Part shown: piece after piece, positions 1-59,939 of the stretch
Position numbering within the stretch: the stretch's first letter is position 1
How the letters are laid out: each line of letters begins with the position of its first letter
Assembly (NCBI GenBank): GCA_964534335.1
Contig: CAZHPS010000001.1
Span: forward strand, 1 to 59,939
Source of the DNA: an uncultured Desulfobacterales bacterium
GTDB lineage: Bacteria > Desulfobacterota > Desulfobacteria > Desulfobacterales > Desulfococcaceae
Reading direction: 5' to 3'
DNA length: 59,939 bases
Position numbers and translations under genes: made by a program
The notes under the pieces: model-generated
The model's input: only the letters and a program-made list of their open reading frames with translations
The model's database searches: none
Told to the model about the DNA's origin: nothing

Positions 1-53
1 TGTTTATAACATACAATACAACTTTGTTCAGGTTATTTTGTTACAAGCCCTAA

Positions 54-154
54 GGTGATTTCCAGAAAAGAATATCCCGGAAAAGCAGCATAAGCTTCCG
101 GCCTGTGCAATGTTCCTGTGAACTGAAATGGGATATTTATTTTCAGAAATCACC
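54..154 (+). mobile_element. MITE-like repeat, family R1 copy 1 (about 100 bp, about 25-bp imperfect terminal inverted repeats GGTGATTTCnnGAAAAnAATATCCC)
   Basis: The two ends are reverse complements of each other. The same element recurs at 15414..15521 (same orientation) and 15993..16084 (inverted). No credible ORF. Confidence 0.6.
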
Positions 155-162
155 TAAACAGC

Positions 163-225
163 CACGAATAACACGAATCTGCACGAATGCACAAACCATA
201 ATTCGTGTCATTCGTGCAATTCGCG
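163..225. repeat. Symmetric heptamer array: 3x CACGAAT (163, 172, 182) facing 3x ATTCG(T/C)G (201, 210, 219)
   Basis: Read directly. Heptamers are spaced 9-10 bp on each side of a 12-bp centre. GCACGAATG (181-189) is the exact complement of CATTCGTGC (209-217). Confidence 0.6.
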
Positions 226-260
226 ACTTTACCATCAAATCTTCTGAGTAATGGTATATA

Positions 261-387
261 ATACCAATTCACTATTGGTTTTATACAATCCGGAGGAGTG
301 CAAAAATTAAGCGGAGCGTTTTTTTGCAAACACACTCAGCAGCGGAAAAACTGACGGTATTGTATAAAACCAATGGCGAACCGGTAT
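261..387 (+). mobile_element. MITE-like repeat, family R3 copy 1 (TIR ATACCnATTCnCnnTTG; internal GTGCAAAAA-N14-TTTTTGCAC hairpin)
   Basis: Near-identical copies at 49131..49265 (same orientation) and 43575..43700 (inverted). Termini are reverse complements. Lies 25 bp upstream of the methyltransferase start. Confidence 0.6.
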
Positions 388-412
388 AAGTTATACATAG
401 GAAGAAAATCAA

Positions 413-1918
413 ATGAATCCGGTAACAGAGAATACCCTGTTTTACGGAGATAATTTAAAAATACTCCGTGAACATATCCCTGCGGAAAGTGCTGATCTGA
501 TTTATCTTGATCCGCCTTTCAACTCAAACCGGAATTATGATGTTATTTTCAAAGATGAAAGCAGAGAAAATTCTGAGACCCAGATAACCGCATTTGAGGA
601 CACATGGCACTGGGACAGAAAAGCACAGGAAACGTATCATGAACTGATTGCAAATGCTCCTGCGCATGTGGGAAAAATGATAAGTGCCTTAAGGGATTTT
701 ATCGGAGCCAATCAGGTCACGGCCTATCTGGTAATGATGACTGTCCGGTTAATTGAACTTCACAGAGTGTTAAAATCAGCAGGCAGCTTGTATCTTCATT
801 GCGATCCGACAATGAGTCATTATCTGAAGATTGTGCTGGATACCATTTTCGGAAAAGAAAATTTCAGAAATGAAATTGTATGGTGTTACAGAAAATGGAA
901 TGTGAGACAGTCCCAGTTTCCTTCCAACCATGATATTATTTTGTTTTACACAAAAACGCAGACAAATTTTTTTCATACCCTGTTTTTGCCAAAATCCCCC
1001 AAATCATCGGGAAAAGGAAAGAAAATTCAAAGTATTATCGGCGATGACGGGAAAAGAAAATCTGTTTATCTGGATACAGATTCAGAAGGGACTCCGGTTC
1101 CGGACTGGTGGGAAATTCCAATAATCAATCCTATGGCTAATGAAAGACTTGGCTATCCCACACAAAAACCGCTTGCCTTATTGGACAGAATCATTCAATC
1201 CAGCAGTAAGGAATACGACACGGTTCTTGATCCCTTCTGCGGGTGCGGGACTTCCATTCACGCTGCGGAGAAACTGAACAGAAAATGGATAGGAATTGAC
1301 ATCACGCATCTTTCCACTTCGCTTCTGAAATACAGACTCAAAGACGCGTTTGATCTCACAGAACGAAAAGATTATGATGTCATGGGAGAACCGGAGGATT
1401 TGGCCGGCGCACAAAGACTGGCACAGGAAAACCGGTATCAGTTTCAGTGGTGGGCATTGTCTCTGGTTCAGGCAAAACCGGTTGGCGGTGTCCAAAAGAA
1501 AGGAAAGGACAGAGGCATTGACGGGGTTATCACTTTTATTGATGACAGCAGCCAAAAGGCAAAACAGATCATTGTTCAGGTGAAAAGCGGCAAAACCGGG
1601 GCAAAGGACATCCGGGATTTAATCGGCACGGTGAACAATGAAAGAGCGCAGATGGGCATTTTCATCACGCTGAATGAACCGACAAAGGACATGAAAACAG
1701 CCGCAGCAGAAGCAGATTTCTATCATTCTTCAGGCTGGAACAAAGATTTTCCCGGAATACAGATCATGACCATAGAAGATCTTCTGAACGGAAAAACCCC
1801 GGATCTGCCTCCGGTCAAAAGGACATTTAAGCAGGCAAAAAGGGATGTAAGGGAACAGGACAGATGGAAACAGAATGGTATGGACAGTTTTGAAACAGAC
1901 GGAGGATATGTTCAATGA
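413..1918 (+). CDS. Beta-class N6-adenine/N4-cytosine DNA methyltransferase fused to a C-terminal Mrr-type PD-(D/E)xK restriction endonuclease domain
   Basis: Motif IV DPPF lies at aa 33-36 (nt 509-520), ahead of the AdoMet motif VLDPFCGCGTS, which is the beta permutation. The C-terminal 150 aa carry DRGIDGV...IIVQVKSGK...IRDL.G...GIFITL, the Mrr_cat pattern. Confidence 0.8.
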   Translation: MNPVTENTLFYGDNLKILREHIPAESADLIYLDPPFNSNRNYDVIFKDESRENSETQITAFEDTWHWDRKAQETYHELIANAPAHVGKMISALRDFIGANQVTAYLVMMTVRLIELHRVLKSAGSLYLHCDPTMSHYLKIVLDTIFGKENFRNEIVWCYRKWNVRQSQFPSNHDIILFYTKTQTNFFHTLFLPKSPKSSGKGKKIQSIIGDDGKRKSVYLDTDSEGTPVPDWWEIPIINPMANERLGYPTQKPLALLDRIIQSSSKEYDTVLDPFCGCGTSIHAAEKLNRKWIGIDITHLSTSLLKYRLKDAFDLTERKDYDVMGEPEDLAGAQRLAQENRYQFQWWALSLVQAKPVGGVQKKGKDRGIDGVITFIDDSSQKAKQIIVQVKSGKTGAKDIRDLIGTVNNERAQMGIFITLNEPTKDMKTAAAEADFYHSSGWNKDFPGIQIMTIEDLLNGKTPDLPPVKRTFKQAKRDVREQDRWKQNGMDSFETDGGYVQ

Positions 1919-4900
1919 AAATACAAAATATTCGTTTTCAGAATATCAGCACACTAAAAGGACAGTGGGAAATCGCTTTTGACCGATCTCCGTTTGCGGA
2001 GTCCGGAATTTTTGCCATCACCGGCCCCAACGGCGCAGGAAAAACCACAATTCTTGATTCGCTCACACTGGGACTTTACGGCGAAACCCCCCGTCTGAAG
2101 AATCCCGGAGAGGAAATCATGACACGGGACTGTGCTGAAACCTCCTCTGAAGTCACTTTTTCCGTCAATGATGCCATTTACCGTTCCCAATGGCAGATCC
2201 GCAGAAAAGGGGGAAAAACCAATCCGCCTGAAATGAAACTCTTTTCCCTTAACGGCCATGAAACGCTTATGGATGACAGGCCTGCGGCAGTCCGCAGCCG
2301 GATTGCGGAACTCACAGGGCTGGATTTCAAACGCTTCTGCCGCTCTGTCATGCTGGCACAGGGGGAATTTGCCGCTTTTCTCCATGCCCTTGATACAGAA
2401 CGATCTGAAATTCTCGGAAAGATTATCGGCCCTGAAGTCCGGTCTGAATATGTCCGGCAAACCCTGCTGAAAGCTGACAGCGAAAATGAGAAATTTCTGC
2501 GTATGAAAGAAGAGACAGAGAAGTTTCCCCTGCCTGATCCGGGTACGGTAAGGGAAAAACAGGAAAGTCTTGCCCTTGTTCTGGATCAGTTGGAAGAAAC
2601 AGAACATGAACTGTCCGTGCTGGAGCAGAAAAAAGAGAGTTTTGAAACACGGGAACGTCTGCAAAAGGAGTATGAAAATGCCAGCCTGTCTCTGGCAGCA
2701 GCCACAGCGCGTCAGGAAGAAATGCAGGAACAGTTCCGGAAACTGGTCAAAGCCATAAAAGCCGTTCCCCTTCAGGCAGATATGGAAAGTCTTATTTCTC
2801 TGGAGACAGCAGAAGGTGCGGCAGGGAAAATGCTGGAAGAACAGATCTCCGGAATTCCGCTTACTGAGGATCAGCTTATGTCCCTGAATGAAAGGGAAAA
2901 GCAGCATCAGGCAGAACTGGAGCAGGTTCGCGGGATGTGGAATGAACAGAAGGAATTCATTGAAAAAGCACTGGAAATCACGCGGGAGATGGAATCAGCC
3001 ACATATGATTTCAGGAAAAAAGTGGAACGGTATGAAGCTTTGGAAAAAGAGCAGAACCTGAATCTGCAGGAACAGAATGAACTGAAAAACCGGATTGCGG
3101 AAAATGAAACCGCAGAGAAAGAAATCGGAAAGTGGCTCGCTGACAGGGCAGCAGATCGGGAACTGGAAACAGAGATTCCGCTTATCCGGGAGGCTGTGGA
3201 AAATCTGGGACGTATCCGTTCGGAACTGGCTGAAGCAGGAAAACAGCATTCAGAAGCCCTGAAAGCCGAAGAAAAAGCAGCGAAAATTTTCGGAAAAGCT
3301 GAGCGTGTGATTACAGTCATCCGGGAAAAGCGGGAAAAAATCAGTCTCAGGGGCATGGAAAGAGAAAACACTGTCCGGGAACTGCTGGGCAGTGATTCCC
3401 TGGAAGATATTGAAAACCGGTATAAAACGCAGAAAGAAAAACTGTGCGCCGCAAAAAAACTCCTGTCCATCAGCAAAGATTATGTCAAACAACTGGCAGC
3501 AAACGGCGGAAGACGGCAGAAACTGGAAGAGGAACTGAGTGCGGCAGAATCCCAATATGCTGATTTGTCACAGCAGCTCCTGCAGGAAGAGAATATTTAT
3601 ATTACGCTGAATCATGCCAATGCTGCCCTGAAATATGAATCAGAACGGGCTTTGCTGAAAACAGGGGAGCCATGTCCTATGTGCGGTTCCCCGGATCATC
3701 CCTTTGTCACGCACGGACTTCCTTATGAGGGTGATCCCCGTAAAGCACTCAAAGATCAGGAAGAGCGGATAAATACTATCCGGAAACAGATGGACAGACT
3801 TTCAGATGAGATCGAAAATCTGCGGAAACAGAGCAGGAAAACCGAAATCCTGCGGGAGGAATGGGACAGACTGTTCAGAAATATTGGTCAGGACTGGGTG
3901 ATTGAAGATGTGAAAACCGTCAAAAATGGCTTCCGGGAACTGAAAAAAGAAACCCGCAAACAGAAAATCCATTTCAAGGCTGTGTACAAACATGGAAAAA
4001 AGGCAGAGAAATATCAAAGGGCTGTTCAGAAAAAAACTGACAAACTCAATGAAAAACAGATGGTGGCAGAGAGACTGCGGAATGATCTGAATATTCAGCA
4101 GGGTATCACAGCAACTCTGGCCAGGGCGGCAGAGGAGATTCAGAACCGGGAACATGCACAGATTCAGAATCTGCAGGAGAAAGTGAAAAAATACGGTTAT
4201 GAAATTCCAGCACCCGGAAAAGAGAATATTCTGCTGCCGGATATGGAAAAAAAGCGGGATGTATTTCTGGAAAAGGTTCAGACGCAGGCCGGTCTGAAAA
4301 ACATAGCGGAAGAATTGTCCCAAAAAGCCCGGATTCTGCCGGAATCCCTGAAAATGCTGAAAAAAGAGGCAGATGATCTGGAAGAAAAGATCAGAACCGC
4401 GCAGGAAAAACTCACAGAACTGGAAATCCGGAGGAAAGAGGTCTTTGATTCCGGTGACCCGGTGCAGGTGAAACAGGAACTCGAAGACGCTATCCGTGCA
4501 AAAACAGAAGAACTGGCTGAAATTATTCAGGAGAAGGAAAATGCAGATCAGAAACTGGCTGATATGCGGCAAAAGAAGGAACTGGCTGAATCTGAATATA
4601 AGCGTTTGCAGAGAGAGAAGAAAAATCTGGAGCATGGCCTGAGTGCCAAATCTCTGGCAGCGGGGTTCAGCAGCATTGAGGAAGTAAGGGAAAATCTGAT
4701 GCCTGCTGAAGAGCAGGATCGCATTGCAGCACTGCAGAAAGAGATGGAACAGGCCGTTGCTGAAAACAGGGCCGGAGTTGACAGTATCCGGGAAATGCTC
4801 GCTGCTGAATCCGCGTATCAGGAACAGACTGAATCTCCTGATATTGTCCATGAGAAAATCCGTGAAACCCGGAAAATACGGGACAGACTGGCCGGAGAAT

Positions 4901-5499
4901 CTGAAATTTCTGAAAAAACAGTGAAAAAGCATGAATCCCTTGAACAGGAATATACGCAGATGATAAAAAATCTGGAAGAGCAGGAAAAACGCTGTCACCG
5001 GCTCAATTCCCTGAAAAGTCTTATGGAATCCGGTGATGAACCGGAAATCCGTAAGCAGATTCAGCATTTCATGCTTAACCGGCTGCTGGAGAAAAGCAAC
5101 CGGCATATGGAGGAACTGAGCGGGCATTATTATATCCGGCGCCGGGATCCTTCAGGTATGAGTCTTGAAATTGAGGATATACGGCATAAGGGAATGCGCA
5201 GATCCGTGAAAACACTTTCCGGAGGAGAAAGTTTTCTGGCAAGTCTGTCGCTGGCTCTGGGGCTTTCGGAAATGGCGTGCAGTGACCGGAAGATTGAATC
5301 TCTTTTTCTGGATGAGGGTTTTGGTATGCTGGATGATGAAACTTTGTACAGGGTCATATCTGCTTTGAAGAATATCAAAGCCAACGGAAAAATGGTGGGT
5401 GTGATTTCCCATGTAAAAAGGCTGGAGGATGAAATTCGGACACAGATCAAAATAGAAAGACTTTCAGATGGGCTTAGTCAGATTGAAATTATGGCATAA
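1915..5499 (+). CDS. sbcC: SbcC/Rad50-family SMC-like ATPase with zinc hook
   Basis: Walker A GPNGAGKTT (nt 2023-2049), a very long Glu/Lys-rich coiled coil and a CPMCGSPDHP hook (nt 3673) that resembles the E. coli SbcC hook. Signature LSGGESFL and Walker B LFLDEGFGMLD are present. The ATG overlaps the methyltransferase stop as ATGA (1915-1918). Confidence 0.85.
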   Translation: MKIQNIRFQNISTLKGQWEIAFDRSPFAESGIFAITGPNGAGKTTILDSLTLGLYGETPRLKNPGEEIMTRDCAETSSEVTFSVNDAIYRSQWQIRRKGGKTNPPEMKLFSLNGHETLMDDRPAAVRSRIAELTGLDFKRFCRSVMLAQGEFAAFLHALDTERSEILGKIIGPEVRSEYVRQTLLKADSENEKFLRMKEETEKFPLPDPGTVREKQESLALVLDQLEETEHELSVLEQKKESFETRERLQKEYENASLSLAAATARQEEMQEQFRKLVKAIKAVPLQADMESLISLETAEGAAGKMLEEQISGIPLTEDQLMSLNEREKQHQAELEQVRGMWNEQKEFIEKALEITREMESATYDFRKKVERYEALEKEQNLNLQEQNELKNRIAENETAEKEIGKWLADRAADRELETEIPLIREAVENLGRIRSELAEAGKQHSEALKAEEKAAKIFGKAERVITVIREKREKISLRGMERENTVRELLGSDSLEDIENRYKTQKEKLCAAKKLLSISKDYVKQLAANGGRRQKLEEELSAAESQYADLSQQLLQEENIYITLNHANAALKYESERALLKTGEPCPMCGSPDHPFVTHGLPYEGDPRKALKDQEERINTIRKQMDRLSDEIENLRKQSRKTEILREEWDRLFRNIGQDWVIEDVKTVKNGFRELKKETRKQKIHFKAVYKHGKKAEKYQRAVQKKTDKLNEKQMVAERLRNDLNIQQGITATLARAAEEIQNREHAQIQNLQEKVKKYGYEIPAPGKENILLPDMEKKRDVFLEKVQTQAGLKNIAEELSQKARILPESLKMLKKEADDLEEKIRTAQEKLTELEIRRKEVFDSGDPVQVKQELEDAIRAKTEELAEIIQEKENADQKLADMRQKKELAESEYKRLQREKKNLEHGLSAKSLAAGFSSIEEVRENLMPAEEQDRIAALQKEMEQAVAENRAGVDSIREMLAAESAYQEQTESPDIVHEKIRETRKIRDRLAGESEISEKTVKKHESLEQEYTQMIKNLEEQEKRCHRLNSLKSLMESGDEPEIRKQIQHFMLNRLLEKSNRHMEELSGHYYIRRRDPSGMSLEIEDIRHKGMRRSVKTLSGGESFLASLSLALGLSEMACSDRKIESLFLDEGFGMLDDETLYRVISALKNIKANGKMVGVISHVKRLEDEIRTQIKIERLSDGLSQIEIMA

Positions 5500-5517
5500 G
5501 ACTGATTGCAGATCATA

Positions 5518-5619
5518 TTTTTGGAGCCTCATCTCCAAAATTTGGAGTTTTCTGCATACAGAAAAAACAAACATTCTGTTTACTCCAAAATTTGCAGGAA
5601 ACTTTTAACATAATGATTA
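5518..5619 (+). repeat. About 103-bp dispersed direct repeat, copy 1 (TTGGAGCCnCATCTCCAAAATTTGGAGTTTTCTGCATACAG...TAATGATTA)
   Basis: Second copy at 10747..10849 in the same orientation with a handful of mismatches. The two copies bracket the C10 peptidase gene. Confidence 0.7.
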
Positions 5620-5759
5620 GGTAGTGGGTCAAACCGGTTGATCTGATGCCAGCACCGGGACGGAAAAAATTCGCAAGGATTGATATTATTACAGAAAAAA
5701 TCTGAAAAAACAAATCAGAATTCCGGAAGGGATGACATTATCAACTGGTTTGACCCACC
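5620..5759. mobile_element. 140-bp MITE-like element with about 22-bp TIR GGTAGTGGGTCAAACCnGTTGAT
   Basis: The left end GGTAGTGGGTCAAACCGGTTGAT and right end ATCAACTGGTTTGACCCACC are reverse complements. The terminal GGTAGTGGGTC is shared with the 5864, 26091 and 59370 elements. Confidence 0.6.
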
Positions 5760-5777
5760 AAAAAATTCTTGTAGCAT

Positions 5778-5793
5778 TGGCACCATATTTGCA
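5778..5793 (+). promoter_or_regulatory. sigma54-type -24/-12 promoter motif TGGCACcatatTTGCA
   Basis: Matches TGGCAC-N5-TTGC exactly and points toward the C10 peptidase gene. The flanking sequence is homologous to the tandem promoter units at 10998..11364. Confidence 0.45.
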
Positions 5794-5863
5794 TGTAAAA
5801 CCGCAGGGATTTTATATAAGAAGGGGTTTCAAAGAATCAGCAATCCCTGCTTATAAAAAATTC

Positions 5864-6098
5864 GGTAGAGGGTCTACACGAACTGATTAAAATTTAACTG
5901 CTTTATATTATTATGTTTTTATAGAATACAGATTTTTATCTATACATAATAAATACAAATAGTTATATGATACTCCATGATACTTTTCATACTGATTTTT
6001 TGTAATATTAATATATTGATTTATAAATTAAAAAAATCAGTAAAAACATAATAATATAAAGCAGTTAAATTTTAATCAGTTCGTGTAGACCCACTACC
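5864..6098. mobile_element. 235-bp AT-rich palindromic MITE (family A copy 1), about 58-bp near-perfect inverted arms starting GGTAGnGGGTCTACACGAACTGATTAAAATTTAAC
   Basis: The arms at 5864-5922 and 6040-6098 are reverse complements with 1-2 mismatches. Related copies at 26091..26285 and 59370..59722. It interrupts the right arm of a hairpin-family unit. Confidence 0.7.
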
Positions 6099-6250
6099 AA
6101 TTTCTGTAGCAGAATCCGGGAATATCTGATTCTTATGTTGTAAATTATCACAGATGGACAACCATTCTGGATTATCCAGTCATTTAATTCCGGATTTTAT
6201 CCTAATAATTTTAATGAGGTATTTTTTAATGGAGTAATGGAGGAAGACAT

Positions 6251-9200
6251 ATGAAAAGGGCAAAGTTAATAATATCTATTTTTTTTATATGGTTAATTTG
6301 CATGGTTAATATGTTGGCAGCTCAAACAACGACCAAAGAACAGGCTGAAACTATTGCAGCCAATCTGCTGACTCTTGACAGCACCCCTTTATCTGCCACA
6401 CTGAGCACTGCAATCGAAAAAACGGAAACATTTTACGATGCAGATGGCATAAATCCCATTTATTATGTCATTTCTTTATCACCCGCCGGATATATAATCA
6501 TTTCGGCAGATGATTTGATTGAGCCTGTCATCGCATTCAGTAGCACAGGAGTATTCGATCTTTCTGCAGAAAATCCGATTATCTCTCTTCTTTTAAATGA
6601 TTTATCTTCAAGAATATCTGAACAGATCGAATTGAATCTTGATAAAAGACTTACCGGAAGAGGGCGTATAACGCCTTCATCACAAAAAGCAAATGAAAAA
6701 TGGACATTCCTGTTAAATTACGATGCATCATTGGATTATGGATTATCCACCATCAATGATCCAAGAGTAACACCTTTGATTCAAAGCAGATGGAGCCAGG
6801 GAACAGTTTCTGGCAATTATTGCTATAATTATTACACACCAAATCATTATCCATGCGGTTGTGTTGCAACTGCCATGTCACAAATTATGCGTTTTTTTAA
6901 TCATCCAAATACCGGAGTCGGCACCCCGTCTTTTAACATTTATGTTGATGGGGTCTCACAGAGCAGGAAGCTGAGAGGTGGCAATGGAAGCGGAGGTGTA
7001 TATAACTGGACCAGTATGCCATTAGTTCCGACTTCGACATCAACAGCCACACAGTTACAGGCAATAGGCACTCTTACCCATGATGCTGGGGTTTCTGTAA
7101 ATATGTCATATACGGACAGCGGTTCGGGAACAGATACGCGTAAAGCGGCGGATGCGTTTGTGAATACCTTTGATTACAGCAATGCCATTAAAGGATATAA
7201 TAACGGCAATACCATTGTATCGTCCGATTTGAATAAAATGATCAATTCAAATTTAAATGCAGGCATACCCGTTATGTTAGGAATTACTGGCACCGCCGGA
7301 GGACATGCCATTGTTGCGGATGGCTATGGGTACCATTTATCTTCTCTATATCATCATTTAAATATGGGGTGGTCCGGCAGTGATGATGCATGGTATAATC
7401 TGCCAAACATTGACAGTAATCCGAGCTTTACAAGTGTTTATAAATGCGTATATAATATATATAATAGTGGAACAGGAGAAATCATCAGCGGCAGAGTGAC
7501 GGATGTAAACGGCAATCCCCTTCAGGGGGCTTCGGTTTTTGCGACTCGCAGCGGTGGCGGCACTTATTCGGATGTCAGCGATGCCAATGGGCTGTATGCC
7601 TTTCCCCGTATTTCTTCGGATTCATCTTATACGATCAGTGCCACAAAGAGCGGTTATACTTTTACATCACAAAATGTTTCCATTCAAAAATCTGTCAATA
7701 ATACATCCGTAACCAATCTCTGGGAAGTCAATTTTGCAGCCGGTGGCATAACAGATGATGCATATGAAAATAATGATACGTTGGCAACGGCTTATGATCT
7801 AAGCACAAAAGAAATAATATGGCTATCTAATATCAATGGGTTAGGCATTCAGGCAGACTCGGACTGGTATAAAATATCCGTAACAGCCGGATATGAACGG
7901 GTACTGATTGATTGCCGGTTTGCGCACTCCTCCGGTGATATTGATATACAATTATACAATGCATCCGGCAGCCTTCTTACTTCATCAAGAAGCCTGAATA
8001 ACAATGAATTTATTGACTACAAGGTTTCTTCTTCAGGAATATACTATATCAGGGTGTTCTATGGCAACGCGGGTAATACATATGATTTGTGGTGGGATGA
8101 CCTACAACCGCCTGTCGCAGATGATAATTATGAAGAAAATGATACAATGGCAACGGCTTATGATCTCAGCAACAGTGAAACTGTATGGCTTTCCAGCATC
8201 AACGGATATGGAATTCAGGGGGACGACGACTGGTATAAAATATATATAACAACTGGATATGAAAGACTATTACTTAACTGCAACTTTACCCATACTGATG
8301 GAAACATTGATATTGCTGTATATAATTCGGCAGGAACGCTGATCAGGTCATCCACAACATTAACCGATAATGAAACAATTGATTTTCTGCTTCCTGCCAG
8401 TGGAACTTATTATATCAGGGTTTACAATGGAAATGCACGCAATACTTATAATCTTCAGTGGGATGATCTCATTGCTTCAAGCGCTGACGATACATATGAA
8501 CAAAATGATTTTATTGATGAAAGTTATGATTTTAGCAATCGTGAAAATACATGGCTCCATACCATCGACGGATATGGCATTCAATCAGATGATGATTGGT
8601 TTAAAATTGATGTCACATCCGGATTCCAACGTGTGCTGGTAGATTGTCGTTTTTTCCATGCTGACGGAGATATTGATATCACTTTGTATGATGCATCAGG
8701 AAACTACCTGACATCATCAAACAGCATCACTGATGATGAGTTTATTGATTATACGGTTTCCGGAGCAGGAACATATTATATTAAAGTATATTATGATGAC
8801 GCCGGTAACACGTATGATCTTTGGTGGGATGATATTTCACCTACTTCGGGGGATGATGCCTATGAACCCAATGACACATATTCATCGGCCTGGACTAATG
8901 GAACAAACTGGGAACAGAAATGGCTTCACCGGGTGAACGGATGGGCAATCCAATGGGACAACGACTGGTATAAAATTGATGTTACCAGCGGATATGAAAG
9001 GCTTTTCATTGAATGTCTTTTTTCAGACACGGATGGCGATATTGATATTGCATTGTATGATTCGTATGGCAACATTCTCACTTCTTCAAGAGGAATTGAG
9101 GATGAAGAATTTATTGATTATACGGTCTCTTCTTCCGGCTCATATTATATTAAGGTTTATTATGACAACGCAGGCAATACATATGATCTTTGGTGGGATG

Positions 9201-10120
9201 ATCTGTCTCTGCTAAACGGTGATGATATTTATGAACAAAATGACACCATCTCGTATGCTTGGTATCCCGGAACAAACTGGGAGCGACAATGGCTGCATAG
9301 CATTTATGGAAGATCTGTACAAAGAGATGAGGATTGGTATAGAATTGATGTTACAGGTGGTTATGAACGTCTGCTGATTAATTGCAAATTTAACCATGAA
9401 GATGGTGACATTGATATTTCCCTTTATAATTCAAACGGTTCTCTTTTAAAATCTTCAAGAAGTTATGATGATGAAGAATTTATTGATTATACTGTGCCGT
9501 CTTCAGGAACATACTATGTGAAAGTGTTTTATGGAAATGGCGGGAATTCTTATGATCTTTGGTGGGATGATGTATCGCCGTCTTCCGGTGATGACGCTTA
9601 TGAAGAGAATGATACTTTGCAGACAGCATATGATATTAGTTCAAAGGAGACAGTATGGTTATCCAATATTAATGGGTTAGGTATTCAGGCGGATAGTGAC
9701 TGGTACAAAATTGCTGTAACACCTGGATATGAAAAGGTTCAGATAGATTGCAGATTCACACATTCTGATGGTGATATAGATGTCTCTTTCTATGATTCAA
9801 CCGGTAATTTTATTACATCCTCAAGAAGCACTGACAATGATGAATTTATCAACTATACAGTTCCAAATTCCGGAACATACTACATTAAGGTGTTTTATGG
9901 AAATACAGGAAATACTTATAATCTATGGTGGGATGATTTAAAAAACAGTATAGGCGATATAAATGGATTAGATGGTGTCAATCTGGCTGATGCCATAATT
10001 GGTTTAAAGATTTTAGCTGGAATAAATTACAGTAATATAAGCATGGGAGCGGATGTAAACAACGATGGCAAAATTGGTATGGAGGAAATTATATATATAT
10101 TGAATACACTTTCTCAATAA
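6251..10120 (+). CDS. Secreted multidomain protein: signal peptide, streptopain-type (C10) cysteine peptidase with propeptide, CarboxypepD_reg-like domain, 6 PPC (pre-peptidase C-terminal) repeats, C-terminal dockerin-like module
   Basis: Signal peptide plus SD GGAGGAAG. C10 hallmarks are QSRWSQG...CGCVATAMSQIMRFF (Cys) and GGHAIVADGYG (His). GRVTDVNGNPLQGASVFA marks the CarboxypepD_reg-like domain. Six repeats of about 118 aa follow, of the form DDxYExND...DxDWYKI...GDIDIxLY...GxYYIxV...YDLWWDD. The end carries DINGLDGVNLADAI / DVNNDGKIGMEEII, which are dockerin Ca-binding loops. Confidence 0.8.
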   Translation: MKRAKLIISIFFIWLICMVNMLAAQTTTKEQAETIAANLLTLDSTPLSATLSTAIEKTETFYDADGINPIYYVISLSPAGYIIISADDLIEPVIAFSSTGVFDLSAENPIISLLLNDLSSRISEQIELNLDKRLTGRGRITPSSQKANEKWTFLLNYDASLDYGLSTINDPRVTPLIQSRWSQGTVSGNYCYNYYTPNHYPCGCVATAMSQIMRFFNHPNTGVGTPSFNIYVDGVSQSRKLRGGNGSGGVYNWTSMPLVPTSTSTATQLQAIGTLTHDAGVSVNMSYTDSGSGTDTRKAADAFVNTFDYSNAIKGYNNGNTIVSSDLNKMINSNLNAGIPVMLGITGTAGGHAIVADGYGYHLSSLYHHLNMGWSGSDDAWYNLPNIDSNPSFTSVYKCVYNIYNSGTGEIISGRVTDVNGNPLQGASVFATRSGGGTYSDVSDANGLYAFPRISSDSSYTISATKSGYTFTSQNVSIQKSVNNTSVTNLWEVNFAAGGITDDAYENNDTLATAYDLSTKEIIWLSNINGLGIQADSDWYKISVTAGYERVLIDCRFAHSSGDIDIQLYNASGSLLTSSRSLNNNEFIDYKVSSSGIYYIRVFYGNAGNTYDLWWDDLQPPVADDNYEENDTMATAYDLSNSETVWLSSINGYGIQGDDDWYKIYITTGYERLLLNCNFTHTDGNIDIAVYNSAGTLIRSSTTLTDNETIDFLLPASGTYYIRVYNGNARNTYNLQWDDLIASSADDTYEQNDFIDESYDFSNRENTWLHTIDGYGIQSDDDWFKIDVTSGFQRVLVDCRFFHADGDIDITLYDASGNYLTSSNSITDDEFIDYTVSGAGTYYIKVYYDDAGNTYDLWWDDISPTSGDDAYEPNDTYSSAWTNGTNWEQKWLHRVNGWAIQWDNDWYKIDVTSGYERLFIECLFSDTDGDIDIALYDSYGNILTSSRGIEDEEFIDYTVSSSGSYYIKVYYDNAGNTYDLWWDDLSLLNGDDIYEQNDTISYAWYPGTNWERQWLHSIYGRSVQRDEDWYRIDVTGGYERLLINCKFNHEDGDIDISLYNSNGSLLKSSRSYDDEEFIDYTVPSSGTYYVKVFYGNGGNSYDLWWDDVSPSSGDDAYEENDTLQTAYDISSKETVWLSNINGLGIQADSDWYKIAVTPGYEKVQIDCRFTHSDGDIDVSFYDSTGNFITSSRSTDNDEFINYTVPNSGTYYIKVFYGNTGNTYNLWWDDLKNSIGDINGLDGVNLADAIIGLKILAGINYSNISMGADVNNDGKIGMEEIIYILNTLSQ
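7751..9945 (+). repeat. Six in-frame tandem repeats of about 354-366 bp encoding the PPC domains
   Basis: Each unit starts at a GATGAT..TATGAA..AATGA (DDxYExND) boundary. The units are diverged, not identical. Confidence 0.8.
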
Positions 10121-10534
10121 GCAATATTTCAACGGCCCCGCGGAAAAAAATTCCCATTCGCGGGTGCTGGAAGGACTGGGCATAAAGAAGATTTATGAAT
10201 GCGACACCTTACCATCAGGCCGAACTTACGCAACTGCTGCAACAGGCCATGATTCAGCGTAGTTATTGCACCGGCATCCCTGTATGCTGAAATTCCACCG
10301 CAGCCAAAAGAAAAAACTGGATTTAAGCCATCTTTTGCTGAAATTGACAACGCAAATGCAGTCTGAAATACGAGTGCATGAAGGAATTAGTGTGTTCCAG
10401 TTTTGCTGTAGATGAACAGGGAAAGGTTTCGGTCAATGAAGCCTTTTGCATCGGCGATCTGTCCTGTAAACAGGTCAGCCCGAAAACAGCTATTGCCTGG
10501 AAAAAGGAGGAGAACGCATGAAATCCAATGATAT

Positions 10535-10684
10535 TAACGATCTAACTTTGGTTTTTTCGGCATAATTTTTGCAGGGCAGTCAGAACCGGAAATCTGACCT
10601 GAAAAACTCTTTGGACAGGCTGAAAAGGCATGTTCCTGATCAAAGGCAATTTCTGTGCCATAAAAAACCAAAGTTGAAACAGTA
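10535..10684. mobile_element. MITE family S copy 1 (TIR TAnnGATCnAAnTTTGGTTTT...; sigma54-like motif inside each terminus)
   Basis: Termini are inverted copies. cGGCATaatttTTGCA lies at 10558-10573 (+) and TGGCACagaaaTTGCC at 10645-10660 (-). TA follows the right end. Relatives at 37040..37134, 59406..59567 and a remnant at 27375..27409. Confidence 0.6.
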
Positions 10685-10746
10685 TATTTTATTTTTTGGA
10701 AAGTCTTTAAAACTGACTGTCTTTATCTTACATCAGTTTTTTGGAG

Positions 10747-10849
10747 CCCCATCTCCAAAATTTGGAGTTTTCTGCATACAGGAAAAACAGACATTCTGCT
10801 TACTCCAAAATTTGCAGGAAATTTTTAACATAATGATTATTCAGAAAAT
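10747..10849 (+). repeat. About 103-bp dispersed direct repeat, copy 2
   Basis: Aligns base for base with 5518..5619 apart from a few substitutions. Confidence 0.7.
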
Positions 10850-11097
10850 ACAGACAGTATGTCTTATTATTCCAAAAGGCATGAGAGTTTGTGCCGGATT
10901 TTGTCTTTCCCCAGCATGGATTTTTTTTGCACTTTTCACCAACTGCAGGGATTTTGCGTAAGAAAGGATTTCAGAAAATCAGCAATTCCTGAAATAACTA
11001 CAGGGATTTTGCATAAGAAAAGATTTGAGGAAATCAGCAATTCCTGCTCACAAAAAATCCTTTCTTATACAAAATCCTTGCAGCACAATCGGTTCTT

Positions 11098-11113
11098 TGG
11101 CACTGTATTTGCA
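11098..11113 (+). promoter_or_regulatory. sigma54-type promoter motif TGGCACtgtatTTGCA (tandem unit 1)
   Basis: Exact TGGCAC-N5-TTGC. The predicted start site, about 11-12 nt after the GC, falls at the first base of the next hairpin (11123). Confidence 0.45.
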
Positions 11114-11222
11114 TAGGAGTAACTACAAGGATTTTGCATAAGAAAGGATTTGAGGAAATCAGCAATTCCTGCTTACAAAAAATCCTTTCTTATCCAAAAT
11201 CCTTGTAGCACAATCGGTTCTC

Positions 11223-11238
11223 TGGCACTGTATTTGCA
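11223..11238 (+). promoter_or_regulatory. sigma54-type promoter motif TGGCACtgtatTTGCA (tandem unit 2)
   Basis: Exact TGGCAC-N5-TTGC, positioned as in unit 1 relative to the hairpin at 11248. Confidence 0.45.
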
Positions 11239-11347
11239 TAGGAGTAACTACAAGGATTTTGCATAAGAAAGGATTTGAGGAAATCAGCAATTCCTGCTTA
11301 CAAAAAATCCTTTCTTATCCAAAATCCTTGTAGCACAATCGGTTCTT

Positions 11348-11363
11348 TGGCACTGTATTTGCA
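11348..11363 (+). promoter_or_regulatory. sigma54-type promoter motif TGGCACtgtatTTGCA (tandem unit 3)
   Basis: Exact TGGCAC-N5-TTGC. This is the last of the tandem copies. Confidence 0.45.
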
Positions 11364-11423
11364 TGTAAACAAACAAAGCGACTTAAAGTTCTTTGTTGTT
11401 TCTGTCTGAACAAACCGATGCTA

Positions 11424-11439
11424 TGGCATAATACTTGCA
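11424..11439 (+). promoter_or_regulatory. sigma54-type promoter motif TGGCATaatacTTGCA, proximal to the PEP-CTERM gene
   Basis: Matches TGGCAY-N5-TTGC, lies outside the tandem units, and sits about 350 nt upstream of the 11791 start. Confidence 0.4.
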
Positions 11440-11491
11440 TATACAAAACCAAGTGGAAACGCCAAATCCTCTGCAAAGCGGAACAGAAAAG

Positions 11492-11575
11492 CAGGTGTCT
11501 GTTACAGACAGTCGCTTTTTAAGAATTTAAGAACAGGTGTCTGTTACAGACAGCCGCTTTTTAAGAATTTAAGAA
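11492..11575 (+). repeat. 2 x 42-bp tandem repeat, each containing the palindrome TGTCTGT-T-ACAGACA
   Basis: Units at 11492..11533 and 11534..11575 differ at one base. Located in the leader between the promoter motifs and the riboswitch-like element. Confidence 0.8.
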
Positions 11576-11701
11576 ATTGACAATATAATAAGGAGGTGTA
11601 CTGGCACTAACGCAATGGAGTAAGACCGTAAGTTTTTGTTTTGTGTGTTTCTGTTTACGTGCATTATTGTCTTTTTTGATATTTCATTTTATTTATTTTT
11701 T

Positions 11702-11776
11702 GAAAAAGCCAAACTCATCGTGAGGTGAGGACGGAAAGCTACGGGTCTTAATGGGTAAGACAGCCGGGTTGCCGAA
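11702..11776 (+). ncRNA. Candidate c-di-GMP-I (GEMM-I) riboswitch
   Basis: GCCAAAC is followed by the hairpin CUCAUC-GUGA-GGUGAG, which has a GNRA tetraloop. Then come GGACGGAAAGCUACGGGUC, the hairpin GUCUUA-AUGGG-UAAGAC, and CAGCCGGGUUGCCGA. From memory, this parallels Vc2 segments GGCAAACC, GGGACGCAAAGCCUCCGGCC and GGUAGCGGGGUUACCGA. It sits immediately 5' of the SD AAGGAGG and the ATG at 11791. Confidence 0.55.
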
Positions 11777-11790
11777 TTAAGGAGGCAGCT

Positions 11791-12399
11791 ATGAAAAAGT
11801 TTTTGATTTCAATTTGTATGGTGGTTTTGGTTTTTGGTCTTGTAAATAATGCAAATGCTTTAAGTTATTATATAAGCGATGTTGTTGCTGAGTATGAGTA
11901 TAGTGGAACGTATTTGTTTACTGTTACAAATCCCAATAATGATCCGGGAGTGACAGGGAATTTTGAAGAAGATAATCTTGAAGCAGCTTTGGAATCCTGG
12001 TTTACTGCTAATGCCTATGCAGCTAAAGATGTTGAATTAACCTATTACGATAGGGTTGATTATCCGGACATGGCCTCATCTTTAATGTCTGTGGAGTATG
12101 ATGAATCCCCTCGTGGAACTTGGTCTACCGGTGATCAGGCAATAGAATATTACACGGTTAAAGCTTCAACTGGATACGCAATTTACTGGCTTGGTGAACA
12201 AGGAGCATCTTCCGGGAATTGGACAACAGAGCATTTACTGGCTGGCAAGAATGGAAATATTCCCACAGTATCGCATCTGACCACTTTCAATCCTATTGGC
12301 GATCCCGGAACAAACCCGGTTCCTGAGCCCGCCACCATGTTCCTGCTTGGCAGCGGACTGGTCGGTGCCGGTGTTTTCAGACGGAAAAGAAGCAAATAG
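11791..12399 (+). CDS. Secreted PEP-CTERM sorting-domain protein
   Basis: N-terminal signal peptide. The C-terminus VPEPATMFLLGSGLVGAGVFRRKRSK has the PEP motif, a TM helix and a basic tail. Strong SD. Confidence 0.85.
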   Translation: MKKFLISICMVVLVFGLVNNANALSYYISDVVAEYEYSGTYLFTVTNPNNDPGVTGNFEEDNLEAALESWFTANAYAAKDVELTYYDRVDYPDMASSLMSVEYDESPRGTWSTGDQAIEYYTVKASTGYAIYWLGEQGASSGNWTTEHLLAGKNGNIPTVSHLTTFNPIGDPGTNPVPEPATMFLLGSGLVGAGVFRRKRSK

Positions 12400-12450
12400 T
12401 CTTACGCTTTGCAATTGCCATTTGATTTGAATTTGATTTGAAACAAAAAA

Positions 12451-12482
12451 GACAAAGTCCTTACGGGCTTTGTCTTTTTTTT
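12451..12482. terminator. Bidirectional rho-independent terminator
   Basis: GACAAAGTCC-TTAC-GGGCTTTGTC stem-loop flanked by an A-run upstream and T8 downstream, between convergent genes. Confidence 0.75.
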
Positions 12483-12492
12483 GCACCTTTTT

Positions 12493-14178
12493 TCATATCT
12501 TCCACCTGTCCAGCATTTTTCTCACAGTTCCCAGCAGTTGCTCAGATGTATGGGGTTTGGGAATAAGTTTTGCGTTTTCTTCCGGCACAAGTTCTGACAG
12601 GGGCGTGTCAAAACTGTAACCGGTGGTGAAAATAACCGGTAAACCTCTGTTGATCTTATGAATCACCTCAAAAACCGCCCTTCCGTTTTTTCCCGGCATG
12701 ACCATATCCAGCAAAGCAAGATCAATCCTGTCCGCATTCAGCATGAAAATACGGACGGCTTCGTCTCCGTCATTGGCAGCAAGCACACGGTATCCTGCAT
12801 TTTCAAGCAGATGAATATCCATTTGACGAACCTGTGCATCATCTTCTGCCACCAGAATGGTTTCGCCTTTTCCTGTCAGCGACTGCGCATTTTCAGATAA
12901 TTTGCTTTTTTTTTCCGGGCCTGTGGCCGAAGGCAGGCTGATTTGAAACCGGGTTCCTTTTCCCGGTTCACTGGAAAAACTGATGCTTCCCTTATGCTGT
13001 TCAATAATGGCATACACAGTTGCCAGACCAAGCCCTGTTCCCTTTCCCACCTCTTTTGTGGTAAAAAAAGGTTCAAAAACGCGATCCTGAATCTCACGCG
13101 CAATTCCGCAGCCTGTATCAGATACGGAAAAAATCACATTTTCTCCCTGCGGTTCTGTCTGTCCATCTGCAACTGTCTGCTTTTCAATCTTTTCCGTTCC
13201 GGTTTCTATGGTAATGCTGCCGCCATCAGGCATGGCATCCCTGGCATTGACGCAGAGATTGATCAGAACCTGTTCCATCTGAACAGGATCAGCATAAACC
13301 TGGGGGAGAGGAGTATCACATTTCAGTATCAGCCGGATATGCGCCCCGATCAGACGCCGGAGCATATTCACCAGATTCTGGATCAACCGGTTCATATCCA
13401 GATACCGGGGTTTGGGTGCCTCTTTTCTGCTGAAGGTCAGCAACTGCCGCACAAGGGATCTGGCCCGATCCACTGCTTTCATGATTTCACAGATGTATTT
13501 CCGGACCGGAGCATCCGGCGCAGTCTGCAACTGCATCAGATCCCCGTTTCCCTGAATCACCTGCAGCAGATTGTTGAAATCATGGGCCACACCGCCTGCC
13601 AGTTGCCCAACAGCCTCCATTTTCTGGGAATGGCGCAGCCGTGCTTCCAGCAGGGCATGTTCTTCCTGTGCCCGTTTGCGTTCCGTAATGTCACGGGCCA
13701 CCACCATAGCAAAAATTCTGTCCTCAATCCTGTGAAAGCCCACACTCATTTCCACAGGAATCTGTTTTCCTGTAACAGAAAGCAGATCCGCTTCAATTGT
13801 CCTGCCCTGGCCTGAAATAAGCAAATTGCCTGAAAACAGTTCCCTGACCATCTGCCATGCCGGAGATGAAAGGATGTTTTTCAGGAAAAGCGGGGAGTTA
13901 TCATCATGTATCTGCCCAATAAAGATTTCAGCCCTTGCATTCATATCCAGCACCCGTCCCGAAGGAACCTCAGTCCAGAACAGAGCATCTGCGCTGTGGT
14001 CAAGCAGCAGGCGCAGCCGTTCCAGTTCCCGCAGCCGCTGCTGAAGCTGGGGATAGTAGCTTTTCTGATGTGAACTTTCCCCCAGACCCAGCACCTGGCG
14101 GCGCAACTGTTCTTTGCTGTCTTTTTCGTCAGAGGGCCTTTGCATACAGTTTTTCCATATCAAGAATGTCCGGGTCAC
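12493..14178 (-). CDS. Hybrid sensor histidine kinase (PAS - HisKA - HATPase_c - receiver)
   Basis: H-box [16 protein letters not shown] boxes ([24 protein letters not shown]) and a C-terminal receiver (ILVAEDD...[11 protein letters not shown]). The ORF-track start is GTG; the ATG at 14145 is an alternative. Confidence 0.85.
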
Positions 14179-15295
14179 GGGGATTGGTCAGAATGCAGGG
14201 GTCCTGCATGGCATTTACAGCCAGCCGGGGAATATCATCTGGCCGAATCCCCAATTCTCCCAGTGACTGATCTATGCCCAGGGATTTCAGAAGTGATCGG
14301 ATGGCATTCAGAATGGCCTCTTTGCACTCATCCGGTTTTTCTTCATTCATATTCAGATTCATGGCCTTTCCCATCCGGATATAGGATTCTTCTGCGGCCC
14401 CGAAATTATACTCCACAACATGGGGCAGAAGAATTGCATTGCATTTTCCGTGGGGAATATCCCTGTATCCGCCCAGGCTGTGGGCCATTGCATGAACCGC
14501 GCCCAAGCTGGCATTGGAAAAGGCCAGACCGGCAAAAAGACTGGCCTGCATCATGCCTTTGCGGAATTCCTCACTGCGGGGATTTTCACAGGCCCCTTTC
14601 AGATTTCTGCACACCAGCCGCACGGCTTCCAAAGCATGAAGATCGGTTATGGCAGAATTCGCATTTGAAACAAGTGCTTCTGCTGCATGGACAAACGCGT
14701 CCATGCCTGTGGCCGCAGTCAGTTCGTGATCCATCGTGAATGTGGTTTCCGGATCAATAAGGGAGACATCCGGAACCAGCACCTTGCTGACAATAGCCAT
14801 TTTGACCCTGCGCAGCGTGTCTGTGATAATGGCAAACTGGGAAACATCAGCAGCAGAGCCTGCGGTGGTGGGAATGCAGATCAGCGGCGGACAGGGCACT
14901 GGAATTTTGTCAACCCCTTCATAATCACTGATATGCCCTTTGTTGGCGCATACAATGCCGATTCCCTTCGCACAGTCCATGGGACTTCCGCCACCCAGAG
15001 CCACAATTGCATCACAGGCTTCTTTGCGGTAGATTTCCGCGCCGGTCATAACCTCGCTGTCTTTGGGATTGGGCGTAACCTGTGAAAAAACAGTGTATTT
15101 CACCCCGGTCTGATCAAGAATCCGGGCAATATCCCCGGCCCATCCTGCTGCGGACACGCCAGGGTCAGTTACCAGCATGGGTCTCCTGATTTCATAGATT
15201 TTCAGATAATTGTCCAAAAGAAACCTGGCCCCTGTTCCAAAAACGAATTCCGGGGCAACAAATTTTCTGAGTCTGTCCACATTGACATTATTCAT
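14129..15295 (-). CDS. Iron-containing (group III) alcohol dehydrogenase
   Basis: GGGSPMDCAKG and the HAMAHSLGG metal-binding His motif, at the typical length of 388 aa. Confidence 0.85.
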   Translation of the reverse strand: MNNVNVDRLRKFVAPEFVFGTGARFLLDNYLKIYEIRRPMLVTDPGVSAAGWAGDIARILDQTGVKYTVFSQVTPNPKDSEVMTGAEIYRKEACDAIVALGGGSPMDCAKGIGIVCANKGHISDYEGVDKIPVPCPPLICIPTTAGSAADVSQFAIITDTLRRVKMAIVSKVLVPDVSLIDPETTFTMDHELTAATGMDAFVHAAEALVSNANSAITDLHALEAVRLVCRNLKGACENPRSEEFRKGMMQASLFAGLAFSNASLGAVHAMAHSLGGYRDIPHGKCNAILLPHVVEYNFGAAEESYIRMGKAMNLNMNEEKPDECKEAILNAIRSLLKSLGIDQSLGELGIRPDDIPRLAVNAMQDPCILTNPRDPDILDMEKLYAKAL

Positions 15296-15413
15296 TCAGG
15301 CCATCCTTTTCATTAAAAGATTATTCTGCTGTTTTCTGCGTTTCTTTGGGAAAGGAAGCGAACACGGAAATTTTTCTGACATACGCTTTCAGCATGGAAC
15401 TGTCTCTGATTTA

Positions 15414-15521
15414 AGTGATTTCCGGAAAAGAATATCCCGCCAAAGCTGCATAAGCTTCCGGACTGTTCCCTGTTCCCTGTGCCTGTGAACTGAACCGGGA
15501 TATTTATTTTCATAAATCACT
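15414..15521 (+). mobile_element. MITE family R1 copy 2
   Basis: Aligns with 54..154 and has the same termini. Confidence 0.6.
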
Positions 15522-15619
15522 TTAAGTTCTTCCTTCATATCCTTCAGCCCGGATTCAAGAATTTTCAGTTTTTTGCAGCAATGAGGAACTGATAATTACG
15601 CACCTTCTGTATTCCCTGT

Positions 15620-15865
15620 TTGTCCGGAATGTTCATCAGTATCCAGTCAGGAACTGATGATATGCAATCACAGTACATCAGTCAACCGGCTTTTGAAAAA
15701 GAAGAAAAATGTTTTAATCTGGCAAAAATGCGGAGGGTAGTGGAAAGGACATTCGCATGGATATTCAACCTCCGCCGGAATTTGAAGGATTATGAAATTC
15801 TCACACGGAAAAGCGGTTTTTTTTGGGGGAACCTGAATTTTTTGATGCGCGAAAATTTTCGCTGA
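15620..15865 (+). pseudogene. IS5-family DDE transposase, C-terminal fragment only
   Basis: RRVVERTFAWIFNLRRNLKDYE matches the IS5-family C-terminal signature RWxVERTFAWLxxxRRLxKDYE. No N-terminal or catalytic part is present upstream. Confidence 0.65.
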
Positions 15866-15897
15866 CTTACTTATTCAGTAATGCCGTTCTCATTATT

Positions 15898-15932
15898 CCC
15901 AGCCCTGCAAATCAGGGCTGGGATTTCTTTTT
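15898..15932 (+). terminator. Rho-independent terminator-like hairpin
   Basis: CCCAGCCCTG-CAAAT-CAGGGCTGGG followed by ATTTCTTTTT. Confidence 0.55.
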
Positions 15933-15992
15933 GTCTGAACCCGGATTTAGAGGATTAAGCCGGATATTCCTTTATTTCTGAACCCGGATTAA

Positions 15993-16084
15993 GGGTTTGT
16001 AAAAAATATCCCATTTCAGTTTACAGGCACAGTCCGGAAGCTTATGCTGCGCTTTGACGGGATATTCTTTTCTGGAAATCACCT
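15993..16084 (-). mobile_element. MITE family R1 copy 3 (inverted, one terminus degenerate)
   Basis: Reverse complement of the 54..154 family. It abuts the stop codon of the HAD hydrolase gene. Confidence 0.55.
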
Positions 16085-16710
16085 TACAATCCCAGAATAT
16101 CTGCAATCTCTTTGAGACCGGAGATATGAAAATCCGCAGCCAAATCCGGATTTTTAAAGGCTGCAAACGCCACACCCGCGGCGTTTGCAGCCATTTCATC
16201 CAACTGCGTATCTCCGACATACAAAGCCTGCACAGGGGACAGTCTGAAATGATCCAGTATTTTGAGCAGTTCTTCGGGATGGGGTTTGGGATTTTCCACA
16301 TCCAGCGCAGTCACCACCATGTCAAAATCATCTTTCAGATCAAATTCAGCCAGCACCCTGGGCATGGTGTCTGTCCGGTTGGTGGCAATCGCGGTTTTAT
16401 ACCGGGGCCGAAGCTTTCTGAGCAGTGGCTTCAGAAAAGGCTCCGGCTCCATATGCGGTATAAAATCCCCATAGGGCATGATTTTGCGGAAAGCCTGCGC
16501 GGCCGCATATTCCGCAGGATCAGGAAACAGACGGGACAGGGATTCATCTGCCGTGTGCATATGCGCGTAGGCAAAATCCCTGTCCGTCATTTCAGCCTTT
16601 CCCAGATGATGCAGAATGCGGTTGTAGTAAATGCGGTTGACATTGGCCGTATCAAACATCACGCCGTCACAGTCCAGAATCACGGCTTTGATTTCTCTGA
16701 CATTCACCAT
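16084..16710 (-). CDS. HAD-superfamily hydrolase (phosphoglycolate phosphatase-like)
   Basis: Motif I ILDCDGVMFDT, motif III/IV region YVGDTQLD, 208 aa. Its ATG directly follows the upstream stop (TGAATG). Confidence 0.8.
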   Translation of the reverse strand: MVNVREIKAVILDCDGVMFDTANVNRIYYNRILHHLGKAEMTDRDFAYAHMHTADESLSRLFPDPAEYAAAQAFRKIMPYGDFIPHMEPEPFLKPLLRKLRPRYKTAIATNRTDTMPRVLAEFDLKDDFDMVVTALDVENPKPHPEELLKILDHFRLSPVQALYVGDTQLDEMAANAAGVAFAAFKNPDLAADFHISGLKEIADILGL

Positions 16711-17523
16711 TCAGTTGGCTTTCCCGGATTCAGGTTTCGCATCTGTTTTGTCCGGTGCAGCAGGCGGAGGATCAAAGATATTGCCATATACATTGATCTT
16801 CAGTTCCGGTCTGATAGGACTGTCGGTTTTCAGAATGATATTATCCGCATATCGTGTTTTTGCCTGTTTCAGATTCACCACTGTCAGCAGATATTCCGTC
16901 ACATTTTCCTTCTGAACAGATTCCATATCCACCCGGATATTGTCAGGTCCTTCGGTTTTCACCTCAAGAATTTTAAACGGATACTCAGGCTGCGGAACAA
17001 TGCTCACCTTTGATTTGATCTCATTCCCCACCTGCCCGGTCATACGGACACGGTTCGGACTGATGGTGACAAACTGTTTCACATTTCCCTGGATCGTCAG
17101 ACTGATCTGTTTGCGTGCCGGATCCGGATCATTTGTGAACACCGTAATATTCTTGGACAGCTTTCTTCCGCCATAACCTGTTGTGTTGACTTTTATTTCA
17201 ATTTTTCCCCCGCCGCCGGCAGGGATTTGCTTCGTGAAAGAAGCAAGTGTGCAGCCTCAGCCGGTATTGACGCGTTCAATCTGCAGTTCCGCGTCCCCTT
17301 TGTTCTGAACCACAAAGCTGTAGATAACCTCATCTCCGTCCAGGACAGGATCAAACTCATGCACGGGCTGGGGGGCAAAGGCAAGCGGTGCCGCTGTTTT
17401 GTCTGCCTGATTTACAGCATCTCCTGCTCCACCGGTTTTATCTGCTTCCCCCCCTGTTCCGAAACAGAGGGTTCCGGCAGTCAGAATAAGGAAAATGACC
17501 ATACCGAATGTTTTCATTTTCAT
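16711..17523 (-). CDS. DUF1573-like exported (lipo)protein with in-frame TGA at 17257..17259; candidate selenoprotein (alternatively a nonsense-disrupted gene)
   Basis: ORFs 17257..17523 and 16711..17142 are in the same frame, and 17143..17256 has no other stop. The read-through sequence is ...LQIERVNTG-[TGA]-GCTLASFTKQIPAGGGGKIEIKV..., which is the DUF1573 V..SCGCT...P.G..G.I.V core with TGA at the first Cys. Signal peptide MKMKTFGMVIFLILTAGTLC and SD AAGGAG are present. Confidence 0.6.
17227..17246 (-). promoter_or_regulatory. Candidate SECIS-like hairpin downstream of the in-frame UGA
   Basis: On the mRNA the sequence is UGA-GGCUGCACAC-UUGCUUC-UUUCAC-GAAGCAA. This is a 7-bp stem starting 11 nt after UGA with a 6-nt loop. 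The loop lacks the GU seen in E. coli fdhF. Confidence 0.35.
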
Positions 17524-17778
17524 TGTGTTATGCTCCTTTTACCATGATCTGTTTATACAAATTTATACAAACTGCAATTATGGTGAATCCAGAAAAATCA
17601 CGGGAAAAACAGGAATCCGGATTTTTTGTGAATCCATCACTGACAATGAACCTGCGAAAAACCGGAAGATCCGCATTTTTCTGAAAACAGTGTGTTTGCA
17701 GAAAAAGACCGGCTTTTCACATATCTGATTATTATAATCCTGTCTCAGCAATTATTCAACCCGGTTTTCATGTTTTTT

Positions 17779-20736
17779 TCAGTCTGCCCCGCCTGAGTCC
17801 CCATCCGTGCGCGGAAACACCTCCACATCTGCTGTCTGTGTTTCATTTTCCTGCCCTGTTCCCATTTCCAAAGCCCGCCCCTGCTGGGGCTGATTTGATT
17901 CCCTCATTCCCTGCATGCCTGACATGGGGATATGTGGCATGACATAGCGGATGTTTTTGATAATATCGGCAAATATCTTGTTGAGATCTTTATGCAGATC
18001 CGAGGCCACAATATCCTTGAAATCCTGACTCAGCAGCATTGCAACTGTAACCCTGTCAATCTGGTCAGGATTTTTTTCCAGAATCCCCACAAGCCGCTGC
18101 TTCACTTTGGTAATCATCATCATTTTATACTGATCCGGGGAAATGGCTCTGAGCAGATTCGGGGATTTTTCCAGAATTTCCTCCACTGCCTGAATGCCCC
18201 CTTCATAATGTGCCTTGATCAGAGACAGTTTTGCATAGGCATTGATGTCTCCGGCCTTGAGTTTTTCCACAGCCTGCAGTTTGGCTTCGCTGAAGGCTTT
18301 TCTCAGATCATATTCGGTAATATCGCGGAGTGTGGCTGCCTCTTTTTCCGCGAGTTTTCTTTTGCCATCCAGCATGATCAGTTTCATCATGGCCAGTTGT
18401 TTGGTGCCTTTTCTTTCAATATCGAATTTTTCCACTTCCGCGCGTTTGGCACTTTCAGCTTTGGACAGTTCAAACTGCAGTTCCTGCTGTTTGGCAATAA
18501 ATTCCTCCTCTTCGCTCAGTCCCTTTCCCTCATAATAGAAATCACCAATCTGCACTTCCACACTGATGGGATCAATAAAACAGAGCAGACGGCTGCATCC
18601 GCTGGGACTGTAAAGACGTTCTCTTACAGTATCTATTTTTTCCATGATGCCTTCCACATCATGGTCAATCTGCTCATGGACTTTGGTCCAGTCAATGACA
18701 TAATTCTGCGGTTCCAGTTTCTGTGCATTCTGATGATCCGCAGGGGTCGCAGGCCGCAGTTTCAGTTTGTGGATATGCTTGAGAACAGAGGGATTTTCAT
18801 CACGGCGTTTGTCGCTTTTGATATATTCTTCCAGAAAATTATAATGGATTTCATAATGTTCTCTCAGATGCCGGGTCAGTTTTTCCCGGAAAACATAGGG
18901 ATTGCTTTTGGGTTTGAGGCAGTATTCCAGAACCAGTGCAGCAAGCCGGGGTTCACTGCGCGCACGCGCAGTTGCTGCGGAAATATCCAGATATTTGTTG
19001 AAAATGCCTTTGATCAGATCTTCGAGATCCCCTTTGGGAAAATCCAGCAGGGGCAGTACAGTTTTGCTGCTGCTTTCGGGCGATGTCTTTGTTTTGCTGA
19101 TTCTGGCAATCTGTCTCTTTTTTTCCACCTTTCTGGCATCATTGCTGTTTTCCCGTTTTTCCTCAATCTGCTGTGTCTCCTCTCCGAAAATATGCACCTC
19201 TCCTGCTTCGGAAATGGACAGTTCCTTGCCGGTCAGCAGGGGCCAGAGACTGAAAACCAAATCAAAACCGTCTGTCATCAGCCGGAGGCACATGGCATGC
19301 AGCAGAGGTTTGGCCTTTCCTTCCAGCAGTCTGCTGATAAGAAACTGCCAGGCCCGATCCTCAGCCTCTTTCTGCACCCACCGGATTTTGTCTTCTTCTG
19401 TATTTCTGATTTTTCTGATTTTATCTTCCGGAGCAGCCTGACCGGGTCTGCTGATTTCCTCCTGTGCTTTTTTGCGGATTTCCTCTATATCCTCCTGACA
19501 AACATCTGCCCGGAGACGTTTGACCTCACTGAGAATGGCAAGGGTGTCAGGTTTCACGCCCGGCAGATTCGGATTGGCAAAAACATCGGCAATAATCTGG
19601 AGAATGCTTCTGCGATCCTTTTCCGGTTTTTTTATTTCCCCTTCCTGAATATCCAGCACTTTCCAGACATACTCAACTTCCTCCAGAGAAATTTCCCTTT
19701 TCCGGTTGATACCCTCCAGCAGAACCTCGGCAGGCTGCAGCAGTTGGAAACGGACAATCAGGCTGCTGTCAGTACCGGGACGGGGATTGGCTTTAAGCAG
19801 ATTCAGCTCGGCCTGGAGCTGCATGGCCCTTTGTCTGCGGGGGCCGTAAGCAAAAACCTCACTCCCGTCCTTTTTCCATACCCTGCCATCCCGGAAATCC
19901 ACAGGCCCGTCATCACTGGCTTTGAGTTCCTTTGCCATTTTTTCCACTTCAGCCTGTTTTTCCTGTTCCTGTCTGGGATCCTCCACAGCCACACAGGTGA
20001 TGAAGCGGTTGGTGCTGCGGGTCTGCACCTTGTCCAGTTCAAGTGCAATATTGTATTTGATGGGCAGTTTGTAAATAATGGTCAGATCAAAGCCCTCCCG
20101 CGTGTCAAGGCTTGTCCGGTCTCCGGGCGCTGGATTAAGCCAGAGCATATTGTGATACGGCGGAAATCTGCGGAGAATCATTTCATAATCGCCTGTGATA
20201 ACTGCCATTTCAAGATACTGGCGTATCATTTTGTTTATGGGGCGGACGAGAAATGACTGGGTAAGATAGATATGGGATTCAATATTGGGCCGCAGCAGTT
20301 TGAGGAAAAAATTCAGATTCTGGTAATTGGTAAATTTTTCCTTGAGATCCGGATTGTGGGCAATATTGAGATTCATGAACAGATATTTGAAAAATCTGAT
20401 TTTTTCTTCTATATCCGCGCGCAGTCCGTATCTTTTCCCGCCCACATTTTCAAGCCATATGTCAAAAAGCTGTTTGCCAAGCGGATGGGTAAAAACAGCT
20501 TTTTCCTGCTCAGAAGCCCAGAAATAAATGTATTTTTTTACCCAGGGCCGCATTTTTCTCCACAAAGGATACATTCTGGCAACCGAATGGTAAAATTCAT
20601 CCGCAATTTTTCTGAATTCAATGATCTGCGCGCTGGCCAACCCCAGTTCAAAAAAGGAACGGGATGCGGCCGCAATGGGAAAAAATGCCCATCTTTGTGT
20701 GAACTCTCCCTGATTTATGGGATCTCCGTTTAACAT
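17779..20736 (-). CDS. Large (985 aa) cytoplasmic protein of unknown function, Lys/Glu-rich helical, no motif I recognise
   Basis: Uninterrupted ORF with an ATG start and balanced composition. The 774-aa ORF on the opposite strand is Phe-rich, the typical antisense shadow of AAA/GAA-rich coding. No P-loop or catalytic motif was seen. Confidence 0.7.
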   Translation of the reverse strand: MLNGDPINQGEFTQRWAFFPIAAASRSFFELGLASAQIIEFRKIADEFYHSVARMYPLWRKMRPWVKKYIYFWASEQEKAVFTHPLGKQLFDIWLENVGGKRYGLRADIEEKIRFFKYLFMNLNIAHNPDLKEKFTNYQNLNFFLKLLRPNIESHIYLTQSFLVRPINKMIRQYLEMAVITGDYEMILRRFPPYHNMLWLNPAPGDRTSLDTREGFDLTIIYKLPIKYNIALELDKVQTRSTNRFITCVAVEDPRQEQEKQAEVEKMAKELKASDDGPVDFRDGRVWKKDGSEVFAYGPRRQRAMQLQAELNLLKANPRPGTDSSLIVRFQLLQPAEVLLEGINRKREISLEEVEYVWKVLDIQEGEIKKPEKDRRSILQIIADVFANPNLPGVKPDTLAILSEVKRLRADVCQEDIEEIRKKAQEEISRPGQAAPEDKIRKIRNTEEDKIRWVQKEAEDRAWQFLISRLLEGKAKPLLHAMCLRLMTDGFDLVFSLWPLLTGKELSISEAGEVHIFGEETQQIEEKRENSNDARKVEKKRQIARISKTKTSPESSSKTVLPLLDFPKGDLEDLIKGIFNKYLDISAATARARSEPRLAALVLEYCLKPKSNPYVFREKLTRHLREHYEIHYNFLEEYIKSDKRRDENPSVLKHIHKLKLRPATPADHQNAQKLEPQNYVIDWTKVHEQIDHDVEGIMEKIDTVRERLYSPSGCSRLLCFIDPISVEVQIGDFYYEGKGLSEEEEFIAKQQELQFELSKAESAKRAEVEKFDIERKGTKQLAMMKLIMLDGKRKLAEKEAATLRDITEYDLRKAFSEAKLQAVEKLKAGDINAYAKLSLIKAHYEGGIQAVEEILEKSPNLLRAISPDQYKMMMITKVKQRLVGILEKNPDQIDRVTVAMLLSQDFKDIVASDLHKDLNKIFADIIKNIRYVMPHIPMSGMQGMRESNQPQQGRALEMGTGQENETQTADVEVFPRTDGDSGGAD

Positions 20737-20912
20737 AGTATTTCCGGGTAAAATTCCTGTAATGTTTTTGTAAGAAAATAGACTGTATAAAATTTTCCTG
20801 TCAGGAAACCATTATAATTTTGAAAATAATGAGGGATTATAACAGGTTATTCTGATACATGCCAATGACTGATGAATGAAAAAAAATTCAGACCTTTTCA
20901 GCACAACGCATG

Positions 20913-21689
20913 TCAGTCCGCATATTTTTCCGTATATATGGGAGGATTAAACAGTTTGTTGTGATCATAGGCAAATCCTGCAAAAAGGCTTTCAATTCCC
21001 TTTTGTTTTGCCTTTATCCCATCCATTTCCTGCCGGAGTTTCTGGTTCTCACTTTTCAGACTTTCCACATTTTTCTTCAGTTCATTGCCGGATGTATTCA
21101 GTATTTCCACAAATTCCTTTAAAGCCTTTTTCTTTTCCAGCAGTTCTGCAACTGCGGTTTTCAGTTTTTCCAATTCCCGGATTTCTGCCTGCAGTGCTGC
21201 AATTTTCTCATCAAAGTTTTTGCGGATGTCCTGATTTTCGGTCTGCAAAGATCCATTCCGCTTTTCCAGTTCCCGGATTTGGTTTTGCAAACCGGCTGTT
21301 TTTTCCTCACAGCTTTTGCGGATGCCCTGATTTTCTATGTGCAGATCGCTGATCCGCTTATTATGGGACAGGATTTCTGTCCACAGTTCTGTGATTTTCC
21401 CATCAGCATTTTTGCGGATCTCCTGATTTTCACTCTGGAGAAAGGCGGCCTGTTTTTCCAGATTTTGCAAAACAGAGGCTTTTTCCTCATTGTTTTTAAT
21501 GAGTTCCTGATTTTCTGAATACAGAGAGGCAACCCGGTTTTCCAGTTCGCTGAGGCGTCCGTTCTTCAGTCCTGCGATCTCTGCTTTCAGTTCCCCGATA
21601 ATGGAAAAAATTTTATAATCATTGAAACTTGCCGATTTTTCATCAAAAACCGTTTTGGACTGCGACAGACCCGACAGTATTTCATCCAT
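20913..21689 (-). CDS. Coiled-coil protein with repeated ENQxIRKN...EK(I/T)AxLQ heptad blocks
   Basis: At least four repeats of about 30 aa (ENQELIKNNEEKASVLQ, ENQEIRKNADGKITEL, ENQGIRKSCEEKTAGLQ, ENQDIRKNFDEKIAALQ). Lies directly upstream of the 985-aa gene on the same strand. Confidence 0.7.
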   Translation of the reverse strand: MDEILSGLSQSKTVFDEKSASFNDYKIFSIIGELKAEIAGLKNGRLSELENRVASLYSENQELIKNNEEKASVLQNLEKQAAFLQSENQEIRKNADGKITELWTEILSHNKRISDLHIENQGIRKSCEEKTAGLQNQIRELEKRNGSLQTENQDIRKNFDEKIAALQAEIRELEKLKTAVAELLEKKKALKEFVEILNTSGNELKKNVESLKSENQKLRQEMDGIKAKQKGIESLFAGFAYDHNKLFNPPIYTEKYAD

Positions 21690-21758
21690 AAGTATTCCTC
21701 TTTTTCTGATCGGCCGGACGGATTATCCGCCCTGACCGCTCCGCCTGTTGGTTATAAC

Positions 21759-21965
21759 TTATTCAATTATCTTATATTTATTTCGTGCCAGTTCTTTTTG
21801 CATACCGTCAAAATGCCACCACTCATGGCGTAAAGCAATGAAACCGGCCTGCTTTATGCTATCCGTGAGCATCTGTCTGTTTTCAAATTGCTCCTTTGTC
21901 AGCCAAAAATAAATTAAACTGTTCTGTCCGCTTGAACGATGGATTAATCTTTTTTTATGCTGCAA
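21759..21965 (-). pseudogene. C-terminal remnant of a VanX/DdpX-type D-Ala-D-Ala dipeptidase (M15)
   Basis: GFIALRHEWWHFD matches the conserved (E)WWHF C-terminal motif. Only about 40-60 aa are present, and it overlaps the end of the upstream gene. Confidence 0.5.
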
Positions 21966-22737
21966 GGCTTTCTATTATCTGTTCCTGTTCTTTGGGAAAA
22001 CCGAAAACGACAGACAGTTCAGATAATCTTTTTATATCATCATTACGATAAGTATTGTAACTTTGGTCATATACGGTTAAAAACTGATTGCTGCCTTTGT
22101 ACGACTTAATGTCATACCATCTTCTGAATATTTCATTGGAAACTGCATGACTGTTTGTCCCCGCTGACAGTGTTTGAACTAAAGAAATAATATTCCTCCC
22201 GTATACTTTAAAATCAACTTTTACTTCATTATCAAAATCACCTTTCAAAATTATTTCAGGATCATATTTCAAATGAGTTACAGAGAGAAATTCTTCAACC
22301 TCATCCTGAAAGGTCCCGCTGATTGTCAGTCTTTGTGTAAAAACCAGATCACTGATTCTTATACATGCCTGAGACAGTCTTACAATTGGATTATAAAATT
22401 GTTTAAAATCTTCAGGAATTAGTTGTATCTGAAATTGTCCGTCTGATTGCAATATATTAAGAGAATTGCAAATATCATCAATTATTGTCCGTCTTTTTTT
22501 TGTTGCCCACAGATTGAACTGCATATCGTCAGTATAATCCGCTGTCTGCCCCAAGTCTGAAAGAACATAACTACCGAATAAGTCATCATTTTTTCTCAGA
22601 AACAGATCGATATGTGAACCGTTCGGATAATTAAAAGGTGTTGCGATACGCAAATCTCCGCTTTTTATTATATCACAATCTTTTACCAATGAAAAAGATT
22701 TGAGATATTCCATTATGTTTTCACAATTTATTATCAT
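21955..22737 (-). CDS. Hypothetical protein, DUF1828/DUF1829-like by pattern
   Basis: 260-aa ORF with an ATG start. The N-terminal IATPFNYPNGSHIDLFL...LSDLGQT resembles DUF1828 as I remember it; not verified. Confidence 0.6.
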   Translation of the reverse strand: MIINCENIMEYLKSFSLVKDCDIIKSGDLRIATPFNYPNGSHIDLFLRKNDDLFGSYVLSDLGQTADYTDDMQFNLWATKKRRTIIDDICNSLNILQSDGQFQIQLIPEDFKQFYNPIVRLSQACIRISDLVFTQRLTISGTFQDEVEEFLSVTHLKYDPEIILKGDFDNEVKVDFKVYGRNIISLVQTLSAGTNSHAVSNEIFRRWYDIKSYKGSNQFLTVYDQSYNTYRNDDIKRLSELSVVFGFPKEQEQIIESLAA

Positions 22738-22751
22738 ATCTTTACCTTTCC

Positions 22752-23120
22752 CTATCCATCGGGTTTAATAAATATTCCCTTGTGGTTTATTTTAGACTGC
22801 TTACAGAGAATTTCCCATATTTGTCCGGTATCTTTATCTTTTAAATCGTCTCTCGATTGCGCATACGGAAGATTCCGCCTCGGACAACTCTCTTTTTGTA
22901 AAGAATGTTTATGTGTACGTCCGCTTTCTCCATGTATGGAACTGTTGACCTCAATTCTGCATACAGGGCCTGTGCCACGGACACAGAAATTGAATCTGAC
23001 TGACGGAATATCAGGTTTATATTTTCCGTTAAGCAATAAATCAATTCCCATAGAGTTATAAACTCTGATATTATCAAAACTTAATGTGTTTGTATTCTCT
23101 TTTTTTGAAAGAAATATCAT
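22752..23120 (-). CDS. Hypothetical protein; possible N-terminal extension to 23175 through an A7 homopolymer frameshift
   Basis: A 122-aa ORF. An upstream ATG at 23175 opens a 33-codon ORF in another frame that would fuse to this one if one A of the A7 run (T7 on the plus strand, 23100-23106) were removed. Confidence 0.5.
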   Translation of the reverse strand: MIFLSKKENTNTLSFDNIRVYNSMGIDLLLNGKYKPDIPSVRFNFCVRGTGPVCRIEVNSSIHGESGRTHKHSLQKESCPRRNLPYAQSRDDLKDKDTGQIWEILCKQSKINHKGIFIKPDG

Positions 23121-23270
23121 CCAGAATTTCTTTATCCGGCAAATCTCTTAATCTTTCAAATGTCAGTCTGTCCATAATTATCTAAACATTCTCCTTATCC
23201 TCTTTTTTATGAAAAAATTTAACAACGAGGTAAGCGGTGCGATATCAGCCGCATCCGCCTGACCAGCAGA

Positions 23271-24104
23271 TTATGGGGATACGTCCGGCTGCGGTTTTTG
23301 CGAAATGCGATATGCGTTCAATGCTTTCTGCCAGGAAGGGGACATCTTTTCCTTTCTTACCGGCCACTGAAAACCAAAATGTCCGCACAACCGGCAAAAC
23401 GCTGACATCTGATCTGCCATGTTGTCTGATTGGTCGGGTAGGCTTTGTCTTCCCAGATGATACTGAAATATGCGGTCTATGCCGCCGGCAATTGCACACA
23501 TATAATATCCGGATGGGGTTAACCCCAAACCGCATTCTGCAATAATTCGGCAACCGCCGGAATAATCATAAAACCGGTTTAACCGTGTATCAGCCGGAGC
23601 TATGTTAAACGGTCTGAACAGGTTCACGCGGCTTGTCTTGAGCGTACTTTTAATGATAATGCCGCCGGGCAGTTTCTCCAATACTTCGTGAACTTTTCTT
23701 CCAAAATAATTTGTGCAGATTACCAGCCTGACACCCGGATTATGAACTGACCGGTAATCCTCCAGCAGTTCGATAATATCAAAAATACGGCTGTGAAGGG
23801 TCGGTTCTCCGCCCATGATTCGGATTCTTTTCCATTGCGCTTTTTTTTCAACACTTTCCCGGATAAACTCCTCAATCATTGAAACCGGTATTTCCGTATC
23901 GCTGGGTGCCTGTGTACAGGAACGGTTGCAGTTGAAACATTTCAAATTGCACTTGTAGGTGATATCAATTTCCGCAAATTCCCGGCTTGGTTTAAATTGC
24001 GGTCCGAACCATCCGGTCACGAGCGACTGAGAACGGATGAACTGGTAAAAATCAAGAACCAGGCGTTTTACCGTGATATTTCGATGGCGGGGCGTATGTA
24101 TCAT
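23271..24104 (-). CDS. Radical SAM protein (small, 277 aa)
   Basis: CNLKCFNCNRSC supplies the CX3CX2C cluster motif, followed by MGGEPTL. Confidence 0.75.
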   Translation of the reverse strand: MIHTPRHRNITVKRLVLDFYQFIRSQSLVTGWFGPQFKPSREFAEIDITYKCNLKCFNCNRSCTQAPSDTEIPVSMIEEFIRESVEKKAQWKRIRIMGGEPTLHSRIFDIIELLEDYRSVHNPGVRLVICTNYFGRKVHEVLEKLPGGIIIKSTLKTSRVNLFRPFNIAPADTRLNRFYDYSGGCRIIAECGLGLTPSGYYMCAIAGGIDRIFQYHLGRQSLPDQSDNMADQMSAFCRLCGHFGFQWPVRKEKMSPSWQKALNAYRISQKPQPDVSP

Positions 24105-24196
24105 TTAATCCTGTATTATCAATGCTATATGTTTGTTTCGCAATGTCATCGAAGATGGCAGCACATGAATATCTCTGACAAACAGGCCATCTGATG

Positions 24197-25432
24197 TCAA
24201 ATCACTTTGAAGTAGACCTTCTGAACCCTGTTGAATACGCCTTTCCATGTAAAAACGGAGAGATCATCCTCAATCAGGGAAAGGTCGATCCGGGGAACTC
24301 TGACTGCTCCTTCCATCTGGATTCTAAGTGCCTGCGCTATATTCTGTTCAAAAGCAGTCAAATCCTCCGGATAGGGCTGGTCCATATTCCTCAAACGCGG
24401 TGTACTGATCAGGGTGATGTAATCGGCTTTCATATTGCCCGCAACCTCCATAACTCCGGGCAGATCTGTGGCTGCCACCCGGCAGCCGCTTGCCAGAGCC
24501 TCAAGCATAACCAGAGGCAATCCCTCAAATAAGGATGGCAGGACAAAAATATGGGCATTTTTAAAAACGGCCGCCAGACGAGCCTGCGGTATCTGACCAT
24601 GCACCACAGCCCGTTCTCCGAGTCCCTGGACAAGGCTCATGCATTCCTCCTTTTCTTTGCCGCTTCCGCCTCCCGCGATGTGAAGCTGCCATTCAGGCTT
24701 CTTAATTGTTTTCAGTGCTTTGATCAGCCAGGGCAGCCCCTTGGCGTTTATGAGTTTGCCTGCATAAACAACCTGCACGGGCGGAGGGGAGGGCTTGGAA
24801 CCCGCGGTGAAGAGGGAATCATTGTAACCGGCACCGGTGACTATGATTTTTTCCGGCGGCAGCCGGTAGTTCATCACCATGTAATCCTTCTGATCCCCGG
24901 TCAGCACCATGGCAGCATCCAAATGTCGGCATCCGCTCAATACCTTTTCGCGGAGGTGAGGGCAGTTCTGGAATTGACGAAGATCTGTTCCGTGGCAGGT
25001 GGTCACCACCGGGATATTCCGGAAAAGACGCCGAGCCAGGGAACTGATCAGCCAGTTGTGATGGCTGTGAATGATATCCGGACAAAAACGGTTCACCTTT
25101 TCTGTCAGCACAGATGAAAAAACCGTTTCGTATTTTTCGATATCCTGTTCGGACAGATCGGCAAACCGCGTGCTTGGGTAGGGCATAATATCTGTCATGC
25201 CGGGGATCAGGAATGGAATATCGTCCCCGCTGAAGCGGACAAAGCGGCATTGCTCCATAGAAATACCGTGCAGTTCCACATCGCTGTCTGGCTGAATGCC
25301 GGCGATCATAAAATTTTTATGACCGCATTCAGCCGCTTCACGCATCATTGACTGCAGATAAATACCGCTGCCGGTCGAGTCCGGACGCTGCCCCAGCACA
25401 TGAAGAATTTTTAATTTCTTATTTGCAGCCAT
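24197..25432 (-). CDS. GT4-family (GT-B fold) glycosyltransferase
   Basis: N-terminal KILHVLGQRPDSTGSGIY and C-terminal VLPSLFEGLPLVMLEALASGCRVAATDLPG (the Glycos_transf_1 E-x7-E region). Confidence 0.8.
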   Translation of the reverse strand: MAANKKLKILHVLGQRPDSTGSGIYLQSMMREAAECGHKNFMIAGIQPDSDVELHGISMEQCRFVRFSGDDIPFLIPGMTDIMPYPSTRFADLSEQDIEKYETVFSSVLTEKVNRFCPDIIHSHHNWLISSLARRLFRNIPVVTTCHGTDLRQFQNCPHLREKVLSGCRHLDAAMVLTGDQKDYMVMNYRLPPEKIIVTGAGYNDSLFTAGSKPSPPPVQVVYAGKLINAKGLPWLIKALKTIKKPEWQLHIAGGGSGKEKEECMSLVQGLGERAVVHGQIPQARLAAVFKNAHIFVLPSLFEGLPLVMLEALASGCRVAATDLPGVMEVAGNMKADYITLISTPRLRNMDQPYPEDLTAFEQNIAQALRIQMEGAVRVPRIDLSLIEDDLSVFTWKGVFNRVQKVYFKVI

Positions 25433-25489
25433 TGTAAAAGTTCCTGAGTTTCAATTTTGAAAAAATTGAAATAGTTATATCTTACCTCA

Positions 25490-25825
25490 TCACGCAAAAT
25501 TGAGAATCATACTGTCATTCGGTATGAATGGCTTATATGGCTGAACTGCCTCATCAGCAATATAACCGGGAACTGCAATTCCGGATTCATACTGAGCATA
25601 ATTCACGAATGTTCTTCCGTCAACTCTGACTTTCATTCCATCTAACGGATGCTTTAAAGGCACGATTGCAAATACCTGTCCGTATTTTTCCTTTAAACTT
25701 GGATAGCCCAGCAATTCTGCGCGTTTCCCGATATCCACTTCAATATAGTGTCTGGAGGCTTCAAGAATATTATCACCATATTCCTCGGCTATGCTTTCAA
25801 GCACTTCATCAAGATGTCTTTTCAT
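25490..25825 (-). CDS. Hypothetical protein (111 aa)
   Basis: ORF with an ATG start and ordinary composition. No motif recognised. Confidence 0.5.
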   Translation of the reverse strand: MKRHLDEVLESIAEEYGDNILEASRHYIEVDIGKRAELLGYPSLKEKYGQVFAIVPLKHPLDGMKVRVDGRTFVNYAQYESGIAVPGYIADEAVQPYKPFIPNDSMILNFA

Positions 25826-26090
25826 ATCCGCTCTCCTTTCTCAGATTCGTTTTTCAATTTTCCCGCTCTGCGCCCCTGAATCCGACGCATTCTTCTTAAT
25901 CTGCCGAAATACGCAAACGAATTTTTTGATCATTTATATTTCAGAGTTCCATGTGTTTACTTGTCCGAACGATTCAGACATGGTGTAATTCGATCAATTT
26001 TTTTGGAAAAACAACTGAATTCACATTACACAAATTTGAAATATCAGATATTATTAATTTTAAATTATCAATTTAGGAGTTACGCAGTTG

Positions 26091-26285
26091 GGTATTGGGT
26101 CTGCACGAACTGATTAAAATTTAACTATCTTATATTATTATGTTTTCAAAAAAAATGCTGATTTTTTTGTCTATATATAATAAATACAAATAGTTATACG
26201 ATACATCCATGATACTGCTTATACTGATTATAAATAACATATTGATTTATATATTAAAAAAATCAGCATGAGAAGTCCCACTACC
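26091..26285. mobile_element. MITE family A copy 2 (195 bp, short TIR GGTAnTGGGnC only)
   Basis: Shares GGTATTGGGTCTGCACGAACTGATTAAAATTTAAC, the AT-rich core and ...GTCCCACTACC with 5864..6098 and 59370..59722. Confidence 0.65.
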
Positions 26286-26341
26286 TAAAATACTATTGAG
26301 AACAGATTCCTCATATCATTCACTATAACAGATTTGATTTT

Positions 26342-27190
26342 TTAGATATTATTTTTTAATCGCTGCAGTTCGTCAATGATAACAGTTTCTGTGTCTATCA
26401 GTGAATCGGCAATCAGTTTTAAAAAAGGTGCAATATCACCCTTATCCGCCTGATTCAGTGCTGTCAGATATTTTCGGCGATTTTCGTTTTTTATAATTGC
26501 AACCGGATAATTTCTTTTTATTAAAATCAGATTCATAAGAATTCTTGCGCCACGCCCGTTACCGTCATCAAAAGGATGAATTCTTACCATATTGTAATGA
26601 GCTATTGATGCAGCAACAAGAGGATGTCTGTTTTCAGTATTTTCATTAATCCATCCGCACAGGACTTCCATTTCATCTGCCACATGAATCGGATCGGTAT
26701 AAAAATGAATGGTTCCATCTGTTTGTAAAACATGATTAGGCAAAATTTTGTATTTTCCGGGACTGGCAGGTTTTCGGACTTTCTGACCGCTCTGATTTAT
26801 TGCCGTTGTATATTTGACTCCTGACAAAAGCAGGGCATTCATTTCTTTTATCAGTCCCTGAGAAACAGGCCGATTGTCTTTTATCACCTCATAGAGCCAG
26901 TCAATTGCCTCAGCATGATTTCTTGCATCAAGAAAATCCTTGAAAGGTTTTCCTTCAACTGTCAGTCCTTCTCTTAAAAAAAACAATGTTTCTCCTCTTG
27001 TCAGAGAACTGCCTTCAATAGCATTGGAATCATATGTCCAGTCAATACGAAGTTTTTCCTGAACTGCTGACCAATGTTCTTTTTGTAAAGATTTTTTCTT
27101 ATCAATCTGAGTTTTAAGATTATCAATTAAAGACAGTAATTCTTTAATATCAGATTTATCTTCATCAAAATTATAATAGTTGGTTTTCAT
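26342..27190 (-). CDS. Fic-family protein (AMPylase-type), class II with N-terminal inhibitory helix
   Basis: Fic motif HPFDDGNGRGAR. The upstream SNAIEG matches the (S/T)xxxE(G/N) autoinhibitory motif. Confidence 0.85.
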   Translation of the reverse strand: MKTNYYNFDEDKSDIKELLSLIDNLKTQIDKKKSLQKEHWSAVQEKLRIDWTYDSNAIEGSSLTRGETLFFLREGLTVEGKPFKDFLDARNHAEAIDWLYEVIKDNRPVSQGLIKEMNALLLSGVKYTTAINQSGQKVRKPASPGKYKILPNHVLQTDGTIHFYTDPIHVADEMEVLCGWINENTENRHPLVAASIAHYNMVRIHPFDDGNGRGARILMNLILIKRNYPVAIIKNENRRKYLTALNQADKGDIAPFLKLIADSLIDTETVIIDELQRLKNNI

Positions 27191-27374
27191 ATTTTCAATG
27201 TTTAGAAAGGTATAACCAGTTAGTTGTTAAGCTTTTTTTTATGTTAAAACATGAAAAAATGCGTGTTATGCGGACAGCAATTTTCATGCCAAGTTTCAGA
27301 CGATCTGTCATTTTTCATCAGGATATGACCTGATGCTCAGACAGAATTATCACACAAAAATAAAATTTAACATA

Positions 27375-27409
27375 TAATGTTTCAACTTTTTTTGGCATGA
27401 TTTTTGCGG
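27375..27409 (+). repeat. Solo terminus remnant of MITE family S carrying TGGCATgatttTTGC (27393..27407)
   Basis: TTCAACTTTTTTTGGCATGATTTTTGCGG aligns with the left terminus of 59406..59567. No matching right end is nearby. Confidence 0.4.
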
Positions 27410-27410
27410 T

Positions 27411-28631
27411 TCATTTTGCAATTCTGATGACTGAACCGGTATTTTCATTTTCAGAAATCGGCTTACTCTGATCCGGCTGCCCGGATGTGCTGAAGCTGTG
27501 TATGTTTTCCGGCGAGAATTTTCCCATTTTGAAATAATCCTCAATTTTCAGATTGCCTTTTGCAAAAGCCTCAGCCAGGGCAGATGGAATTTTTGCCTGC
27601 TCTTCCAGATATTTTGAACGGGTTTCCAGAATGCGCACCTGCAGTTCCTGTTCTTTTCTTTCAGACTCGGCCTGCGCGATTTCCTTTTCTTCCCTGGCTT
27701 TGCGGATTTTCTGCTTTACCCCGATATTTTCTCCCACTGCAATGTCTGAAAGTTCAAGAGAGCGTATTTCATAGGCTGTATCATCAGCCAGAATGTCCTT
27801 TGGTAAAGCAGCAGAAATACTGTCCGGGTTTTCCAGAATTTTCTGATGGCTCTCCGCATTGCTTATGGCTGCAAGCAGGGCCTGTGAGGCCCGGCTCAGA
27901 ATGGTTTCTTCGCCTGCACCGCCCAGTATCTGATCCGGATCTGTGCGGATGGTCATCACGGCTCTGGCTGAAACCTCAAAACCGTTTTTGGTCACGGCTG
28001 TGACTTTTTCCGTGCGGATAATACGGGGCTGAATCAGGGTTCGCATGGCTTCCAGAATATCCCTGCCTGCGAGATCCGCTGCTGCCGCTGTATGAAAATC
28101 AATGGATATCTGTGTGTTGGCAGCAATGCTCATAGCTTCCATGACTTTTCCTGCATTGCCTCCCGCCAGCATATGCGCAGCAATATCCCCGATCTCCACT
28201 TCAAGTCCGATTTTGTCTGCACGTATTTTGTAATCCACCAGTTGCCGGACATCAATCCCGGAAGCCATGTGGGATAGCAGAGTGCTGATATCCGCTGAAA
28301 TATTTTCCTGTTTTGCCCGGACAGCGCATTCCATGATGATTCTTGCATCATCGGGAACAGGCAACTGTGCCAGAGATTCAATTTCTTCCGGAGAGACTTT
28401 CAGATGGCCTTCCGCAGCTTTTACCCCAAGTTCTGTGTATAACGCAGGATCAATTCCGCACGCGCGCATTTTGAACAGACGCAGGGGATTTGCAAAAGAC
28501 CGCAGCACCAGTGCGCGGAGCCAGAAGGATTTTTTGCGGTACAGATGATAAAAAAATCCCATAATCAGCAGCAGAAGGAGTATGATGACCGTTAGTATGC
28601 GTATGATATAAATTTCAAGAGAATATTCCAT
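27411..28631 (-). CDS. floA: Flotillin-like protein FloA (UPF0365/YqfA family)
   Basis: AAADLAGRDILEA, LGGAGEETI, ILENPD, LSDIAVGENIG and a C-terminal ALAEAFAKGNL..DYFKM match B. subtilis FloA as I recall it. The ATG at 28631 has AGGA upstream and sits right before the TM helix. The ORF track extends to 28670. Confidence 0.8.
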   Translation of the reverse strand: MEYSLEIYIIRILTVIILLLLLIMGFFYHLYRKKSFWLRALVLRSFANPLRLFKMRACGIDPALYTELGVKAAEGHLKVSPEEIESLAQLPVPDDARIIMECAVRAKQENISADISTLLSHMASGIDVRQLVDYKIRADKIGLEVEIGDIAAHMLAGGNAGKVMEAMSIAANTQISIDFHTAAAADLAGRDILEAMRTLIQPRIIRTEKVTAVTKNGFEVSARAVMTIRTDPDQILGGAGEETILSRASQALLAAISNAESHQKILENPDSISAALPKDILADDTAYEIRSLELSDIAVGENIGVKQKIRKAREEKEIAQAESERKEQELQVRILETRSKYLEEQAKIPSALAEAFAKGNLKIEDYFKMGKFSPENIHSFSTSGQPDQSKPISENENTGSVIRIAK

Positions 28632-28644
28632 AAAAAATTCCTGC

Positions 28645-29994
28645 TCACAAAGGGGATACATCCCTTGCATGTATGCTGATTTCTTCGGGTATCTGCGGTT
28701 CTGCCTCGCTGAGATTCATTTCCTGAAAACGCCGGGCAATGGGGATCAGCCGTCTTTCCAAAGAACCCAAAGTTTTGTTGTATCCTTCCACAGATTTGTT
28801 CAGATGTGTTTTCAGTTCTGCAAAATGTTCAATAAAGGTTTCCAGTCTCCGGTACAGTTCCTGTCCCTGCTGTGCGATATGAATAGCGTTTTCTGTCACC
28901 TGATGCTGTTTCCATCCATAGGCCACAGCCCTGAGCAGCGCGATCAGCGTCACCGGTGTGCTGATCAGAACCTTCTGATCCATGGCATATTCCAGAATTT
29001 CCGGGTCCTGGTCAAAGGCTGCACTCAGAAAACTGTCCCCCGGAAGGAACATGACCACAAAATCAGGAGCATTTTCAAACTGTTCCCAGTATTTTTTCCG
29101 GCTGAGTTCCCGGATCCGGCTCCGCATTGCTTTGGCATGTTCCTCCATTTTGCGTTTGTGCTCATCCGGTCTGTCTGATTCCGATGCCTCCAGATAGGCC
29201 TGCAGCGGCACTTTGGCATCCACAGGCAGAATGCCTGCATTGGGCAGATGAATGATCATATCCGGCCTTCCCCAGTCGGTTCCGGTCTGTTCCTCAAAGG
29301 CCACATGCCGGATCATGCCGGACATTTCCACAACCCGGCGCAACTGAATTTCTCCCCACCGGCCCCGTACTGTGGAAGATTTCAGTGCCTGGCTCAGGGT
29401 GATGGTGGCTGCCCGGATCTCCGTATGCGCACGGGACAAGTGCTGCAACTGTTCTGTCAGTCCCTGATACGCGCCTTCCCGTTTCTGCTCCAAATCCCGG
29501 ACATGACCTTCGAGCAGATGCAGATTTTCCCGCACAGGATCAAAGAGATTTTCCAACTGGGCTTTGTGTGTGTTCCAGTCTCCCTTTGCCTGACGGAAAA
29601 GAGCGGACATCTGTTCCCGCGCGTGTGAGGCAAAGAGTTCAGAATTTTTCTGCAGGGTCTGACCGGCCAGCGCGTCAAAAGCTTCCCGCATCTGATTTCT
29701 GGCCTGTTCCATCCATCTGAGTTTTTCTTCATCCGATACGCGCATCTGTTCCAGCCGGGCAATGCAGACTTTCAACTGCTGATTTTCCGTCTGCAGTCCT
29801 GTGCATACAGGTTCAAGAGATTGCAGTTTTCCGGCCAGTCCCTCTTTTTCCTTTGTTACTTCGGCTATACGGATATGAAGACTTTCTCTTTCCCGCTGGG
29901 CATTGGAACGAAACCACAGCCATGTGAAAACAGCACTTACTGTACCCGCAATGCAGATCAGCAGAATCAGCCGCCAGAGATCATAAGAAAGCAT
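28645..29994 (-). CDS. rmuC: DNA recombination protein RmuC
   Basis: N-terminal TM helix, a long coiled coil and the conserved C-terminal nuclease-like core (FVVMFLPGDSFL, ISTPVTLIALLRAVAYGW). Confidence 0.8.
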   Translation of the reverse strand: MLSYDLWRLILLICIAGTVSAVFTWLWFRSNAQRERESLHIRIAEVTKEKEGLAGKLQSLEPVCTGLQTENQQLKVCIARLEQMRVSDEEKLRWMEQARNQMREAFDALAGQTLQKNSELFASHAREQMSALFRQAKGDWNTHKAQLENLFDPVRENLHLLEGHVRDLEQKREGAYQGLTEQLQHLSRAHTEIRAATITLSQALKSSTVRGRWGEIQLRRVVEMSGMIRHVAFEEQTGTDWGRPDMIIHLPNAGILPVDAKVPLQAYLEASESDRPDEHKRKMEEHAKAMRSRIRELSRKKYWEQFENAPDFVVMFLPGDSFLSAAFDQDPEILEYAMDQKVLISTPVTLIALLRAVAYGWKQHQVTENAIHIAQQGQELYRRLETFIEHFAELKTHLNKSVEGYNKTLGSLERRLIPIARRFQEMNLSEAEPQIPEEISIHARDVSPL

Positions 29995-30067
29995 TTCAGA
30001 TTTTCTGGTTTCCGGGTAATGGTTTTTGTGCAGAGGATTTCATGTTCACATTATGATCCTGACATTT

Positions 30068-31774
30068 TTATGAACTGCTTTTCCGTTCATAAACAGCCAC
30101 ATCCGCGCAGTTGGGGTAGATTTTGAGCAGTTCCAGAAAAAAGACACTGGTACCGTATTCAAAGGGCCGGGTTGTGCCTTCCTCTATTTCGGAAAAACGC
30201 CGCAGACCCAGTCGCGGATGGGTGACATCAATCACGGCCACACCTGGGGAATTCGGTTCATCCGAAGGATAAATATCCACCAGCCGCACCAAAATCTGAC
30301 TGGAGAGAAAATGTACAGTGTTCTGCCTGTTTTTGCACAAAGTTTTCACAGAAATTCCATTTTTTTCCGTTTCCTGCAGTGCATTGATATCCTGGCCCGT
30401 CAGCATGTTATCGGGTATGGCAAAAACAGGGGGGTTTTCCTCTTTCGTATTTGCCGGTTCCATTTTTGCCGGTTCCGGTTTTGGAGGCTCCGGTTTTGGA
30501 GGTTCTGTTTTAGGAGGCTCTGTTTTAGGAGGCTCTGTTTTAGGAGGCTCTGTTTTAGGAGGTTCCATTTTTGGAGGCCCTGTTTTAGGAGGCTCTGTTT
30601 TCGGCAGCTCCGTTTTTGGAGGTTCTGTTTCTGGCTGTTCCATTTTTTTTATTTCTTCTCTTTTTTGGGCAAGGAGAGCAATAACAGTATCCATTTTCCG
30701 GGCAACCGGATATGCATCCTTCATCGTATAGGATTTCATCAACCCGGCCTTCAGATTTTCTGCTTTTTCTGTAAGTTCCTTTCGCTCAGAATCAGAAATT
30801 TTTTTGCCCTGTATTTTTATGTATTCTGCAATTTTATCAATCATTTTCTCAAGAAGCCCCATCAATTTTTCTGTATCTCTCACTTCCCTGTTTTTTATGG
30901 CATCAGCCAGACCATCAAGGAGATCTCCCAGTTTTTTTGTAACCGGTGATACATCTTTTCTTGAATAAATTTCTGCAAAATCTGTAATTTGAGTTATCTT
31001 TCCGATAATGCCGGATTCTGCTTTGTCATTTATGAAAATGATAAGATTGTCCAATTTTTCGGCAATCGGATAGGCATCATCCATCAGATAGAATTTCAGA
31101 CTCTCTTTCAGAGTTTCTGTTTTCCGTGTAAGATAACTCTTTTCGGAATCGGCCATTTTATCCCTTTGTATATTTATACATTCCATTATCTTATCTGTCA
31201 TTACCCCCAAATCGTCCATTACTTTTTTTGTATCCTGTATTTTATTCTCTGTTATTGCATTAGCCAGCTCATCAAGCAGTTTCCCAAGTTTTTTCGTAAC
31301 CAGAGACGTGTCTTCCCGTGAATACATTGCCGCTACATCTACAATTTCAGATATTATATCAGCAATATTTTTGGAATCTTCAAATTTTGTTTTTTTTTCA
31401 GCCTCAGTTTCAGCCGGATTGTCCTCATCTTTTACTGAAGAAGCTGCTGTGAATTTTGTTTCTTTTTCAGCCGGACTGTCCTCATCTTTTACTGAAGACT
31501 CTGGTGCAGATTTTGTTTGTTTTTCATATGCAGCCTGACTGTATTCATGTTTTACAGAAAAAGCCGGTGCCGGTTTTGTTGCTTTTTCAGTTTCAGATTT
31601 GATTTCTGTTTCCGTTCCCCCCGGTATTGACAGTCTGCTTATTTTTTCAGGATCTCTGCGATCCATAATAATCAGCAGATATATAAGCATGATAAGAATA
31701 AACACTGCCAAAATGGCAATTTTCACCAATATGGAATCCCGTTCATCTGATCCGTTTTTTTTCTCATCATCCAT
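30068..31774 (-). CDS. Single-pass membrane protein with two helical repeats of about 120 aa, a (P-P-K-T-E)n rod and a C-terminal globular domain of unknown function
   Basis: TM helix ILVKIAILAVFILIMLIYLLII. Internal duplication (VTKKLGKLLDELANAI... / VTKKLGDLLDGLADAI...). The rod reads ETEPPKTELPKTEPPKTGPPKMEPPKTEPPKTEPPKTEPPKTEPPKPEPPKPEP. Confidence 0.7.
   Translation of the reverse strand: MDDEKKNGSDERDSILVKIAILAVFILIMLIYLLIIMDRRDPEKISRLSIPGGTETEIKSETEKATKPAPAFSVKHEYSQAAYEKQTKSAPESSVKDEDSPAEKETKFTAASSVKDEDNPAETEAEKKTKFEDSKNIADIISEIVDVAAMYSREDTSLVTKKLGKLLDELANAITENKIQDTKKVMDDLGVMTDKIMECINIQRDKMADSEKSYLTRKTETLKESLKFYLMDDAYPIAEKLDNLIIFINDKAESGIIGKITQITDFAEIYSRKDVSPVTKKLGDLLDGLADAIKNREVRDTEKLMGLLEKMIDKIAEYIKIQGKKISDSERKELTEKAENLKAGLMKSYTMKDAYPVARKMDTVIALLAQKREEIKKMEQPETEPPKTELPKTEPPKTGPPKMEPPKTEPPKTEPPKTEPPKTEPPKPEPPKPEPAKMEPANTKEENPPVFAIPDNMLTGQDINALQETEKNGISVKTLCKNRQNTVHFLSSQILVRLVDIYPSDEPNSPGVAVIDVTHPRLGLRRFSEIEEGTTRPFEYGTSVFFLELLKIYPNCADVAVYERKSSS
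30455..30640. repeat. 15-bp periodic tandem repeat (about 12 units) encoding the PPKTE rod
   Basis: GGAGGCTCTGTTTTA and variants are repeated head to tail on the plus strand. Confidence 0.8.
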
Positions 31775-31820
31775 GATGCAAGCCTCCGTTTATGGCAACT
31801 ATCTGAAACAGCACAAATAT

Positions 31821-33443
31821 TTATATTTTTGACAGAAGTTCCTGTTTTCTCTTTTCCAGTTCGCTTTCGGCAGGTATTTTCTGATCTTCTGCTTTCTGCT
31901 CTGCCGGAGGAGGAATTTTCGGCGCAGCAGGCGTTTCCGCAGAAGATGGTTTCGGCACAGATTCCCCTGCCGGAGCAGCAGTTTTATGCTCTGGCTGCTG
32001 AGGAATTTTCGGAGCAGGCGTTTCCGCAGGCATTGGTTTTGGAGCAGATTCTCCCGGAGCAGGCGCAGGTTTGGATTCATGCTGCGGAGAAATTTTCGGC
32101 GCAGATGGCGCGGGCATTGGTTTTGGAACAGATTCTCCGCCCGGAGCAGGCCCAGGTTTGGATTCAGACTGCGGAGGCGTTTTCAGCGCAGATGGCGCGG
32201 GCATTGGTTTTGGAGCAGATTCTCCCCCCGGAGCAGGCCCAGGTTTGGATTCATGCTGCGGAGAAATTTTCGGCGCAGATGGCGCAGGCATTGGTTTTGG
32301 AGCAGATTCTCCCCCCGGAGCAGGCCCAGGTTTGGGTTCAGGCTGCGGAGGCGTTTTCGGCGCAGATGGCGGCGCGGGTGTATCCGCAGGCACTGGTTTT
32401 GGAGCAGATTCTCCGCCCGGAGCAGGCCCAGGTTTGGGTTCAGGCTGCGGAGGCATTTTCGGCACAGATGGCGCAGGTGTTTCCGCAGGCATTGGTTTTG
32501 GAGAAGATTCCCCGCCCGGAGCAGGCCCAGTTTTGGATTCAGGCTGCGGAGGCATTTTCGGCGCAGATGGCGCTGGTATATCCGCAGGCACTGGTTTTGG
32601 CGCAGATTCCCCGCCCGGAGCAGGCCCAGGTTTGGGTTCATGCTGTGGAGGCATTTTCGGCGCAGGCGGGACATCCTGAGATACAGGTTTCAAAGTCGGC
32701 TCCGGATTTGTTTTTCCGCCTGCATTTTCCGCAGACTTAGGGACATCCACTTTTTTCTGAGCAGGAACCGGGATATTCGGTGCCATATTCTCCAGCATGG
32801 CGGAAATATCCGCCATATGCTTCTGATGCAGATTTTTGATTTCCTCCACCATATCTTTGATCGTGGCAGGATCTGCTTTGCTCTCGTAAAGTTTCTGATA
32901 TACAGTCCTGATCTCTTCCCCATGCTTGAACAGACTGTTAATCATTTTGGACAAATCATTGAGCATAATCTGCATATCCTGATTCATAGAGGTGCGGTTG
33001 CATTCATAAAGTTTCTGATGCACAGCACTGATATCTTTCACCTTTCCGGCCAGATGCTCAATTCTTTCAGACAGAGCGTCCATCATCATCTGCATATCTT
33101 CGGTCAGCAGAGTGCGGGAATTCTCCGACACCTTGACAGAAAGGGAATTTATCTGTCCGGAAAGATCCCCCACAGATTTCTGAATCCCCTGCATTGACTC
33201 AATCCTGGCTTCGAGCTTGGCGGCAAGTTCCGACAGTTTGGCCTGAACTGCCGCTATATTTCCTGTCTGCGCGGAAATCGAATCCAGTTTGGCCGCAACC
33301 GGTTTTAAATCCACAGGAGGCGGTTTGGTCCCTTTGTGCTTTTTCTCAAACTGATATATTTCCCAGCAGATAAGCACCAGCAGAATAAAAACGATAATGA
33401 TGATGAAAGTGAAAAATTCACTGACAGTCAGCATACTGCTCAT
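31821..33443 (-). CDS. Single-pass membrane protein with helical repeats and about 8 Pro-rich repeats of 26-35 aa (PKMPPQPEPKPGPAPGGESAPKPxPA...)
   Basis: N-terminal TM helix FFTFIIIIVFILLVLICW. Duplicated MQxMxDxLS...VxQKLYE blocks. The C-terminal half is almost entirely P/A/G/E/K/S repeats. Confidence 0.7.
   Translation of the reverse strand: MSSMLTVSEFFTFIIIIVFILLVLICWEIYQFEKKHKGTKPPPVDLKPVAAKLDSISAQTGNIAAVQAKLSELAAKLEARIESMQGIQKSVGDLSGQINSLSVKVSENSRTLLTEDMQMMMDALSERIEHLAGKVKDISAVHQKLYECNRTSMNQDMQIMLNDLSKMINSLFKHGEEIRTVYQKLYESKADPATIKDMVEEIKNLHQKHMADISAMLENMAPNIPVPAQKKVDVPKSAENAGGKTNPEPTLKPVSQDVPPAPKMPPQHEPKPGPAPGGESAPKPVPADIPAPSAPKMPPQPESKTGPAPGGESSPKPMPAETPAPSVPKMPPQPEPKPGPAPGGESAPKPVPADTPAPPSAPKTPPQPEPKPGPAPGGESAPKPMPAPSAPKISPQHESKPGPAPGGESAPKPMPAPSALKTPPQSESKPGPAPGGESVPKPMPAPSAPKISPQHESKPAPAPGESAPKPMPAETPAPKIPQQPEHKTAAPAGESVPKPSSAETPAAPKIPPPAEQKAEDQKIPAESELEKRKQELLSKI
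31901..32672. repeat. Imperfect tandem DNA repeats of about 90 or 105 bp encoding the Pro-rich region
   Basis: TTCGGCGCAGATGGCGC...CCCGGAGCAGGCCCAGGTTTGG recurs about 8 times. It generates long spurious ORFs in several frames on both strands. Confidence 0.8.
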
Positions 33444-33480
33444 TTTATGCTCCTCTGATCTCTGAAAAGGGGTTGAGGGT

Positions 33481-34152
33481 TTAGCGCCATCCGGTTCCCA
33501 CGCTGCCGGCTTCTTTGAGCCATTTGCGCACTGGTTCTGTTTTTTCGATCTTCACGGAGCCCACAGCAATAATGCGCCCCCTCCGGGTTTCAATCATCCG
33601 GAGATTCAGATCAATAAAATCCGCTGTTTCTGTGGTGACACCGGTTTCAATAATATCCACATGATAGATTTTTCCCAGTTGCTGGGCCAGTTTCTGATCC
33701 ACAATGGCAGGACGCCGCTGATTTTCAAACCGCAGCTCCCGCAGCACATCTTTGATAAGAAAGCGTTCCACAATGCTCAGGTTTCTGGCAATTTCCGGCT
33801 GGAGAAAAGAGAAGGTGAGCGTTTTTTCTGTAATATAATTGTGAAATTTGGTCACTGTTCTCCTGTCTATGTCTGAAATTTCCAGAAAGCCCATTTTGTA
33901 CTTTCCCAGATGAAATCCTTTGAATTCCGGTTTCAGGGTGCTGGCCATCTGCCGGACAGCCTGGAGGATTTTTTCGTCCAGCAGGGTCTCAAAAGTATAT
34001 CCGCGGAGCATCTCTTTTTCCACCCTCTGCAGATTTTCCTCATCCGAGGGACTCAGGGCAGCCGGGGTAATGTCTTCGGCATTCATATGCAGACAGCCGG
34101 AAGGGAAAAGCACAGAAATCAGAAGAAAAATCCCGCAGATGATATTTTTCAT
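33481..34152 (-). CDS. Lipoprotein, FlgO/CsgG/LpoB-like fold suggested by pattern
   Basis: Lipobox LFPSGC. IVERFLIKDVLRELRF...LGKIYHVDIIETG...IDLNLRMIETRRGRIIA resembles that family's ER..l..vl.E / G.v...i.l.lR.i.v.tG.i pattern. Not verified. Confidence 0.6.
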   Translation of the reverse strand: MKNIICGIFLLISVLFPSGCLHMNAEDITPAALSPSDEENLQRVEKEMLRGYTFETLLDEKILQAVRQMASTLKPEFKGFHLGKYKMGFLEISDIDRRTVTKFHNYITEKTLTFSFLQPEIARNLSIVERFLIKDVLRELRFENQRRPAIVDQKLAQQLGKIYHVDIIETGVTTETADFIDLNLRMIETRRGRIIAVGSVKIEKTEPVRKWLKEAGSVGTGWR

Positions 34153-34225
34153 TGATGAGCCTTTTGTCAGCCAGTGCGCAGACTGTGAATGTTCATTGGT
34201 TTGGAAACCGGAAAATTCTGCGAAA

Positions 34226-35053
34226 TCAGAAACGGATCCGAAAGCCTATGTAACCGGAGCCTTCGCTCTTTTCCCAGTCACTTATGCCTTCAAATTCCAT
34301 ACTGACATAGCGGTATCCCAGGAGAATAGCGCTCCGTTTGTTCTGGGCAAGATTGATATGTATCCCGAAGCGGGAATCCATAATGCTGATTCCGTCCCCA
34401 AACGTGAGCGGTTCGGGAGACAGGCTCAGTTCTCCGAACATATCCAGATCAATATACCGGTCATAACTGATCTCAATATCCGGCAGATCATATTCCGCTC
34501 TTATCATAAGACCGATGGCTGTGATATCCTCACTGATATTGTCTTTTTCACCTTCGCCCCACATGCCTTTCAGTCCGATGTCCAGATTGAGTTTTTCATC
34601 CAGCATGAGATTGCCGTATGACACCTCGGTACTGATCAGATAAAAATCCTCGTCACTGGTCAGCCCGTTGAGCCCGAAAAAAACGCTGTTCGGAAGAATG
34701 GGCATGCGTAAGCCCAGACGTCCCTCAAAAGCAGATGAATTACCATTGATTTCAATTGAATATCTGGGATATGGGTCAGGAAGCCTGGGCCGATATGCTG
34801 TTCCCGCATAAGAGGATGGATAAGCGCTGTTCTGGTCAGGGGGCGGGTATCCGGTGGATGGATCGTAATATCCCGGCTGAGTTCCCGAATCCGGTTCATA
34901 CTGATAGGAACTGTCCGGATAGGAGGAAGGCGGCGGACTGCTCTGGGAAGGGTCCTCAGCAGCAGGATCATACTGATACTGCTGCTGGCCCCAGGCTGTG
35001 CACGACATCACGCAGAAAAACAGAAAAAATGCAAAAAAAGAAATTTTTTTCAT
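34226..35053 (-). CDS. Outer-membrane beta-barrel protein with Tyr/Pro/Ser-rich N-terminal region
   Basis: Signal peptide MKKISFFAFFLFFCVMSCTAWG, alternating beta-strand pattern, and a C-terminal ...GYIGFRIRF with terminal Phe. The ATG at 35053 has GAGGTG upstream. The ORF track starts at GTG 35062. Confidence 0.7.
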   Translation of the reverse strand: MKKISFFAFFLFFCVMSCTAWGQQQYQYDPAAEDPSQSSPPPSSYPDSSYQYEPDSGTQPGYYDPSTGYPPPDQNSAYPSSYAGTAYRPRLPDPYPRYSIEINGNSSAFEGRLGLRMPILPNSVFFGLNGLTSDEDFYLISTEVSYGNLMLDEKLNLDIGLKGMWGEGEKDNISEDITAIGLMIRAEYDLPDIEISYDRYIDLDMFGELSLSPEPLTFGDGISIMDSRFGIHINLAQNKRSAILLGYRYVSMEFEGISDWEKSEGSGYIGFRIRF

Positions 35054-35299
35054 GTCTGTCACCTCATCTGAAAAATTGTGAAACCAATCTGCCTCATCAC
35101 CATGTGCCTGATTTGCACTGCAATCCTGTTTCAGTTTCGGAATCAGGTTTCCAAAATTTTGGAATCACCGGAAATCCTTTCCGCATCTTTATTCATGGCA
35201 GCAATATGTTTTCAGCAGATTATGTCGGATTAGCCAATTGCAAATTCAGTCAGCATCATTCCGGATTTCTCCGGTGTGACGGTTTGTTATGTTTTGCAA

Positions 35300-35575
35300 T
35301 TAGCTGGGATCATAATAATATTTCTTCCTCACCGGAGGAGAAGCCGGAGGCTTGTACTTTTCCTGTGCGGATTTATCCTTTGCCGGATCATAATGATACT
35401 GCCTGCGCCTGTTCCCGGAACATGAAAATGATATGCAGCACCATATAAAGAGAATGATCAGTATAAGGCATATGTTCCGGATTCCCGATTTCGCTGTGCC
35501 GCCCCTGAAAAAAACAAATCCCATTGCTGCCACCTCATTTCTTTGAAAAAATGAAGCATTACATCTGTGACTCAA
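35300..35575 (-). CDS. Possible small lipoprotein sharing a YxYDP motif with the adjacent OMP
   Basis: Hydrophobic segment plus ISFSCSG (lipobox-like), then QYHYDP...KKYYYDPS. The start codon is uncertain, and it overlaps the end of the upstream gene. Confidence 0.35.
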   Translation of the reverse strand: MSHRCNASFFQRNEVAAMGFVFFRGGTAKSGIRNICLILIILFIWCCISFSCSGNRRRQYHYDPAKDKSAQEKYKPPASPPVRKKYYYDPS

Positions 35576-36749
35576 ATTCCTTTACAAAAGCGTCATCTTC
35601 CGGAGGATTGGGAAAAAGCTGTGTCCAGTTTTTTTTCTTTTTCTGCAGGATATTGTGGTTGATAGTCCCGTCAGATTCTCTGGGTATTTTGTCTTTTTCC
35701 ACAAAATCCACCCAGCGGGGCCGCAGATAGTCGGATATACGGTTGTTTTCCTTTATTTTGTTATAGACAAACCGTATAATGTCTTTGGCCTGATCAGCCG
35801 AGGGGGGATATCCGGGTTTGAGCACGACATAGGCAACGGAGTTTTCCGGAGGGCCGGTTACCCGTGAGTCTGCTACAGCCTTATGCTCATTTATGATTTT
35901 CCGGACTTTCTGCTGCATGATACTGCCTCCGCCGACTTTGAGCAGATAGGCCTGATCCACAAATTCCATGTTTTTTGAATACATGCCGGGTGAAATCCAG
36001 TTGGCATTAATTTTGTCTGCGACATATTCCATGATTTCCTTCTGCAGATCACCGGAGGCCTTTGCATCAGGATTGAGCACCACAAAGGCATAGGGTTTGA
36101 TGAAATTGTCCGCATCCCGGTGACCGACCACCGCGCTTTCACTTACATCTTTGTGACTGATGATGATTTCCTCCAGTTTTTCCCGCTGTTCTGCTGCCAC
36201 CAGTCCGCCTATCTGCAATTCTGTGATTTCTCCGGGAATATCCAGAAAAGTGATGTCTGAGCGGGGCATAAAATTTTTCAGGGTTCCGATACGCTGCTCC
36301 AGTATTCTTCCGTTGGTCAGCATCAGCGCAAGAATCGGGATATACAGGGTCAGCAGCATCAGATTTCTGTGCGTGATTTTTGTAAAATAGATACTCTGGA
36401 CAGCCGAAGGTTTTTCACGGGATGCCCAGGACAGGAGCACAACAAGAGCGATGGCCACTCCGGTAATCATAAAAAAAGAATATTCAGGATTTGCCTTTTT
36501 TGTGATTTCCCCTATGTCAATGTATGAGGCAGTGATCACAGACAGAATCAGCATGTAAACCCCAAGCAGCTTTACCAGTTCAAAGCTGTCCAGCTGATTG
36601 TCGTCCTTGAAATATTTATTGAGCAGCTTGTAAAGAAGATACATCAGGACAATGACAGCCCAGGAAATGACCGTGTCAATGTTCACATGGAAATAGAATT
36701 TGTCGTTTAACTGGCGCAGGATAAAACCTGCCCGCTGAATATAAATCAT
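35559..36749 (-). CDS. Membrane protein (about 4 TM) with two tandem ANL-superfamily C-terminal (AMP-binding_C-like) domains and no adenylation domain
   Basis: After the TM region come two segments. The first is IISHKDVSESAVVGHRDADNFIKPYAFVVLNPDA...LQKEIMEYV. The second is INEHKAVADSRVTGPPENSVAYVVLKPGY...IIRFVYNKI...RPRWVDFVEKDKIPRESDGTINHNIL. Both match the AMP-binding_C pattern (H..V.e.aVvG.pd...g..p.AfVvl......eel...v......k.P..v.fvd.lP.t.sGKi.r..L). Confidence 0.65.
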   Translation of the reverse strand: MIYIQRAGFILRQLNDKFYFHVNIDTVISWAVIVLMYLLYKLLNKYFKDDNQLDSFELVKLLGVYMLILSVITASYIDIGEITKKANPEYSFFMITGVAIALVVLLSWASREKPSAVQSIYFTKITHRNLMLLTLYIPILALMLTNGRILEQRIGTLKNFMPRSDITFLDIPGEITELQIGGLVAAEQREKLEEIIISHKDVSESAVVGHRDADNFIKPYAFVVLNPDAKASGDLQKEIMEYVADKINANWISPGMYSKNMEFVDQAYLLKVGGGSIMQQKVRKIINEHKAVADSRVTGPPENSVAYVVLKPGYPPSADQAKDIIRFVYNKIKENNRISDYLRPRWVDFVEKDKIPRESDGTINHNILQKKKKNWTQLFPNPPEDDAFVKEFESQM

Positions 36750-36790
36750 AGTGTCTCCGGTTTTTAGTCTGTCTGTAAAAAAACAGCATA

Positions 36791-36892
36791 AGCAGGCAAA
36801 CGAAATTTTTCGTGTATTCAGAAAATCCGGTTTTTCCGGAAAACCGGATTTTTTCTGAAAATTTTATACCCCAAAATTTATGCTGACTTACT
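36791..36892 (-). repeat. Intergenic palindromic repeat family R4 (core AAAACCGGATTTTT-N-AAAAATCCGGTTTT), inverted copy
   Basis: Its reverse complement aligns with 43712..43801 over about 90 bp. Confidence 0.65.
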
Positions 36893-36921
36893 TTAAGGGC
36901 TTTGGAAATTGCTGATGTGCC

Positions 36922-36960
36922 GGTTTCAGTGTTCAGGTTTCAGTGTTCAGGTTTCAGTGC
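36922..36960. repeat. Short tandem repeat GGTTTCAGTGTTCA x about 2.8
   Basis: Read directly. Confidence 0.7.
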
Positions 36961-37039
36961 AGACCGGTTACTGACACCTGTTCCGGTATTTTAAAAATTT
37001 CCCCTTCCATAAGTAACCTTCCATAAATTTTTTCATGTA

Positions 37040-37134
37040 TACTAATCCAATTTTGGTTTTTTGTGGCACAGAAGCTGCTTTAAGTGTCAGTCAGAGCAGT
37101 TTCTGTGCCATAAAAAATCAAAACTAGATCATTA
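37040..37134. mobile_element. MITE family S copy 2 (95 bp)
   Basis: TIR TACTAATCCAATTTTGGTTTT / AAAATCAAAACTAGATCATTA. TGGCACagaagCTGC at 37064-37078 (+) and TGGCACagaaaCTGC at 37096-37110 (-). TA precedes the left end. Confidence 0.6.
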
Positions 37135-37412
37135 CATCATCCTGTTTTATCAAAAATAAATTAACGGATACAATTTTTTTTGCCATTTGCGGTCAAATCC
37201 GGCAGAACAAACCGGACAAAGTTCTGCTCTGATGAATAGTATAAACCGGAGATTTTGTCAAACTAATGAAGAAAAAAGAAAGCGTATTTTTCTGAAGAGG
37301 GCGGAACGGGGAAAACGCGGAACATCCGGGTTTGAATGAAAAAAATATTTTCCGGAAATGGACAGGGAATCTCCCGGTCGCACCCGGATTTTATGGAACC
37401 GGGGAATTTCTG

Positions 37413-38570
37413 TCAGGAGATCCCGCATTCCCCTGTAACTGTCAGATTGTCCCGGTGAATGACCTCATCATAGGGTTTCAGGCCCAGCCGTTCTGCAATC
37501 TGATCGGTGCGCAGTCCCATAATTTTCCGGATATCTGCGGAACTGTAATTCACCAGTCCCACGCCCAGCACATCACCGCTTCCGTTTTTGAATTCCACGG
37601 GTGCGCCCATACGGAAATCTCCCTCCACATCTGTGATGCCGATGGGCAGCAGGCTTTTTCCCCTTTCCAGAATGGCCCGCACTGCGCCGTCATCAATGCG
37701 GAGTCTGCCTTTGGGCTTTACGGAAAAACCGATCCAGCATTTGCGGTTTGCCATTTTTTCCTGTCTGGGCGTGAAAAAGGTGCCATGCTCCTCTCCGGAA
37801 AAAAGCCGGAAGAGAATATCCTCTTTGCTTCCCCTGGCAATGACCATGGGGATTCCCGCAGTGCTGACCTTGCGCGCTGCCCTGATTTTGGTGAGCATTC
37901 CTCCGGTTCCCAGGGTTCCGGGTATGGAACTGGCACAGTTTTCAATATCCCTGTGTATGGTGTCCACAACCGGAATCAGCAGGGCATCCGGATTGGTGCG
38001 GGGATCTTTGTCATACAGTCCCTCAATATCTGTCAGGTTGATAAGCAGGTCTGCATCCAGCAGCAGTGCAATCATGGCAGAAAGGTTGTCATTGTCCCCG
38101 AACTTGATTTCTTCGACCGAAACCGTGTCATTTTCATTGATGATGGGAACGATTTTCCATGAAATCAGGGTGTGCAGGGTGTTGCGGGCATTCAGATACC
38201 GTTTGCGCTGGTGCAGTCCGTCACCGGTCAGGAGAATTTGGGCCACTTTTTTGCCGTACTGCTCAAATGCCTTTTCATACTCCATGATCAGTCCGGCCTG
38301 TCCCACCGCAGCCACGGCCTGGCGCTGGGGAATTTCATCCGGTCTTCTGGACAGACCGAGTTTTCTGAGTCCTGCGGCCATTGCGCCGGAAGATACCAGA
38401 ACCATTTCCATATCCCGGTCAATAAGATCGCAGATCTGTCTGCTCACGGAATGCACCACTTCCAAATTCAGGCCGCTGTCTTTGGTAAGGACATTGCTGC
38501 CGATCTTGACCACAACGCGTTTTGCAGATGCAAAACATTCCCTCTGTCTGATTTTCTGTTCAGTTGTCAT
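37413..38570 (-). CDS. proB: Glutamate 5-kinase with C-terminal PUA domain
   Basis: RVVVKIGSNVLT, the amino-acid kinase core and a PUA-like C-terminus (GRLRIDDGAVRAILERGKSLLPIGI). The ATG at 38570 is preferred over the TTG at 38612. Confidence 0.9.
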   Translation of the reverse strand: MTTEQKIRQRECFASAKRVVVKIGSNVLTKDSGLNLEVVHSVSRQICDLIDRDMEMVLVSSGAMAAGLRKLGLSRRPDEIPQRQAVAAVGQAGLIMEYEKAFEQYGKKVAQILLTGDGLHQRKRYLNARNTLHTLISWKIVPIINENDTVSVEEIKFGDNDNLSAMIALLLDADLLINLTDIEGLYDKDPRTNPDALLIPVVDTIHRDIENCASSIPGTLGTGGMLTKIRAARKVSTAGIPMVIARGSKEDILFRLFSGEEHGTFFTPRQEKMANRKCWIGFSVKPKGRLRIDDGAVRAILERGKSLLPIGITDVEGDFRMGAPVEFKNGSGDVLGVGLVNYSSADIRKIMGLRTDQIAERLGLKPYDEVIHRDNLTVTGECGIS

Positions 38571-39594
38571 CGTCTTTGGAATATGTGTCTGAATGTTCAG
38601 AACTGTCTTCAATAATCTGCTGCATGCGGTATTTCAGTTCCCCAACCCCATAGCCTGCTGCCGCTGATATGGTCATAAATTCCGGCGCGCCAGGGCACAT
38701 CCGGAAAAGCTCGGCTGCGACATCCGCACCGGAAATATCCATTTTGTTCAGGACAACGAGCTGCTTTTTTTCCGCGAGTTCCGGACTGTAGGCCGCAAGT
38801 TCCCGGTTAATGGTTTCATACAGGGAAAGGGGCTGATCCGGATCAATTTCCGAGGCATCAATAAGATGCAGCAGAATGCGGGTCCTCTCAATATGCCGCA
38901 GAAAATGGATACCCAGCCCCGCTCCTGTGTGTGCCCCTTCAATCAGTCCCGGAATATCGGCCACCACAAAAGGTTCGCCCCGGTCAGTCTTTACCACGCC
39001 CAGATTTGGACTCAGTGTGGTGAAGGGATAATCAGCCACTTTGGGTTTTGCGGATGATATGGCCCTGATAAGGGTTGATTTTCCCGCGTTGGGAAAGCCG
39101 ATGATGCCCACGTCAGCAAGAATTTTGAGTTCCAGTTTCAGGCTGAAATACTGTCCCGGCTCTCCGGGCTGGGCAAAGCGCGGGGTTTGACGGACAGAGG
39201 ATTTGAAACGCGCATTTCCCTGTCCGCCCCTTCCGCCCCGGGCCACGGTAAAACGCTCATCCTTTTCTGTCAAATCCTTGATAACTTCATTGGTATCTGC
39301 GTCAATCACCAAAGTGCCGGGAGGAACTTCCAGAATCAGATCCTCCCCGCCTCTGCCACTTTTATCTTTTCCCTGTCCGCCTCTGCCGCTTTTGGCCTCA
39401 AAATCTTTTTTGAAGCGGAAATGATGCAGGGTGCGTTTCCGGGGAGATGCAACCAGAATCACATCTCCGCCTTTGCCTCCGTCCCCGCCGTCAGGTCCGC
39501 CTCTGGGAATAAAACGCTCGCGGCGGAAACTGACGCATCCGCTCCCGCCATCCCCGGCGCGAACAGTAATGTTTGCTTCGTCAATGAATTTCAC
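38560..39594 (-). CDS. obgE: GTPase Obg/CgtA
   Basis: [26 protein letters not shown], the Gly-rich Obg fold, and G motifs [18 protein letters not shown] and NKMD. Confidence 0.95.
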
Positions 39595-39845
39595 TCGGCA
39601 TACACACTGACTTTTTTGCGGGTCTTGCCCATCCGTTCATAGGTGACAACCCCGTCAATTTTGGCAAACAGGGTATAATCTTTTCCGCACCCCACATTGC
39701 TGCCCGGATGGATTTTTGTACCCAACTGGCGCACCAGCACGTTTCCGGCCAGCACCTTCTGACCACCGTAGCGTTTGATCCCGCGGCGCTGGGAATTGCT
39801 GTCCCGTCCGTTTCTCGAGCTGCCCGCAGCTTTCTTATGTGCCAT
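39591..39845 (-). CDS. rpmA: 50S ribosomal protein L27
   Basis: [29 protein letters not shown]. Confidence 0.95.
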
Positions 39846-39867
39846 TTTTCCTGCTCCTTATTGTGTT

Positions 39868-40242
39868 TTACGCAGCTTCCGCCTGCACAGATTCGGTCAT
39901 CAGATTTTTCTGAACCAGTCCTGCGGCCATGCCGGTGCCGATACGGTCAATCTGAACAGCCGTATATGGCTGACGATGTCCCAGTTTCCGGCGGTAGCGT
40001 TTCCGTCTTTTGAATTTGAAAACAATGATTTTTTTGCTTTTGTCCTGTTCAACAATATGGCCTGCCACACTCACGTCATCCAGAAGGGGCTGGCCGATTC
40101 TCAGGTTTTCGCCGTCCGAAAACAGCAGGACTTTGTCAAAAGAAACCGGATCTCCCACACTGCCGGGGAGTTTTTCCACCCGGAATATTTCACCTTCCCG
40201 GATCTTATATTGTTTTCCGCCCGTCTTTACCACAGCGTACAT
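39868..40242 (-). CDS. rplU: 50S ribosomal protein L21 (with short C-terminal extension)
   Basis: MYAVVKTGGKQYKIREGEIFRVEKL...RRKRYRRKLGHRQPYT. Confidence 0.95.
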   Translation of the reverse strand: MYAVVKTGGKQYKIREGEIFRVEKLPGSVGDPVSFDKVLLFSDGENLRIGQPLLDDVSVAGHIVEQDKSKKIIVFKFKRRKRYRRKLGHRQPYTAVQIDRIGTGMAAGLVQKNLMTESVQAEAA

Positions 40243-40291
40243 ATTACCTCCTTTGATCAGACTCAGTTTTCATGGGATCACAAAATTTTGG

Positions 40292-40320
40292 AATATTGAC
40301 TGTTTTTGACAATTTGTCAA
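40292..40320 (-). promoter_or_regulatory. Candidate sigma70 promoter for rplU-rpmA-obg-proB
   Basis: On the minus strand: TTGACA - 17 nt - AATATT, about 50 nt upstream of the rplU ATG. The -35 lies inside the palindrome TTGACAAATTGTCAA. Confidence 0.35.
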
Positions 40321-40333
40321 GGGAAAAATGAAA

Positions 40334-42724
40334 TCAGCCCCCGGATCTCCCGCTGATGACCGTAAATTCCACAGAATCATAATTTCCCCCCAAATCCATT
40401 ACTGTCAACTGACAGCGTCCGGGCCGGCTGAACTTATGCACAAACGGAACTCCTGCCGGGGATCGGGCAATGAGTTCGCCGTTGAGCAGCCAGTACAGTT
40501 CCTCCCGGCCGCCCCGGGCTTCCAGAATCAGGGTGGGAAGCCGGGTTTCTGCTCCCGGTGGACGGAAAACCGTATTGGGTTCAATTCCCATAATGCGGAT
40601 ATTTTCCCCCTGTGCGGAAGCCGGTTTTCCGCACACTGGATCGATTCGCGGAATCCTGGATTTTTCACGTATCCGGGGCGGCAGCCAGGGCTCCGCAGCC
40701 CTGGGCCAGCGGGCAATGACTTTTCTGACCGGACCGGCCACAGCACAGCCTGCTTCCACCCGGAGTCCGTTAACAGGGTTAAGCCATACTGTAACCGGAT
40801 TGGACTGCCAGATGCGTTCACTCCGGTCAGGCAGGGTCGGGGGAATCACACGGTCAAGAACCCACGCGGTATGCCTTTCATGGCAGAGGGGATCATCTTC
40901 CCCTTCCGGCGCAGTTCCCAGAGGCCAGCAGATTTCTTTCCTGCTTACGGTATCCGGTATCGGACGCGGGGAGCCGAACCTCCGGGGCAGACTGTCCACA
41001 ATCCGGAAAAGCAGGGGCGCGGCAGTGGCCCGTCCGTACTGTCCCGGAGAGGGTGTCCCGTCAGGCCGGCCCACCCAGACACCAGCGGTATAGCGATCTG
41101 TTACCGCAAGAGTCCATGCATCCCGGAATCCGTAACTGGTGCCGGTTTTCCAGGCTGCCTGCCGGGATCTGTCCAAAGAAATCTGTCCTGCGGGCAGGTC
41201 AGGCCGGGAAGATTCCTGCAGAATCTGGTACACAATACTGGCTGCGCCCGGGCTGAGAAGACGGCGTTCCACCAGGGGCTGATCACGCGTAAAACGCAAA
41301 GGGCCTGCCAGTCCCCCGCGGGCAAAGGCAGTATAGGCACTGACCAGATCTTCCAGAGAAGCTCCAACACCGCCCAGAATCATGGTCAGATTTGGCGTCT
41401 GAAAGGGCGGATACCGCAGACGGAATCCGCCCTGCCGGAGCCGGGCATCAAAATATTTCGGACCCAGACGATCCAGCAGATCCACAGCAGGCAGGTTGAG
41501 AGATCTCTGCAAAGCCTCTGCCGCGCTTACCGGGCCTGTGAAATGCCGGGTGAAATTGTCTGGCCGGTATCCGCTGAAGGAAAACGGTGCGTCTGTCATC
41601 AGACTTTCAGAATGAATCAGTCCCTCCTCCATTGCCACGGCATACAGAAAAGGTTTGAGAGTGGAGCCCGGAGAACGGACAGCCTGCACCATATCCACAT
41701 GACCGAAACGGCTGTTGTCGAGAAAATCCGCTGATCCCGCATATGCCTTTACCGCCAGACTGCTGTTTTCCACCACCAGAGCGGCTGCGGATGTATGAGC
41801 GGGTGTTCCGGCAATGAATGCCCGGATCAGTCCGGATACATTTTCCTGCATCAGGGGATCAAGGAAAGTGCAGACAGGAGCCGAGGGAACTGCTTTTTTT
41901 CTGAGGCGTTCAGCCAGCAGAGGGGCTTTCATGGGACGCGGATCAAACCTCTGCATCACTTTTTCAATTTTGGCTTCCGCAACGGTTTTGGCATCCCATA
42001 TGCCGAATTTTGCCATGCGATCCAGCACTTTGTTCCGGCCTGCCTCAGCCCTGTCCGGATGCCTGTCCGGCCTCATACGGCTGGGGGACTGGGGCAGAAC
42101 TGCCAGCAGCGCAGCCTCCGCGTGGCTCAGTTCCAGGGCGGATTTGCCCAGATAGGCAAAAGCAGCAGCCTGCACTCCTTCAATGGGGCCGCCAAATGGG
42201 GCGTAATTCAGGTAAAAGGTGAGAATTTCCTTTTTGGAAAAACGGAATTCCAACTGCAGTGCACGGAACATCTGCTGCACTTTCCCGCGCATTGTTTTGG
42301 GATGCGGATGGAGAATCCGGGCGACCTGCATGGTCAGGGTGGAACCTCCGGACTGCAGTTGTCCGGAACCGAAATACTGTCCCAGTGCCCGGAACAGGGC
42401 CAGGGGATTGACTCCGGGATGCCAGCGGAAATAACGATCCTCATAACTGATCAGTGCCTGCAGATACAGGGGAGAAACTTCTTCCGGCCTTACAGAATAA
42501 CGCCATACGCCCCGCGAATCCGGAAAACTCCGCAGCGGGCTGCCGTCTTCTGCTACAACGGTGACAGCAAAATTCTTTTTCTCTTCCGGCAGCGACAGGG
42601 GAAAACAGGCATTAAGAAAAAGAAAGGAAACAAAGGCATGGCTAAGGCCGGAGACAAAAAATGCGGCTGCGCAGAAAAAAATCCTGAACCAGCGTTTTTG
42701 GCATATGGCCTGCCATGTGATCAT
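40334..42724 (-). CDS. pbpC: Penicillin-binding protein 1C (bifunctional transglycosylase/transpeptidase)
   Basis: GT51 motifs (EDRYFRWHPGVNP, GGSTLTMQVAR), the transpeptidase core (GSTLKPFLYA; KTGTSYG) and a PBP1C-type C-terminal domain. Confidence 0.9.
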   Translation of the reverse strand: MITWQAICQKRWFRIFFCAAAFFVSGLSHAFVSFLFLNACFPLSLPEEKKNFAVTVVAEDGSPLRSFPDSRGVWRYSVRPEEVSPLYLQALISYEDRYFRWHPGVNPLALFRALGQYFGSGQLQSGGSTLTMQVARILHPHPKTMRGKVQQMFRALQLEFRFSKKEILTFYLNYAPFGGPIEGVQAAAFAYLGKSALELSHAEAALLAVLPQSPSRMRPDRHPDRAEAGRNKVLDRMAKFGIWDAKTVAEAKIEKVMQRFDPRPMKAPLLAERLRKKAVPSAPVCTFLDPLMQENVSGLIRAFIAGTPAHTSAAALVVENSSLAVKAYAGSADFLDNSRFGHVDMVQAVRSPGSTLKPFLYAVAMEEGLIHSESLMTDAPFSFSGYRPDNFTRHFTGPVSAAEALQRSLNLPAVDLLDRLGPKYFDARLRQGGFRLRYPPFQTPNLTMILGGVGASLEDLVSAYTAFARGGLAGPLRFTRDQPLVERRLLSPGAASIVYQILQESSRPDLPAGQISLDRSRQAAWKTGTSYGFRDAWTLAVTDRYTAGVWVGRPDGTPSPGQYGRATAAPLLFRIVDSLPRRFGSPRPIPDTVSRKEICWPLGTAPEGEDDPLCHERHTAWVLDRVIPPTLPDRSERIWQSNPVTVWLNPVNGLRVEAGCAVAGPVRKVIARWPRAAEPWLPPRIREKSRIPRIDPVCGKPASAQGENIRIMGIEPNTVFRPPGAETRLPTLILEARGGREELYWLLNGELIARSPAGVPFVHKFSRPGRCQLTVMDLGGNYDSVEFTVISGRSGG

Positions 42725-42748
42725 TTCTCATTCCTGATTCTGCTGAAT

Positions 42749-43324
42749 TCATTTTTTCTCTTCTGAAAAATGGAAAACCTCATACACTTTGACCTCCACT
42801 TCCCCATTTTTCCAGCAGTCTCTGCGCATTCCGCCCTTCTGGCAGAGATGGGATAGAAAGATTTCCGGGTCAGGAAGCTGTTCCCAGACCTGGGGCAGAA
42901 ATGTGGAACGGTACGCTCCTTTTGAAAGAATCACGCCATGCACTCCGGGTTTGAGTTTGGCTTTGAGATCTTCCCCGTCTGTGTAAGGCAGGACTTCCGG
43001 AACTGTCAGCACGCTGATTTCAATATCAATATCAGCCAGTTCTTCTGCTGTGACAGGGGGAAAACGGCTGTCATGGAATGCGGAATGCACAGCGTTTTCC
43101 CTTACCGCGTCTGCAAGTGGTTTTACAGGTTCCAGAGTGCCGATGCACCCCCGCAGCATTCCCTTTTTGTGAAGCGTGACAAAGCATCCCTGCTTTTCCC
43201 GGATCGCGGACGGAAGATCAGATGGTTCCTCCGAAGCGGTTCCTGCCCTCAGTTTTGAAGCAATTACGGAACGTGCCAGCTTCAGAAGACAGTTCTTATC
43301 TTCATTTTTCAGTTTTGACATCAT
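42749..43324 (-). CDS. AMMECR1 domain protein
   Basis: GCFVTLHKKGMLRGCIGT and the rest of the AMMECR1 core. Confidence 0.85.
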   Translation of the reverse strand: MMSKLKNEDKNCLLKLARSVIASKLRAGTASEEPSDLPSAIREKQGCFVTLHKKGMLRGCIGTLEPVKPLADAVRENAVHSAFHDSRFPPVTAEELADIDIEISVLTVPEVLPYTDGEDLKAKLKPGVHGVILSKGAYRSTFLPQVWEQLPDPEIFLSHLCQKGGMRRDCWKNGEVEVKVYEVFHFSEEKK

Positions 43325-43401
43325 TTTCAGCCTCCGGTTTCTGACCGGGACAGATTCGGTTTCAGTTCCGGTCTGCAGTATTCTGTCAGCATTGAATCTG
43401 T

Positions 43402-43466
43402 GAGCTGAAAAAACCGGGTTTTTCCAAAAAAATCAGGTTTTTCTGTACACTTCAGCGCATAAAATC
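43402..43466 (-). repeat. Palindromic intergenic repeat (R4-related), inverted copy of 55857..55913
   Basis: Its reverse complement GATTTTATGCGCTGAAGTGTACAGAAAAACCTGATTTTTTTGGAAAAACCCGGTTTTTT aligns with 55857..55913. Confidence 0.6.
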
Positions 43467-43574
43467 AAAGTTGACAAAGCAATGGGTTGTGACAGGTTAT
43501 TTTGATACAGGCCGTCAGGTTTTTCACCGGATTTGTTCCCATGCCATTTTTTATGCTTATCCCATTATGGTTTA

Positions 43575-43700
43575 ATACCGATTCGCCATTGGTTTGATCC
43601 AATACCGTCAGTTTTTCCGCAGTTCCGGCTGTGCAGAAAACCGCTCCGCTTAATTTCTGCACTCCTCCGGATCAGCATCAGTTCAATGGAGAATCGGTAT
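43575..43700 (-). mobile_element. MITE family R3 copy 3 (inverted)
   Basis: ATACCGATTCGCCATTGG...CAATGGAGAATCGGTAT. The interior is the reverse complement of 49131..49265. Confidence 0.6.
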
Positions 43701-43711
43701 AAGTAAGGTTC

Positions 43712-43801
43712 CATAAATTTTAGGGCATAAAATTTTCAGAATAACCGGATTTTTCCGAAAAATCCGGTTTTTTGAATACACGAAAATTTTTGTTTTCCTG
43801 C
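43712..43801 (+). repeat. Intergenic palindromic repeat family R4, forward copy
   Basis: CATAAATTTTAGGGCATAAAATTTTCAGAATAACCGGATTTTTCCGAAAAATCCGGTTTTTTGAATACACGAAAA... It abuts the stop codon of the 43802 gene. Confidence 0.65.
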
Positions 43802-44017
43802 TTATTTCCGCAGAAAAGCCCACCATATGAAAAAAACAAAACCGGCCAGGGAAAGAATGGACAGGGCATAAGACATCCAGTCAACAGGCTTTTCAGCAAT
43901 TCCGTATTCATTGACTTTGCCGACCTTATGTTTGCAGGAAAAACATATCTGATCATTCAATCCCAGAACAACGGAACAGTACGGACATTTTTTGATTAAA
44001 AACTTTCTTTTTTCCAT
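43802..44017 (-). CDS. Small zinc-ribbon membrane protein
   Basis: CPYC...CFSC pairs followed by one TM helix (YALSILSLAGFVFFIWWAFL). The ATG at 44017 has AAAGGA upstream. Confidence 0.55.
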   Translation of the reverse strand: MEKRKFLIKKCPYCSVVLGLNDQICFSCKHKVGKVNEYGIAEKPVDWMSYALSILSLAGFVFFIWWAFLRK

Positions 44018-44127
44018 ATCCGTAATCCTTTTCACACACTGTTTTCGGTTTTTCCTGAGCAGACAGCATCACTCTCCGGAGTAACGGCATTTCTTATCCG
44101 CTCAGGGTGAAACTGCCGGAACTTCCA

Positions 44128-46218
44128 TCAGTTCAGCAGGTCTTCCTGTCTGGTGATTTTGCTTTTTTCCCTGAGCTGTGTCAGCCATGTCTCAAAGATT
44201 TTGTACTGTTTCTGCCTCAGCAGCCTGTCTTTGACAGAGGATTTCTCCTTTTCAAATTCAGTTGCCTCAGGCAGTTTCCTGTCTTTGAAGCGGATCACAT
44301 AATATCCGTTTTTCCCTTTCAGGGGTTTTTCCGGAACCGGGTTTTCTTTGGAGAGCAGAAAGGCAGCCTGGGAAATTTCCTGCTCATATCCAATCTCAGG
44401 GATGGAGGCATTGCGTTTGAAAAAACCTGTGGACTTGAAAACAGGTTCCCCGCTTTTTTCCAAAGCAGGATCATTGGCGGAAGCAGAAGACGCATCGCTG
44501 CTGCCTTCCTGCGCTGCACTGTTTTCCCCTGTTTTCTCACCGGCAGCTCCTGCTTCATTCTTTGCCGGCTTTGCCGGTTCTGTTTTGCTTTCCGCAGCTT
44601 TTTCTCCGGAGGCTGCAGATTCATCTTTTGCAGGAGATGCTTCCTGTCCCCCGGTTTTTTCCGAATTCCCGGCAGAATTTTTCAGACCTGCCAGAAATGC
44701 CCCGGCATCTGCTTTGGCTTTTTCCTCCTGCTTTTCACTGATCAGATCCGCTCTCACCCTGTCCTTTACCTCTTCCAGAGGAGAAACCGCAGACGGAATC
44801 CTTTCTGTCACCTGTATAAGATAAAAGGCATCTCCCATGTCCTGTACCGTGCTGATCTGCTTTTCCGAAAGTGCAAACGCGGCAGTGGCAAACTGCATCG
44901 GATTTTTCACTTTTTCCGGCCCTTTTGCGCGGGTAAACAACTCTGTTTCCACTGCTTCCAGTTTGCGTATCTGAGCCTCTTTCAGCAGATCCCCCCCTTC
45001 GGGAATGGCATCATACAGGGTCTGCACCTCATCAAAGGCCATTTCTTTGGCTTTTTCCTCTGCGAGTTTTTTGCGGATTTCCTCTTTCACCTCATCGAGT
45101 TTCTTTTCAGATGCCTCGTTGATCTTTTCCACTTTGATAACATGCCAGCCGAACTGTGTGCGCACAGGTTCGCTGATTTCCCCGGCCTTCATGGAAAATG
45201 CTTTGTCTGAAAAAGGTTTGACCATAGCCTCTTTTCTGAATGCCCCCAGATGGCCGCCCCGGCCGTTATTGCCCGGATCTTCGGAATATTCATTTGCCAG
45301 TTGCGCAAAATCCTTTCCCTCTTTTGCCATTTTCAGAACTTCTTCGGCCTTTGCCCTTTTCTTTTCCACTTCCTCTTCAGTGTCGCCTGTTTCGGTTTTG
45401 AAAAGGATATGACTGGCCTCAACAGTTTTTTCCACTTTGAATTCTTTGGAATGCGTTTCAAAGTATTCGGAAATCTCTGTATCATCCACTTTCACTTTGC
45501 CTGTGAAATCTGCATAACTGAATTCCGCATACCGGACTCTGATTTTTTCCTCTGTTTTGTAAGATTCCTTATTCTTTTCATAATATTGGGAAATTTCCTC
45601 ATCGGAAACACTGAGGTCAGTATATTTCTTTGGATCAAAAACAGCATATTCCACATCCGCAGAGGCATTGCTCCACTGATACCATTCCAAAGCCTCTGCA
45701 TCCGAGACTTTTACCGTATCCAGAACAAAGGCCCGCAGTCTTTCTGTGAGCATGGACTCCCGCTGCCCGGCCTCAAATTCTTCTGCTGTGAGCCGGTTCA
45801 TGCGCAGAACCCGGTTGTACAGATCATTGTCAAAAACGCCGCTGTTCTGAAAAGCAGGAACTTCCATGATTGCTTTGGCAAGTTCCGCGTCGGAAACCCG
45901 GAAATCGAGTTTTGCGGCTTCCTGACGCACCAGCACCTGATCAATGAGACTGTCCAGGGCTGTCTGCTTCAGATTGAGCATTTTGAGCATATTTTCATCA
46001 AGTTTCCCGCCAAACCTCTGACGGTACTGATCTGCCATGCTGTTATAGGTTTTTGTGTATTCATCCACCGTGATGGTTTCTCCGTTCACGGTTGCGATCT
46101 GGGTCATCCGCTGGGACTGGAAGTTGCCCACACCCCAGAAAACAAACACCACGACAATTGCGCCGAGAATGATTTTAATCAGCCAGCTTCCCGCATGATC
46201 CCGCATTAACCTGAGCAT
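44128..46218 (-). CDS. ppiD: Periplasmic chaperone / peptidyl-prolyl isomerase PpiD-like, with an acidic low-complexity insert
   Basis: N-terminal MLRLMRDHAGSWLIKIILGAIVVVFVFWG anchor, a SurA_N-like region and a parvulin domain (ASHILF...FGWHVIKV). Confidence 0.8.
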   Translation of the reverse strand: MLRLMRDHAGSWLIKIILGAIVVVFVFWGVGNFQSQRMTQIATVNGETITVDEYTKTYNSMADQYRQRFGGKLDENMLKMLNLKQTALDSLIDQVLVRQEAAKLDFRVSDAELAKAIMEVPAFQNSGVFDNDLYNRVLRMNRLTAEEFEAGQRESMLTERLRAFVLDTVKVSDAEALEWYQWSNASADVEYAVFDPKKYTDLSVSDEEISQYYEKNKESYKTEEKIRVRYAEFSYADFTGKVKVDDTEISEYFETHSKEFKVEKTVEASHILFKTETGDTEEEVEKKRAKAEEVLKMAKEGKDFAQLANEYSEDPGNNGRGGHLGAFRKEAMVKPFSDKAFSMKAGEISEPVRTQFGWHVIKVEKINEASEKKLDEVKEEIRKKLAEEKAKEMAFDEVQTLYDAIPEGGDLLKEAQIRKLEAVETELFTRAKGPEKVKNPMQFATAAFALSEKQISTVQDMGDAFYLIQVTERIPSAVSPLEEVKDRVRADLISEKQEEKAKADAGAFLAGLKNSAGNSEKTGGQEASPAKDESAASGEKAAESKTEPAKPAKNEAGAAGEKTGENSAAQEGSSDASSASANDPALEKSGEPVFKSTGFFKRNASIPEIGYEQEISQAAFLLSKENPVPEKPLKGKNGYYVIRFKDRKLPEATEFEKEKSSVKDRLLRQKQYKIFETWLTQLREKSKITRQEDLLN

Positions 46219-46447
46219 CTATGTCTCCTCTTTTTATGATACAGATTTTTTGTTTTTGCCAGGGCAGATGTCCGGAAAATGACAACAGCCTGATATTTCA
46301 AAGTGATAATTAAAACTCCATATTTTATTGATTCGCAACGCTTTTGTCAATAAAATTATCTGAGAGTTTTTTTATATCTTGCGAAATGCTTTTATATGTG
46401 CATAATATCTTGAAAAAAATCGGCAGACCGTAAGGCGGGAGAGGGCT

Positions 46448-49114
46448 GTGACAGAAAATAACAACAATATAAGAGATTTGACAGTTATTACCACCCATAT
46501 GAATGCGGATTTTGATGCGCTGGCCTGCATGATGGCCGCACAGAAGCTCTATCCGGACGCTCTGGTGGTGTTTCCGGGTTCCCATGAAAAAACCCTGAGA
46601 AATTTTTTTATCCAGTCAATGGTTTATCTGCTCAATATGGCGGATATCAAAGATCTGGATTTTTCCCGGATACGGAAACTGGTGCTGGTGGATACGCGTC
46701 AGCCCGGACGGATCGGAAAATTTTCCGGGATTCTGGATCGCGGGGATCTGGAAATCCATATCTTTGATCATCATCCGGCTCTGGACAGCGATATCAAAGG
46801 CCATTATGAGGAAATCGGCATGACAGGCGCGGCCATCAGCATTCTGGCGGAAATTCTGCAGAAAAAGCGGATATCCCTTTCTCCGGAGGAAGCCACCATC
46901 ATGTGTCTGGGGCTGTATGAGGATACAGGTTCCTTTACCTTTTCCTCCACCACGGAAAGAGATTTCATGGCCGGGGCCTTTTTCCTTTCCAAAGGTGCAA
47001 ATCTGGACATTATTTCCAATCTTATCGCCAGAGAAATGAATTTTGAGCAGGTTGGGCTGCTCAATGACATGCTGCGCAATGCCGTGCAGTATCATATCAA
47101 AGGTGTGGAAGTCACGGTGACAACCGTGAGCACGGAAAATTATGTGCAGGATTTTGCCTTTCTGGTCCACAAAATGATGAAAATGGAAAACCTGACTGCT
47201 CTCTTTGCACTGGGCCGCATGGGAAACAGGGTCTATGCTGTGGCCCGGAGCCGGACTTCGGATGTGGATGCCGGAATGATCATTGGCGGACTGGGCGGAG
47301 GCGGTCATGCCTTTGCTGCTTCCGCAAATATAAAGGAGGAAACCCTTGCCCAGGTGGAGCAGAAACTTCTGGAACTGCTCTACAGTCATATCCGATCCAC
47401 CTGCCGGGCCAAAGATCTGATGTCTTCCCCGCCCATCAAGACAGATGCCCAAACCCCGCTGGAGGAAGCCCGGAATCTGATGACCCGCTACAATATCAAT
47501 GCCCTGCTCGTGACAGAAAAGCAGGGGGAAAAAGAAGTGCTGCTGGGCTGGATTTCCCGCCAGATTATTGCCAAGGCCCTGTATCTGCAACTGGAGCATA
47601 CACCGGTGCGGGACTATATGTCCACAGAACTGGGAACTGTAGGCCCGGATGCGGAACTGCCTGAAATTCAGGAGCAGATTATTGAAAACAAACAGCGGAT
47701 TCTGCCTGTGCTCAGCGGTGAGACGCTCATAGGGGTCATTACGCGCACAGATCTGCTCAATGTCCTGGTCAGCCAGGGGGATTTTGGAAACCGGAATGAA
47801 CCTGATCCTCTGAAAGAGGAAAGCAATGCAAGAGTCCGCAATATTCTCCGGGTGATGGCTGAACGTATCAGTTTGCCTGTCATGGGCATTCTCAGGAACG
47901 CGGGAACCGTGGCAGATGAACTGGGATACGGCGCGTATGCGGTTGGCGGATTTGTGCGGGATCTGTTTCTCTGCCGGCCCAATGAGGACATTGACATTGT
48001 GGTGGAAGGCAGCGGCATTGAATTTGCGAAAAAATTTGCCAAAACCTGCAATGCCCGTGTCCACAGTCATGAAAAATTCGGCACGGCAGTTGTGATTTTC
48101 CCGGACGGTTTCAAGATTGACGTGGTCACAGCCCGTATGGAATACTACCGTTTTCCCGCGGATCTGCCCAATGTGGAGATGAGCTCCATCAAACTGGATC
48201 TCTACCGCCGGGATTTCACCATCAACACGCTGGCAGTGCAGCTAAATCCCGGACGTTTCGGCACGCTCATTGATTTTTTTTCCGCACAGAAGGATATTAA
48301 GGAAAAGGTCATCAGGATTCTGCACAACCTGAGTTTTGTGGAAGATCCCACACGGGTGTTCCGGGCCATCCGTTTTGAGCAGCGATTCGGTTTCACCATC
48401 GGCAAGCTGACATCCGGACTGATTCACAATGCTGTGAAAATGGATTTTTTCAAAAAACTCAGCGGCAAGCGCACTTTTAACGAACTGCGCCAGATTCTCG
48501 AAGAAGATGACCCCGCTCCCGCGATCCGGCGTCTGTATGATTACAGTCTGCTGAAAATCATTCATCCGGATCTCAAACCCAGCCGCAAACTCTTTTCCGG
48601 TCTTGCTTCCCTGAAAAAAGTGCTGGACTGGCATGATCTGCTGTTTCTCGACGAATCCTATCTGCGCTGGGCCGTGTATTTTATGATGCTTATCCGCGAA
48701 TTTGATCCGGATGAATCAGAGAAAATCTGTGAAAGATTTGAACTTGCTCCCCGTCACCGTGTGCTTTTCTGCAAAGAACGCTATACAGCGGATCAGATGC
48801 TGTTCCGGCTGGTCAGAAGCCTTCCTCTGGAAAACAGCCGCATCTACCGGGAACTGGCAGGTTTCCGCATCGAGCTGCTGCTGTATATGATGGCCGTGAC
48901 ACGCAATGAGGAGGTGAAAAAGGCCATTTCCCATTATATCACCCATCTCCGGCATATCACCTGCCATATTGGAGGAAAGGATCTGCGGGAAATGGGCATA
49001 GCCCCCGGGCCAATCTACCGGGAGATACTGGATGCGGTCATGGATGCCCGGCTCAACGGTTATCTGGAAACCAGGGAAGATGAGATCGGTTTTGCGCGGG
49101 GGTATGTGGGATAG
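46448..49114 (+). CDS. DHH/DHHA1 phosphoesterase - tandem CBS - polyA polymerase/CCA-adding nucleotidyltransferase fusion protein
   Basis: THMNADFDALA and FDHH (DHH motifs), GGGGHAFAAS (DHHA1), two CBS modules, then GGFVRDLFL...DIDIVV (PolyA_pol head) and an RNA-binding tail. GTG start with GGGAGAGG upstream. Confidence 0.8.
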   Translation: MTENNNNIRDLTVITTHMNADFDALACMMAAQKLYPDALVVFPGSHEKTLRNFFIQSMVYLLNMADIKDLDFSRIRKLVLVDTRQPGRIGKFSGILDRGDLEIHIFDHHPALDSDIKGHYEEIGMTGAAISILAEILQKKRISLSPEEATIMCLGLYEDTGSFTFSSTTERDFMAGAFFLSKGANLDIISNLIAREMNFEQVGLLNDMLRNAVQYHIKGVEVTVTTVSTENYVQDFAFLVHKMMKMENLTALFALGRMGNRVYAVARSRTSDVDAGMIIGGLGGGGHAFAASANIKEETLAQVEQKLLELLYSHIRSTCRAKDLMSSPPIKTDAQTPLEEARNLMTRYNINALLVTEKQGEKEVLLGWISRQIIAKALYLQLEHTPVRDYMSTELGTVGPDAELPEIQEQIIENKQRILPVLSGETLIGVITRTDLLNVLVSQGDFGNRNEPDPLKEESNARVRNILRVMAERISLPVMGILRNAGTVADELGYGAYAVGGFVRDLFLCRPNEDIDIVVEGSGIEFAKKFAKTCNARVHSHEKFGTAVVIFPDGFKIDVVTARMEYYRFPADLPNVEMSSIKLDLYRRDFTINTLAVQLNPGRFGTLIDFFSAQKDIKEKVIRILHNLSFVEDPTRVFRAIRFEQRFGFTIGKLTSGLIHNAVKMDFFKKLSGKRTFNELRQILEEDDPAPAIRRLYDYSLLKIIHPDLKPSRKLFSGLASLKKVLDWHDLLFLDESYLRWAVYFMMLIREFDPDESEKICERFELAPRHRVLFCKERYTADQMLFRLVRSLPLENSRIYRELAGFRIELLLYMMAVTRNEEVKKAISHYITHLRHITCHIGGKDLREMGIAPGPIYREILDAVMDARLNGYLETREDEIGFARGYVG

Positions 49115-49130
49115 GAACACAAATGCAGTA

Positions 49131-49265
49131 ATACCGATTCACTGTTGACCTGATACTATCCGGACTGATCCGGAGGAGTGCAAAAATTAGGCGGAGCGGT
49201 TTTTTGCACACCCGGAACTGCGGAAAAACTGACGGTATCGGATCAAACCAATGGCGAATCGGTAT
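49131..49265 (+). mobile_element. MITE family R3 copy 2
   Basis: ATACCGATTCACTGTTG...CAATGGCGAATCGGTAT. Located between convergent and divergent large genes. Confidence 0.6.
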
Positions 49266-49345
49266 GAAAACGGTGTGAGGAAAATTTTTCAATCTGCCGA
49301 ATATGTAAAAACCGAAAAATATCATCAGAAAGAGGAGTGTGCATC

Positions 49346-52300
49346 ATGAAAAAAATACATTTTTTTCCGGTATGTTTTTTTATTTTTGTCCTGTCCGCCC
49401 TGCCCTGCCTTCTCTGTGCCGGAGACGATCAGTGGTCTGTCATGATCCGGCCAAAGGCCAGAATCCTCAACAGTGTATGGGGAAATTCCGAAACCGGTGT
49501 TTTTGCGGTCGGGGACTGCGGGACCATACTCCGCCATGACGGAAGCACATGGCAGATGATGGAAAGTCCGACAGAGGCAAATCTCACAGATATTTGGGGA
49601 ACAGGAAAAAACAGCCTGTTTGCTGTGGGAGATAAGGGAACCGTGCTTCGCTGTGACGGAACCCGCTGGCAGCAGATGAACAGCCTGACAGAAACAAATC
49701 TCAAAGCAGTCAGGGGGAACAGCACCTCCGGTATCTTTGCTGTGGGAGAAAACGGAACAATTATCCGCTATGACGGAACAGCATGGACAGCAGTGAACAG
49801 CCCGACAGCAGTGACACTTTACAGCATGTGGGAAAGTCTGGGAACAGATATTTTTGCCGTGGGCGGAGGAGGAACCATTCTGCGCTATGACGGCAACTCA
49901 TGGAATCCCATGTCAAGCGGTGACGGCAGAAATCTCCGTACAGTATGGGGATTTTCCTCTTCAGATGTTTACGCGGCCGGCTCCGGTTCGCTGCTGCATT
50001 ATGACGGAAGAAACTGGCAGACTGTGGAATCCAATTTTTATCCGATACGGGATCTGTGGGGAAATTCCGGAACAGATTTGTATGCGGTCGGCGCTTCCCT
50101 GTCCGGTCAGCCGGTTGCACTTTGGTATAATGGCAAAGAATGGAAGAATACCGGTGCAGACACGGATATTCCCCTCAACAGCATATGGGGAGACGGAAAA
50201 GGACTTGTGCCTGCCGCAGGCGGAAATTCACAGAAAGGCGGTATCATTTATGCCTATAATGGTCAGGAATGGCAGGAAATCTGGCATCAGCCTGAATCTG
50301 ATCTGACCCGGAAAATGTATGCGGTACATGCTTTTTCCGAAAAGGATGTTTTTGCAGTGGGAGAAGCCGGAGCCATCCTGCATTATGACGGTTCCCAATG
50401 GGCTGCTATGGAAAGCGGAACAGAAAAGGGGCTTTGGGCAGTATGGGGAATTTCCGGAACAGATCTTTTTACTGTGGGGGAAGCCGGAACCATCCTGCAT
50501 TATGACGGAACCGCATGGCAGGAAGTGAACAGCGGAATCACGTCAGATTTGTATGATATATGGGGATATGCGTCTGATTCCGGTGAACCGGCTGAAATAT
50601 TTGCTGTGGGAGACAAAGGCAATGTTCTGCACTGGAAAAATGGCAAATGGGAAGCAATGTCCAGCGGCGTGGGCATTCTGCTGGAAGGAATCTGGGGAAT
50701 CAAAACTGAAAAAGGGGCAGATGTGTTTGCCGGGGGAAACAAAGGAGTGATTCTCCGGTATAAGGACGGCAAATGGGTACAGATGGAAAGCCCTGTGGAA
50801 AAAAATATCCGGGATATATGGGGATATTCGGATGAAAACGGTGTCACTGTGTTTGCGGTGGGCGACAGGATTTCGGAAAAAAAGGCAAATTTTCTCTGTT
50901 ATGAGGGAATGCAGTGGACTCTGGCAGATATGGGACAGGGTGAATTCCTGCGGACAGTCTGGGGAGACGGAGAGACAGACATTTTTATCGCTGGTCAGAA
51001 CGGATTTATCCGCCATTATGACGGAAAAACATGGAATTCCGCAGACAGGTCAGAGAAAACAGGCATTGTCCATATGCACGGAATCCCCAAAGCTCCGGGC
51101 CGGGTTTCACGTATGTTTGCCGTGGATGGAGACGGTGCTGTTCTTCAGTACACGGATATAAATGTTTTTCTGCCGGAATCTGTGACCGAGGGCGGTTCTC
51201 TCGCAGAAGGGACTGTGCTGCTTCCTTATGCTCCGGCTGCGGATACTCAAATTTCCCTGACATCGGATGATCCATCGGAAATCACTGTCCCCGCGTCTGT
51301 CACTGTTCCCGCAGGCCAGACTTCCGCTGTATTTTCAGTCACACCTGCTGATGACACTGTGGCGGACGGAACCCGGAATGTCATTATCCGGGCATCGGCT
51401 GCTAATTACAATTTCGGAAGTGAAATGATCCGCGTGCATGACAATGAATCCGCTGTTCTGAATCTCATTCTTCCGGATGCGGTCTTTGAAGGAGAGGAAC
51501 TGCCGGCAGGTTCCGGAACCCTGATCGTCACTCCTGTACCGGAAGAGGAAATATCCGTATCCCTGCATTCCTCTCATCCGGACAGACTTTCTGTTCCCCG
51601 AAAAGTAACCATTCCCGCAGGTCATGGCAGCATCCGCTTTGATATGCTGGTGGGAGATGATACGGAAAAAGACAATACGCAGACCATTACCGTAACTGCC
51701 TCGGTCAGCGGATGGACTTCAGGCAGTGCCGGGATTCAGGTGGCAGATAATGACCGTTACGGACTGACGCTGAGCATCCCGGATACAGGGGCTGAAAAGG
51801 ACAAACCGCTTTCCGGAACAGTTTCCCTTACAGAACCTTTTGAAACCGATCTCCTGATTCATCTTTCAGCAGATGATACTTCCGAACTCATGGTTCCGGA
51901 AACTGTGACCATTCCGGCAGGCAGCATTTCCGCTGCTTTTGAACTGTCTCCGGTGGCAGATTATCTTTCGGACAATCCCCAGAGCGTTTCTCTTACAGCG
52001 GACGCCCCGGGTTTTGCGTCTGCAAAAGCCCGGATCAGCATAACAGACAGTGACAGCATCTGGCAGCCCATACATCTGGGAACCAGTATGCTGCGGGCAG
52101 TATGGGGCAGTTCGGAAAAAGATGTGTTTGCTGTGGGATGGGATGGCATGATTCTGCATTATGAAGGGGATCAGTGGAATGTCATGGACAGCGGAACCGA
52201 TATTTCTCTGCGCCATGTATGGGGTCACGACCGGAACACCGTGTTTGCGGTGGGCGGAGCTACGGACGGAGCCGTCATTTTGCGATATGACGGCAGCAAA

Positions 52301-55300
52301 TGGGCCACTGTTTACAGCCATCCGGAACAGGTTCTCAATGGCGTATGGGGTATTGCCCCGGACAATGTATGGGCAGTGGGCAAATCTGATGCCAGCGGCG
52401 GAATGATTCTGCACTGGGATGGGGTTCAGTGGAAAGAGATCGGACCCGGCGGCCTTGCTGAACTGAACAGTATATGGGGAACTTCGGCCAGTGACATATT
52501 TGTTTCAGGAAACAAGGGACAGATTCTGCACTGGGACGGACTGACATGGATTTCCATGACGAGCGGTACCACTTCGGTTCTGAGATGTGTCTGGGGAAAT
52601 GCAGGAAATGATGTCTTTGCTGTGGCTCAGGACCTCATTCTGCATTATGACGGTACAGGCTGGTCTAAAATGGAAGGAGGAGAAGGGAAATATCTTTACA
52701 ATATCTGGGGAACCGGGCCGGACAATGTTTATATCACCGGAAACAAAGGGACTGTCCTGCATTATGACGGAAACCAGTGGCAGGAGGAAAACAGCGGAAC
52801 CGAACTGGCGCTGTGGGGAATATGGGGCAGTTCCCCGGATAATATCTTTGCCAGCGGTGCCGAGGCAATTGTGCTGCACTATGACGGCACAGGCTGGAAA
52901 ACCCATAAGGAGCCGGATATCACATACAATGGCATCTGGTGTTTTTCCTCTGAAAACGGAACCGGGACACAGGCATTTGCAGTGGGGGATGCGGGAAGCA
53001 TCCTCTGTTATGACGGAAGCACATGGAAGGAAACAGAAAAAGGACTTTATCCCAATCTCAACAGTGTATGGGGACGTTCCCCCTGGGAAATCTGGGCAGT
53101 CGGGGATGAAGGAACCATTCTGCATTTTAACGGAACCAAATGGCATAAGGCAGACAGCGGAACCTATGTCAATCTTTATGAGTTATTCGGACTGCCTGAG
53201 GATTCGGGACGTCCGGATGTGTTTGCTGCCGGAGATAAGGGAACAGTGCTTCACTTTGACGGAGAGCAGTGGCAGCGCATGGAAACCGGAACTGATCTGA
53301 AACTGCAGGCTGTCTGGGCAGTTCCTGCGAATACGGAAAGCGGATACGAAATTTTTGCTGCCGGATGGCAGGGAATCATCCTGCACTTTGATGGCAGCAG
53401 ATGGCATAAGCAGCAGATCACCACAAAAACGCTTTATGATATATGGGGCAGTTCTGCAGCAGACATATATGCTTCCGGAGCAGACGGCGGTCTTTTTCAT
53501 TATGACGGATACAACTGGCATGTGATTGAGACAGATACAAAACACGTTCTCTGGAGCATATGGGGAACTTCTGCCGCAGATGTGTATGTGTCCGGGTACG
53601 GTGAGATCCGGCACTATGATGGCAGCGAATGGACAAATATGCCAGCACCTGCAAGGTCAGTGAATGCGGTCTGGGGACTTTCCGCATTTGATATGTTTGG
53701 TGCAGGTGATTACAATACCCTTGTGCGTTATACGGCTGTTGCCATTCATGTTCCGGAACAGGTGAATGAGGGAAAGGGAATTCTTTCTGCACAGGGACGG
53801 GTGTCGGTTTCAGTGCCTTTGGAAGCAGATCTTGCTGTCCGGCTCACTTCTCATGATTTTTCTGAAGTTTCAGTTCCGGATACAGTTGTTATTCCAGCAG
53901 GTCAGAACGAGGCATTTTTTGATCTCACGATTCACGATGATGCCATTGCTGACGGCACACAGCGGGTTGCTTTCACCACTGCTGCGGAGGGTTACAGTCT
54001 GGGAACAGCTTTTATTCACGTAAAGGACAATGAAACTGCTGTTCTGAAAATTCAGGTTCCGGAACAGGCAGAAGAGGGAGATGGCCTTTTGTCCGCACAG
54101 GGGGCTGTGTTTCTGCAGACAGAAGACGGAGAAGATCTGACTGCACAGAAACCTGTCCGCATTTCCCTGATAAATGACTGTCCCGCAGAAATCCATATTC
54201 CGGATACGGTCATTGTTCAGGCCGGGCAGAGTGTCGCGGATTTTGATATGACTGTCATTGATGACAAGGTTTTTGACGGCCCCCGGATTGTCCGCATCAC
54301 CGCATCAGTGGAAGGCTGGACAGCGGGCAGCGCGGACATGGAAATCACTGACAATGAAAAAGCCCAAATCATGCTTGAAGTTCCGGATTCGGTATCGGAA
54401 AATGACGCGCAGACACCTCTTGGCGGAACCGTGTCAGTGCAGGGAACACTGCTGTGGGATCTGACAGTAGATCTGTTTTCAGACAGAAATACAGACATTA
54501 TCGTGCCTGAGACAGTGACCATTCCGGCCAGGCAGTCTTCTGCGGATTTCACTTTCACCGTAAAAGATGATCCGGAGATCAACGGAGATCGCACGGTGAA
54601 CATTGCAGCTTCGGCTCCGGGATGGGACAGTGCCGGGGCTGCTATTACTGTAAAAGATAATGATCCTGGTGAAATCCGTTTCCCGTCTGACAGATTCAGC
54701 ATGTGGAAACAGGGTGAAATCATCCGGATTCCGGTAAACAGGTATTACAGTTCTGCCGGTCAGATCAGCGTATGTTACACTCTTGAAGATACCGCATCCG
54801 GCATTGCAGAGGATGGAACTTTGGTGTTTGAAAACGGGGAAAAGGAAAAACAGATAAGCATTTCCCGTGTCAGTGAACGCGGAGAAAAAATGACCCTTTC
54901 CCTGTCTGATCCGGGTGGTGGAGCAGTTCTCGGCACTCCTGCCACTGCTGAAATCATGCTTACTGATGCCATGTCCTGGAGCAGGGAAGCGCAAAGCGGG
55001 GAAGATCATCTCCGGGGTGTCTGGGGCAGCAGCACAGCCGATGTTTTTGCTGTGGGATGGGGAGGAACAATACTGCATTATGATGGCAGCACATGGAGCG
55101 ATAGGAGTTTGGATACAGTAAACCCGGTTTTTCTGGAAGACCTATGGGGCAGCACCGGAAAAAATGTTTTTGCTGTGGGACATAAGGGCATCATTTTTCA
55201 TTATGACGGAAGCAAATGGCAGGCTGCGGAAAGTCCGACAGATCTGCATCTGTATGCCATCTGGGGACCGGCCGGAGCAGAAAGCCGCATTTTTGCAGCA

Positions 55301-55828
55301 GGCGCGGGAATCATTCTGCGTTATGACGGAAACAGTTGGAATAAAATGCAAATCAGCATTGAAAATCCGGATATTCGGGATATATGGGGAGAAAATGCAG
55401 GGAATGTCTATGCTGTGGGAACAGAGGGGCTGATTCTTCATTATGACGGACAGAACTGGCGGAAAATGGAATGCCCTACGGCAAATCATCTGTACGGGAT
55501 ATGGGGAAACAGCGGCACTGATGTGTTTGCTGTGGGATCAAAAGGCGTGATTCTGCATTATGACGGAACTGCATGGCAGGAAATGGAAAAAGATACAGGC
55601 CGTTTCATTCTTTTTCTGGAATCCGTATGGGGCCAGTCAGAAAACAGCGTCTTTGCAGCAGGCAGTGACGGCATACTTCTTCATTATGACGGAAACATCT
55701 GGACTGAATACGAAAATTTTACAGACACTTCTCTGTCTGCCCTGTGGGGGCCGTCCGGGGAAGGAAATGCCGCAGATATTTTTGCTGTGGGAGAAAACGG
55801 AACCATCCTGCATCTTGGCGCAGATTAG
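49346..55828 (+). CDS. Giant secreted protein: 35 Ycf48/BNR-like beta-propeller blades in blocks of 14+14+7, separated by 3 and 4 Calx-beta/Ig-like modules
   Basis: Signal peptide MKKIHFFPVCFFIFVLSALPCLLCAG with SD AGAGGAG. The blade motif (V/I)WG.S..D(V/I)FAVG..G.ILHYDG..W recurs every 40 aa or so in nt 49460-51150, 52056-53725 and 54990-55825. The Calx-beta-like modules (...VPAGQTSAVF.V...DD...DG.R.V.I.AS...) occupy 51158-52050 and 53729-54960. Confidence 0.8.
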   Translation: MKKIHFFPVCFFIFVLSALPCLLCAGDDQWSVMIRPKARILNSVWGNSETGVFAVGDCGTILRHDGSTWQMMESPTEANLTDIWGTGKNSLFAVGDKGTVLRCDGTRWQQMNSLTETNLKAVRGNSTSGIFAVGENGTIIRYDGTAWTAVNSPTAVTLYSMWESLGTDIFAVGGGGTILRYDGNSWNPMSSGDGRNLRTVWGFSSSDVYAAGSGSLLHYDGRNWQTVESNFYPIRDLWGNSGTDLYAVGASLSGQPVALWYNGKEWKNTGADTDIPLNSIWGDGKGLVPAAGGNSQKGGIIYAYNGQEWQEIWHQPESDLTRKMYAVHAFSEKDVFAVGEAGAILHYDGSQWAAMESGTEKGLWAVWGISGTDLFTVGEAGTILHYDGTAWQEVNSGITSDLYDIWGYASDSGEPAEIFAVGDKGNVLHWKNGKWEAMSSGVGILLEGIWGIKTEKGADVFAGGNKGVILRYKDGKWVQMESPVEKNIRDIWGYSDENGVTVFAVGDRISEKKANFLCYEGMQWTLADMGQGEFLRTVWGDGETDIFIAGQNGFIRHYDGKTWNSADRSEKTGIVHMHGIPKAPGRVSRMFAVDGDGAVLQYTDINVFLPESVTEGGSLAEGTVLLPYAPAADTQISLTSDDPSEITVPASVTVPAGQTSAVFSVTPADDTVADGTRNVIIRASAANYNFGSEMIRVHDNESAVLNLILPDAVFEGEELPAGSGTLIVTPVPEEEISVSLHSSHPDRLSVPRKVTIPAGHGSIRFDMLVGDDTEKDNTQTITVTASVSGWTSGSAGIQVADNDRYGLTLSIPDTGAEKDKPLSGTVSLTEPFETDLLIHLSADDTSELMVPETVTIPAGSISAAFELSPVADYLSDNPQSVSLTADAPGFASAKARISITDSDSIWQPIHLGTSMLRAVWGSSEKDVFAVGWDGMILHYEGDQWNVMDSGTDISLRHVWGHDRNTVFAVGGATDGAVILRYDGSKWATVYSHPEQVLNGVWGIAPDNVWAVGKSDASGGMILHWDGVQWKEIGPGGLAELNSIWGTSASDIFVSGNKGQILHWDGLTWISMTSGTTSVLRCVWGNAGNDVFAVAQDLILHYDGTGWSKMEGGEGKYLYNIWGTGPDNVYITGNKGTVLHYDGNQWQEENSGTELALWGIWGSSPDNIFASGAEAIVLHYDGTGWKTHKEPDITYNGIWCFSSENGTGTQAFAVGDAGSILCYDGSTWKETEKGLYPNLNSVWGRSPWEIWAVGDEGTILHFNGTKWHKADSGTYVNLYELFGLPEDSGRPDVFAAGDKGTVLHFDGEQWQRMETGTDLKLQAVWAVPANTESGYEIFAAGWQGIILHFDGSRWHKQQITTKTLYDIWGSSAADIYASGADGGLFHYDGYNWHVIETDTKHVLWSIWGTSAADVYVSGYGEIRHYDGSEWTNMPAPARSVNAVWGLSAFDMFGAGDYNTLVRYTAVAIHVPEQVNEGKGILSAQGRVSVSVPLEADLAVRLTSHDFSEVSVPDTVVIPAGQNEAFFDLTIHDDAIADGTQRVAFTTAAEGYSLGTAFIHVKDNETAVLKIQVPEQAEEGDGLLSAQGAVFLQTEDGEDLTAQKPVRISLINDCPAEIHIPDTVIVQAGQSVADFDMTVIDDKVFDGPRIVRITASVEGWTAGSADMEITDNEKAQIMLEVPDSVSENDAQTPLGGTVSVQGTLLWDLTVDLFSDRNTDIIVPETVTIPARQSSADFTFTVKDDPEINGDRTVNIAASAPGWDSAGAAITVKDNDPGEIRFPSDRFSMWKQGEIIRIPVNRYYSSAGQISVCYTLEDTASGIAEDGTLVFENGEKEKQISISRVSERGEKMTLSLSDPGGGAVLGTPATAEIMLTDAMSWSREAQSGEDHLRGVWGSSTADVFAVGWGGTILHYDGSTWSDRSLDTVNPVFLEDLWGSTGKNVFAVGHKGIIFHYDGSKWQAAESPTDLHLYAIWGPAGAESRIFAAGAGIILRYDGNSWNKMQISIENPDIRDIWGENAGNVYAVGTEGLILHYDGQNWRKMECPTANHLYGIWGNSGTDVFAVGSKGVILHYDGTAWQEMEKDTGRFILFLESVWGQSENSVFAAGSDGILLHYDGNIWTEYENFTDTSLSALWGPSGEGNAADIFAVGENGTILHLGAD

Positions 55829-55856
55829 TGTTACAGACTACTGCGTTGTCAACTTT

Positions 55857-55913
55857 GATTTTATGATCTGAAGTGTACAAAAAACCGGATTTTTTGGAAA
55901 AATCCGGTTTTTG
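55857..55913 (+). repeat. Palindromic intergenic repeat (AAAAACCGGATTTTTTGGAAAAATCCGGTTTTT core)
   Basis: Forward copy of the 43402..43466 element, 30 bp after the giant gene's stop. Confidence 0.6.
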
Positions 55914-55939
55914 CAAGGCACAGATTCAAGGTTGACAGA

Positions 55940-56093
55940 GTACTACATGACCAATTTAGATTTTATGGTATCAATTCCCCTCTTGAGAGGGGCATGGGGT
56001 GTGTTTTGGGTGTGCAATTCCGGACACACCCCTGCCCCTCTCAAGAGGGGAATATATAAAATTCAACGTGGTCATGTAGTACCGCATTCAGCA
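55940..56093. repeat. Nested palindromic element: outer arms GTACTACATGACCA / TGGTCATGTAGTAC, inner 29-bp arms each containing CCCCTCTTGAGAGGGG
   Basis: 55975-56003 (TTCCCCTCTTGAGAGGGGCATGGGGTGTGT) pairs with 56024-56052 with one bulge. The outer 14-bp arms at 55940-55953 and 56080-56093 are exact complements. Confidence 0.75.
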
Positions 56094-56152
56094 GAGCAGT
56101 TTCGGAAACTTTGGGGGGTTACGCATCAGAAAACAGATGCTTTCCGGCCTGT

Positions 56153-56758
56153 TCAATCATCTGCACTTGGCACTGAAAAGCCTTCTGCCTCCAGTGCATC
56201 ACGAATGTTTTGCGTATTGCAGGGAAACAGCCGGAAATAATAGATACGGCTGCTGCTTTCCTGTGCGGTCATGCTTACGTTGATAATATCACCTCCGCAG
56301 GTCTGGATAATCTGCACTGCTTTTTTGAATGCTTCATGGTCATCACGGATTACGACTTCCAGCCGGGAACTGGAAGTCAGAATTCCCATCATGTCAATAA
56401 AGGTTCTCAGTATGTCTGTTTCGGTGAGAATTCCCACGAGCCTGTTTCCTTCCACCACAGGCAGACCGCTGATTTTGTGACGGTAAATCCGGCGGGCTGC
56501 TTTTTCAATATCATCATCCGGTGCCACAGTGACGGGATCACGGATGATCAGATCTTTGAGGGAAACATCGCTGACCATAGAGGGCAGCAGGCCCTCTTTC
56601 AGATCAGCCAGTGTAAGAAAACCCCGCAGGGTATTGTCCGCAGATACAACGGGAAGATGGCGGATACGGCTGGATTTCATCATTTTAATGGCCTCTTCCA
56701 CAGATGTATTTTCACGGATGGTGATGGGATCCGATATCATCAGCGATCTGACTTTCAT
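56153..56758 (-). CDS. CBS-pair plus ACT-like domain protein (AcuB-like)
   Basis: Two CBS modules (MISDPITIRENTSVEEAIKMMKSSRIRHLPVV; ...HKISGLPVVEGNRLVGILTETDILR) and a C-terminal ACT-like region of about 70 aa. Confidence 0.75.
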   Translation of the reverse strand: MKVRSLMISDPITIRENTSVEEAIKMMKSSRIRHLPVVSADNTLRGFLTLADLKEGLLPSMVSDVSLKDLIIRDPVTVAPDDDIEKAARRIYRHKISGLPVVEGNRLVGILTETDILRTFIDMMGILTSSSRLEVVIRDDHEAFKKAVQIIQTCGGDIINVSMTAQESSSRIYYFRLFPCNTQNIRDALEAEGFSVPSADD

Positions 56759-56999
56759 TTTGTTTTTCCCTGTTCTGTATTCTGTATCTGTTTAAAGTTT
56801 CAAAATTGACAGACTTCCGAATTTTCGGAAGTCTTTTAAGCGGAAACTTCGGCCTGTTTTCTTATTTTGCGTTTAAAAAACGCACCGGCTCAAAACTGAC
56901 AGCAAACTTCATTAGACCTCTTGCAAAAGTGGGAATTGCTCCATTGATTTTATTGGATAAAAATTGACTTTGGAAAAAGGTCTATTTCAATAAAAAAAT

Positions 57000-58115
57000 C
57001 TATCCTCTGCATTTCACAGGCTGCCAGGTGCAAAGGGGCTCTTCTGCCATGTAATCGCCTGTGGCTTCATAGGCCCTGGCCCGACATCCTCCGCATACCC
57101 GTTTGTATTCACAGGCTCCGCATTTGCCTTTGAGATTGTCATAATCGCGCAGTTTCAGGAAAATTTCTGATTTATCCCAGATGTTTTTGAAAGAATCCTT
57201 TGTGACATCACCGCAGTTAAGTTCCAGAAATCCGCAGGGCTGAACAATGCCGGTATGGGAAATAAAACAGAATCCGGTTCCGCCCAGGCATCCGCGTGTG
57301 ACTGCATCCAGTCCATGCGTCTGGAATGTGACTGTTTTTCCCTCTTCCTTTGCCCTCTGCCGGAGAATGCGGTAATAATGGGGCGCGCAGGTGGCTTTGA
57401 GTTGGAGACAGGTTTTTTCCCGCTGATCATAAAACCAGTTCAGGGCTTCCTCATATTGAACAGCATCTATGGCCTGATCCGCAATGTATTTGCCCCGGCC
57501 TGTGGGAACCAGCAGAAAAATGTGGTGGGCCACCGCGCCCAGTTCCACAGCCAAATCCTGAATTTTGGGCATTTCGTCGAGATTGTTTTTGGTGATGGTG
57601 GTATTAATCTGAAATTCAATACCTGCCGCTTTTGCAATCCGTATGCCCCGCTGCGCACCTTCAAACGCGCCGTCAACTCCCCGGAAACGATCATGTTTCT
57701 CTTTGCTCGCTCCGTCCAGACTGATACTGATGCGCCGGATGCCGGATTCTGCCATTTTCCGCGCGGATTCTTCGGTAATCAGGGTTCCGTTGGGAGCCAT
57801 GACCATGCGCAGCCCTTTTTCCGTGCCATAACTGGCAATGTCAAAAATATCGGATCGGAGCAGAGGTTCTCCTCCGGTCAGTATGACAATGGGGCTGCCG
57901 GTTTCCGCAATCTGATCCACAAGCCGGAAACAGGCTGAGGTTTCCAATTCTCCGGTATACGGCCCCATAGTTGCCGAGGCCCGGCAGTGAATGCAGGAAA
58001 GATTGCAGTTGCGTGTGATTTCCCATGCCACCAGGCGAATCTCCGCGCCTTTCTGATCTCCGTGACCATGAGGATGAGCTTTATGCTCCGATGTATGTTT
58101 ATGCGGATGTGTCAT
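57000..58115 (-). CDS. Radical SAM/SPASM enzyme, NirJ/AhbC/AhbD-like (candidate alternative heme biosynthesis enzyme), His-rich N-terminus
   Basis: VAWEITRNCNLSCIHCRA (CX3CX2C), ATCAPHYYR, GCLGGTGFCFISHTG..QPCGFL and CGACEYKRVCGGCRARAY (SPASM). N-terminal MTHPHKHTSEHKAHPHGHGD. The family assignment is from memory of NirJ-type motifs. Confidence 0.7.
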   Translation of the reverse strand: MTHPHKHTSEHKAHPHGHGDQKGAEIRLVAWEITRNCNLSCIHCRASATMGPYTGELETSACFRLVDQIAETGSPIVILTGGEPLLRSDIFDIASYGTEKGLRMVMAPNGTLITEESARKMAESGIRRISISLDGASKEKHDRFRGVDGAFEGAQRGIRIAKAAGIEFQINTTITKNNLDEMPKIQDLAVELGAVAHHIFLLVPTGRGKYIADQAIDAVQYEEALNWFYDQREKTCLQLKATCAPHYYRILRQRAKEEGKTVTFQTHGLDAVTRGCLGGTGFCFISHTGIVQPCGFLELNCGDVTKDSFKNIWDKSEIFLKLRDYDNLKGKCGACEYKRVCGGCRARAYEATGDYMAEEPLCTWQPVKCRG

Positions 58116-58216
58116 TGTTTTCCTTGCTTATATTGGTCAAATTCTGGTGAACTGAAAATTGGAATTTCTGTCATTTCAGCGAAAGATGGAATGATTTTTC
58201 GGTTCTTCCTTATCAT
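58112..58216 (-). CDS. Unannotated 34-codon ORF overlapping the radical SAM start by ATGA (MIRKNRKIIPSFAEMTEIPIFSSPEFDQYKQGKQ); speculative
   Basis: Found by hand translation and is below the ORF-track length cutoff. The stop TGA shares ATGA with the downstream ATG. The SD is weak (GAAAGA). Confidence 0.2.
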   Translation of the reverse strand: MIRKNRKIIPSFAEMTEIPIFSSPEFDQYKQGKQ

Positions 58217-58321
58217 AAGTTCTTTCGGTCTTCAAATCTTTTTCATACCCAATCCTGTCAAAGATGCTGATTGCCTTTATAAATTTTTTTTCATCCGAAA
58301 CATCGCGGTTTCCGCTCTTTT

Positions 58322-58975
58322 TCAACTTTTCAATATTCCCTTCAATGCCGCAAGATTCTCCGTTTCATCAAACAGGGCCGCAGCCGGAACAGCAAAACCT
58401 TTCACTGCTTTGCTTTTCAGAACTCCCGAATCTGCTTTCACATGAAGAATATACCGATCTTTCTCAGGAAAATACTGCTCGACCACATGGGATGCCGGAT
58501 CAATGATCCAGTATTCTTTCACGCCGTGGGCCGCATAATCCTCAAACTTCACTGTCCGGTCATTGTACTCTGTTGCCGGAGACAGCACTTCCGCGATAAA
58601 ATCCGGAGCCGGGAACTGTGTCTGTTTGGGTTTGAATTTTTTGGATTTTGCCCTGCTCCAGAAACAGACATCCGGTTCATAGTCATTTCTGGTCAGGGAA
58701 ATCATCATCTTTTCATGTCCCACATAGCCAAGCTGATGAACCATGACATAAATGCTCATAAGTCTCATCAGCGATGAAGATGCAAATTCGTGTTCGATTC
58801 TTACCGGTGAATGCACAATAACCTCCCCGTTGATGAATTCGGCTTTCTGATCTTCCCGGACATCCGCATAAAATTTTTTGCGTTTTTTCCGCTCCTCATG
58901 CAGGGTTGTCCGAATGTCACGGTAATACAGACTAAGTTTCGGGGAACGATGCAACTGCTCTGTGAGAATATCCAT
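58322..58975 (-). CDS. Uma2-family (DUF820) PD-(D/E)xK endonuclease-like protein
   Basis: PDFIAEVLSPATEYNDRTVKFEDYAAHGVKEYWIIDP is the typical Uma2 core (D...E.lS......D...K...Y...Gv.EYWivd). Confidence 0.8.
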   Translation of the reverse strand: MDILTEQLHRSPKLSLYYRDIRTTLHEERKKRKKFYADVREDQKAEFINGEVIVHSPVRIEHEFASSSLMRLMSIYVMVHQLGYVGHEKMMISLTRNDYEPDVCFWSRAKSKKFKPKQTQFPAPDFIAEVLSPATEYNDRTVKFEDYAAHGVKEYWIIDPASHVVEQYFPEKDRYILHVKADSGVLKSKAVKGFAVPAAALFDETENLAALKGILKS

Positions 58976-59136
58976 AGGTCACACTCCTGTAAAATCGTAA
59001 GTGATGTTATGCAAGTCTTTTAAAAATCAGAAAACTGACCCTTTTCACCGTGATTCCCGATTAAACTGAAATTCATTGATTTCAAAATATTGCACATACC
59101 ATTTTTCGACAGTATGAGAATGTTGCGTAACATCAT

Positions 59137-59364
59137 TTACTTCAGCAGAAAAATCAAAACAGCAATCATGACCGTCAGCAATGAACCGTAAAAAACGATT
59201 ATGGTCTGTGAAAACAGGGTTGCAGGCCATATATTTTTTCCACCGATAAATGCCTGCGGATTCATACTGAAATCAATTTCTTTTTCCTCTTTTTTGCGAA
59301 CATCATTATACTGATCCAATTTTGTTTTTTTTGGCACGATTCTTGCGTAGACATATTCATTCAA
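59137..59364 (-). CDS. Possible small tail-anchored membrane protein
   Basis: 75-aa ORF with one C-terminal TM helix (IIVFYGSLLTVMIAVLIFLL). No homology recognised. Confidence 0.3.
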   Translation of the reverse strand: MNEYVYARIVPKKTKLDQYNDVRKKEEKEIDFSMNPQAFIGGKNIWPATLFSQTIIVFYGSLLTVMIAVLIFLLK

Positions 59365-59369
59365 ATATT

Positions 59370-59722
59370 GGTAGTGGTCTGCACGAACTGATTAAAATTT
59401 AACTATACTGATCCAATTTTGGTTTTCTTTGGCATGATTTTTGCCTGACGTGCTGAAAGTGAAAAAACATCCGTTTTTGGCCTGAAAAACCCCGCAGACG
59501 GGCTGAAAAAAACTGTTTGGGCGCATAGGCAATTTCCGTGCCAAAGAAAACCAAAATTGGATCAGTATATCTTATATTATTATGTTTTTAAAAAATGCTG
59601 ATTTTTGTCTATACATCATAAATACAAACAGTTATACGATACATCCATGATACTGCTTATACTGATTACAAATAACATATTGATTTATATATTAAAAAAA
59701 TCAGTATGAGAATCCATCTACC
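59370..59722. mobile_element. MITE family A copy 3, interrupted by a nested family S MITE
   Basis: GGTAGTGG-TCTGCACGAACTGATTAAAATTTAAC...GAGAATCCATCTACC is collinear with 26091..26285 except for a 164-bp insertion after AACTA. Confidence 0.7.
59406..59567. mobile_element. MITE family S copy 3 (162 bp), nested, with TA target-site duplication
   Basis: TIR TACTGATCCAATTTTGGTTTTCTTTGGCA / TGCCAAAGAAAACCAAAATTGGATCAGTA. TA lies at 59404-05 and 59568-69, where the uninterrupted copy (26091..) has a single TA. TGGCATgatttTTGC at 59430-44 (+) and TGGCACggaaaTTGC at 59529-43 (-). Confidence 0.75.
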
Positions 59723-59939
59723 CAAATATTATTTGAAATTTTTCAACCATCAGTTTTTTTAATTTATCAATATGATCTCCGGTATTATTCAGAAACTGAA
59801 AAATTTTTGGACGGAATACTTTGTATTCCTTATAATATTTGTTTTTTGCCAGATGCTCTTTGGCATATTTCCAAATAATATTTGTTTTTTGCCAGATGCT
59901 CTTTGGCATATTTCCAAAAACGTTCAGTCAGATTCAGAT
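59718..59939 (-). pseudogene. IS630-family transposase C-terminal end (runs off the window), frameshifted by a 43-bp tandem duplication
   Basis: The minus strand reads LNLTERFWKYAKEHLAKNKYY, which matches my recollection of the IS630 C-terminal motif NLIERLWK..K......YY. Units 59833-59875 and 59876-59918 are identical 43-mers (43 mod 3 = 1). Removing one restores ...KNKYYKEYKVFRPKIFQFLNN.... Confidence 0.6.

What the first reader, a model, noticed from the sequence alone, without database searches (positions are those of the whole stretch)
10535..10684. MITE family whose inverted termini each embed an inward-facing sigma54 -24/-12 consensus (portable convergent promoters?)
Three full copies (10535..10684, 37040..37134, 59406..59567) and one solo end (27375..27409) share termini of the form TAcTGATCCAATTTTGGTTTTcTT-TGGCAyGnnnnTTGC. 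The sigma54 consensus is part of the inverted repeat, so every element carries one copy on each strand, both pointing inward and through the element. Examples are TGGCATGATTTTTGC (+) and TGGCACGGAAATTGC (-) in the 59406 copy, and TGGCACAGAAATTGC (-) in the 10535 copy. All have the exact TGGCAC-N5-TTGC spacing. The interiors differ in length and sequence while the promoter-bearing ends are conserved. That pattern would be expected if the ends are under selection, either for transposase binding or for promoter activity. Insertion of such an element would place flanking genes on both sides under sigma54/bEBP control.
Basis: partly seen in the sequence, partly recalled or inferred. Interest (0 to 1): 0.65.

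Follow-up and report, generated by a model that had tools for sequence, protein, structure and literature searches.

The report
Transposon ends carrying sigma-54 promoter boxes
A family of tiny mobile DNA elements, and the full-size IS630-type jumping genes they derive from, carry at both ends a sequence that matches the recognition site of the bacterial sigma-54 RNA polymerase. It is most likely the switch-controlled promoter of the transposase gene, and the miniature copies have spread it around the genome.

Summary
The window has three TA-flanked inverted-repeat elements of 95-162 bp (10535-10684, 37040-37134, 59406-59567) and one end remnant (27375-27409). It is the right end of the IS630-family element at the window edge.

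Every end carries an inward-facing GGCAY-N6-TGC box 3-5 bp inside a 21-bp terminal repeat. The strict form TGGCAY-N5-TTGC occurs in 5 of 8 ends.

The MITEs did not invent the box. About nine diverged autonomous IS630-family elements (transposases 49-93 % identical; Desulfobacterales and metagenomes) carry it at both ends. At the left end it lies 46-123 nt upstream of the transposase start, in sense orientation. Its -24/-12 letters are invariant, its spacer is free, and no sigma-70 alternative is present.

The box is most likely an enhancer-dependent (sigma-54) transposase promoter that the MITEs inherited. In MITE lineages the boxes are as conserved as the terminal repeats (0.86-0.96, against 0.51 for the interior). 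Sibling MITE families with the same termini lack them.

Nothing shows that the boxes drive neighbouring genes: there is no orientation bias, no activator site and no usable RNA data. This is a new variant of a known kind, of moderate interest.

The parts
10535..10684 (+). MITE copy A (150 bp), the most decayed of the three. Left box CGGCATAATTTTTGC at 10558-10572 (+). Right box TGGCACAGAAATTGC at 10646-10660 (-).
37040..37134 (-). MITE copy B (95 bp, interior deleted). Boxes TGGCACAGAAGCTGC at 37064-37078 (+) and TGGCACAGAAACTGC at 37096-37110 (-). It lies about 290 bp upstream of the minus-strand gene 35559-36749 and about 280 bp past the stop of proB-like 37413-38612.
   Evidence: (I17)
59406..59567 (+). 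MITE copy C (162 bp), intact and flanked by TA on both sides. Boxes TGGCATGATTTTTGC at 59430-59444 (+) and TGGCACGGAAATTGC at 59529-59543 (-). It is nested inside element X. Its first 30-31 nt at each end are identical to the ends of the autonomous IS in L103.
   Evidence: (I16)
27375..27409 (+). Remnant of a left-type end. The terminal repeat has an internal deletion, followed by TGGCATGATTTTTGC (27393-27407). It abuts the stop codon of floA (27411-28670, minus strand) and has no partner end.
59309..59369 (-). Right end (IRR) of the IS630-family element: terminal repeat, box TGGCACGATTCTTGC (59332-59346, pointing into the IS) and the last codons of the transposase (..IIFE*). It is separated from the rest of the IS by the insertion of X.
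59730..59939 (-). 3' part of the IS630-family transposase gene. It runs off the window and is 96.7 % identical in DNA to the IS in L103. It is inactivated by the X insertion and by an exact 43-bp tandem duplication (59832-59918).
59370..59721 (.). Element X, an unrelated MITE (terminal repeat GGTAGTGGGTCT..., 8-bp target duplication CAAATATT at 59362-59369 and 59722-59729). It interrupts the IS and hosts MITE copy C. It is listed only because it explains the layout.

Best explanation
The elements are non-autonomous derivatives (MITEs) of a clade of 1.17-1.25-kb IS630/Tc1-mariner-family insertion sequences found in Desulfobacterales.

Each transposon end is about 41 bp long and has three parts:
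- a 21-bp terminal repeat (TACTGATCCAATTTTGGTTTT), the presumed transposase site;
- a hypervariable linker of 3-5 bp;
- an inward-facing sigma-54-type -24/-12 box (GGCAY-N6-TGC, mostly TGGCAY-N5-TTGC).

In the autonomous elements the left-end box lies 46-123 nt upstream of the transposase start codon, in the sense orientation. It is the only conserved promoter-like element there. It most likely is the sigma-54 promoter of the transposase gene, dependent on an enhancer-binding protein and therefore essentially silent unless activated. The right-end box faces the 3' end of the gene, so it may be an antisense promoter or a second polymerase binding site.

The MITEs kept both 41-bp ends and so carry two convergent sigma-54 boxes. 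With no terminator inside, any transcript started at one box would read out through the opposite end.

Shown: the anatomy, the homology between IS and MITE ends, the conservation pattern, and the absence of a sigma-70 alternative.
Inferred: binding by sigma-54 polymerase, promoter activity, and any effect on neighbouring genes.
For: 1. MITE identity. The copies have inverted termini, TA on both sides in 74/95 complete copies (18/21 in this family), are 95-163 bp long and are dispersed in at least 89 stretches of Desulfobacterales genomes. In the source metagenome, contig depth over the terminus is 1769 against 11.8 for unique DNA.

2. Autonomous partners. Full-length elements encode HTH+DDE_3 transposases and have a TA duplication. 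The first 30-31 nt of both L103 ends equal those of MITE C. The window's own IS fragment is 96.7 % identical to L103.

3. Box in the IS clade. 12/12 left ends have GGCAY-N5-TTGC followed by A/T, and 10/12 have T at -26. 12/12 right ends have GG(C/T)AY-N6-TGC. The spacers differ freely (ATTTT, GGTTT, ACTAT, AAATT, ATGTC, ATTAT...) and the transposases are only 49-93 % identical.

4. The left box always points into the transposase gene, with a good ribosome-binding site 46-123 nt downstream.

5. No sigma-70-type promoter in gene orientation occurs between the left end and the ATG in 3 of 4 elements scanned. The one hit in L095 re-uses the box and is at chance level. Counts do not exceed shuffles.

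6. Coding does not explain the right box. In L096 it lies after the stop codon.

7. The box is clade-specific. Three distant IS630 members (Acaryochloris, Thiodictyon, Salmonella) have none.

8. These genomes use the canonical motif elsewhere. 10 of 11 non-MITE matches in 662 kb are intergenic, including four upstream of a PEP-CTERM gene.

9. By analogy, the ISY100 transposase footprint equals its 24-bp repeat, and 30 bp per end suffice for transposition (PMC2170065). The box at nt 27-41 therefore lies outside the expected transposase site.

10. A metatranscriptome contig covers the L098 transposase 5'UTR from 33 nt downstream of the predicted start. This is consistent but not decisive.
Against: - There is no direct evidence of sigma-54 binding or of transcription starts. 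No RNA run holds the window. The single RNA contig (depth 2.5) does not define a 5' end.
- Sigma-54 promoters need an activator. Only about 26 bp of element lie upstream of each box, and no conserved activator site was recognised.
- A promoter role does not by itself explain two things. The right end keeps a box. Non-coding MITE lineages keep both boxes as strictly as the terminal repeats, with IS-MITE homology stopping exactly after the -12 element. This suggests an additional role in cis.
- No rpoN or activator gene lies in the window. That the host has sigma-54 rests on taxonomy (general knowledge of Desulfobacterota).
Confidence: 0.6

Rival explanations
1. The box is a cis-acting transposition signal: an inner binding site for the transposase or for another DNA-binding protein needed at both ends. 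On this view its likeness to the sigma-54 consensus is coincidental.
For: - The box is present at both ends of every IS and MITE of the clade, at a near-fixed distance from the terminal repeat.
- It is conserved in non-coding MITE lineages as strongly as the terminal repeat (0.86-0.96 against 0.51 for the interior).
- IS-MITE homology ends right after the -12 element.
Against: - The invariant letters (GG, C, A, Y ... T, G, C at fixed spacing) are exactly the most conserved sigma-54 promoter positions in more than 60 ends, while the spacer drifts. A chance match of this quality is about 1e-3 or less per element; the window-wide expectation is 0.46.
- The linker between repeat and box varies in both length (3-5 bp) and sequence (identity 0.31-0.41). 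This is awkward for one protein spanning both parts.
- The ISY100 footprint is 24 bp and 30 bp per end suffice.
- Sibling MITE families with the same terminal repeat proliferated with one box (121-bp family, 7 copies) or none (88-bp family, 66 copies).
Confidence: 0.2
2. One reading: the MITE ends are maintained because they act as portable sigma-54 promoters, and the host exploits them to bring flanking genes on both sides under activator control.
For: - The boxes are intact in 35/40 ends.
- There are no intrinsic terminators and no conserved RNA structure inside the element, so read-out is physically possible.
- Copy B's right box points at the gene 35559-36749 about 290 bp away.
- MITE-borne sites make up 6 of 12 motif matches in the window and 20 of 31 in 662 kb.
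Against: - There is no enrichment upstream of genes compared with the box-less 88-bp sibling family.
- Near-identical recent copies already carry knock-out changes in a box (L037 GC->GA, L011 GC->GT), as expected for neutral decay of individual copies.
- Position -11 is always A/T in the IS left ends but unconstrained in the MITEs.
- The element provides no upstream activator site.
- The box pre-exists in the parent IS, so promoter donation is not needed to explain its origin.
Confidence: 0.15
3. The box is a neutral relic. The ends look conserved only because all copies are recent descendants of one element that happened to contain the motif.
For: Many copies within one genome are near-identical (e.g. 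L032, L037 and L068).
Against: - The interior has diverged to 51 % and the linker to 31-41 %, while the boxes stay at 86-96 %.
- The boxes persist across IS species whose transposases share only 49-60 % identity and whose terminal repeats have themselves changed.
Confidence: 0.03

Closest known systems
IS630-family insertion sequences (e.g. ISY100, IS630) and their MITEs
   Same: HTH + DDE_3 transposase of about 345 aa, an element of about 1.2 kb, TA target duplication, terminal repeats of about 24 bp, and short non-autonomous derivatives sharing only the ends.
   Different: This clade has an extra conserved module inside both ends that matches the sigma-54 -24/-12 consensus. Three distant IS630 members checked have none. 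No paper in the searched library links sigma-54 with MITEs or with IS630 transposase promoters.
Correia repeat-enclosed elements of Neisseria (from general knowledge, not tested here)
   Same: MITEs of about 100-150 bp with a TA duplication and about 26-bp inverted termini. They carry promoter elements and host-factor sites and can alter expression of neighbouring genes.
   Different: Correia promoters are of the sigma-70 type. No sigma-70-like promoter above chance is found in the present copies. The motif here is the enhancer-dependent sigma-54 type and faces inward at both ends.
Insertion sequences with the transposase promoter inside the left inverted repeat (IS10, IS50 and many others; general knowledge)
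   Same: A promoter is embedded in the left end and drives the transposase. In the L096 subgroup, a stem that could sequester the ribosome-binding site in the leader resembles known protection against read-through.
   Different: The promoter type would be sigma-54, which has no basal activity without an ATP-dependent activator. A second copy of the box is kept at the right end.
Canonical sigma-54 promoters (glnAp2, nifH type)
   Same: GG at -25/-24, TGC at -14 to -12, exact spacing, T at -26, C/T at -21, A/T at -11 in the IS left ends, and an AT-rich stretch downstream.
   Different: No upstream activator site belongs to the element, because the box starts only about 26 bp from the transposon tip. 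Start site and rpoN dependence are untested.

Membership tests
MITE of the IS630/Tc1-mariner superfamily | Terminal inverted repeats | tested here: met
   Copy C has 43-nt arms, 88 % complementary. The 21-nt core TACTGATCCAATTTTGGTTTT is shared by all copies.
MITE of the IS630/Tc1-mariner superfamily | TA target-site duplication | tested here: met
   74 of 95 complete copies have TA on both sides, 18 of 21 in the 162-bp family. Copy C is flanked TA/TA.
MITE of the IS630/Tc1-mariner superfamily | Small, non-coding, multi-copy | tested here: met
   The copies are 95-163 bp with no transposase ORF. There are at least 89 stretches in genome contigs. Depth over the terminus is about 150-fold that of unique DNA in the source metagenome.
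MITE of the IS630/Tc1-mariner superfamily | Autonomous partner with the same termini encoding a DDE transposase | tested here: met
   L103 (1247 bp, TA duplication, DDE_3) has ends identical to MITE C over 30-31 nt. A dead copy lies at 59309-59939.
MITE of the IS630/Tc1-mariner superfamily | Demonstrated mobility (empty site or insertion polymorphism) | tested here: inconclusive
   Copy C sits inside element X, and other X copies lack it. The target sequence differs among X copies, so there is no clean empty site. Contigs of the related sample X2 break at the repeat.
sigma-54-dependent (-24/-12) promoter | GG at -25/-24 and (T)GC at -14 to -12 with fixed spacing | tested here: met
   These letters are invariant in all 10 aligned window and L103 ends, in 35/40 MITE ends and in 24/24 IS ends, allowing one GGT.
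sigma-54-dependent (-24/-12) promoter | Extended consensus TGGCAC-N5-TTGCW | tested here: met
   IS left ends: 10/12 have TGGCAY, 12/12 have TTGC, 12/12 have A/T at -11. MITEs: 5/8 ends in the window match strictly, and -11 is unconstrained.
sigma-54-dependent (-24/-12) promoter | Located upstream of a gene and oriented towards it | tested here: met
   Met for the IS left end, with the transposase ATG 46-123 nt downstream. For the MITE copies there is no bias towards gene 5' ends.
sigma-54-dependent (-24/-12) promoter | Enhancer (activator binding site) within reach | tested here: inconclusive
   Only about 26 bp of element lie upstream of the box. No palindrome conserved across the clade was recognised in the leaders. 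Activators lacking DNA-binding domains, or sites in flanking DNA, cannot be excluded.
sigma-54-dependent (-24/-12) promoter | Transcription starts about 12 nt downstream of the GC and depends on rpoN | not testable with these tools
   No RNA run holds the window. One metatranscriptome contig (depth 2.5) covers the L098 leader from +33 but does not define a 5' end.
sigma-54-dependent (-24/-12) promoter | Host encodes sigma-54 and activators | not tested
   No rpoN or Sigma54_activat gene is among the 20 window proteins scanned. The host is a Desulfobacterales bacterium by similarity. Other canonical motif sites lie upstream of genes in the window.
Correia-like MITE carrying sigma-70 promoters | -35/-10 hexamers in or at the ends | tested here: not met
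   Copy A has 0 sites. Around copy C, three sites against 2.0 expected, none inside the element body in a consistent position.

The most novel reading that the evidence does not exclude
Sigma-54 RNA polymerase is a host factor recruited in cis to both ends of this transposon clade. The stable closed complexes it forms next to the transposase sites gate or insulate transposition itself, for example by coupling it to an activator signal or by shielding the ends from impinging transcription. This would explain why non-coding MITEs keep both boxes as strictly as their terminal repeats. As a by-product, amplification of the MITEs seeds the genome with dozens of enhancer-dependent promoters or sigma-54 sinks.
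Probability: 0.15. Interest if true: 0.8.

Novelty: new variant of a known kind. Interest (0 to 1): 0.6.

Why it matters
If the boxes are real sigma-54 sites, this would be an insertion-sequence clade whose transposase is locked behind an activator-dependent promoter. Transposition would then be tied to a specific cellular signal rather than to leaky sigma-70 expression.

The MITE derivatives would have dispersed tens of copies of an enhancer-dependent promoter, or polymerase binding site, in convergent pairs. That is raw material for rewiring sigma-54 regulons, for antisense transcription and for titrating the sigma factor.

There is also a practical consequence. Half of the sigma-54 motif matches in this window, and 20 of 31 in 662 kb of related DNA, are transposon-borne. 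Regulon predictions in Desulfobacterota therefore need to mask this family.

No paper in the searched library connects sigma-54 with MITEs or with IS630 transposase promoters.

Tried and rejected
- **RNA evidence.** No RNA run holds the window. Runs found with the L098 IS gave one 151-nt contig in the leader, which is not informative for the start site. None was found for L096.
- **Position and orientation census against flanking ORFs.** There is no difference from the box-less 88-bp family. Numbers are small and the gene calls were crude ORF-based ones.
- **Structured small RNA.** There is no Rfam family on the copies. The alignment fold shows only end-to-end pairing, and transcripts from the predicted starts have no conserved structure (-2.8 and -0.7 kcal/mol).
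- **Sigma-70 promoters or terminators.** None above chance inside the MITEs or in the IS leaders.
- **Palindromic protein site GGCA-N7-TGCC.** Rejected because the outer C is not conserved while the 5' GG is.
- **Parent IS among the genome loci L001-L089.** None found; lone ends there are MITEs with a diverged partner end. The parent was found only through the metagenome scan.
- **Host names for transposase homologues.** The cluster look-up returned none.
- **Insertion polymorphism between samples X1 and X2.** Contigs break at the repeat.
- **Unverified recollection.** I recalled that Bradyrhizobium RS-alpha/ISRj1 (IS630 family) carries nif-type promoter-like sequences. Only its family assignment could be confirmed, so it is not used as evidence.

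Full report
**1. What is in the window**

- Copy C (59406-59567) is intact: 43-nt arms, 88 % complementary, TA on both sides.
- Copy A (10535-10684) is decayed.
- Copy B (37040-37134) has lost its interior.
- The remnant at 27375-27409 abuts the stop codon of floA.

The pattern TGGCAY-N5-TTGC occurs 12 times in the window against 0.46 expected. Six of these lie in the element ends. An alignment of all ends shows G G C A ... T G C invariant at fixed spacing. The strict consensus is met in 5 of 8 ends. Both boxes of each element point inward, as described.

**2. The missed end and the IS at the window edge**

A fifth matching end at 59309-59346 is not a solo MITE end.
- The transposase fragment at 59730-59939 (minus strand) is 96.7 % identical in DNA to a full-length IS recovered from a metagenome (L103).
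- Comparison with L103 and with other copies of an unrelated MITE, 'X', shows that X (59370-59721, 8-bp duplication CAAATATT) inserted into the last codons of the transposase gene. X itself carries MITE copy C.
- So 59309-59369 is the right end of that IS. It has the same terminal repeat and a perfect box, TGGCACGATTCTTGC.
- The IS copy is dead. It is split by X and carries an exact 43-bp tandem duplication.

**3. Census of the wider family**

I scanned one genome per species with the outer 19 nt of the terminus only, so the scan was blind to the box. Nearly all are Desulfobacterales, Desulfococcaceae or 'Desulfohalobiaceae' MAGs.

The loci hold 96 complete small elements that share the 21-nt terminal repeat:

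| Family | Copies | Boxes |
|---|---|---|
| 88-bp | about 66 | none |
| 121-bp | 7 | one end only |
| about 162-bp (the window's family) | about 21 | both ends |

- TA flanks both sides in 74 of 95 copies.
- In the source metagenome, contig depth over the terminus is 1769 against 11.8 for unique sequence. It is 665 over the right-box region, 165 over the left-box region and 72 over the interior. This indicates dozens of box-bearing ends, with the caveat that assembler depth pools all community members.
- The window's organism is a Desulfobacterales bacterium. Region 21926-23237 is 90 % identical to a contig of Desulfobacterales bacterium AC2.63.

**4. Conservation inside the 162-bp family**

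Among 10 lineages, mean pairwise identity is:

| Region | Identity |
|---|---|
| Terminal repeats | 0.86-0.90 |
| -24 elements | 0.92-0.96 |
| -12 elements | 0.86-0.91 |
| Spacers | 0.76-0.78 |
| 3-5-bp linker between repeat and box | 0.31-0.41 |
| Interior | 0.51 |

- Thirty-five of 40 ends keep GGCA...TGC, and -14 T is invariant.
- Individual recent copies do carry disabling changes (L037, L011, L022, L083, L007), as expected for neutral decay after insertion. The lineages as a whole keep the boxes.

**5. The autonomous elements**

A metagenome scan for the terminal repeat plus GGCAY returned full-length elements of 1168-1250 bp: L095, L096, L097 and L098, plus partial ones.
- They encode HTH + DDE_3 transposases of 344-352 aa, 49-57 % identical to L095.
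- A protein search gave 446 relatives with E <= 1e-30. Contigs for seven of them were read: L101-L111, 57-71 % identical to the L098 transposase.
- In every case both ends carry the box.
- Left ends: 12/12 have GGCAY-N5-TTGC followed by A or T, and 10/12 have T at -26. The spacers are unrelated to each other. The transposase ATG lies 46-123 nt downstream, behind a good ribosome-binding site.
- Right ends: 12/12 have GG(C/T)AY-N6-TGC, mostly TGGCAC-N5-ATGC, pointing into the 3' end of the gene. In several the -12 element overlaps the last Ala codon and the stop. In L096 the box lies after the stop, so coding does not explain it.
- The terminal repeats themselves have drifted among these IS (TACTGATCC.., TAGTGCTCC.., TAGTATTCC.., TAATACTCC..) while the box letters have not.
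- Three distant IS630 members from plasmids (Acaryochloris ISAcma14, Thiodictyon, Salmonella; about 28 % identity) have no such box anywhere.

**6. How the MITE relates to the IS**

MITE copy C and L103 are identical over the first 30-31 nt of each end and again in the -12 element. Homology stops right after the box. The unit shared by the autonomous and non-autonomous elements is therefore the 41-bp end: repeat, linker, box.

**7. What the box most likely is**

The invariant letters are the positions most conserved in sigma-54 promoters (GG -25/-24, C, A, Y-21; T-14 G-13 C-12; consensus from general knowledge, Barrios et al. 1999). The spacer length is exact and the spacer sequence is free.

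In the IS the left box is correctly placed and oriented for the transposase gene. No sigma-70-type promoter in gene orientation is found between the left end and the ATG in three of four elements scanned. The one hit in L095 re-uses the box and is at chance level.

These genomes use the canonical motif elsewhere. Ten of 11 non-transposon matches in 662 kb are intergenic. Four lie upstream of a PEP-CTERM gene that also has a c-di-GMP riboswitch.

For the related ISY100, the transposase footprint equals the 24-bp repeat, and 30 bp per end suffice for transposition (PMC2170065). This places the box outside the expected transposase site.

I therefore read the left box as a sigma-54, activator-dependent transposase promoter (confidence about 0.6). 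The MITE boxes are inherited copies of it.

**8. What this does not explain**

A promoter role alone does not explain why the right end keeps a box. Nor does it explain why non-coding MITE lineages keep both boxes as strictly as the terminal repeats.
- One rival is that the box is a cis-acting transposition signal bound by the transposase or another protein (0.2). Three points speak against it: the variable linker, the exactness of the sigma-54 match, and the success of sibling MITE families with one box or none.
- A more novel reconciliation is that sigma-54 polymerase itself acts as a host factor at both ends (0.15). I state it as the novel case.

**9.

Nothing here shows that MITE insertions place neighbours under sigma-54 control.
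- Insertions of the 162-bp family are 11 tandem, 3 divergent and 2 convergent. The box-less 88-bp family shows 26/10/8.
- The element provides no room for an upstream activator site.
- Position -11, always A/T in the IS left ends, is unconstrained in the MITEs.
- There is no terminator and no conserved RNA structure inside. Read-out is therefore possible but unproven.
- No RNA run holds the window. The only RNA signal obtained is a low-depth metatranscriptome contig covering the leader of the L098 transposase from 33 nt downstream of the predicted start.

**10. Novelty**

MITEs that carry promoters, and IS whose left end holds the transposase promoter, are known kinds. A conserved sigma-54-type box at both ends of an IS630 clade and its MITEs is not described in the library searched. 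There were no papers joining sigma-54 with MITEs, and none on sigma-54 transposase promoters in IS630. I rate it a new variant of a known kind, interest 0.6. The anatomy and conservation are solid; the function rests on inference.

Noticed in passing
window 11699-11777 (+): A c-di-GMP-I-GGC riboswitch (Rfam RF03167, 72 bits, E 3e-15) lies immediately upstream of a PEP-CTERM protein gene (11791-12399).
   Followed up: partly
window 10995-11369, also 5760-5861 and 11424-11438: A 125-bp unit is repeated three times in tandem. Each unit is an 86-bp palindrome followed by a canonical sigma-54 motif, TTGGCACTGTATTTGCAT. A related unit with TGGCACCATATTTGC lies at 5778, and another motif at 11424. 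All point towards the riboswitch and PEP-CTERM gene or the C10 peptidase gene. This looks like promoter duplication.
   Followed up: partly
window 5513-5620 and 10733-10840: A segment of about 100 bp is duplicated upstream of both sigma-54 motif clusters. It contains the palindrome CTCCAAAATTTGGAG, which may be an activator binding region.
   Followed up: no
window 59370-59721 and 5854-6108; L005 11-204; L022 6131-6322: A second, unrelated MITE family ('X') has terminal repeats GGTAGTGGGTCTGCAC... and 8-bp target duplications (CAAATATT, CCATTGCC, AATACGCT). One copy interrupts the IS630 element and hosts MITE copy C. The copy at 5854-6108 is a longer, more palindromic form.
   Followed up: partly
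window 59832-59918: An exact 43-bp tandem duplication inside the transposase gene fragment shifts the reading frame.
   Followed up: yes
window 36821-36862, 43409-43450, 43740-43781, 55862-55921; also L060: A REP-like palindromic repeat family, AAAACCGGATTTTTCCGAAAAATCCGGTTTT, occurs in intergenic regions.
   Followed up: no
window 43571-43675 and 49165-49269; also 288-390: 105-nt inverted copies (94 %) of another dispersed repeat flank the region 43.7-49.2 kb. Related pieces occur at the window start and in L005.
   Followed up: no
L096, L100, L091, L099, L110 (IS leaders): In one IS subgroup the leader holds a long-range stem (CTCCTGAGAGG ... CCCCTCAGGAG) that would sequester the ribosome-binding site. 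A conserved CTTGACAAAT lies at the predicted start site.
   Followed up: no
L108 (Logan contig, both ends): The contig ends suggest one IS copy inserted at a TA just inside the left-end box of another copy, i.e. self-nesting. It could also be an assembly-graph artefact.
   Followed up: no
window 413-5499: An N6/N4 DNA methylase fused to an Mrr-type endonuclease domain is followed by a 1194-aa SbcC/AAA protein. This may be a defence locus.
   Followed up: no

Follow-up and report, generated by a model that had tools for sequence, protein, structure and literature searches.

Short intergenic palindromes that occur in many copies, form alternating clusters or tandem arrays and are transcribed within neighbouring mRNAs are familiar from Enterobacteria and Pseudomonas as REP, BIME and REPIN sequences. 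The Correia element of Neisseria, a promoter-bearing MITE, is a small palindromic mobile repeat that alters the expression of adjacent genes, forms a long hairpin in the transcript and is polymorphic for presence and absence. In integron attC sites, an imperfect palindrome of 60–100 bp is built from an outer box, a partly unpaired spacer, an inner box and a variable loop, with invariant AAC/GTT triplets. The Qrr small RNAs of Vibrio, which are conserved and Hfq-dependent, are encoded by dispersed genes that each have their own terminator. For PEP-CTERM genes, Haft et al. (2006) described a cis-regulatory region in which a single-gene operon is preceded by a long non-coding upstream region and a sigma-54 −24/−12 motif, with a mean promoter-to-start-codon distance of 71 (PMC1569441). 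The text of that article also describes a motif 1 of 17 nt that ends in TTTACA and precedes the sigma-54 motif by ∼63 nt (PMC1569441). Here we analyse a PEP-CTERM locus in a 59,939-nt stretch of DNA from an uncultured Desulfobacterales bacterium, the whole of which is referred to as the window. Non-coding DNA of 1.67 kb separates a C10 peptidase gene (6251–10120) from the PEP-CTERM gene, and the features considered are the following (the loci L006 and L076 are relatives of the window locus).

5533–5597, plus strand: second dyad pair, 5′ of the C10 peptidase gene
5760–5863, plus strand: partial cassette, comprising a right-arm end, a sigma-54 motif (5778–5792) and a left arm with loop
10732–10927, plus strand: conserved upstream block, a candidate enhancer (bEBP-binding) region; alignment to L006 and L076 at ∼71–74%
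10941–10991, plus strand: half unit, comprising a left hairpin arm and part of the loop; a similar 53-bp half-unit duplication is present in L006
10995–11119, plus strand: unit 1, with hairpin 10998–11083 (four stem mismatches) followed by sigma-54 motif P1 (11098–11112)
11120–11244, plus strand: unit 2, with hairpin 11123–11208 (one stem mismatch) followed by sigma-54 motif P2 (11223–11237)
11245–11369, plus strand: unit 3, with hairpin 11248–11333 followed by sigma-54 motif P3 (11348–11362) and then unique sequence
11424–11438, plus strand: sigma-54 motif P4, TGGCATAATACTTGC, with one mismatch; positional ortholog of the single L076 promoter
11487–11570, plus strand: pair of 42-bp direct repeats that each contain the palindrome TGTCTGTTACAGACA, with no counterpart in L006 or L076
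11699–11777, plus strand: c-di-GMP-I-GGC riboswitch aptamer (RF03167), ending just 5′ of the ribosome-binding site
11791–12399, plus strand: gene for a PEP-CTERM protein of 202 amino acids (PF07589, TIGR02595), served by the whole leader

Three tandem 125-bp modules and a half unit, as proposed in an initial annotation of this DNA, are indeed present. Tandem Repeats Finder reported a period of 125 with 3.0 copies, 97% matches and a score of 698 at 10995–11364, the full units together spanning 10995–11369, and a 55-bp repeat in 1.9 copies at 10941–11046 that corresponds to the half unit. A repeat search of the window returned three 125-nt copies (100, 95 and 93% identity) and three 86-nt self-complementary stretches, which are the hairpins listed above, and an arm profile found seven hairpin arms at 10940–11340. 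Folded as RNA, a single unit reached −42.6 kcal/mol, with z = −7.4. Units 2 and 3 differ at a single position, and unit 1 differs from both at six; three of these changes all restore pairs in units 2 and 3. The proposed 29-bp stem with one mismatch describes units 2 and 3, but not unit 1 with its four mismatches. Small ORFs within the units (38–44 amino acids, TTG starts) are by-products of the repeat and lack usable ribosome-binding-site spacing. The 125-bp feature is real and its description is right, but it is mostly explained by what follows.

Each unit also contains a sigma-54 element. TGGCAC-N5-TTGC occurs exactly at 11098, 11223 and 11348 in the three units and at 5778 upstream of the peptidase gene, and the fourth motif noted at 11424 is present with one mismatch; in the window motifs, GG and GC lie ten bases apart, as expected of −24/−12 elements. 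With at most one mismatch allowed, the window has 16 occurrences, compared with 4.9 ± 2.1 in shuffled sequences, none of 100 of which reached 16. The base flanking the motif had been given as T throughout; unit 2 instead reads CTGGCAC rather than TTGGCAC. P1–P4 all point in the same direction and lie 350–690 nt from the start codon of the PEP-CTERM gene. By arithmetic, the predicted starts of P1 and P2, as well as that of the promoter at 3729 in L006, fall on the first base of a hairpin, and that of the 5778 promoter falls ∼3 nt inside one. Such a start on the next hairpin had been expected for every unit and holds for P1 and P2, but P3 runs into unique sequence, and neither P3 nor P4 has an intact hairpin directly 3′. 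Neither rpoN nor a cognate enhancer-binding protein was found among the window genes.

Downstream of the array, the riboswitch scored 72.2 bits in Rfam against a gathering score of 59 (E = 3.4e-15, model positions 1–80), and the same family was found at L006 (73.5 bits) and at a more distant locus, L073 (69.1 bits). To our knowledge, the ligand of this variant class, c-di-GMP-I-GGC, is not established. A sigma-70-like promoter at 11561–11589 is overlapped by the 42-bp direct repeats. As a terminator scan found no terminator-like site between 10941 and 11440, transcripts from P1–P3 should reach the riboswitch and the gene. This read-through bears on the proposal that each unit is a sigma-54-dependent small-RNA gene, the whole forming a tandem array analogous to the Qrr RNAs. 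In each unit, a promoter close to the consensus and, after it, a highly stable hairpin would be in keeping with such genes. However, nothing resembling a terminator was found between the units, P3 has no hairpin downstream, and in many genomes the hairpin sequence is present, in either orientation, where there is no promoter, so that the small-RNA reading lacks support. Nor was an Rfam family matched: at a permissive threshold, the hairpins hit only generic microRNA-precursor models, far below their thresholds. We therefore regard an array of small-RNA genes as highly improbable.

The hairpin itself belongs to a dispersed repeat family. It is a bipartite palindromic repeat with arms of the form CTRCARGGATT-N5/6-TAAGAAAGGATT, which in full consist of A(T/C)A(A/T)CTRCARGGATT, a T/G-rich spacer of 5–6 nt and TAAGAAAGGATT on both sides of a variable loop (18/18 loci). 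A scan for the inner palindrome, AAGAAAGGATTT-N10-40-AATCCTTTCTT, with one genome per species, gave 55 places, including 17 in 10 Desulfobacterales MAGs and one in a single Parabeggiatoa MAG. According to the arm profile, arms mostly form facing +/− pairs, often with two to four hairpins per locus; several other loci have 4–8 arms, and L006 has 11 (3497–4060). Bar overlaps with some mechanically listed ORFs, arms are intergenic, and the flanking genes are unrelated and in every orientation, among them genes for ftsY, cytochrome bd subunit II, murJ, a rhomboid protease, and TPR, RHS and dockerin proteins. No RAYT or transposase was detected in the 20 ORFs adjoining hairpins within the 8-kb stretches covered. 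The outer flanks, AA...TT or AT...AT, were inspected for a target-site duplication and are part of the palindrome. Copies in the same genome have common loops and even common asymmetric spacer mismatches, which is the pattern of an element spreading as a whole, and the number of arms varies at orthologous sites (0 at L076, 7 in the window, 11 at L006). The hairpin family thus behaves like REP/REPIN sequences or a MITE, in that its copies lie between genes, occur in clusters and vary in presence at orthologous sites. Occurrence at unrelated sites whatever the gene orientation, which the initial annotation had named as counting against its proposal, is what we find for the hairpin part, but not for the promoter part. 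Full-text literature contained the box sequences only in unrelated primers and similar text, and nothing specific emerged on Desulfobacterales repeats or on sigma-54 promoters on repeat elements.

Compensatory changes in the stem had been suggested as a further check. Across 35 hairpins and 28 pairs, 91.4% of cells are paired, and covariation was above all 500 shuffles, but it is limited to a few positions; the boxes are invariant and the spacer is unpaired in 16–45% of cases. At one pair, G:U was seen 7 times and A:C once, and at another each was seen 5 times, these being few counts from copies whose strand is arbitrary. Invariant boxes and a partly unpaired spacer fit a sequence-specific palindromic DNA repeat or recent spread better than selection on RNA shape. 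Sigma-54-like motifs (GG-N10-GC, at most two mismatches to the consensus) within 150 nt of an arm number five in the window and two at L006; 18 other loci (11.9 kb) have none near any arm, and elsewhere in the same loci such motifs occur at 0.29 per kb. A scan of metagenomes for the junction AAAATYCYTGYAG-N2-15-TGGCAY-N5-TTGCA yielded no further cassette instance: its 10 matches were all due to chance, most of them fall in what looks like coding DNA, and no significant arm accompanies any of them.

Related loci give a view of the region with and without the repeat. The Obg protein of the window organism shares 88% identity with its counterpart in a Desulfococcaceae MAG and ∼70% with those of Desulfonema species, which places the organism in the Desulfococcaceae. 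L076, from the Desulfococcaceae MAG CA_2019_TPIn_113, is syntenic with the window locus, with the same 1194-aa SbcC-like gene, an 846-bp spacer and a PEP-CTERM gene. Its spacer aligns to window 10732–10927, 11424–11493 (from L076 3684–3754) and 11576–11780, so that its leader corresponds to the riboswitch region of the window. L076 has the dyads CTGCAAAATTTGGAG and CTCCAAAATTTGCAG and one sigma-54 promoter, TGGCACTGTATTTGCAT, of which 17 nt are the core of P1–P3 and the downstream flank is that of P4. No hairpin arm was detected at L076 even at E ≤ 1; the same MAG has hairpins elsewhere (L022, L039). The more distant homolog L073 also has no hairpins; it has a sigma-54 promoter, the riboswitch 28 nt later, a PEP-CTERM gene and 3–4 TGTCG-N6-TTTACA sites. 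A third relative, represented by two assemblies from different studies (L006 and L007), has the dyads, its 11 arms, two promoters TGGCATAATGTTTGCAT and its own 248-bp duplication of promoter plus repeat, and a PAS/AAA+/HTH_8 activator lies near the L006 homolog. The hairpin right after the first L006 promoter has the same TTGCAT spacer as the window units, indicating that the promoter–repeat junction is homologous in both lineages. The sigma-54 motif is kept at orthologous or homologous PEP-CTERM loci (L076, L006, L073, L004 and L075).

Since the copy number in the window comes from one short-read sequence of a 125-bp repeat, it is uncertain, and the copy number or part of the array could be an assembly artefact. 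Units 2 and 3 are distinguished by one position only. Moreover, an independent assembly from another study (L002), 99.3% identical downstream, breaks inside the array, and in it a unit-1-type unit with four diagnostic SNPs is joined directly to the unique sequence GTAAACAAAC, a junction absent from the window. Against this, the six positions at which unit 1 is distinct mean that at least two distinct units are real, a further assembly (L001) has an identical array, its 100% identity to the window possibly reflecting the same reads, and the L006 array, which is more complex, recurs without change in L007, an assembly from another study. We see only a slim chance that the array was created by assembly. 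The L002 junction indicates that the array differs between populations, that of L002 having either fewer units or a recombined array.

In all four copies, the element conserved upstream of the promoters is a block with two dyads, not the hairpin. In the window, the dyads are CTCCAAAATTTGGAG (10753–10767) and CTCCAAAATTTGCAG (10803–10817), and such dyads were found only at the window locus, in the copy upstream of the C10 peptidase gene, and at L006 and L076. Their spacing is 50 bp in the window and L006 and 30 bp in L076, a 20-bp difference that is close to two helical turns. The dyads lie 290–615 bp from the promoters, which is farther than most known enhancers. Judged from conservation of sequence, it is moderately likely that the enhancer is the dyad block and not the hairpin. 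The assignment is held at this level by the first dyad, which also scores as terminator-like and lies directly 3′ of the upstream gene's stop codon in two loci, and which could instead be a weak terminator of that gene. The copy upstream of the C10 peptidase gene matches the block at 93% identity (5512–5619 versus 10732–10839). The homologous promoter/hairpin unit annotated there is a real copy of the cassette, at 5760–5863, but it is flanked and cut by two inserted repeats (5620–5759 and 5864–6099).

These comparisons also bear on whether the hairpin could be an operator, that is, an upstream activating sequence whose palindrome offers four GGATT boxes to an enhancer-binding protein and which was amplified together with its promoter. 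Two conserved GGATT boxes lie in each arm at a distance of 17 bp, the centre of the palindrome lies ∼82 bp upstream of each predicted start, and at six junctions a gap of 3 or 14 nt separates the end of a right arm from the −24 element after it, all as an operator might be placed. However, the 18 other family loci have no sigma-54 motif within 150 nt, the orthologous L076 promoter has an identical core and no hairpin, and it is the dyad block that is kept upstream in all four copies. An operator function of the hairpin is thus quite unlikely. From the idea of an amplified operator-plus-promoter cassette, the amplification of a promoter cassette survives the comparison with hairpin-free L076, but the role of the hairpin as its operator does not.

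Together, these data suggest that the array is probably a tandem triplication of a 125-bp cassette, which consists of two unrelated components, native sigma-54 promoter DNA and one 86-bp intergenic palindromic repeat. The native part would amount to ∼39 nt, from about −38 to +1 of the PEP-CTERM gene's own sigma-54 promoter. That a native promoter was trapped between inserted repeats and then amplified is suggested by the hairpin-free, syntenic L076 with its identical promoter core. The ancestor would have resembled L076, with a two-dyad block, one sigma-54 promoter, the c-di-GMP-I-GGC riboswitch and the PEP-CTERM gene. Repeats may then have landed on either side of the promoter, so that two hairpins enclosed ∼39 nt of native promoter DNA, after which recombination or slippage could have multiplied promoter and repeat together, the tandem amplification being extended independently in the window and L006 lineages. 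The 93% match and the partial cassette suggest that a copy of the dyad block, along with part of the array, was placed 5′ of the C10 peptidase gene, where other small repeats would later have inserted on either side of the cassette. In the proposed working of the locus, an enhancer-binding protein on the dyad block would activate sigma-54 polymerase at up to four co-directional promoters, P1 to P4. As nothing terminates between the promoters and the gene, all transcripts would be long leaders that cross whatever cassettes follow, and then the riboswitch, before entering the gene. Transcripts from P1 and P2 would start at the foot of the 29-bp stem, which could shield the 5′ end or recruit RNase III. 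Overall, the array probably alters promoter dosage and yields no new kind of product.

A stronger role for the hairpin would be that it has been recruited as a working cis element of the leader, with selection for the amplification acting on the hairpin no less than on the promoter. As RNA, it could serve as a 5′-terminal stabilising stem or an RNase III site; as DNA, it could be a bendable or cruciform spacer that aids contact between enhancer and promoter. The predicted starts on or just inside hairpins agree with recruitment, as do the high proportion of paired cells and the covariation across the 35 hairpins. So do the three pair-restoring changes, and the better stems of units 2 and 3 compared with unit 1 might reflect selection on pairing. 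However, the TTGCAT spacer common to the window units and L006 indicates that the junctions all descend from one event, so that their adjacency is silent on a selected role for the hairpin. Moreover, the L076 and L073 loci do without hairpins, P3 and P4 have no intact hairpin after them, and the invariant boxes and often unpaired spacer are better explained by sequence conservation or recent spread. Recruitment of the hairpin is therefore rather unlikely. Similarly doubtful, if conceivable, is an extension of the promoter-dosage reading in which the locus is a copy-number-variable sigma-54 promoter array. Here the palindromic repeats would drive frequent expansion and contraction, as the differences among the window, L002, L006 and L076 could suggest, and would cause heritable, reversible variation in PEP-CTERM expression. 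This would be a contingency locus that acts by promoter dosage and whose 5′ hairpin stabilises the mRNA, and a variable surface PEP-CTERM protein would then also be gated by a cyclic-dinucleotide-type riboswitch.

We prefer the triplication of a trapped native promoter, and under this reading extra copies of a tightly regulated promoter can be gained through its capture by a generic genomic repeat, a simple way to change the output of an enhancer-dependent gene that leaves its regulator untouched. For the palindromic family, which extends across Desulfobacterales, we found no description, and its two invariant boxes per arm point to a protein that recognises or moves the repeat. A PEP-CTERM gene family also appears, from the conserved motifs, to be under combined control by sigma-54 and the c-di-GMP-I-GGC riboswitch in several uncultured sulfate reducers, which gives this variant riboswitch class a gene context.

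Compared with the described systems, the locus shares with the PEP-CTERM region of Haft et al. a sigma-54 promoter, a long non-coding upstream region and a single PEP-CTERM gene. It differs in having a riboswitch between promoter and gene and in the 350–690 nt that separate its promoters from the start codon. For motif 1 we used the pattern TGTCG-N6-TTTACA, which derives from the L073 sites, L074 and the text of PMC1569441 and not from the published logo. In this form, it is present in L073 and L074 and, with up to two mismatches allowed, has no match in window 10120–11790, and the PrsR 'PEP-CTERM box' was accordingly rejected for the window locus. No PrsK, PrsR or PrsT gene was found in the window, where a kinase scored 83.8 bits against the PrsK cut-off of 300; the L006 activator scored 289.9 against 502.6 for PrsR. 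With attC sites, the hairpin has in common the arrangement of boxes, spacer and loop, and in L052 and L032 individual ORFs lie between the hairpins of a pair. An attC reading was rejected, as AAC/GTT is missing in the ATCTAC...GTAGAT subfamily (L012, L023, L034, L049, L051), and no integrase or cassette array was seen. Several sigma-54 promoters of near-identical sequence are shared with the Qrr system, whose terminators have no counterpart here and whose conserved RNA is replaced by a generic genomic repeat; the feature is no new class of regulatory RNA.

The closest likeness is to the two kinds of palindromic repeat. Like a Correia-type MITE, the hairpin is a small palindromic repeat that forms a long transcript hairpin and is present or absent at orthologous sites, but the promoter here is a sigma-54 promoter that is native to the locus and not part of the repeat. 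Like REP, BIME and REPIN sequences, the hairpins are short intergenic palindromes in many copies that form clusters and tandem arrays and would be transcribed within a neighbouring mRNA. In contrast to these, the arms are 30 nt long and A+T-rich, have no small palindrome of their own and carry two GGATT boxes with a semi-variable spacer of 5–6 nt; the boxes are conserved across many genera instead of being species-specific, and the 20 neighbouring ORFs include no RAYT. REP/BIME-like arrays and promoter duplication are already known kinds, and the points of lasting interest are the repeat family, the recurrent and polymorphic amplification of a promoter, and the likely control of a PEP-CTERM family by sigma-54 together with a riboswitch.

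The start codon of the PEP-CTERM gene family is directly preceded by a c-di-GMP-I-GGC variant riboswitch, both in the window and at three comparison loci with homologous genes (L006, L073 and L076), and in every case a sigma-54 promoter lies upstream of it.

Window 11699-11777: riboswitch
L006 4177-4255: riboswitch
L073 1654-1731: riboswitch
L076 about 3898-3976: riboswitch
Window 11487-11589: two 42-bp direct repeats and a sigma-70-like promoter

As the riboswitch adjoins the start codon and is always 3' of the sigma-54 promoter, this suggests two-layer control of the gene family by promoter and riboswitch. To our knowledge, no ligand has been established for this riboswitch class. The sigma-70-like promoter in the window leader reads TTAAGA-17-TATAAT. 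Each 42-bp repeat holds TGTCTGTTACAGACA, a perfect palindrome, and the two palindromes have their centres about 51 and 93 bp 5' of this promoter's predicted start. These repeats are missing from L006 and L076.

The dyad block, a candidate enhancer region, is segmentally duplicated (window 5512-5619 versus 10732-10839, 93%), and its two copies bracket the C10 peptidase gene. Neither L006 nor L076, both of them syntenic, has this gene, which suggests that it was inserted along with the copy of the regulatory region. The C10 peptidase and PEP-CTERM genes may thus be co-regulated. The hairpin-promoter cassette copy 5' of the peptidase gene is interrupted by two MITE-like insertions (the first two below), an element type with long inverted ends beginning GGTAG(T/A)GGGTC. 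In a second repeat family, the elements are 85-165 bp long and have an inverted repeat at either end (ATACTGATCCAATTTTGGTTTTCTT-TGGCAY-N5-TTGC), with an inward-pointing sigma-54 motif in both repeats.

Window 5620-5759, 5864-6099, 26088-26266, 59363-59404, 59572-59706: MITE-like insertions
Window 10535-10685, 59405-59570, 37040-37125, 59303-59345; partial, 27380-27410: second repeat family
Window 292-328, 43629-43668, 49172-49210; L076 3215-3254: short repeat of ~40 bp
Window 30450-30634 (periods 15/45 bp) and 31408-32668 (87/99/174 bp): long in-frame tandem repeats
Window 59832-59918, extreme end: perfect 43-bp direct repeat, 2.0 copies

In the second family the bases at -24 and -12 never change, whereas the N5 spacer varies, as would be expected of working promoters. 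The predicted convergent promoters lie oddly close together. The short repeat, common to the window and the related MAG (L076), is 92-95% identical. The tandem repeats fall within ORFs 30068-31774 and 31821-33443, which are neighbours on the minus strand and neither of which has a meaningful Pfam match.

At several loci of the dispersed hairpin family other than L014, AATCC...GGTTCAGAC-type repeats lie next to hairpins. Two Acido-Lenti-1 RNA (RF01687) matches, barely above threshold, adjoin a hairpin in L014 (100-144, minus strand; 258-302, plus strand). Elsewhere, hairpins or hairpin pairs flank single ORFs.

L052 2203-3258: hairpins flanking an ORF
L032 3037-4043: hairpins flanking an ORF
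L028 1361-3334: hairpins flanking an ORF

The three ORFs encode a PDDEXK_3 protein, a dockerin protein and a 587-aa unknown protein, and the arrangement looks cassette-like.

Follow-up and report, generated by a model that had tools for sequence, protein, structure and literature searches.

The protein family OS_HP2 ('Olavius symbiont hypothetical protein 2') dates from 2007, when Zhang & Gladyshev described it as a new selenoprotein family, with the delta1 and delta4 symbionts of Olavius algarvensis as its source (PMC1976440). The legend of the SECIS figure in the same paper names five new families out of six, OS_HP2 being the one left out (PMC1976440). In the ocean-metagenome study published by these authors in 2008, OS_HP2 is identified with pfam07610, its motif is given as UxC, and two homologues with selenocysteine (Sec) are reported together with 354 homologues with cysteine (Cys) (PMC2398784). 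Reviews from 2022 and 2026 list the family again, with the motif UGC (PMC9312934, PMC13188914). Throughout these publications, the selenoprotein status of OS_HP2 is a computational prediction (PMC1976440, PMC2398784, PMC9312934, PMC13188914). We found no selenium-labelling or mass-spectrometry support in the literature on OS_HP2, and no published biochemical work on any DUF1573 protein.

The consensus for bacterial SECIS elements, as given in the 2026 review, comprises a stem of 4–16 bp, a loop of 3–9 nt with a G within its first two positions, a distance of 16–37 nt from the UGA to the loop and a minimum free energy (MFE) of at most −7.5 kcal/mol; some bacterial SECIS elements fall outside this consensus (PMC13188914). 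The same review counts the Desulfobacterales/Thermodesulfobacteriota among the most selenoprotein-rich bacteria (PMC13188914).

The window analysed here is a complete contig of 59,939 nucleotides, deposited in NCBI and ENA, from an uncultured bacterium of the Desulfobacterales (family Desulfococcaceae; GenBank assembly GCA_964534335.1, contig CAZHPS010000001.1, positions 1–59,939). One of its genes is correctly called as a member of this already known selenoprotein family, for which a curated model exists. The gene resembles the described family in its domain, in the site of the U-G-C motif, in the alternation of Sec and Cys and in its Desulfobacterales setting. Nothing essential distinguishes it from the family; the source record carries no selenoprotein annotation. 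The first-pass annotation of this DNA had placed DUF1573 outside the selenoprotein families known to it; the implied novelty was mistaken, OS_HP2 having been described in 2007 and being represented in NCBIfam by the model NF041425.

Gene layout, family membership and homologues

The complete OS_HP2/DUF1573 gene occupies positions 16711..17523 of the minus strand. It has 270 codons (17523..16711) followed by a terminal TGA, and its sole interruption is an internal TGA at 17259..17257. The ATG at 17523 opens an ORF of 88 codons that is closed by this internal TGA; past it, the same frame stays open for 181 further codons, up to the TGA at 16713..16711. The two ORFs of the first-pass annotation are indeed in one frame of the minus strand, and the 114 nt that lie between them (17143..17256) are stop-free in that frame. 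In place of one gene, the source record has separate products of 88 and 123 amino acids. Direct reading of the sequence reveals a Shine–Dalgarno motif, AAGGAG, at 17533..17538 (minus strand), 9 nt 5′ of the ATG at 17523, and no comparable ribosome-binding site at the GTG at 17142, with which the downstream 'ORF' starts.

The read-through product matches the NCBIfam model NF041425.1, 'OS_HP2 family (seleno)protein', with 134.8 bits (cutoff 100), residues 51–149 (17077..17373, minus strand) being aligned with profile positions 2–98 of 98. When U is written as C, residues 52–148 match PF07610 (DUF1573) with 65.3 bits (cutoff 26.1), and the DUF1573 domain therefore spans the TGA. These two matches confirm the DUF1573 core that had been recognized in the first-pass annotation. 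The internal TGA (17257..17259, minus strand) corresponds to residue 89, within IERVNTG-[TGA]-GCTLASFTK. As proposed from the context NTG-[TGA]-GCT, it occupies the column of the first Cys of the CGC pair, in the motif S/G-C-G-C-T.

The terminator of the gene (16711..16713, minus strand), which is also a TGA, adjoins the ATG of the next gene (TGAATG). This gene, directly downstream on the same strand (16084..16710), codes for a HAD-family hydrolase (PF13419/PF00702). A HAD gene also follows OS_HP2 at the loci L006, L007, L092, L093, L094 and L097, and the protein of the window is 54% identical to the neighbour in L092. The HAD hydrolase gene is probably co-transcribed with the OS_HP2 gene. The upstream neighbour (17779..20736, minus strand) codes for a protein of 985 amino acids without a Pfam match, and its synteny is limited to the closest relatives; over its full length, the protein is 48% identical to the product of a 927-aa upstream gene in L006.

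Pfam annotation of 30 ORFs of the 59.9-kb contig identified no selA, selB or selD and no other recognizable selenoprotein, and ARAGORN found neither tRNA-Sec nor any other tRNA in the contig. Other read-through TGAs were also sought across the window, and all candidates proved to be shadow frames or ordinary gene junctions. The Rfam scan of the window at gathering thresholds returned a c-di-GMP riboswitch only.

Sixteen distinct Sec-form sequences from separate assemblies, namely the window gene and 15 others, all have the internal TGA at the same codon position. Four of the latter are orthologues at 62–80% identity, each in a separate metagenome-assembled genome (MAG) of Desulfococcaceae or Desulfobacterales, and they keep the TGA with an intact and conserved downstream frame. 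Another 11 Sec forms, with protein identities as low as about 37%, also keep the TGA and the intact downstream frame; further Sec-form DNA was gathered from the contigs of protein homologues recorded with W at the Sec column or as fragments. There are no frameshifts in the Sec forms, and the protein sequence is conserved past the TGA. Among the 72 protein homologues, about 20 have Cys at the column (S/G-C-G-C-T), 11 have W and about 40 are C-terminal fragments, all of which start just past the Sec column. Metagenome data contain 61 loci with TGC or TGT at the Sec codon; the scan pattern coded TGC/TGT/TGG at this column, so that the scan yielded Cys forms only, which were used as a control set. 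TGA and Cys alternate at exactly the same column among the homologues.

Hairpins downstream of the UGA

The best-supported SECIS candidate, hereafter hairpin 1, lies at 17227..17246 on the minus strand (UUGCUUC-UUUCAC-GAAGCAA). It has a stem of 7 bp, of which a core of 5 bp (17229..17244) is conserved, and a loop of 6 nt. The first base of the stem is the 11th nucleotide past the UGA, and the loop begins 17 nt past the UGA. Folded alone, hairpin 1 has an MFE of −8.3 kcal/mol (z = −4.59), which was equalled by none of 200 shuffles.

The hairpin is specific to the Sec forms. In a fixed register, the core is formed in 13 of 14 Sec forms versus one of 20 Cys forms in the same register, and the mean MFE is −7.8 kcal/mol for the 14 Sec forms versus −3.4 kcal/mol for the Cys forms. 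For the analysis of covariation, the 16 Sec forms were aligned without gaps. Two pairs of the core covary without any unpaired cell, one being CG in nine sequences, UA in four and UG in three, and the other UA in nine and CG in seven. There are 14 cells changed on both sides, and the covariation score was reached by none of 500 shuffles; the set includes close relatives, so that the independent changes are fewer than these cell counts suggest. Pairing amounts to 90% in register versus 30–46% when the partners are slid.

The swaps in the stem accompany changes of the encoded residues: Ala..Lys is written GCU..AAG, and Val..Arg is written GUC..AGG or GUC..AGA. As the swaps track the residues, the codon choice could be predicted for those Sec forms that combine residues of both types. 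The outcome agreed in both cases, the Val..Lys form using GUU..AAA and the Ala..Arg form GCC..AGG, with the stem kept in each. A residue coupling of this kind is absent among the Cys-form protein homologues.

On this comparative sequence evidence, we read hairpin 1 as a Sec-linked element with a non-canonical loop. The first-pass annotation had pointed to a 7-bp hairpin 11 nt after the UGA whose loop lacks the GU of the fdhF element, and it was right on both counts. It had also named an alignment of homologues as a check; in that alignment, the column holds Cys or TGA, and the downstream hairpin covaries in the TGA forms.

Like the SECIS element of the Escherichia coli fdhF type, hairpin 1 is a stem–loop within the coding sequence, just 3′ of the UGA. 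Its position resembles that of the minimal fdhF element, whose stem, as Liu et al. reportedly found in 1998, starts 11 nt past the UGA as well. In loop size, stem length, spacing from UGA to loop and MFE (6 nt, 7 bp, 17 nt and −8.3 kcal/mol), hairpin 1 lies within the bacterial consensus; it differs from the consensus in having no loop G, the loop in the window being UUUCAC. The loops of the Sec forms conform to N-U-W-Y-R-C, their first two bases being UU, CU, AU or GU. Fifteen of these 16 sequences have no G, as GG or GU, at the first two loop positions, and L094 is the only one with G first. A permissive Rfam scan of 17100..17350 detected no SECIS-like family, its only match being snoRNA noise at 10 bits.

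We tentatively suggest, at somewhat less than even odds, that the bacterial SECIS of OS_HP2 genes forms a class of its own, a hairpin of 5–7 bp with a U/pyrimidine-rich hexaloop N-U-W-Y-R-C lacking a loop G, which is conserved and covarying across at least 16 Desulfobacterales lineages. If such a class exists, SelB in Desulfobacterales would read other determinants than the SelB of E. coli or Moorella; alternatively, it would need an adjacent hairpin with a GGN loop as a second contact.

An adjacent hairpin of this type, hairpin 2, is found at 17206..17225 on the minus strand (CCCUGCC-GGC-GGCGGGG). It lies on the codons for Ile-Pro-Ala/Pro-Gly-Gly-Glu/Gly-Gly. Sec might be inserted with SelB bound to hairpin 2, or to the two hairpins jointly, with hairpin 1 acting as a spacer or helper. 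We consider this unlikely, although hairpin 2 has a loop that opens with GG, as the consensus asks, is the more stable of the two (−12.9 kcal/mol) and is better paired in Sec than in Cys forms (7.0 versus 5.05 of eight pairs). Its z score is only −1.78, its loop lies 39 nt past the UGA, outside the range of 16–37 nt, and its covariation is no better than that of shuffles in either of the two registers tried. Moreover, the codons for Pro-Pro-Gly-Gly are self-complementary, so that the hairpin can arise from coding alone, and a Cys paralogue (see below) keeps it unchanged, with seven of eight pairs, and differs in hairpin 1 only. Hairpin 2 was therefore rejected as the primary SECIS for its lack of covariation, its retention in Cys forms and in the Cys paralogue, and its distance from the UGA. 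Hairpin 2 probably results from the coding sequence alone, but it may have a helper role. A link of Ala GCC with Gly GGC and of Pro CCC with Gly GGU within hairpin 2 was also considered; it was within the range of shuffles.

The Cys paralogue belongs to the MAG behind the loci L003 and L006, in which a Cys copy of the gene lies directly upstream of a Sec copy with 94% identity. Between nt 121 and 540, the two paralogues of L006 show 15 differences, 13 of them within nt 208–247, a segment that takes in the Sec codon as well as hairpin 1. The region of hairpin 1 in the Cys paralogue folds with 0 kcal/mol, and the region of hairpin 2 is identical in both. The window has the Sec copy only. Pairs of Cys and Sec proteins in one genome are known from the [NiFe] and [NiFeSe] hydrogenases of Desulfovibrio and from the Sec/Cys isoenzymes of Methanococcus. 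The MAG of L003/L006 shares with them the presence of both copies in one genome, but its copies are unlike those pairs: they are tandem and 94% identical, and almost all their differences fall within 40 nt surrounding the Sec codon and the hairpin. Such near-identical tandem paralogues would serve as a natural swap experiment that narrows the element down to about 40 nt.

Reading of the internal UGA

From the sequence comparisons, we conclude that the UGA at 17259..17257 is very probably a selenocysteine codon within a single gene for an OS_HP2 (DUF1573) protein. By analogy with characterized bacterial systems, hairpin 1, at 17246..17227 and starting 11 nt downstream, would recruit SelB together with Sec-tRNA(Sec). 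After Sec insertion, translation would run on to the real stop at 16713..16711 and produce an exported protein with two Ig-like domains.

A nonsense mutation, by which a Cys codon was turned into TGA and the gene was left dead or cut to 88 residues, would require a single change from TGC or TGT, and the two short products in the source annotation fit it. The first-pass annotation held that a simple nonsense mutation could not be excluded; the conservation of the TGA and of the frame in 16 sequences now effectively excludes it. A dead or truncated gene is very hard to reconcile with a TGA shared by distinct sequences of about 37–80% identity with intact, conserved downstream frames, or with the Sec-specific, covarying hairpin 3′ of this TGA, and the Pfam domain would be halved.

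It is equally improbable that the locus comprises two functional genes, one for a short secreted N-terminal fragment and the other for an independently translated C-terminal protein. Gene callers do repeatedly give this split picture, but there is neither a Shine–Dalgarno motif nor a conserved start past the TGA, the 'starts' of the fragment homologues varying from column +3 to +38. Two separate products would also break the DUF1573 beta-sandwich in the middle of the domain, and the Cys homologues are single polypeptides.

Still less probable is an alternative genetic code (4 or 25), with TGA read as Trp or Gly genome-wide. The 11 database homologues with W at the column could be taken as a sign of it. 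In L007, which belongs to this class, the DNA codon is TGA and the recorded protein is not obtained under code 11; the W class is therefore attributed to mistranslation of TGA by gene callers. In addition, TGA ends 14 of the 25 Pfam-supported genes of the window, the OS_HP2 gene included; it is thus an ordinary stop here, and the code is not reassigned. Desulfobacterales use the standard genetic code. A sequencing or assembly error at a true TGC or TGT codon, conceivable in a metagenome-assembled contig, has a similarly negligible probability, since the TGA recurs in independent NCBI, ENA, JGI and Logan assemblies.

Predicted protein and bearing on the family

The predicted protein starts with a hydrophobic, signal-like segment of about 24 residues (residues 1–24; 17452..17523, minus strand), which is apparent in the sequence and corresponds to a helix in the model of a Cys paralogue. 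This paralogue (P0001) is 76% identical to the window protein, and its AlphaFold model (pLDDT 92, pTM 0.76) consists of an N-terminal helix at residues 5–19, with low pLDDT, and two beta-sandwich domains. In this model, C-G-C is placed on a tight turn that links the strands 64–71 and 76–80. The first-pass annotation had spoken of a signal or lipoprotein peptide. The hydrophobic, signal-like helix stands; a lipoprotein is doubtful because the N-terminal Cys is preceded by residues (G-T-L-C) that do not make up a lipobox, and this Cys is not conserved among the homologues. An ordinary signal peptide or a membrane anchor is more likely.

A profile search against the sequences of the PDB gave no match. 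The fold search of the PDB retrieved generic tandem Ig-like domains of the HYDIN/ASH type and the entry 2qsv, with no functional lead. The entry 2qsv is a protein of Porphyromonas gingivalis to which no function is assigned.

In the mature protein, the U-G-C motif would sit on the tight turn between two beta-strands of the first domain. On the basis of the Sec/Cys alternation and of general knowledge of UxC and CxC motifs, we infer that it is redox-active or metal-binding. Most likely it would form a reversible selenenylsulfide, as a redox-active UxC centre, or bind a soft metal outside the cytoplasm. The CGC peptide is known as a mimic of protein disulfide isomerase. With this peptide and with CxC redox motifs, U-G-C shares two chalcogen residues that are one Gly apart on a tight turn, and motifs of the CxC type can in principle form a strained, reactive selenenylsulfide or disulfide. 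Unlike CxC redox proteins, the U-G-C protein has no thioredoxin fold, its motif being placed on an Ig-like beta-sandwich.

The practical upshot is a correction of annotation. The source record and dozens of homologue entries are split or mistranslated, as pieces of 88 and 123 amino acids, as C-terminal fragments or with W at the Sec site. The window adds one more unannotated member to OS_HP2, a known but uncharacterized selenoprotein family. The hairpin analysis adds comparative support for which of the downstream hairpins is tied to Sec decoding in OS_HP2, and the absence of a loop G in hairpin 1 has a modest bearing on the variability of SECIS recognition in bacteria. For the family itself, the presence of Sec at the CGC motif argues for a catalytic, redox-active or metal-binding role of the motif rather than a structural one.

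Neighbourhood of the DUF1573 selenoprotein gene

Upstream of the gene for the DUF1573 selenoprotein OS_HP2 lies a gene (17779..20736, minus strand) for a 985-residue protein without a Pfam family. A syntenic counterpart with 48% identity is found upstream of OS_HP2 in L006, a locus of MAG JAWKPW010000024.1. The sequence of the window protein includes charged stretches rich in Glu and Lys. On the other side, the Fe-ADH and HAD genes are separated by about 790 nt (15296..16083), in which the ORFs, on both strands, are all short and overlapping; this interval has no match in Rfam.

Other features of the window

The start of the contig (413..5499, plus strand) codes for a fusion protein that joins an N6/N4 DNA methylase to an Mrr-like endonuclease domain. 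The next gene, which overlaps that of the fusion protein, specifies an SbcC/Rad50-like ATPase of 1194 residues; the region may represent a defence island. The gene at 6251..10120 (plus strand) encodes a Peptidase C10 (streptopain-like) protein of 1289 residues, in which an Inhibitor_I69 prodomain occurs together with four PPC domains. This protein also matches Por_Secre_tail, a type IX secretion sorting domain, which would not be expected in Desulfobacterales. A c-di-GMP-I-GGC riboswitch aptamer (RF03167; 11699..11777, plus strand; 72.2 bits, E = 3e-15) ends 13 nt before the start of a 202-residue gene (11791..12399), the product of which terminates in a PEP-CTERM sorting motif. The 2163-residue ORF at 49337..55828 (plus strand) has no annotation apart from a weak match to the Rax2 beta-propeller, its sole Pfam signal.

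Cys and Sec forms of OS_HP2

The Sec-form genes are mostly mis-called in public protein sets (proteins P0002–P0072): Trp is placed at the Sec site in 11 proteins (code 4/25 calls), and about 40 are present solely as C-terminal fragments, with inconsistent starts.

In L006, Cys and Sec paralogues are arranged in tandem (L006:6001-6705 and L006:7020-7781) and are 94% identical. Between nucleotides 121 and 540 they differ at 15 positions, 13 of which fall within 40 nt spanning the Sec/Cys codon and hairpin 1, the SECIS candidate; additional mismatches lie close to both gene ends. This pattern looks like gene conversion sparing one protected patch, or like replacement of that patch.

In the second hairpin (17206..17225, minus strand; columns 52 and 60 of A2, the ungapped alignment of 16 Sec forms), the third base of the Gly codon is mostly C opposite Ala (GCC) and mostly U opposite Pro (CCC); the base pairing hinted at by this trend is no higher than in shuffled controls. 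The core pairs of hairpin 1 are kept in the Cys forms of two metagenome loci with a TGT codon (VKTSCGCTAVSYTRQIP...), five of five in L012 and four of five in L014. These hairpins may be relic SECIS elements, left by a recent Sec-to-Cys conversion.
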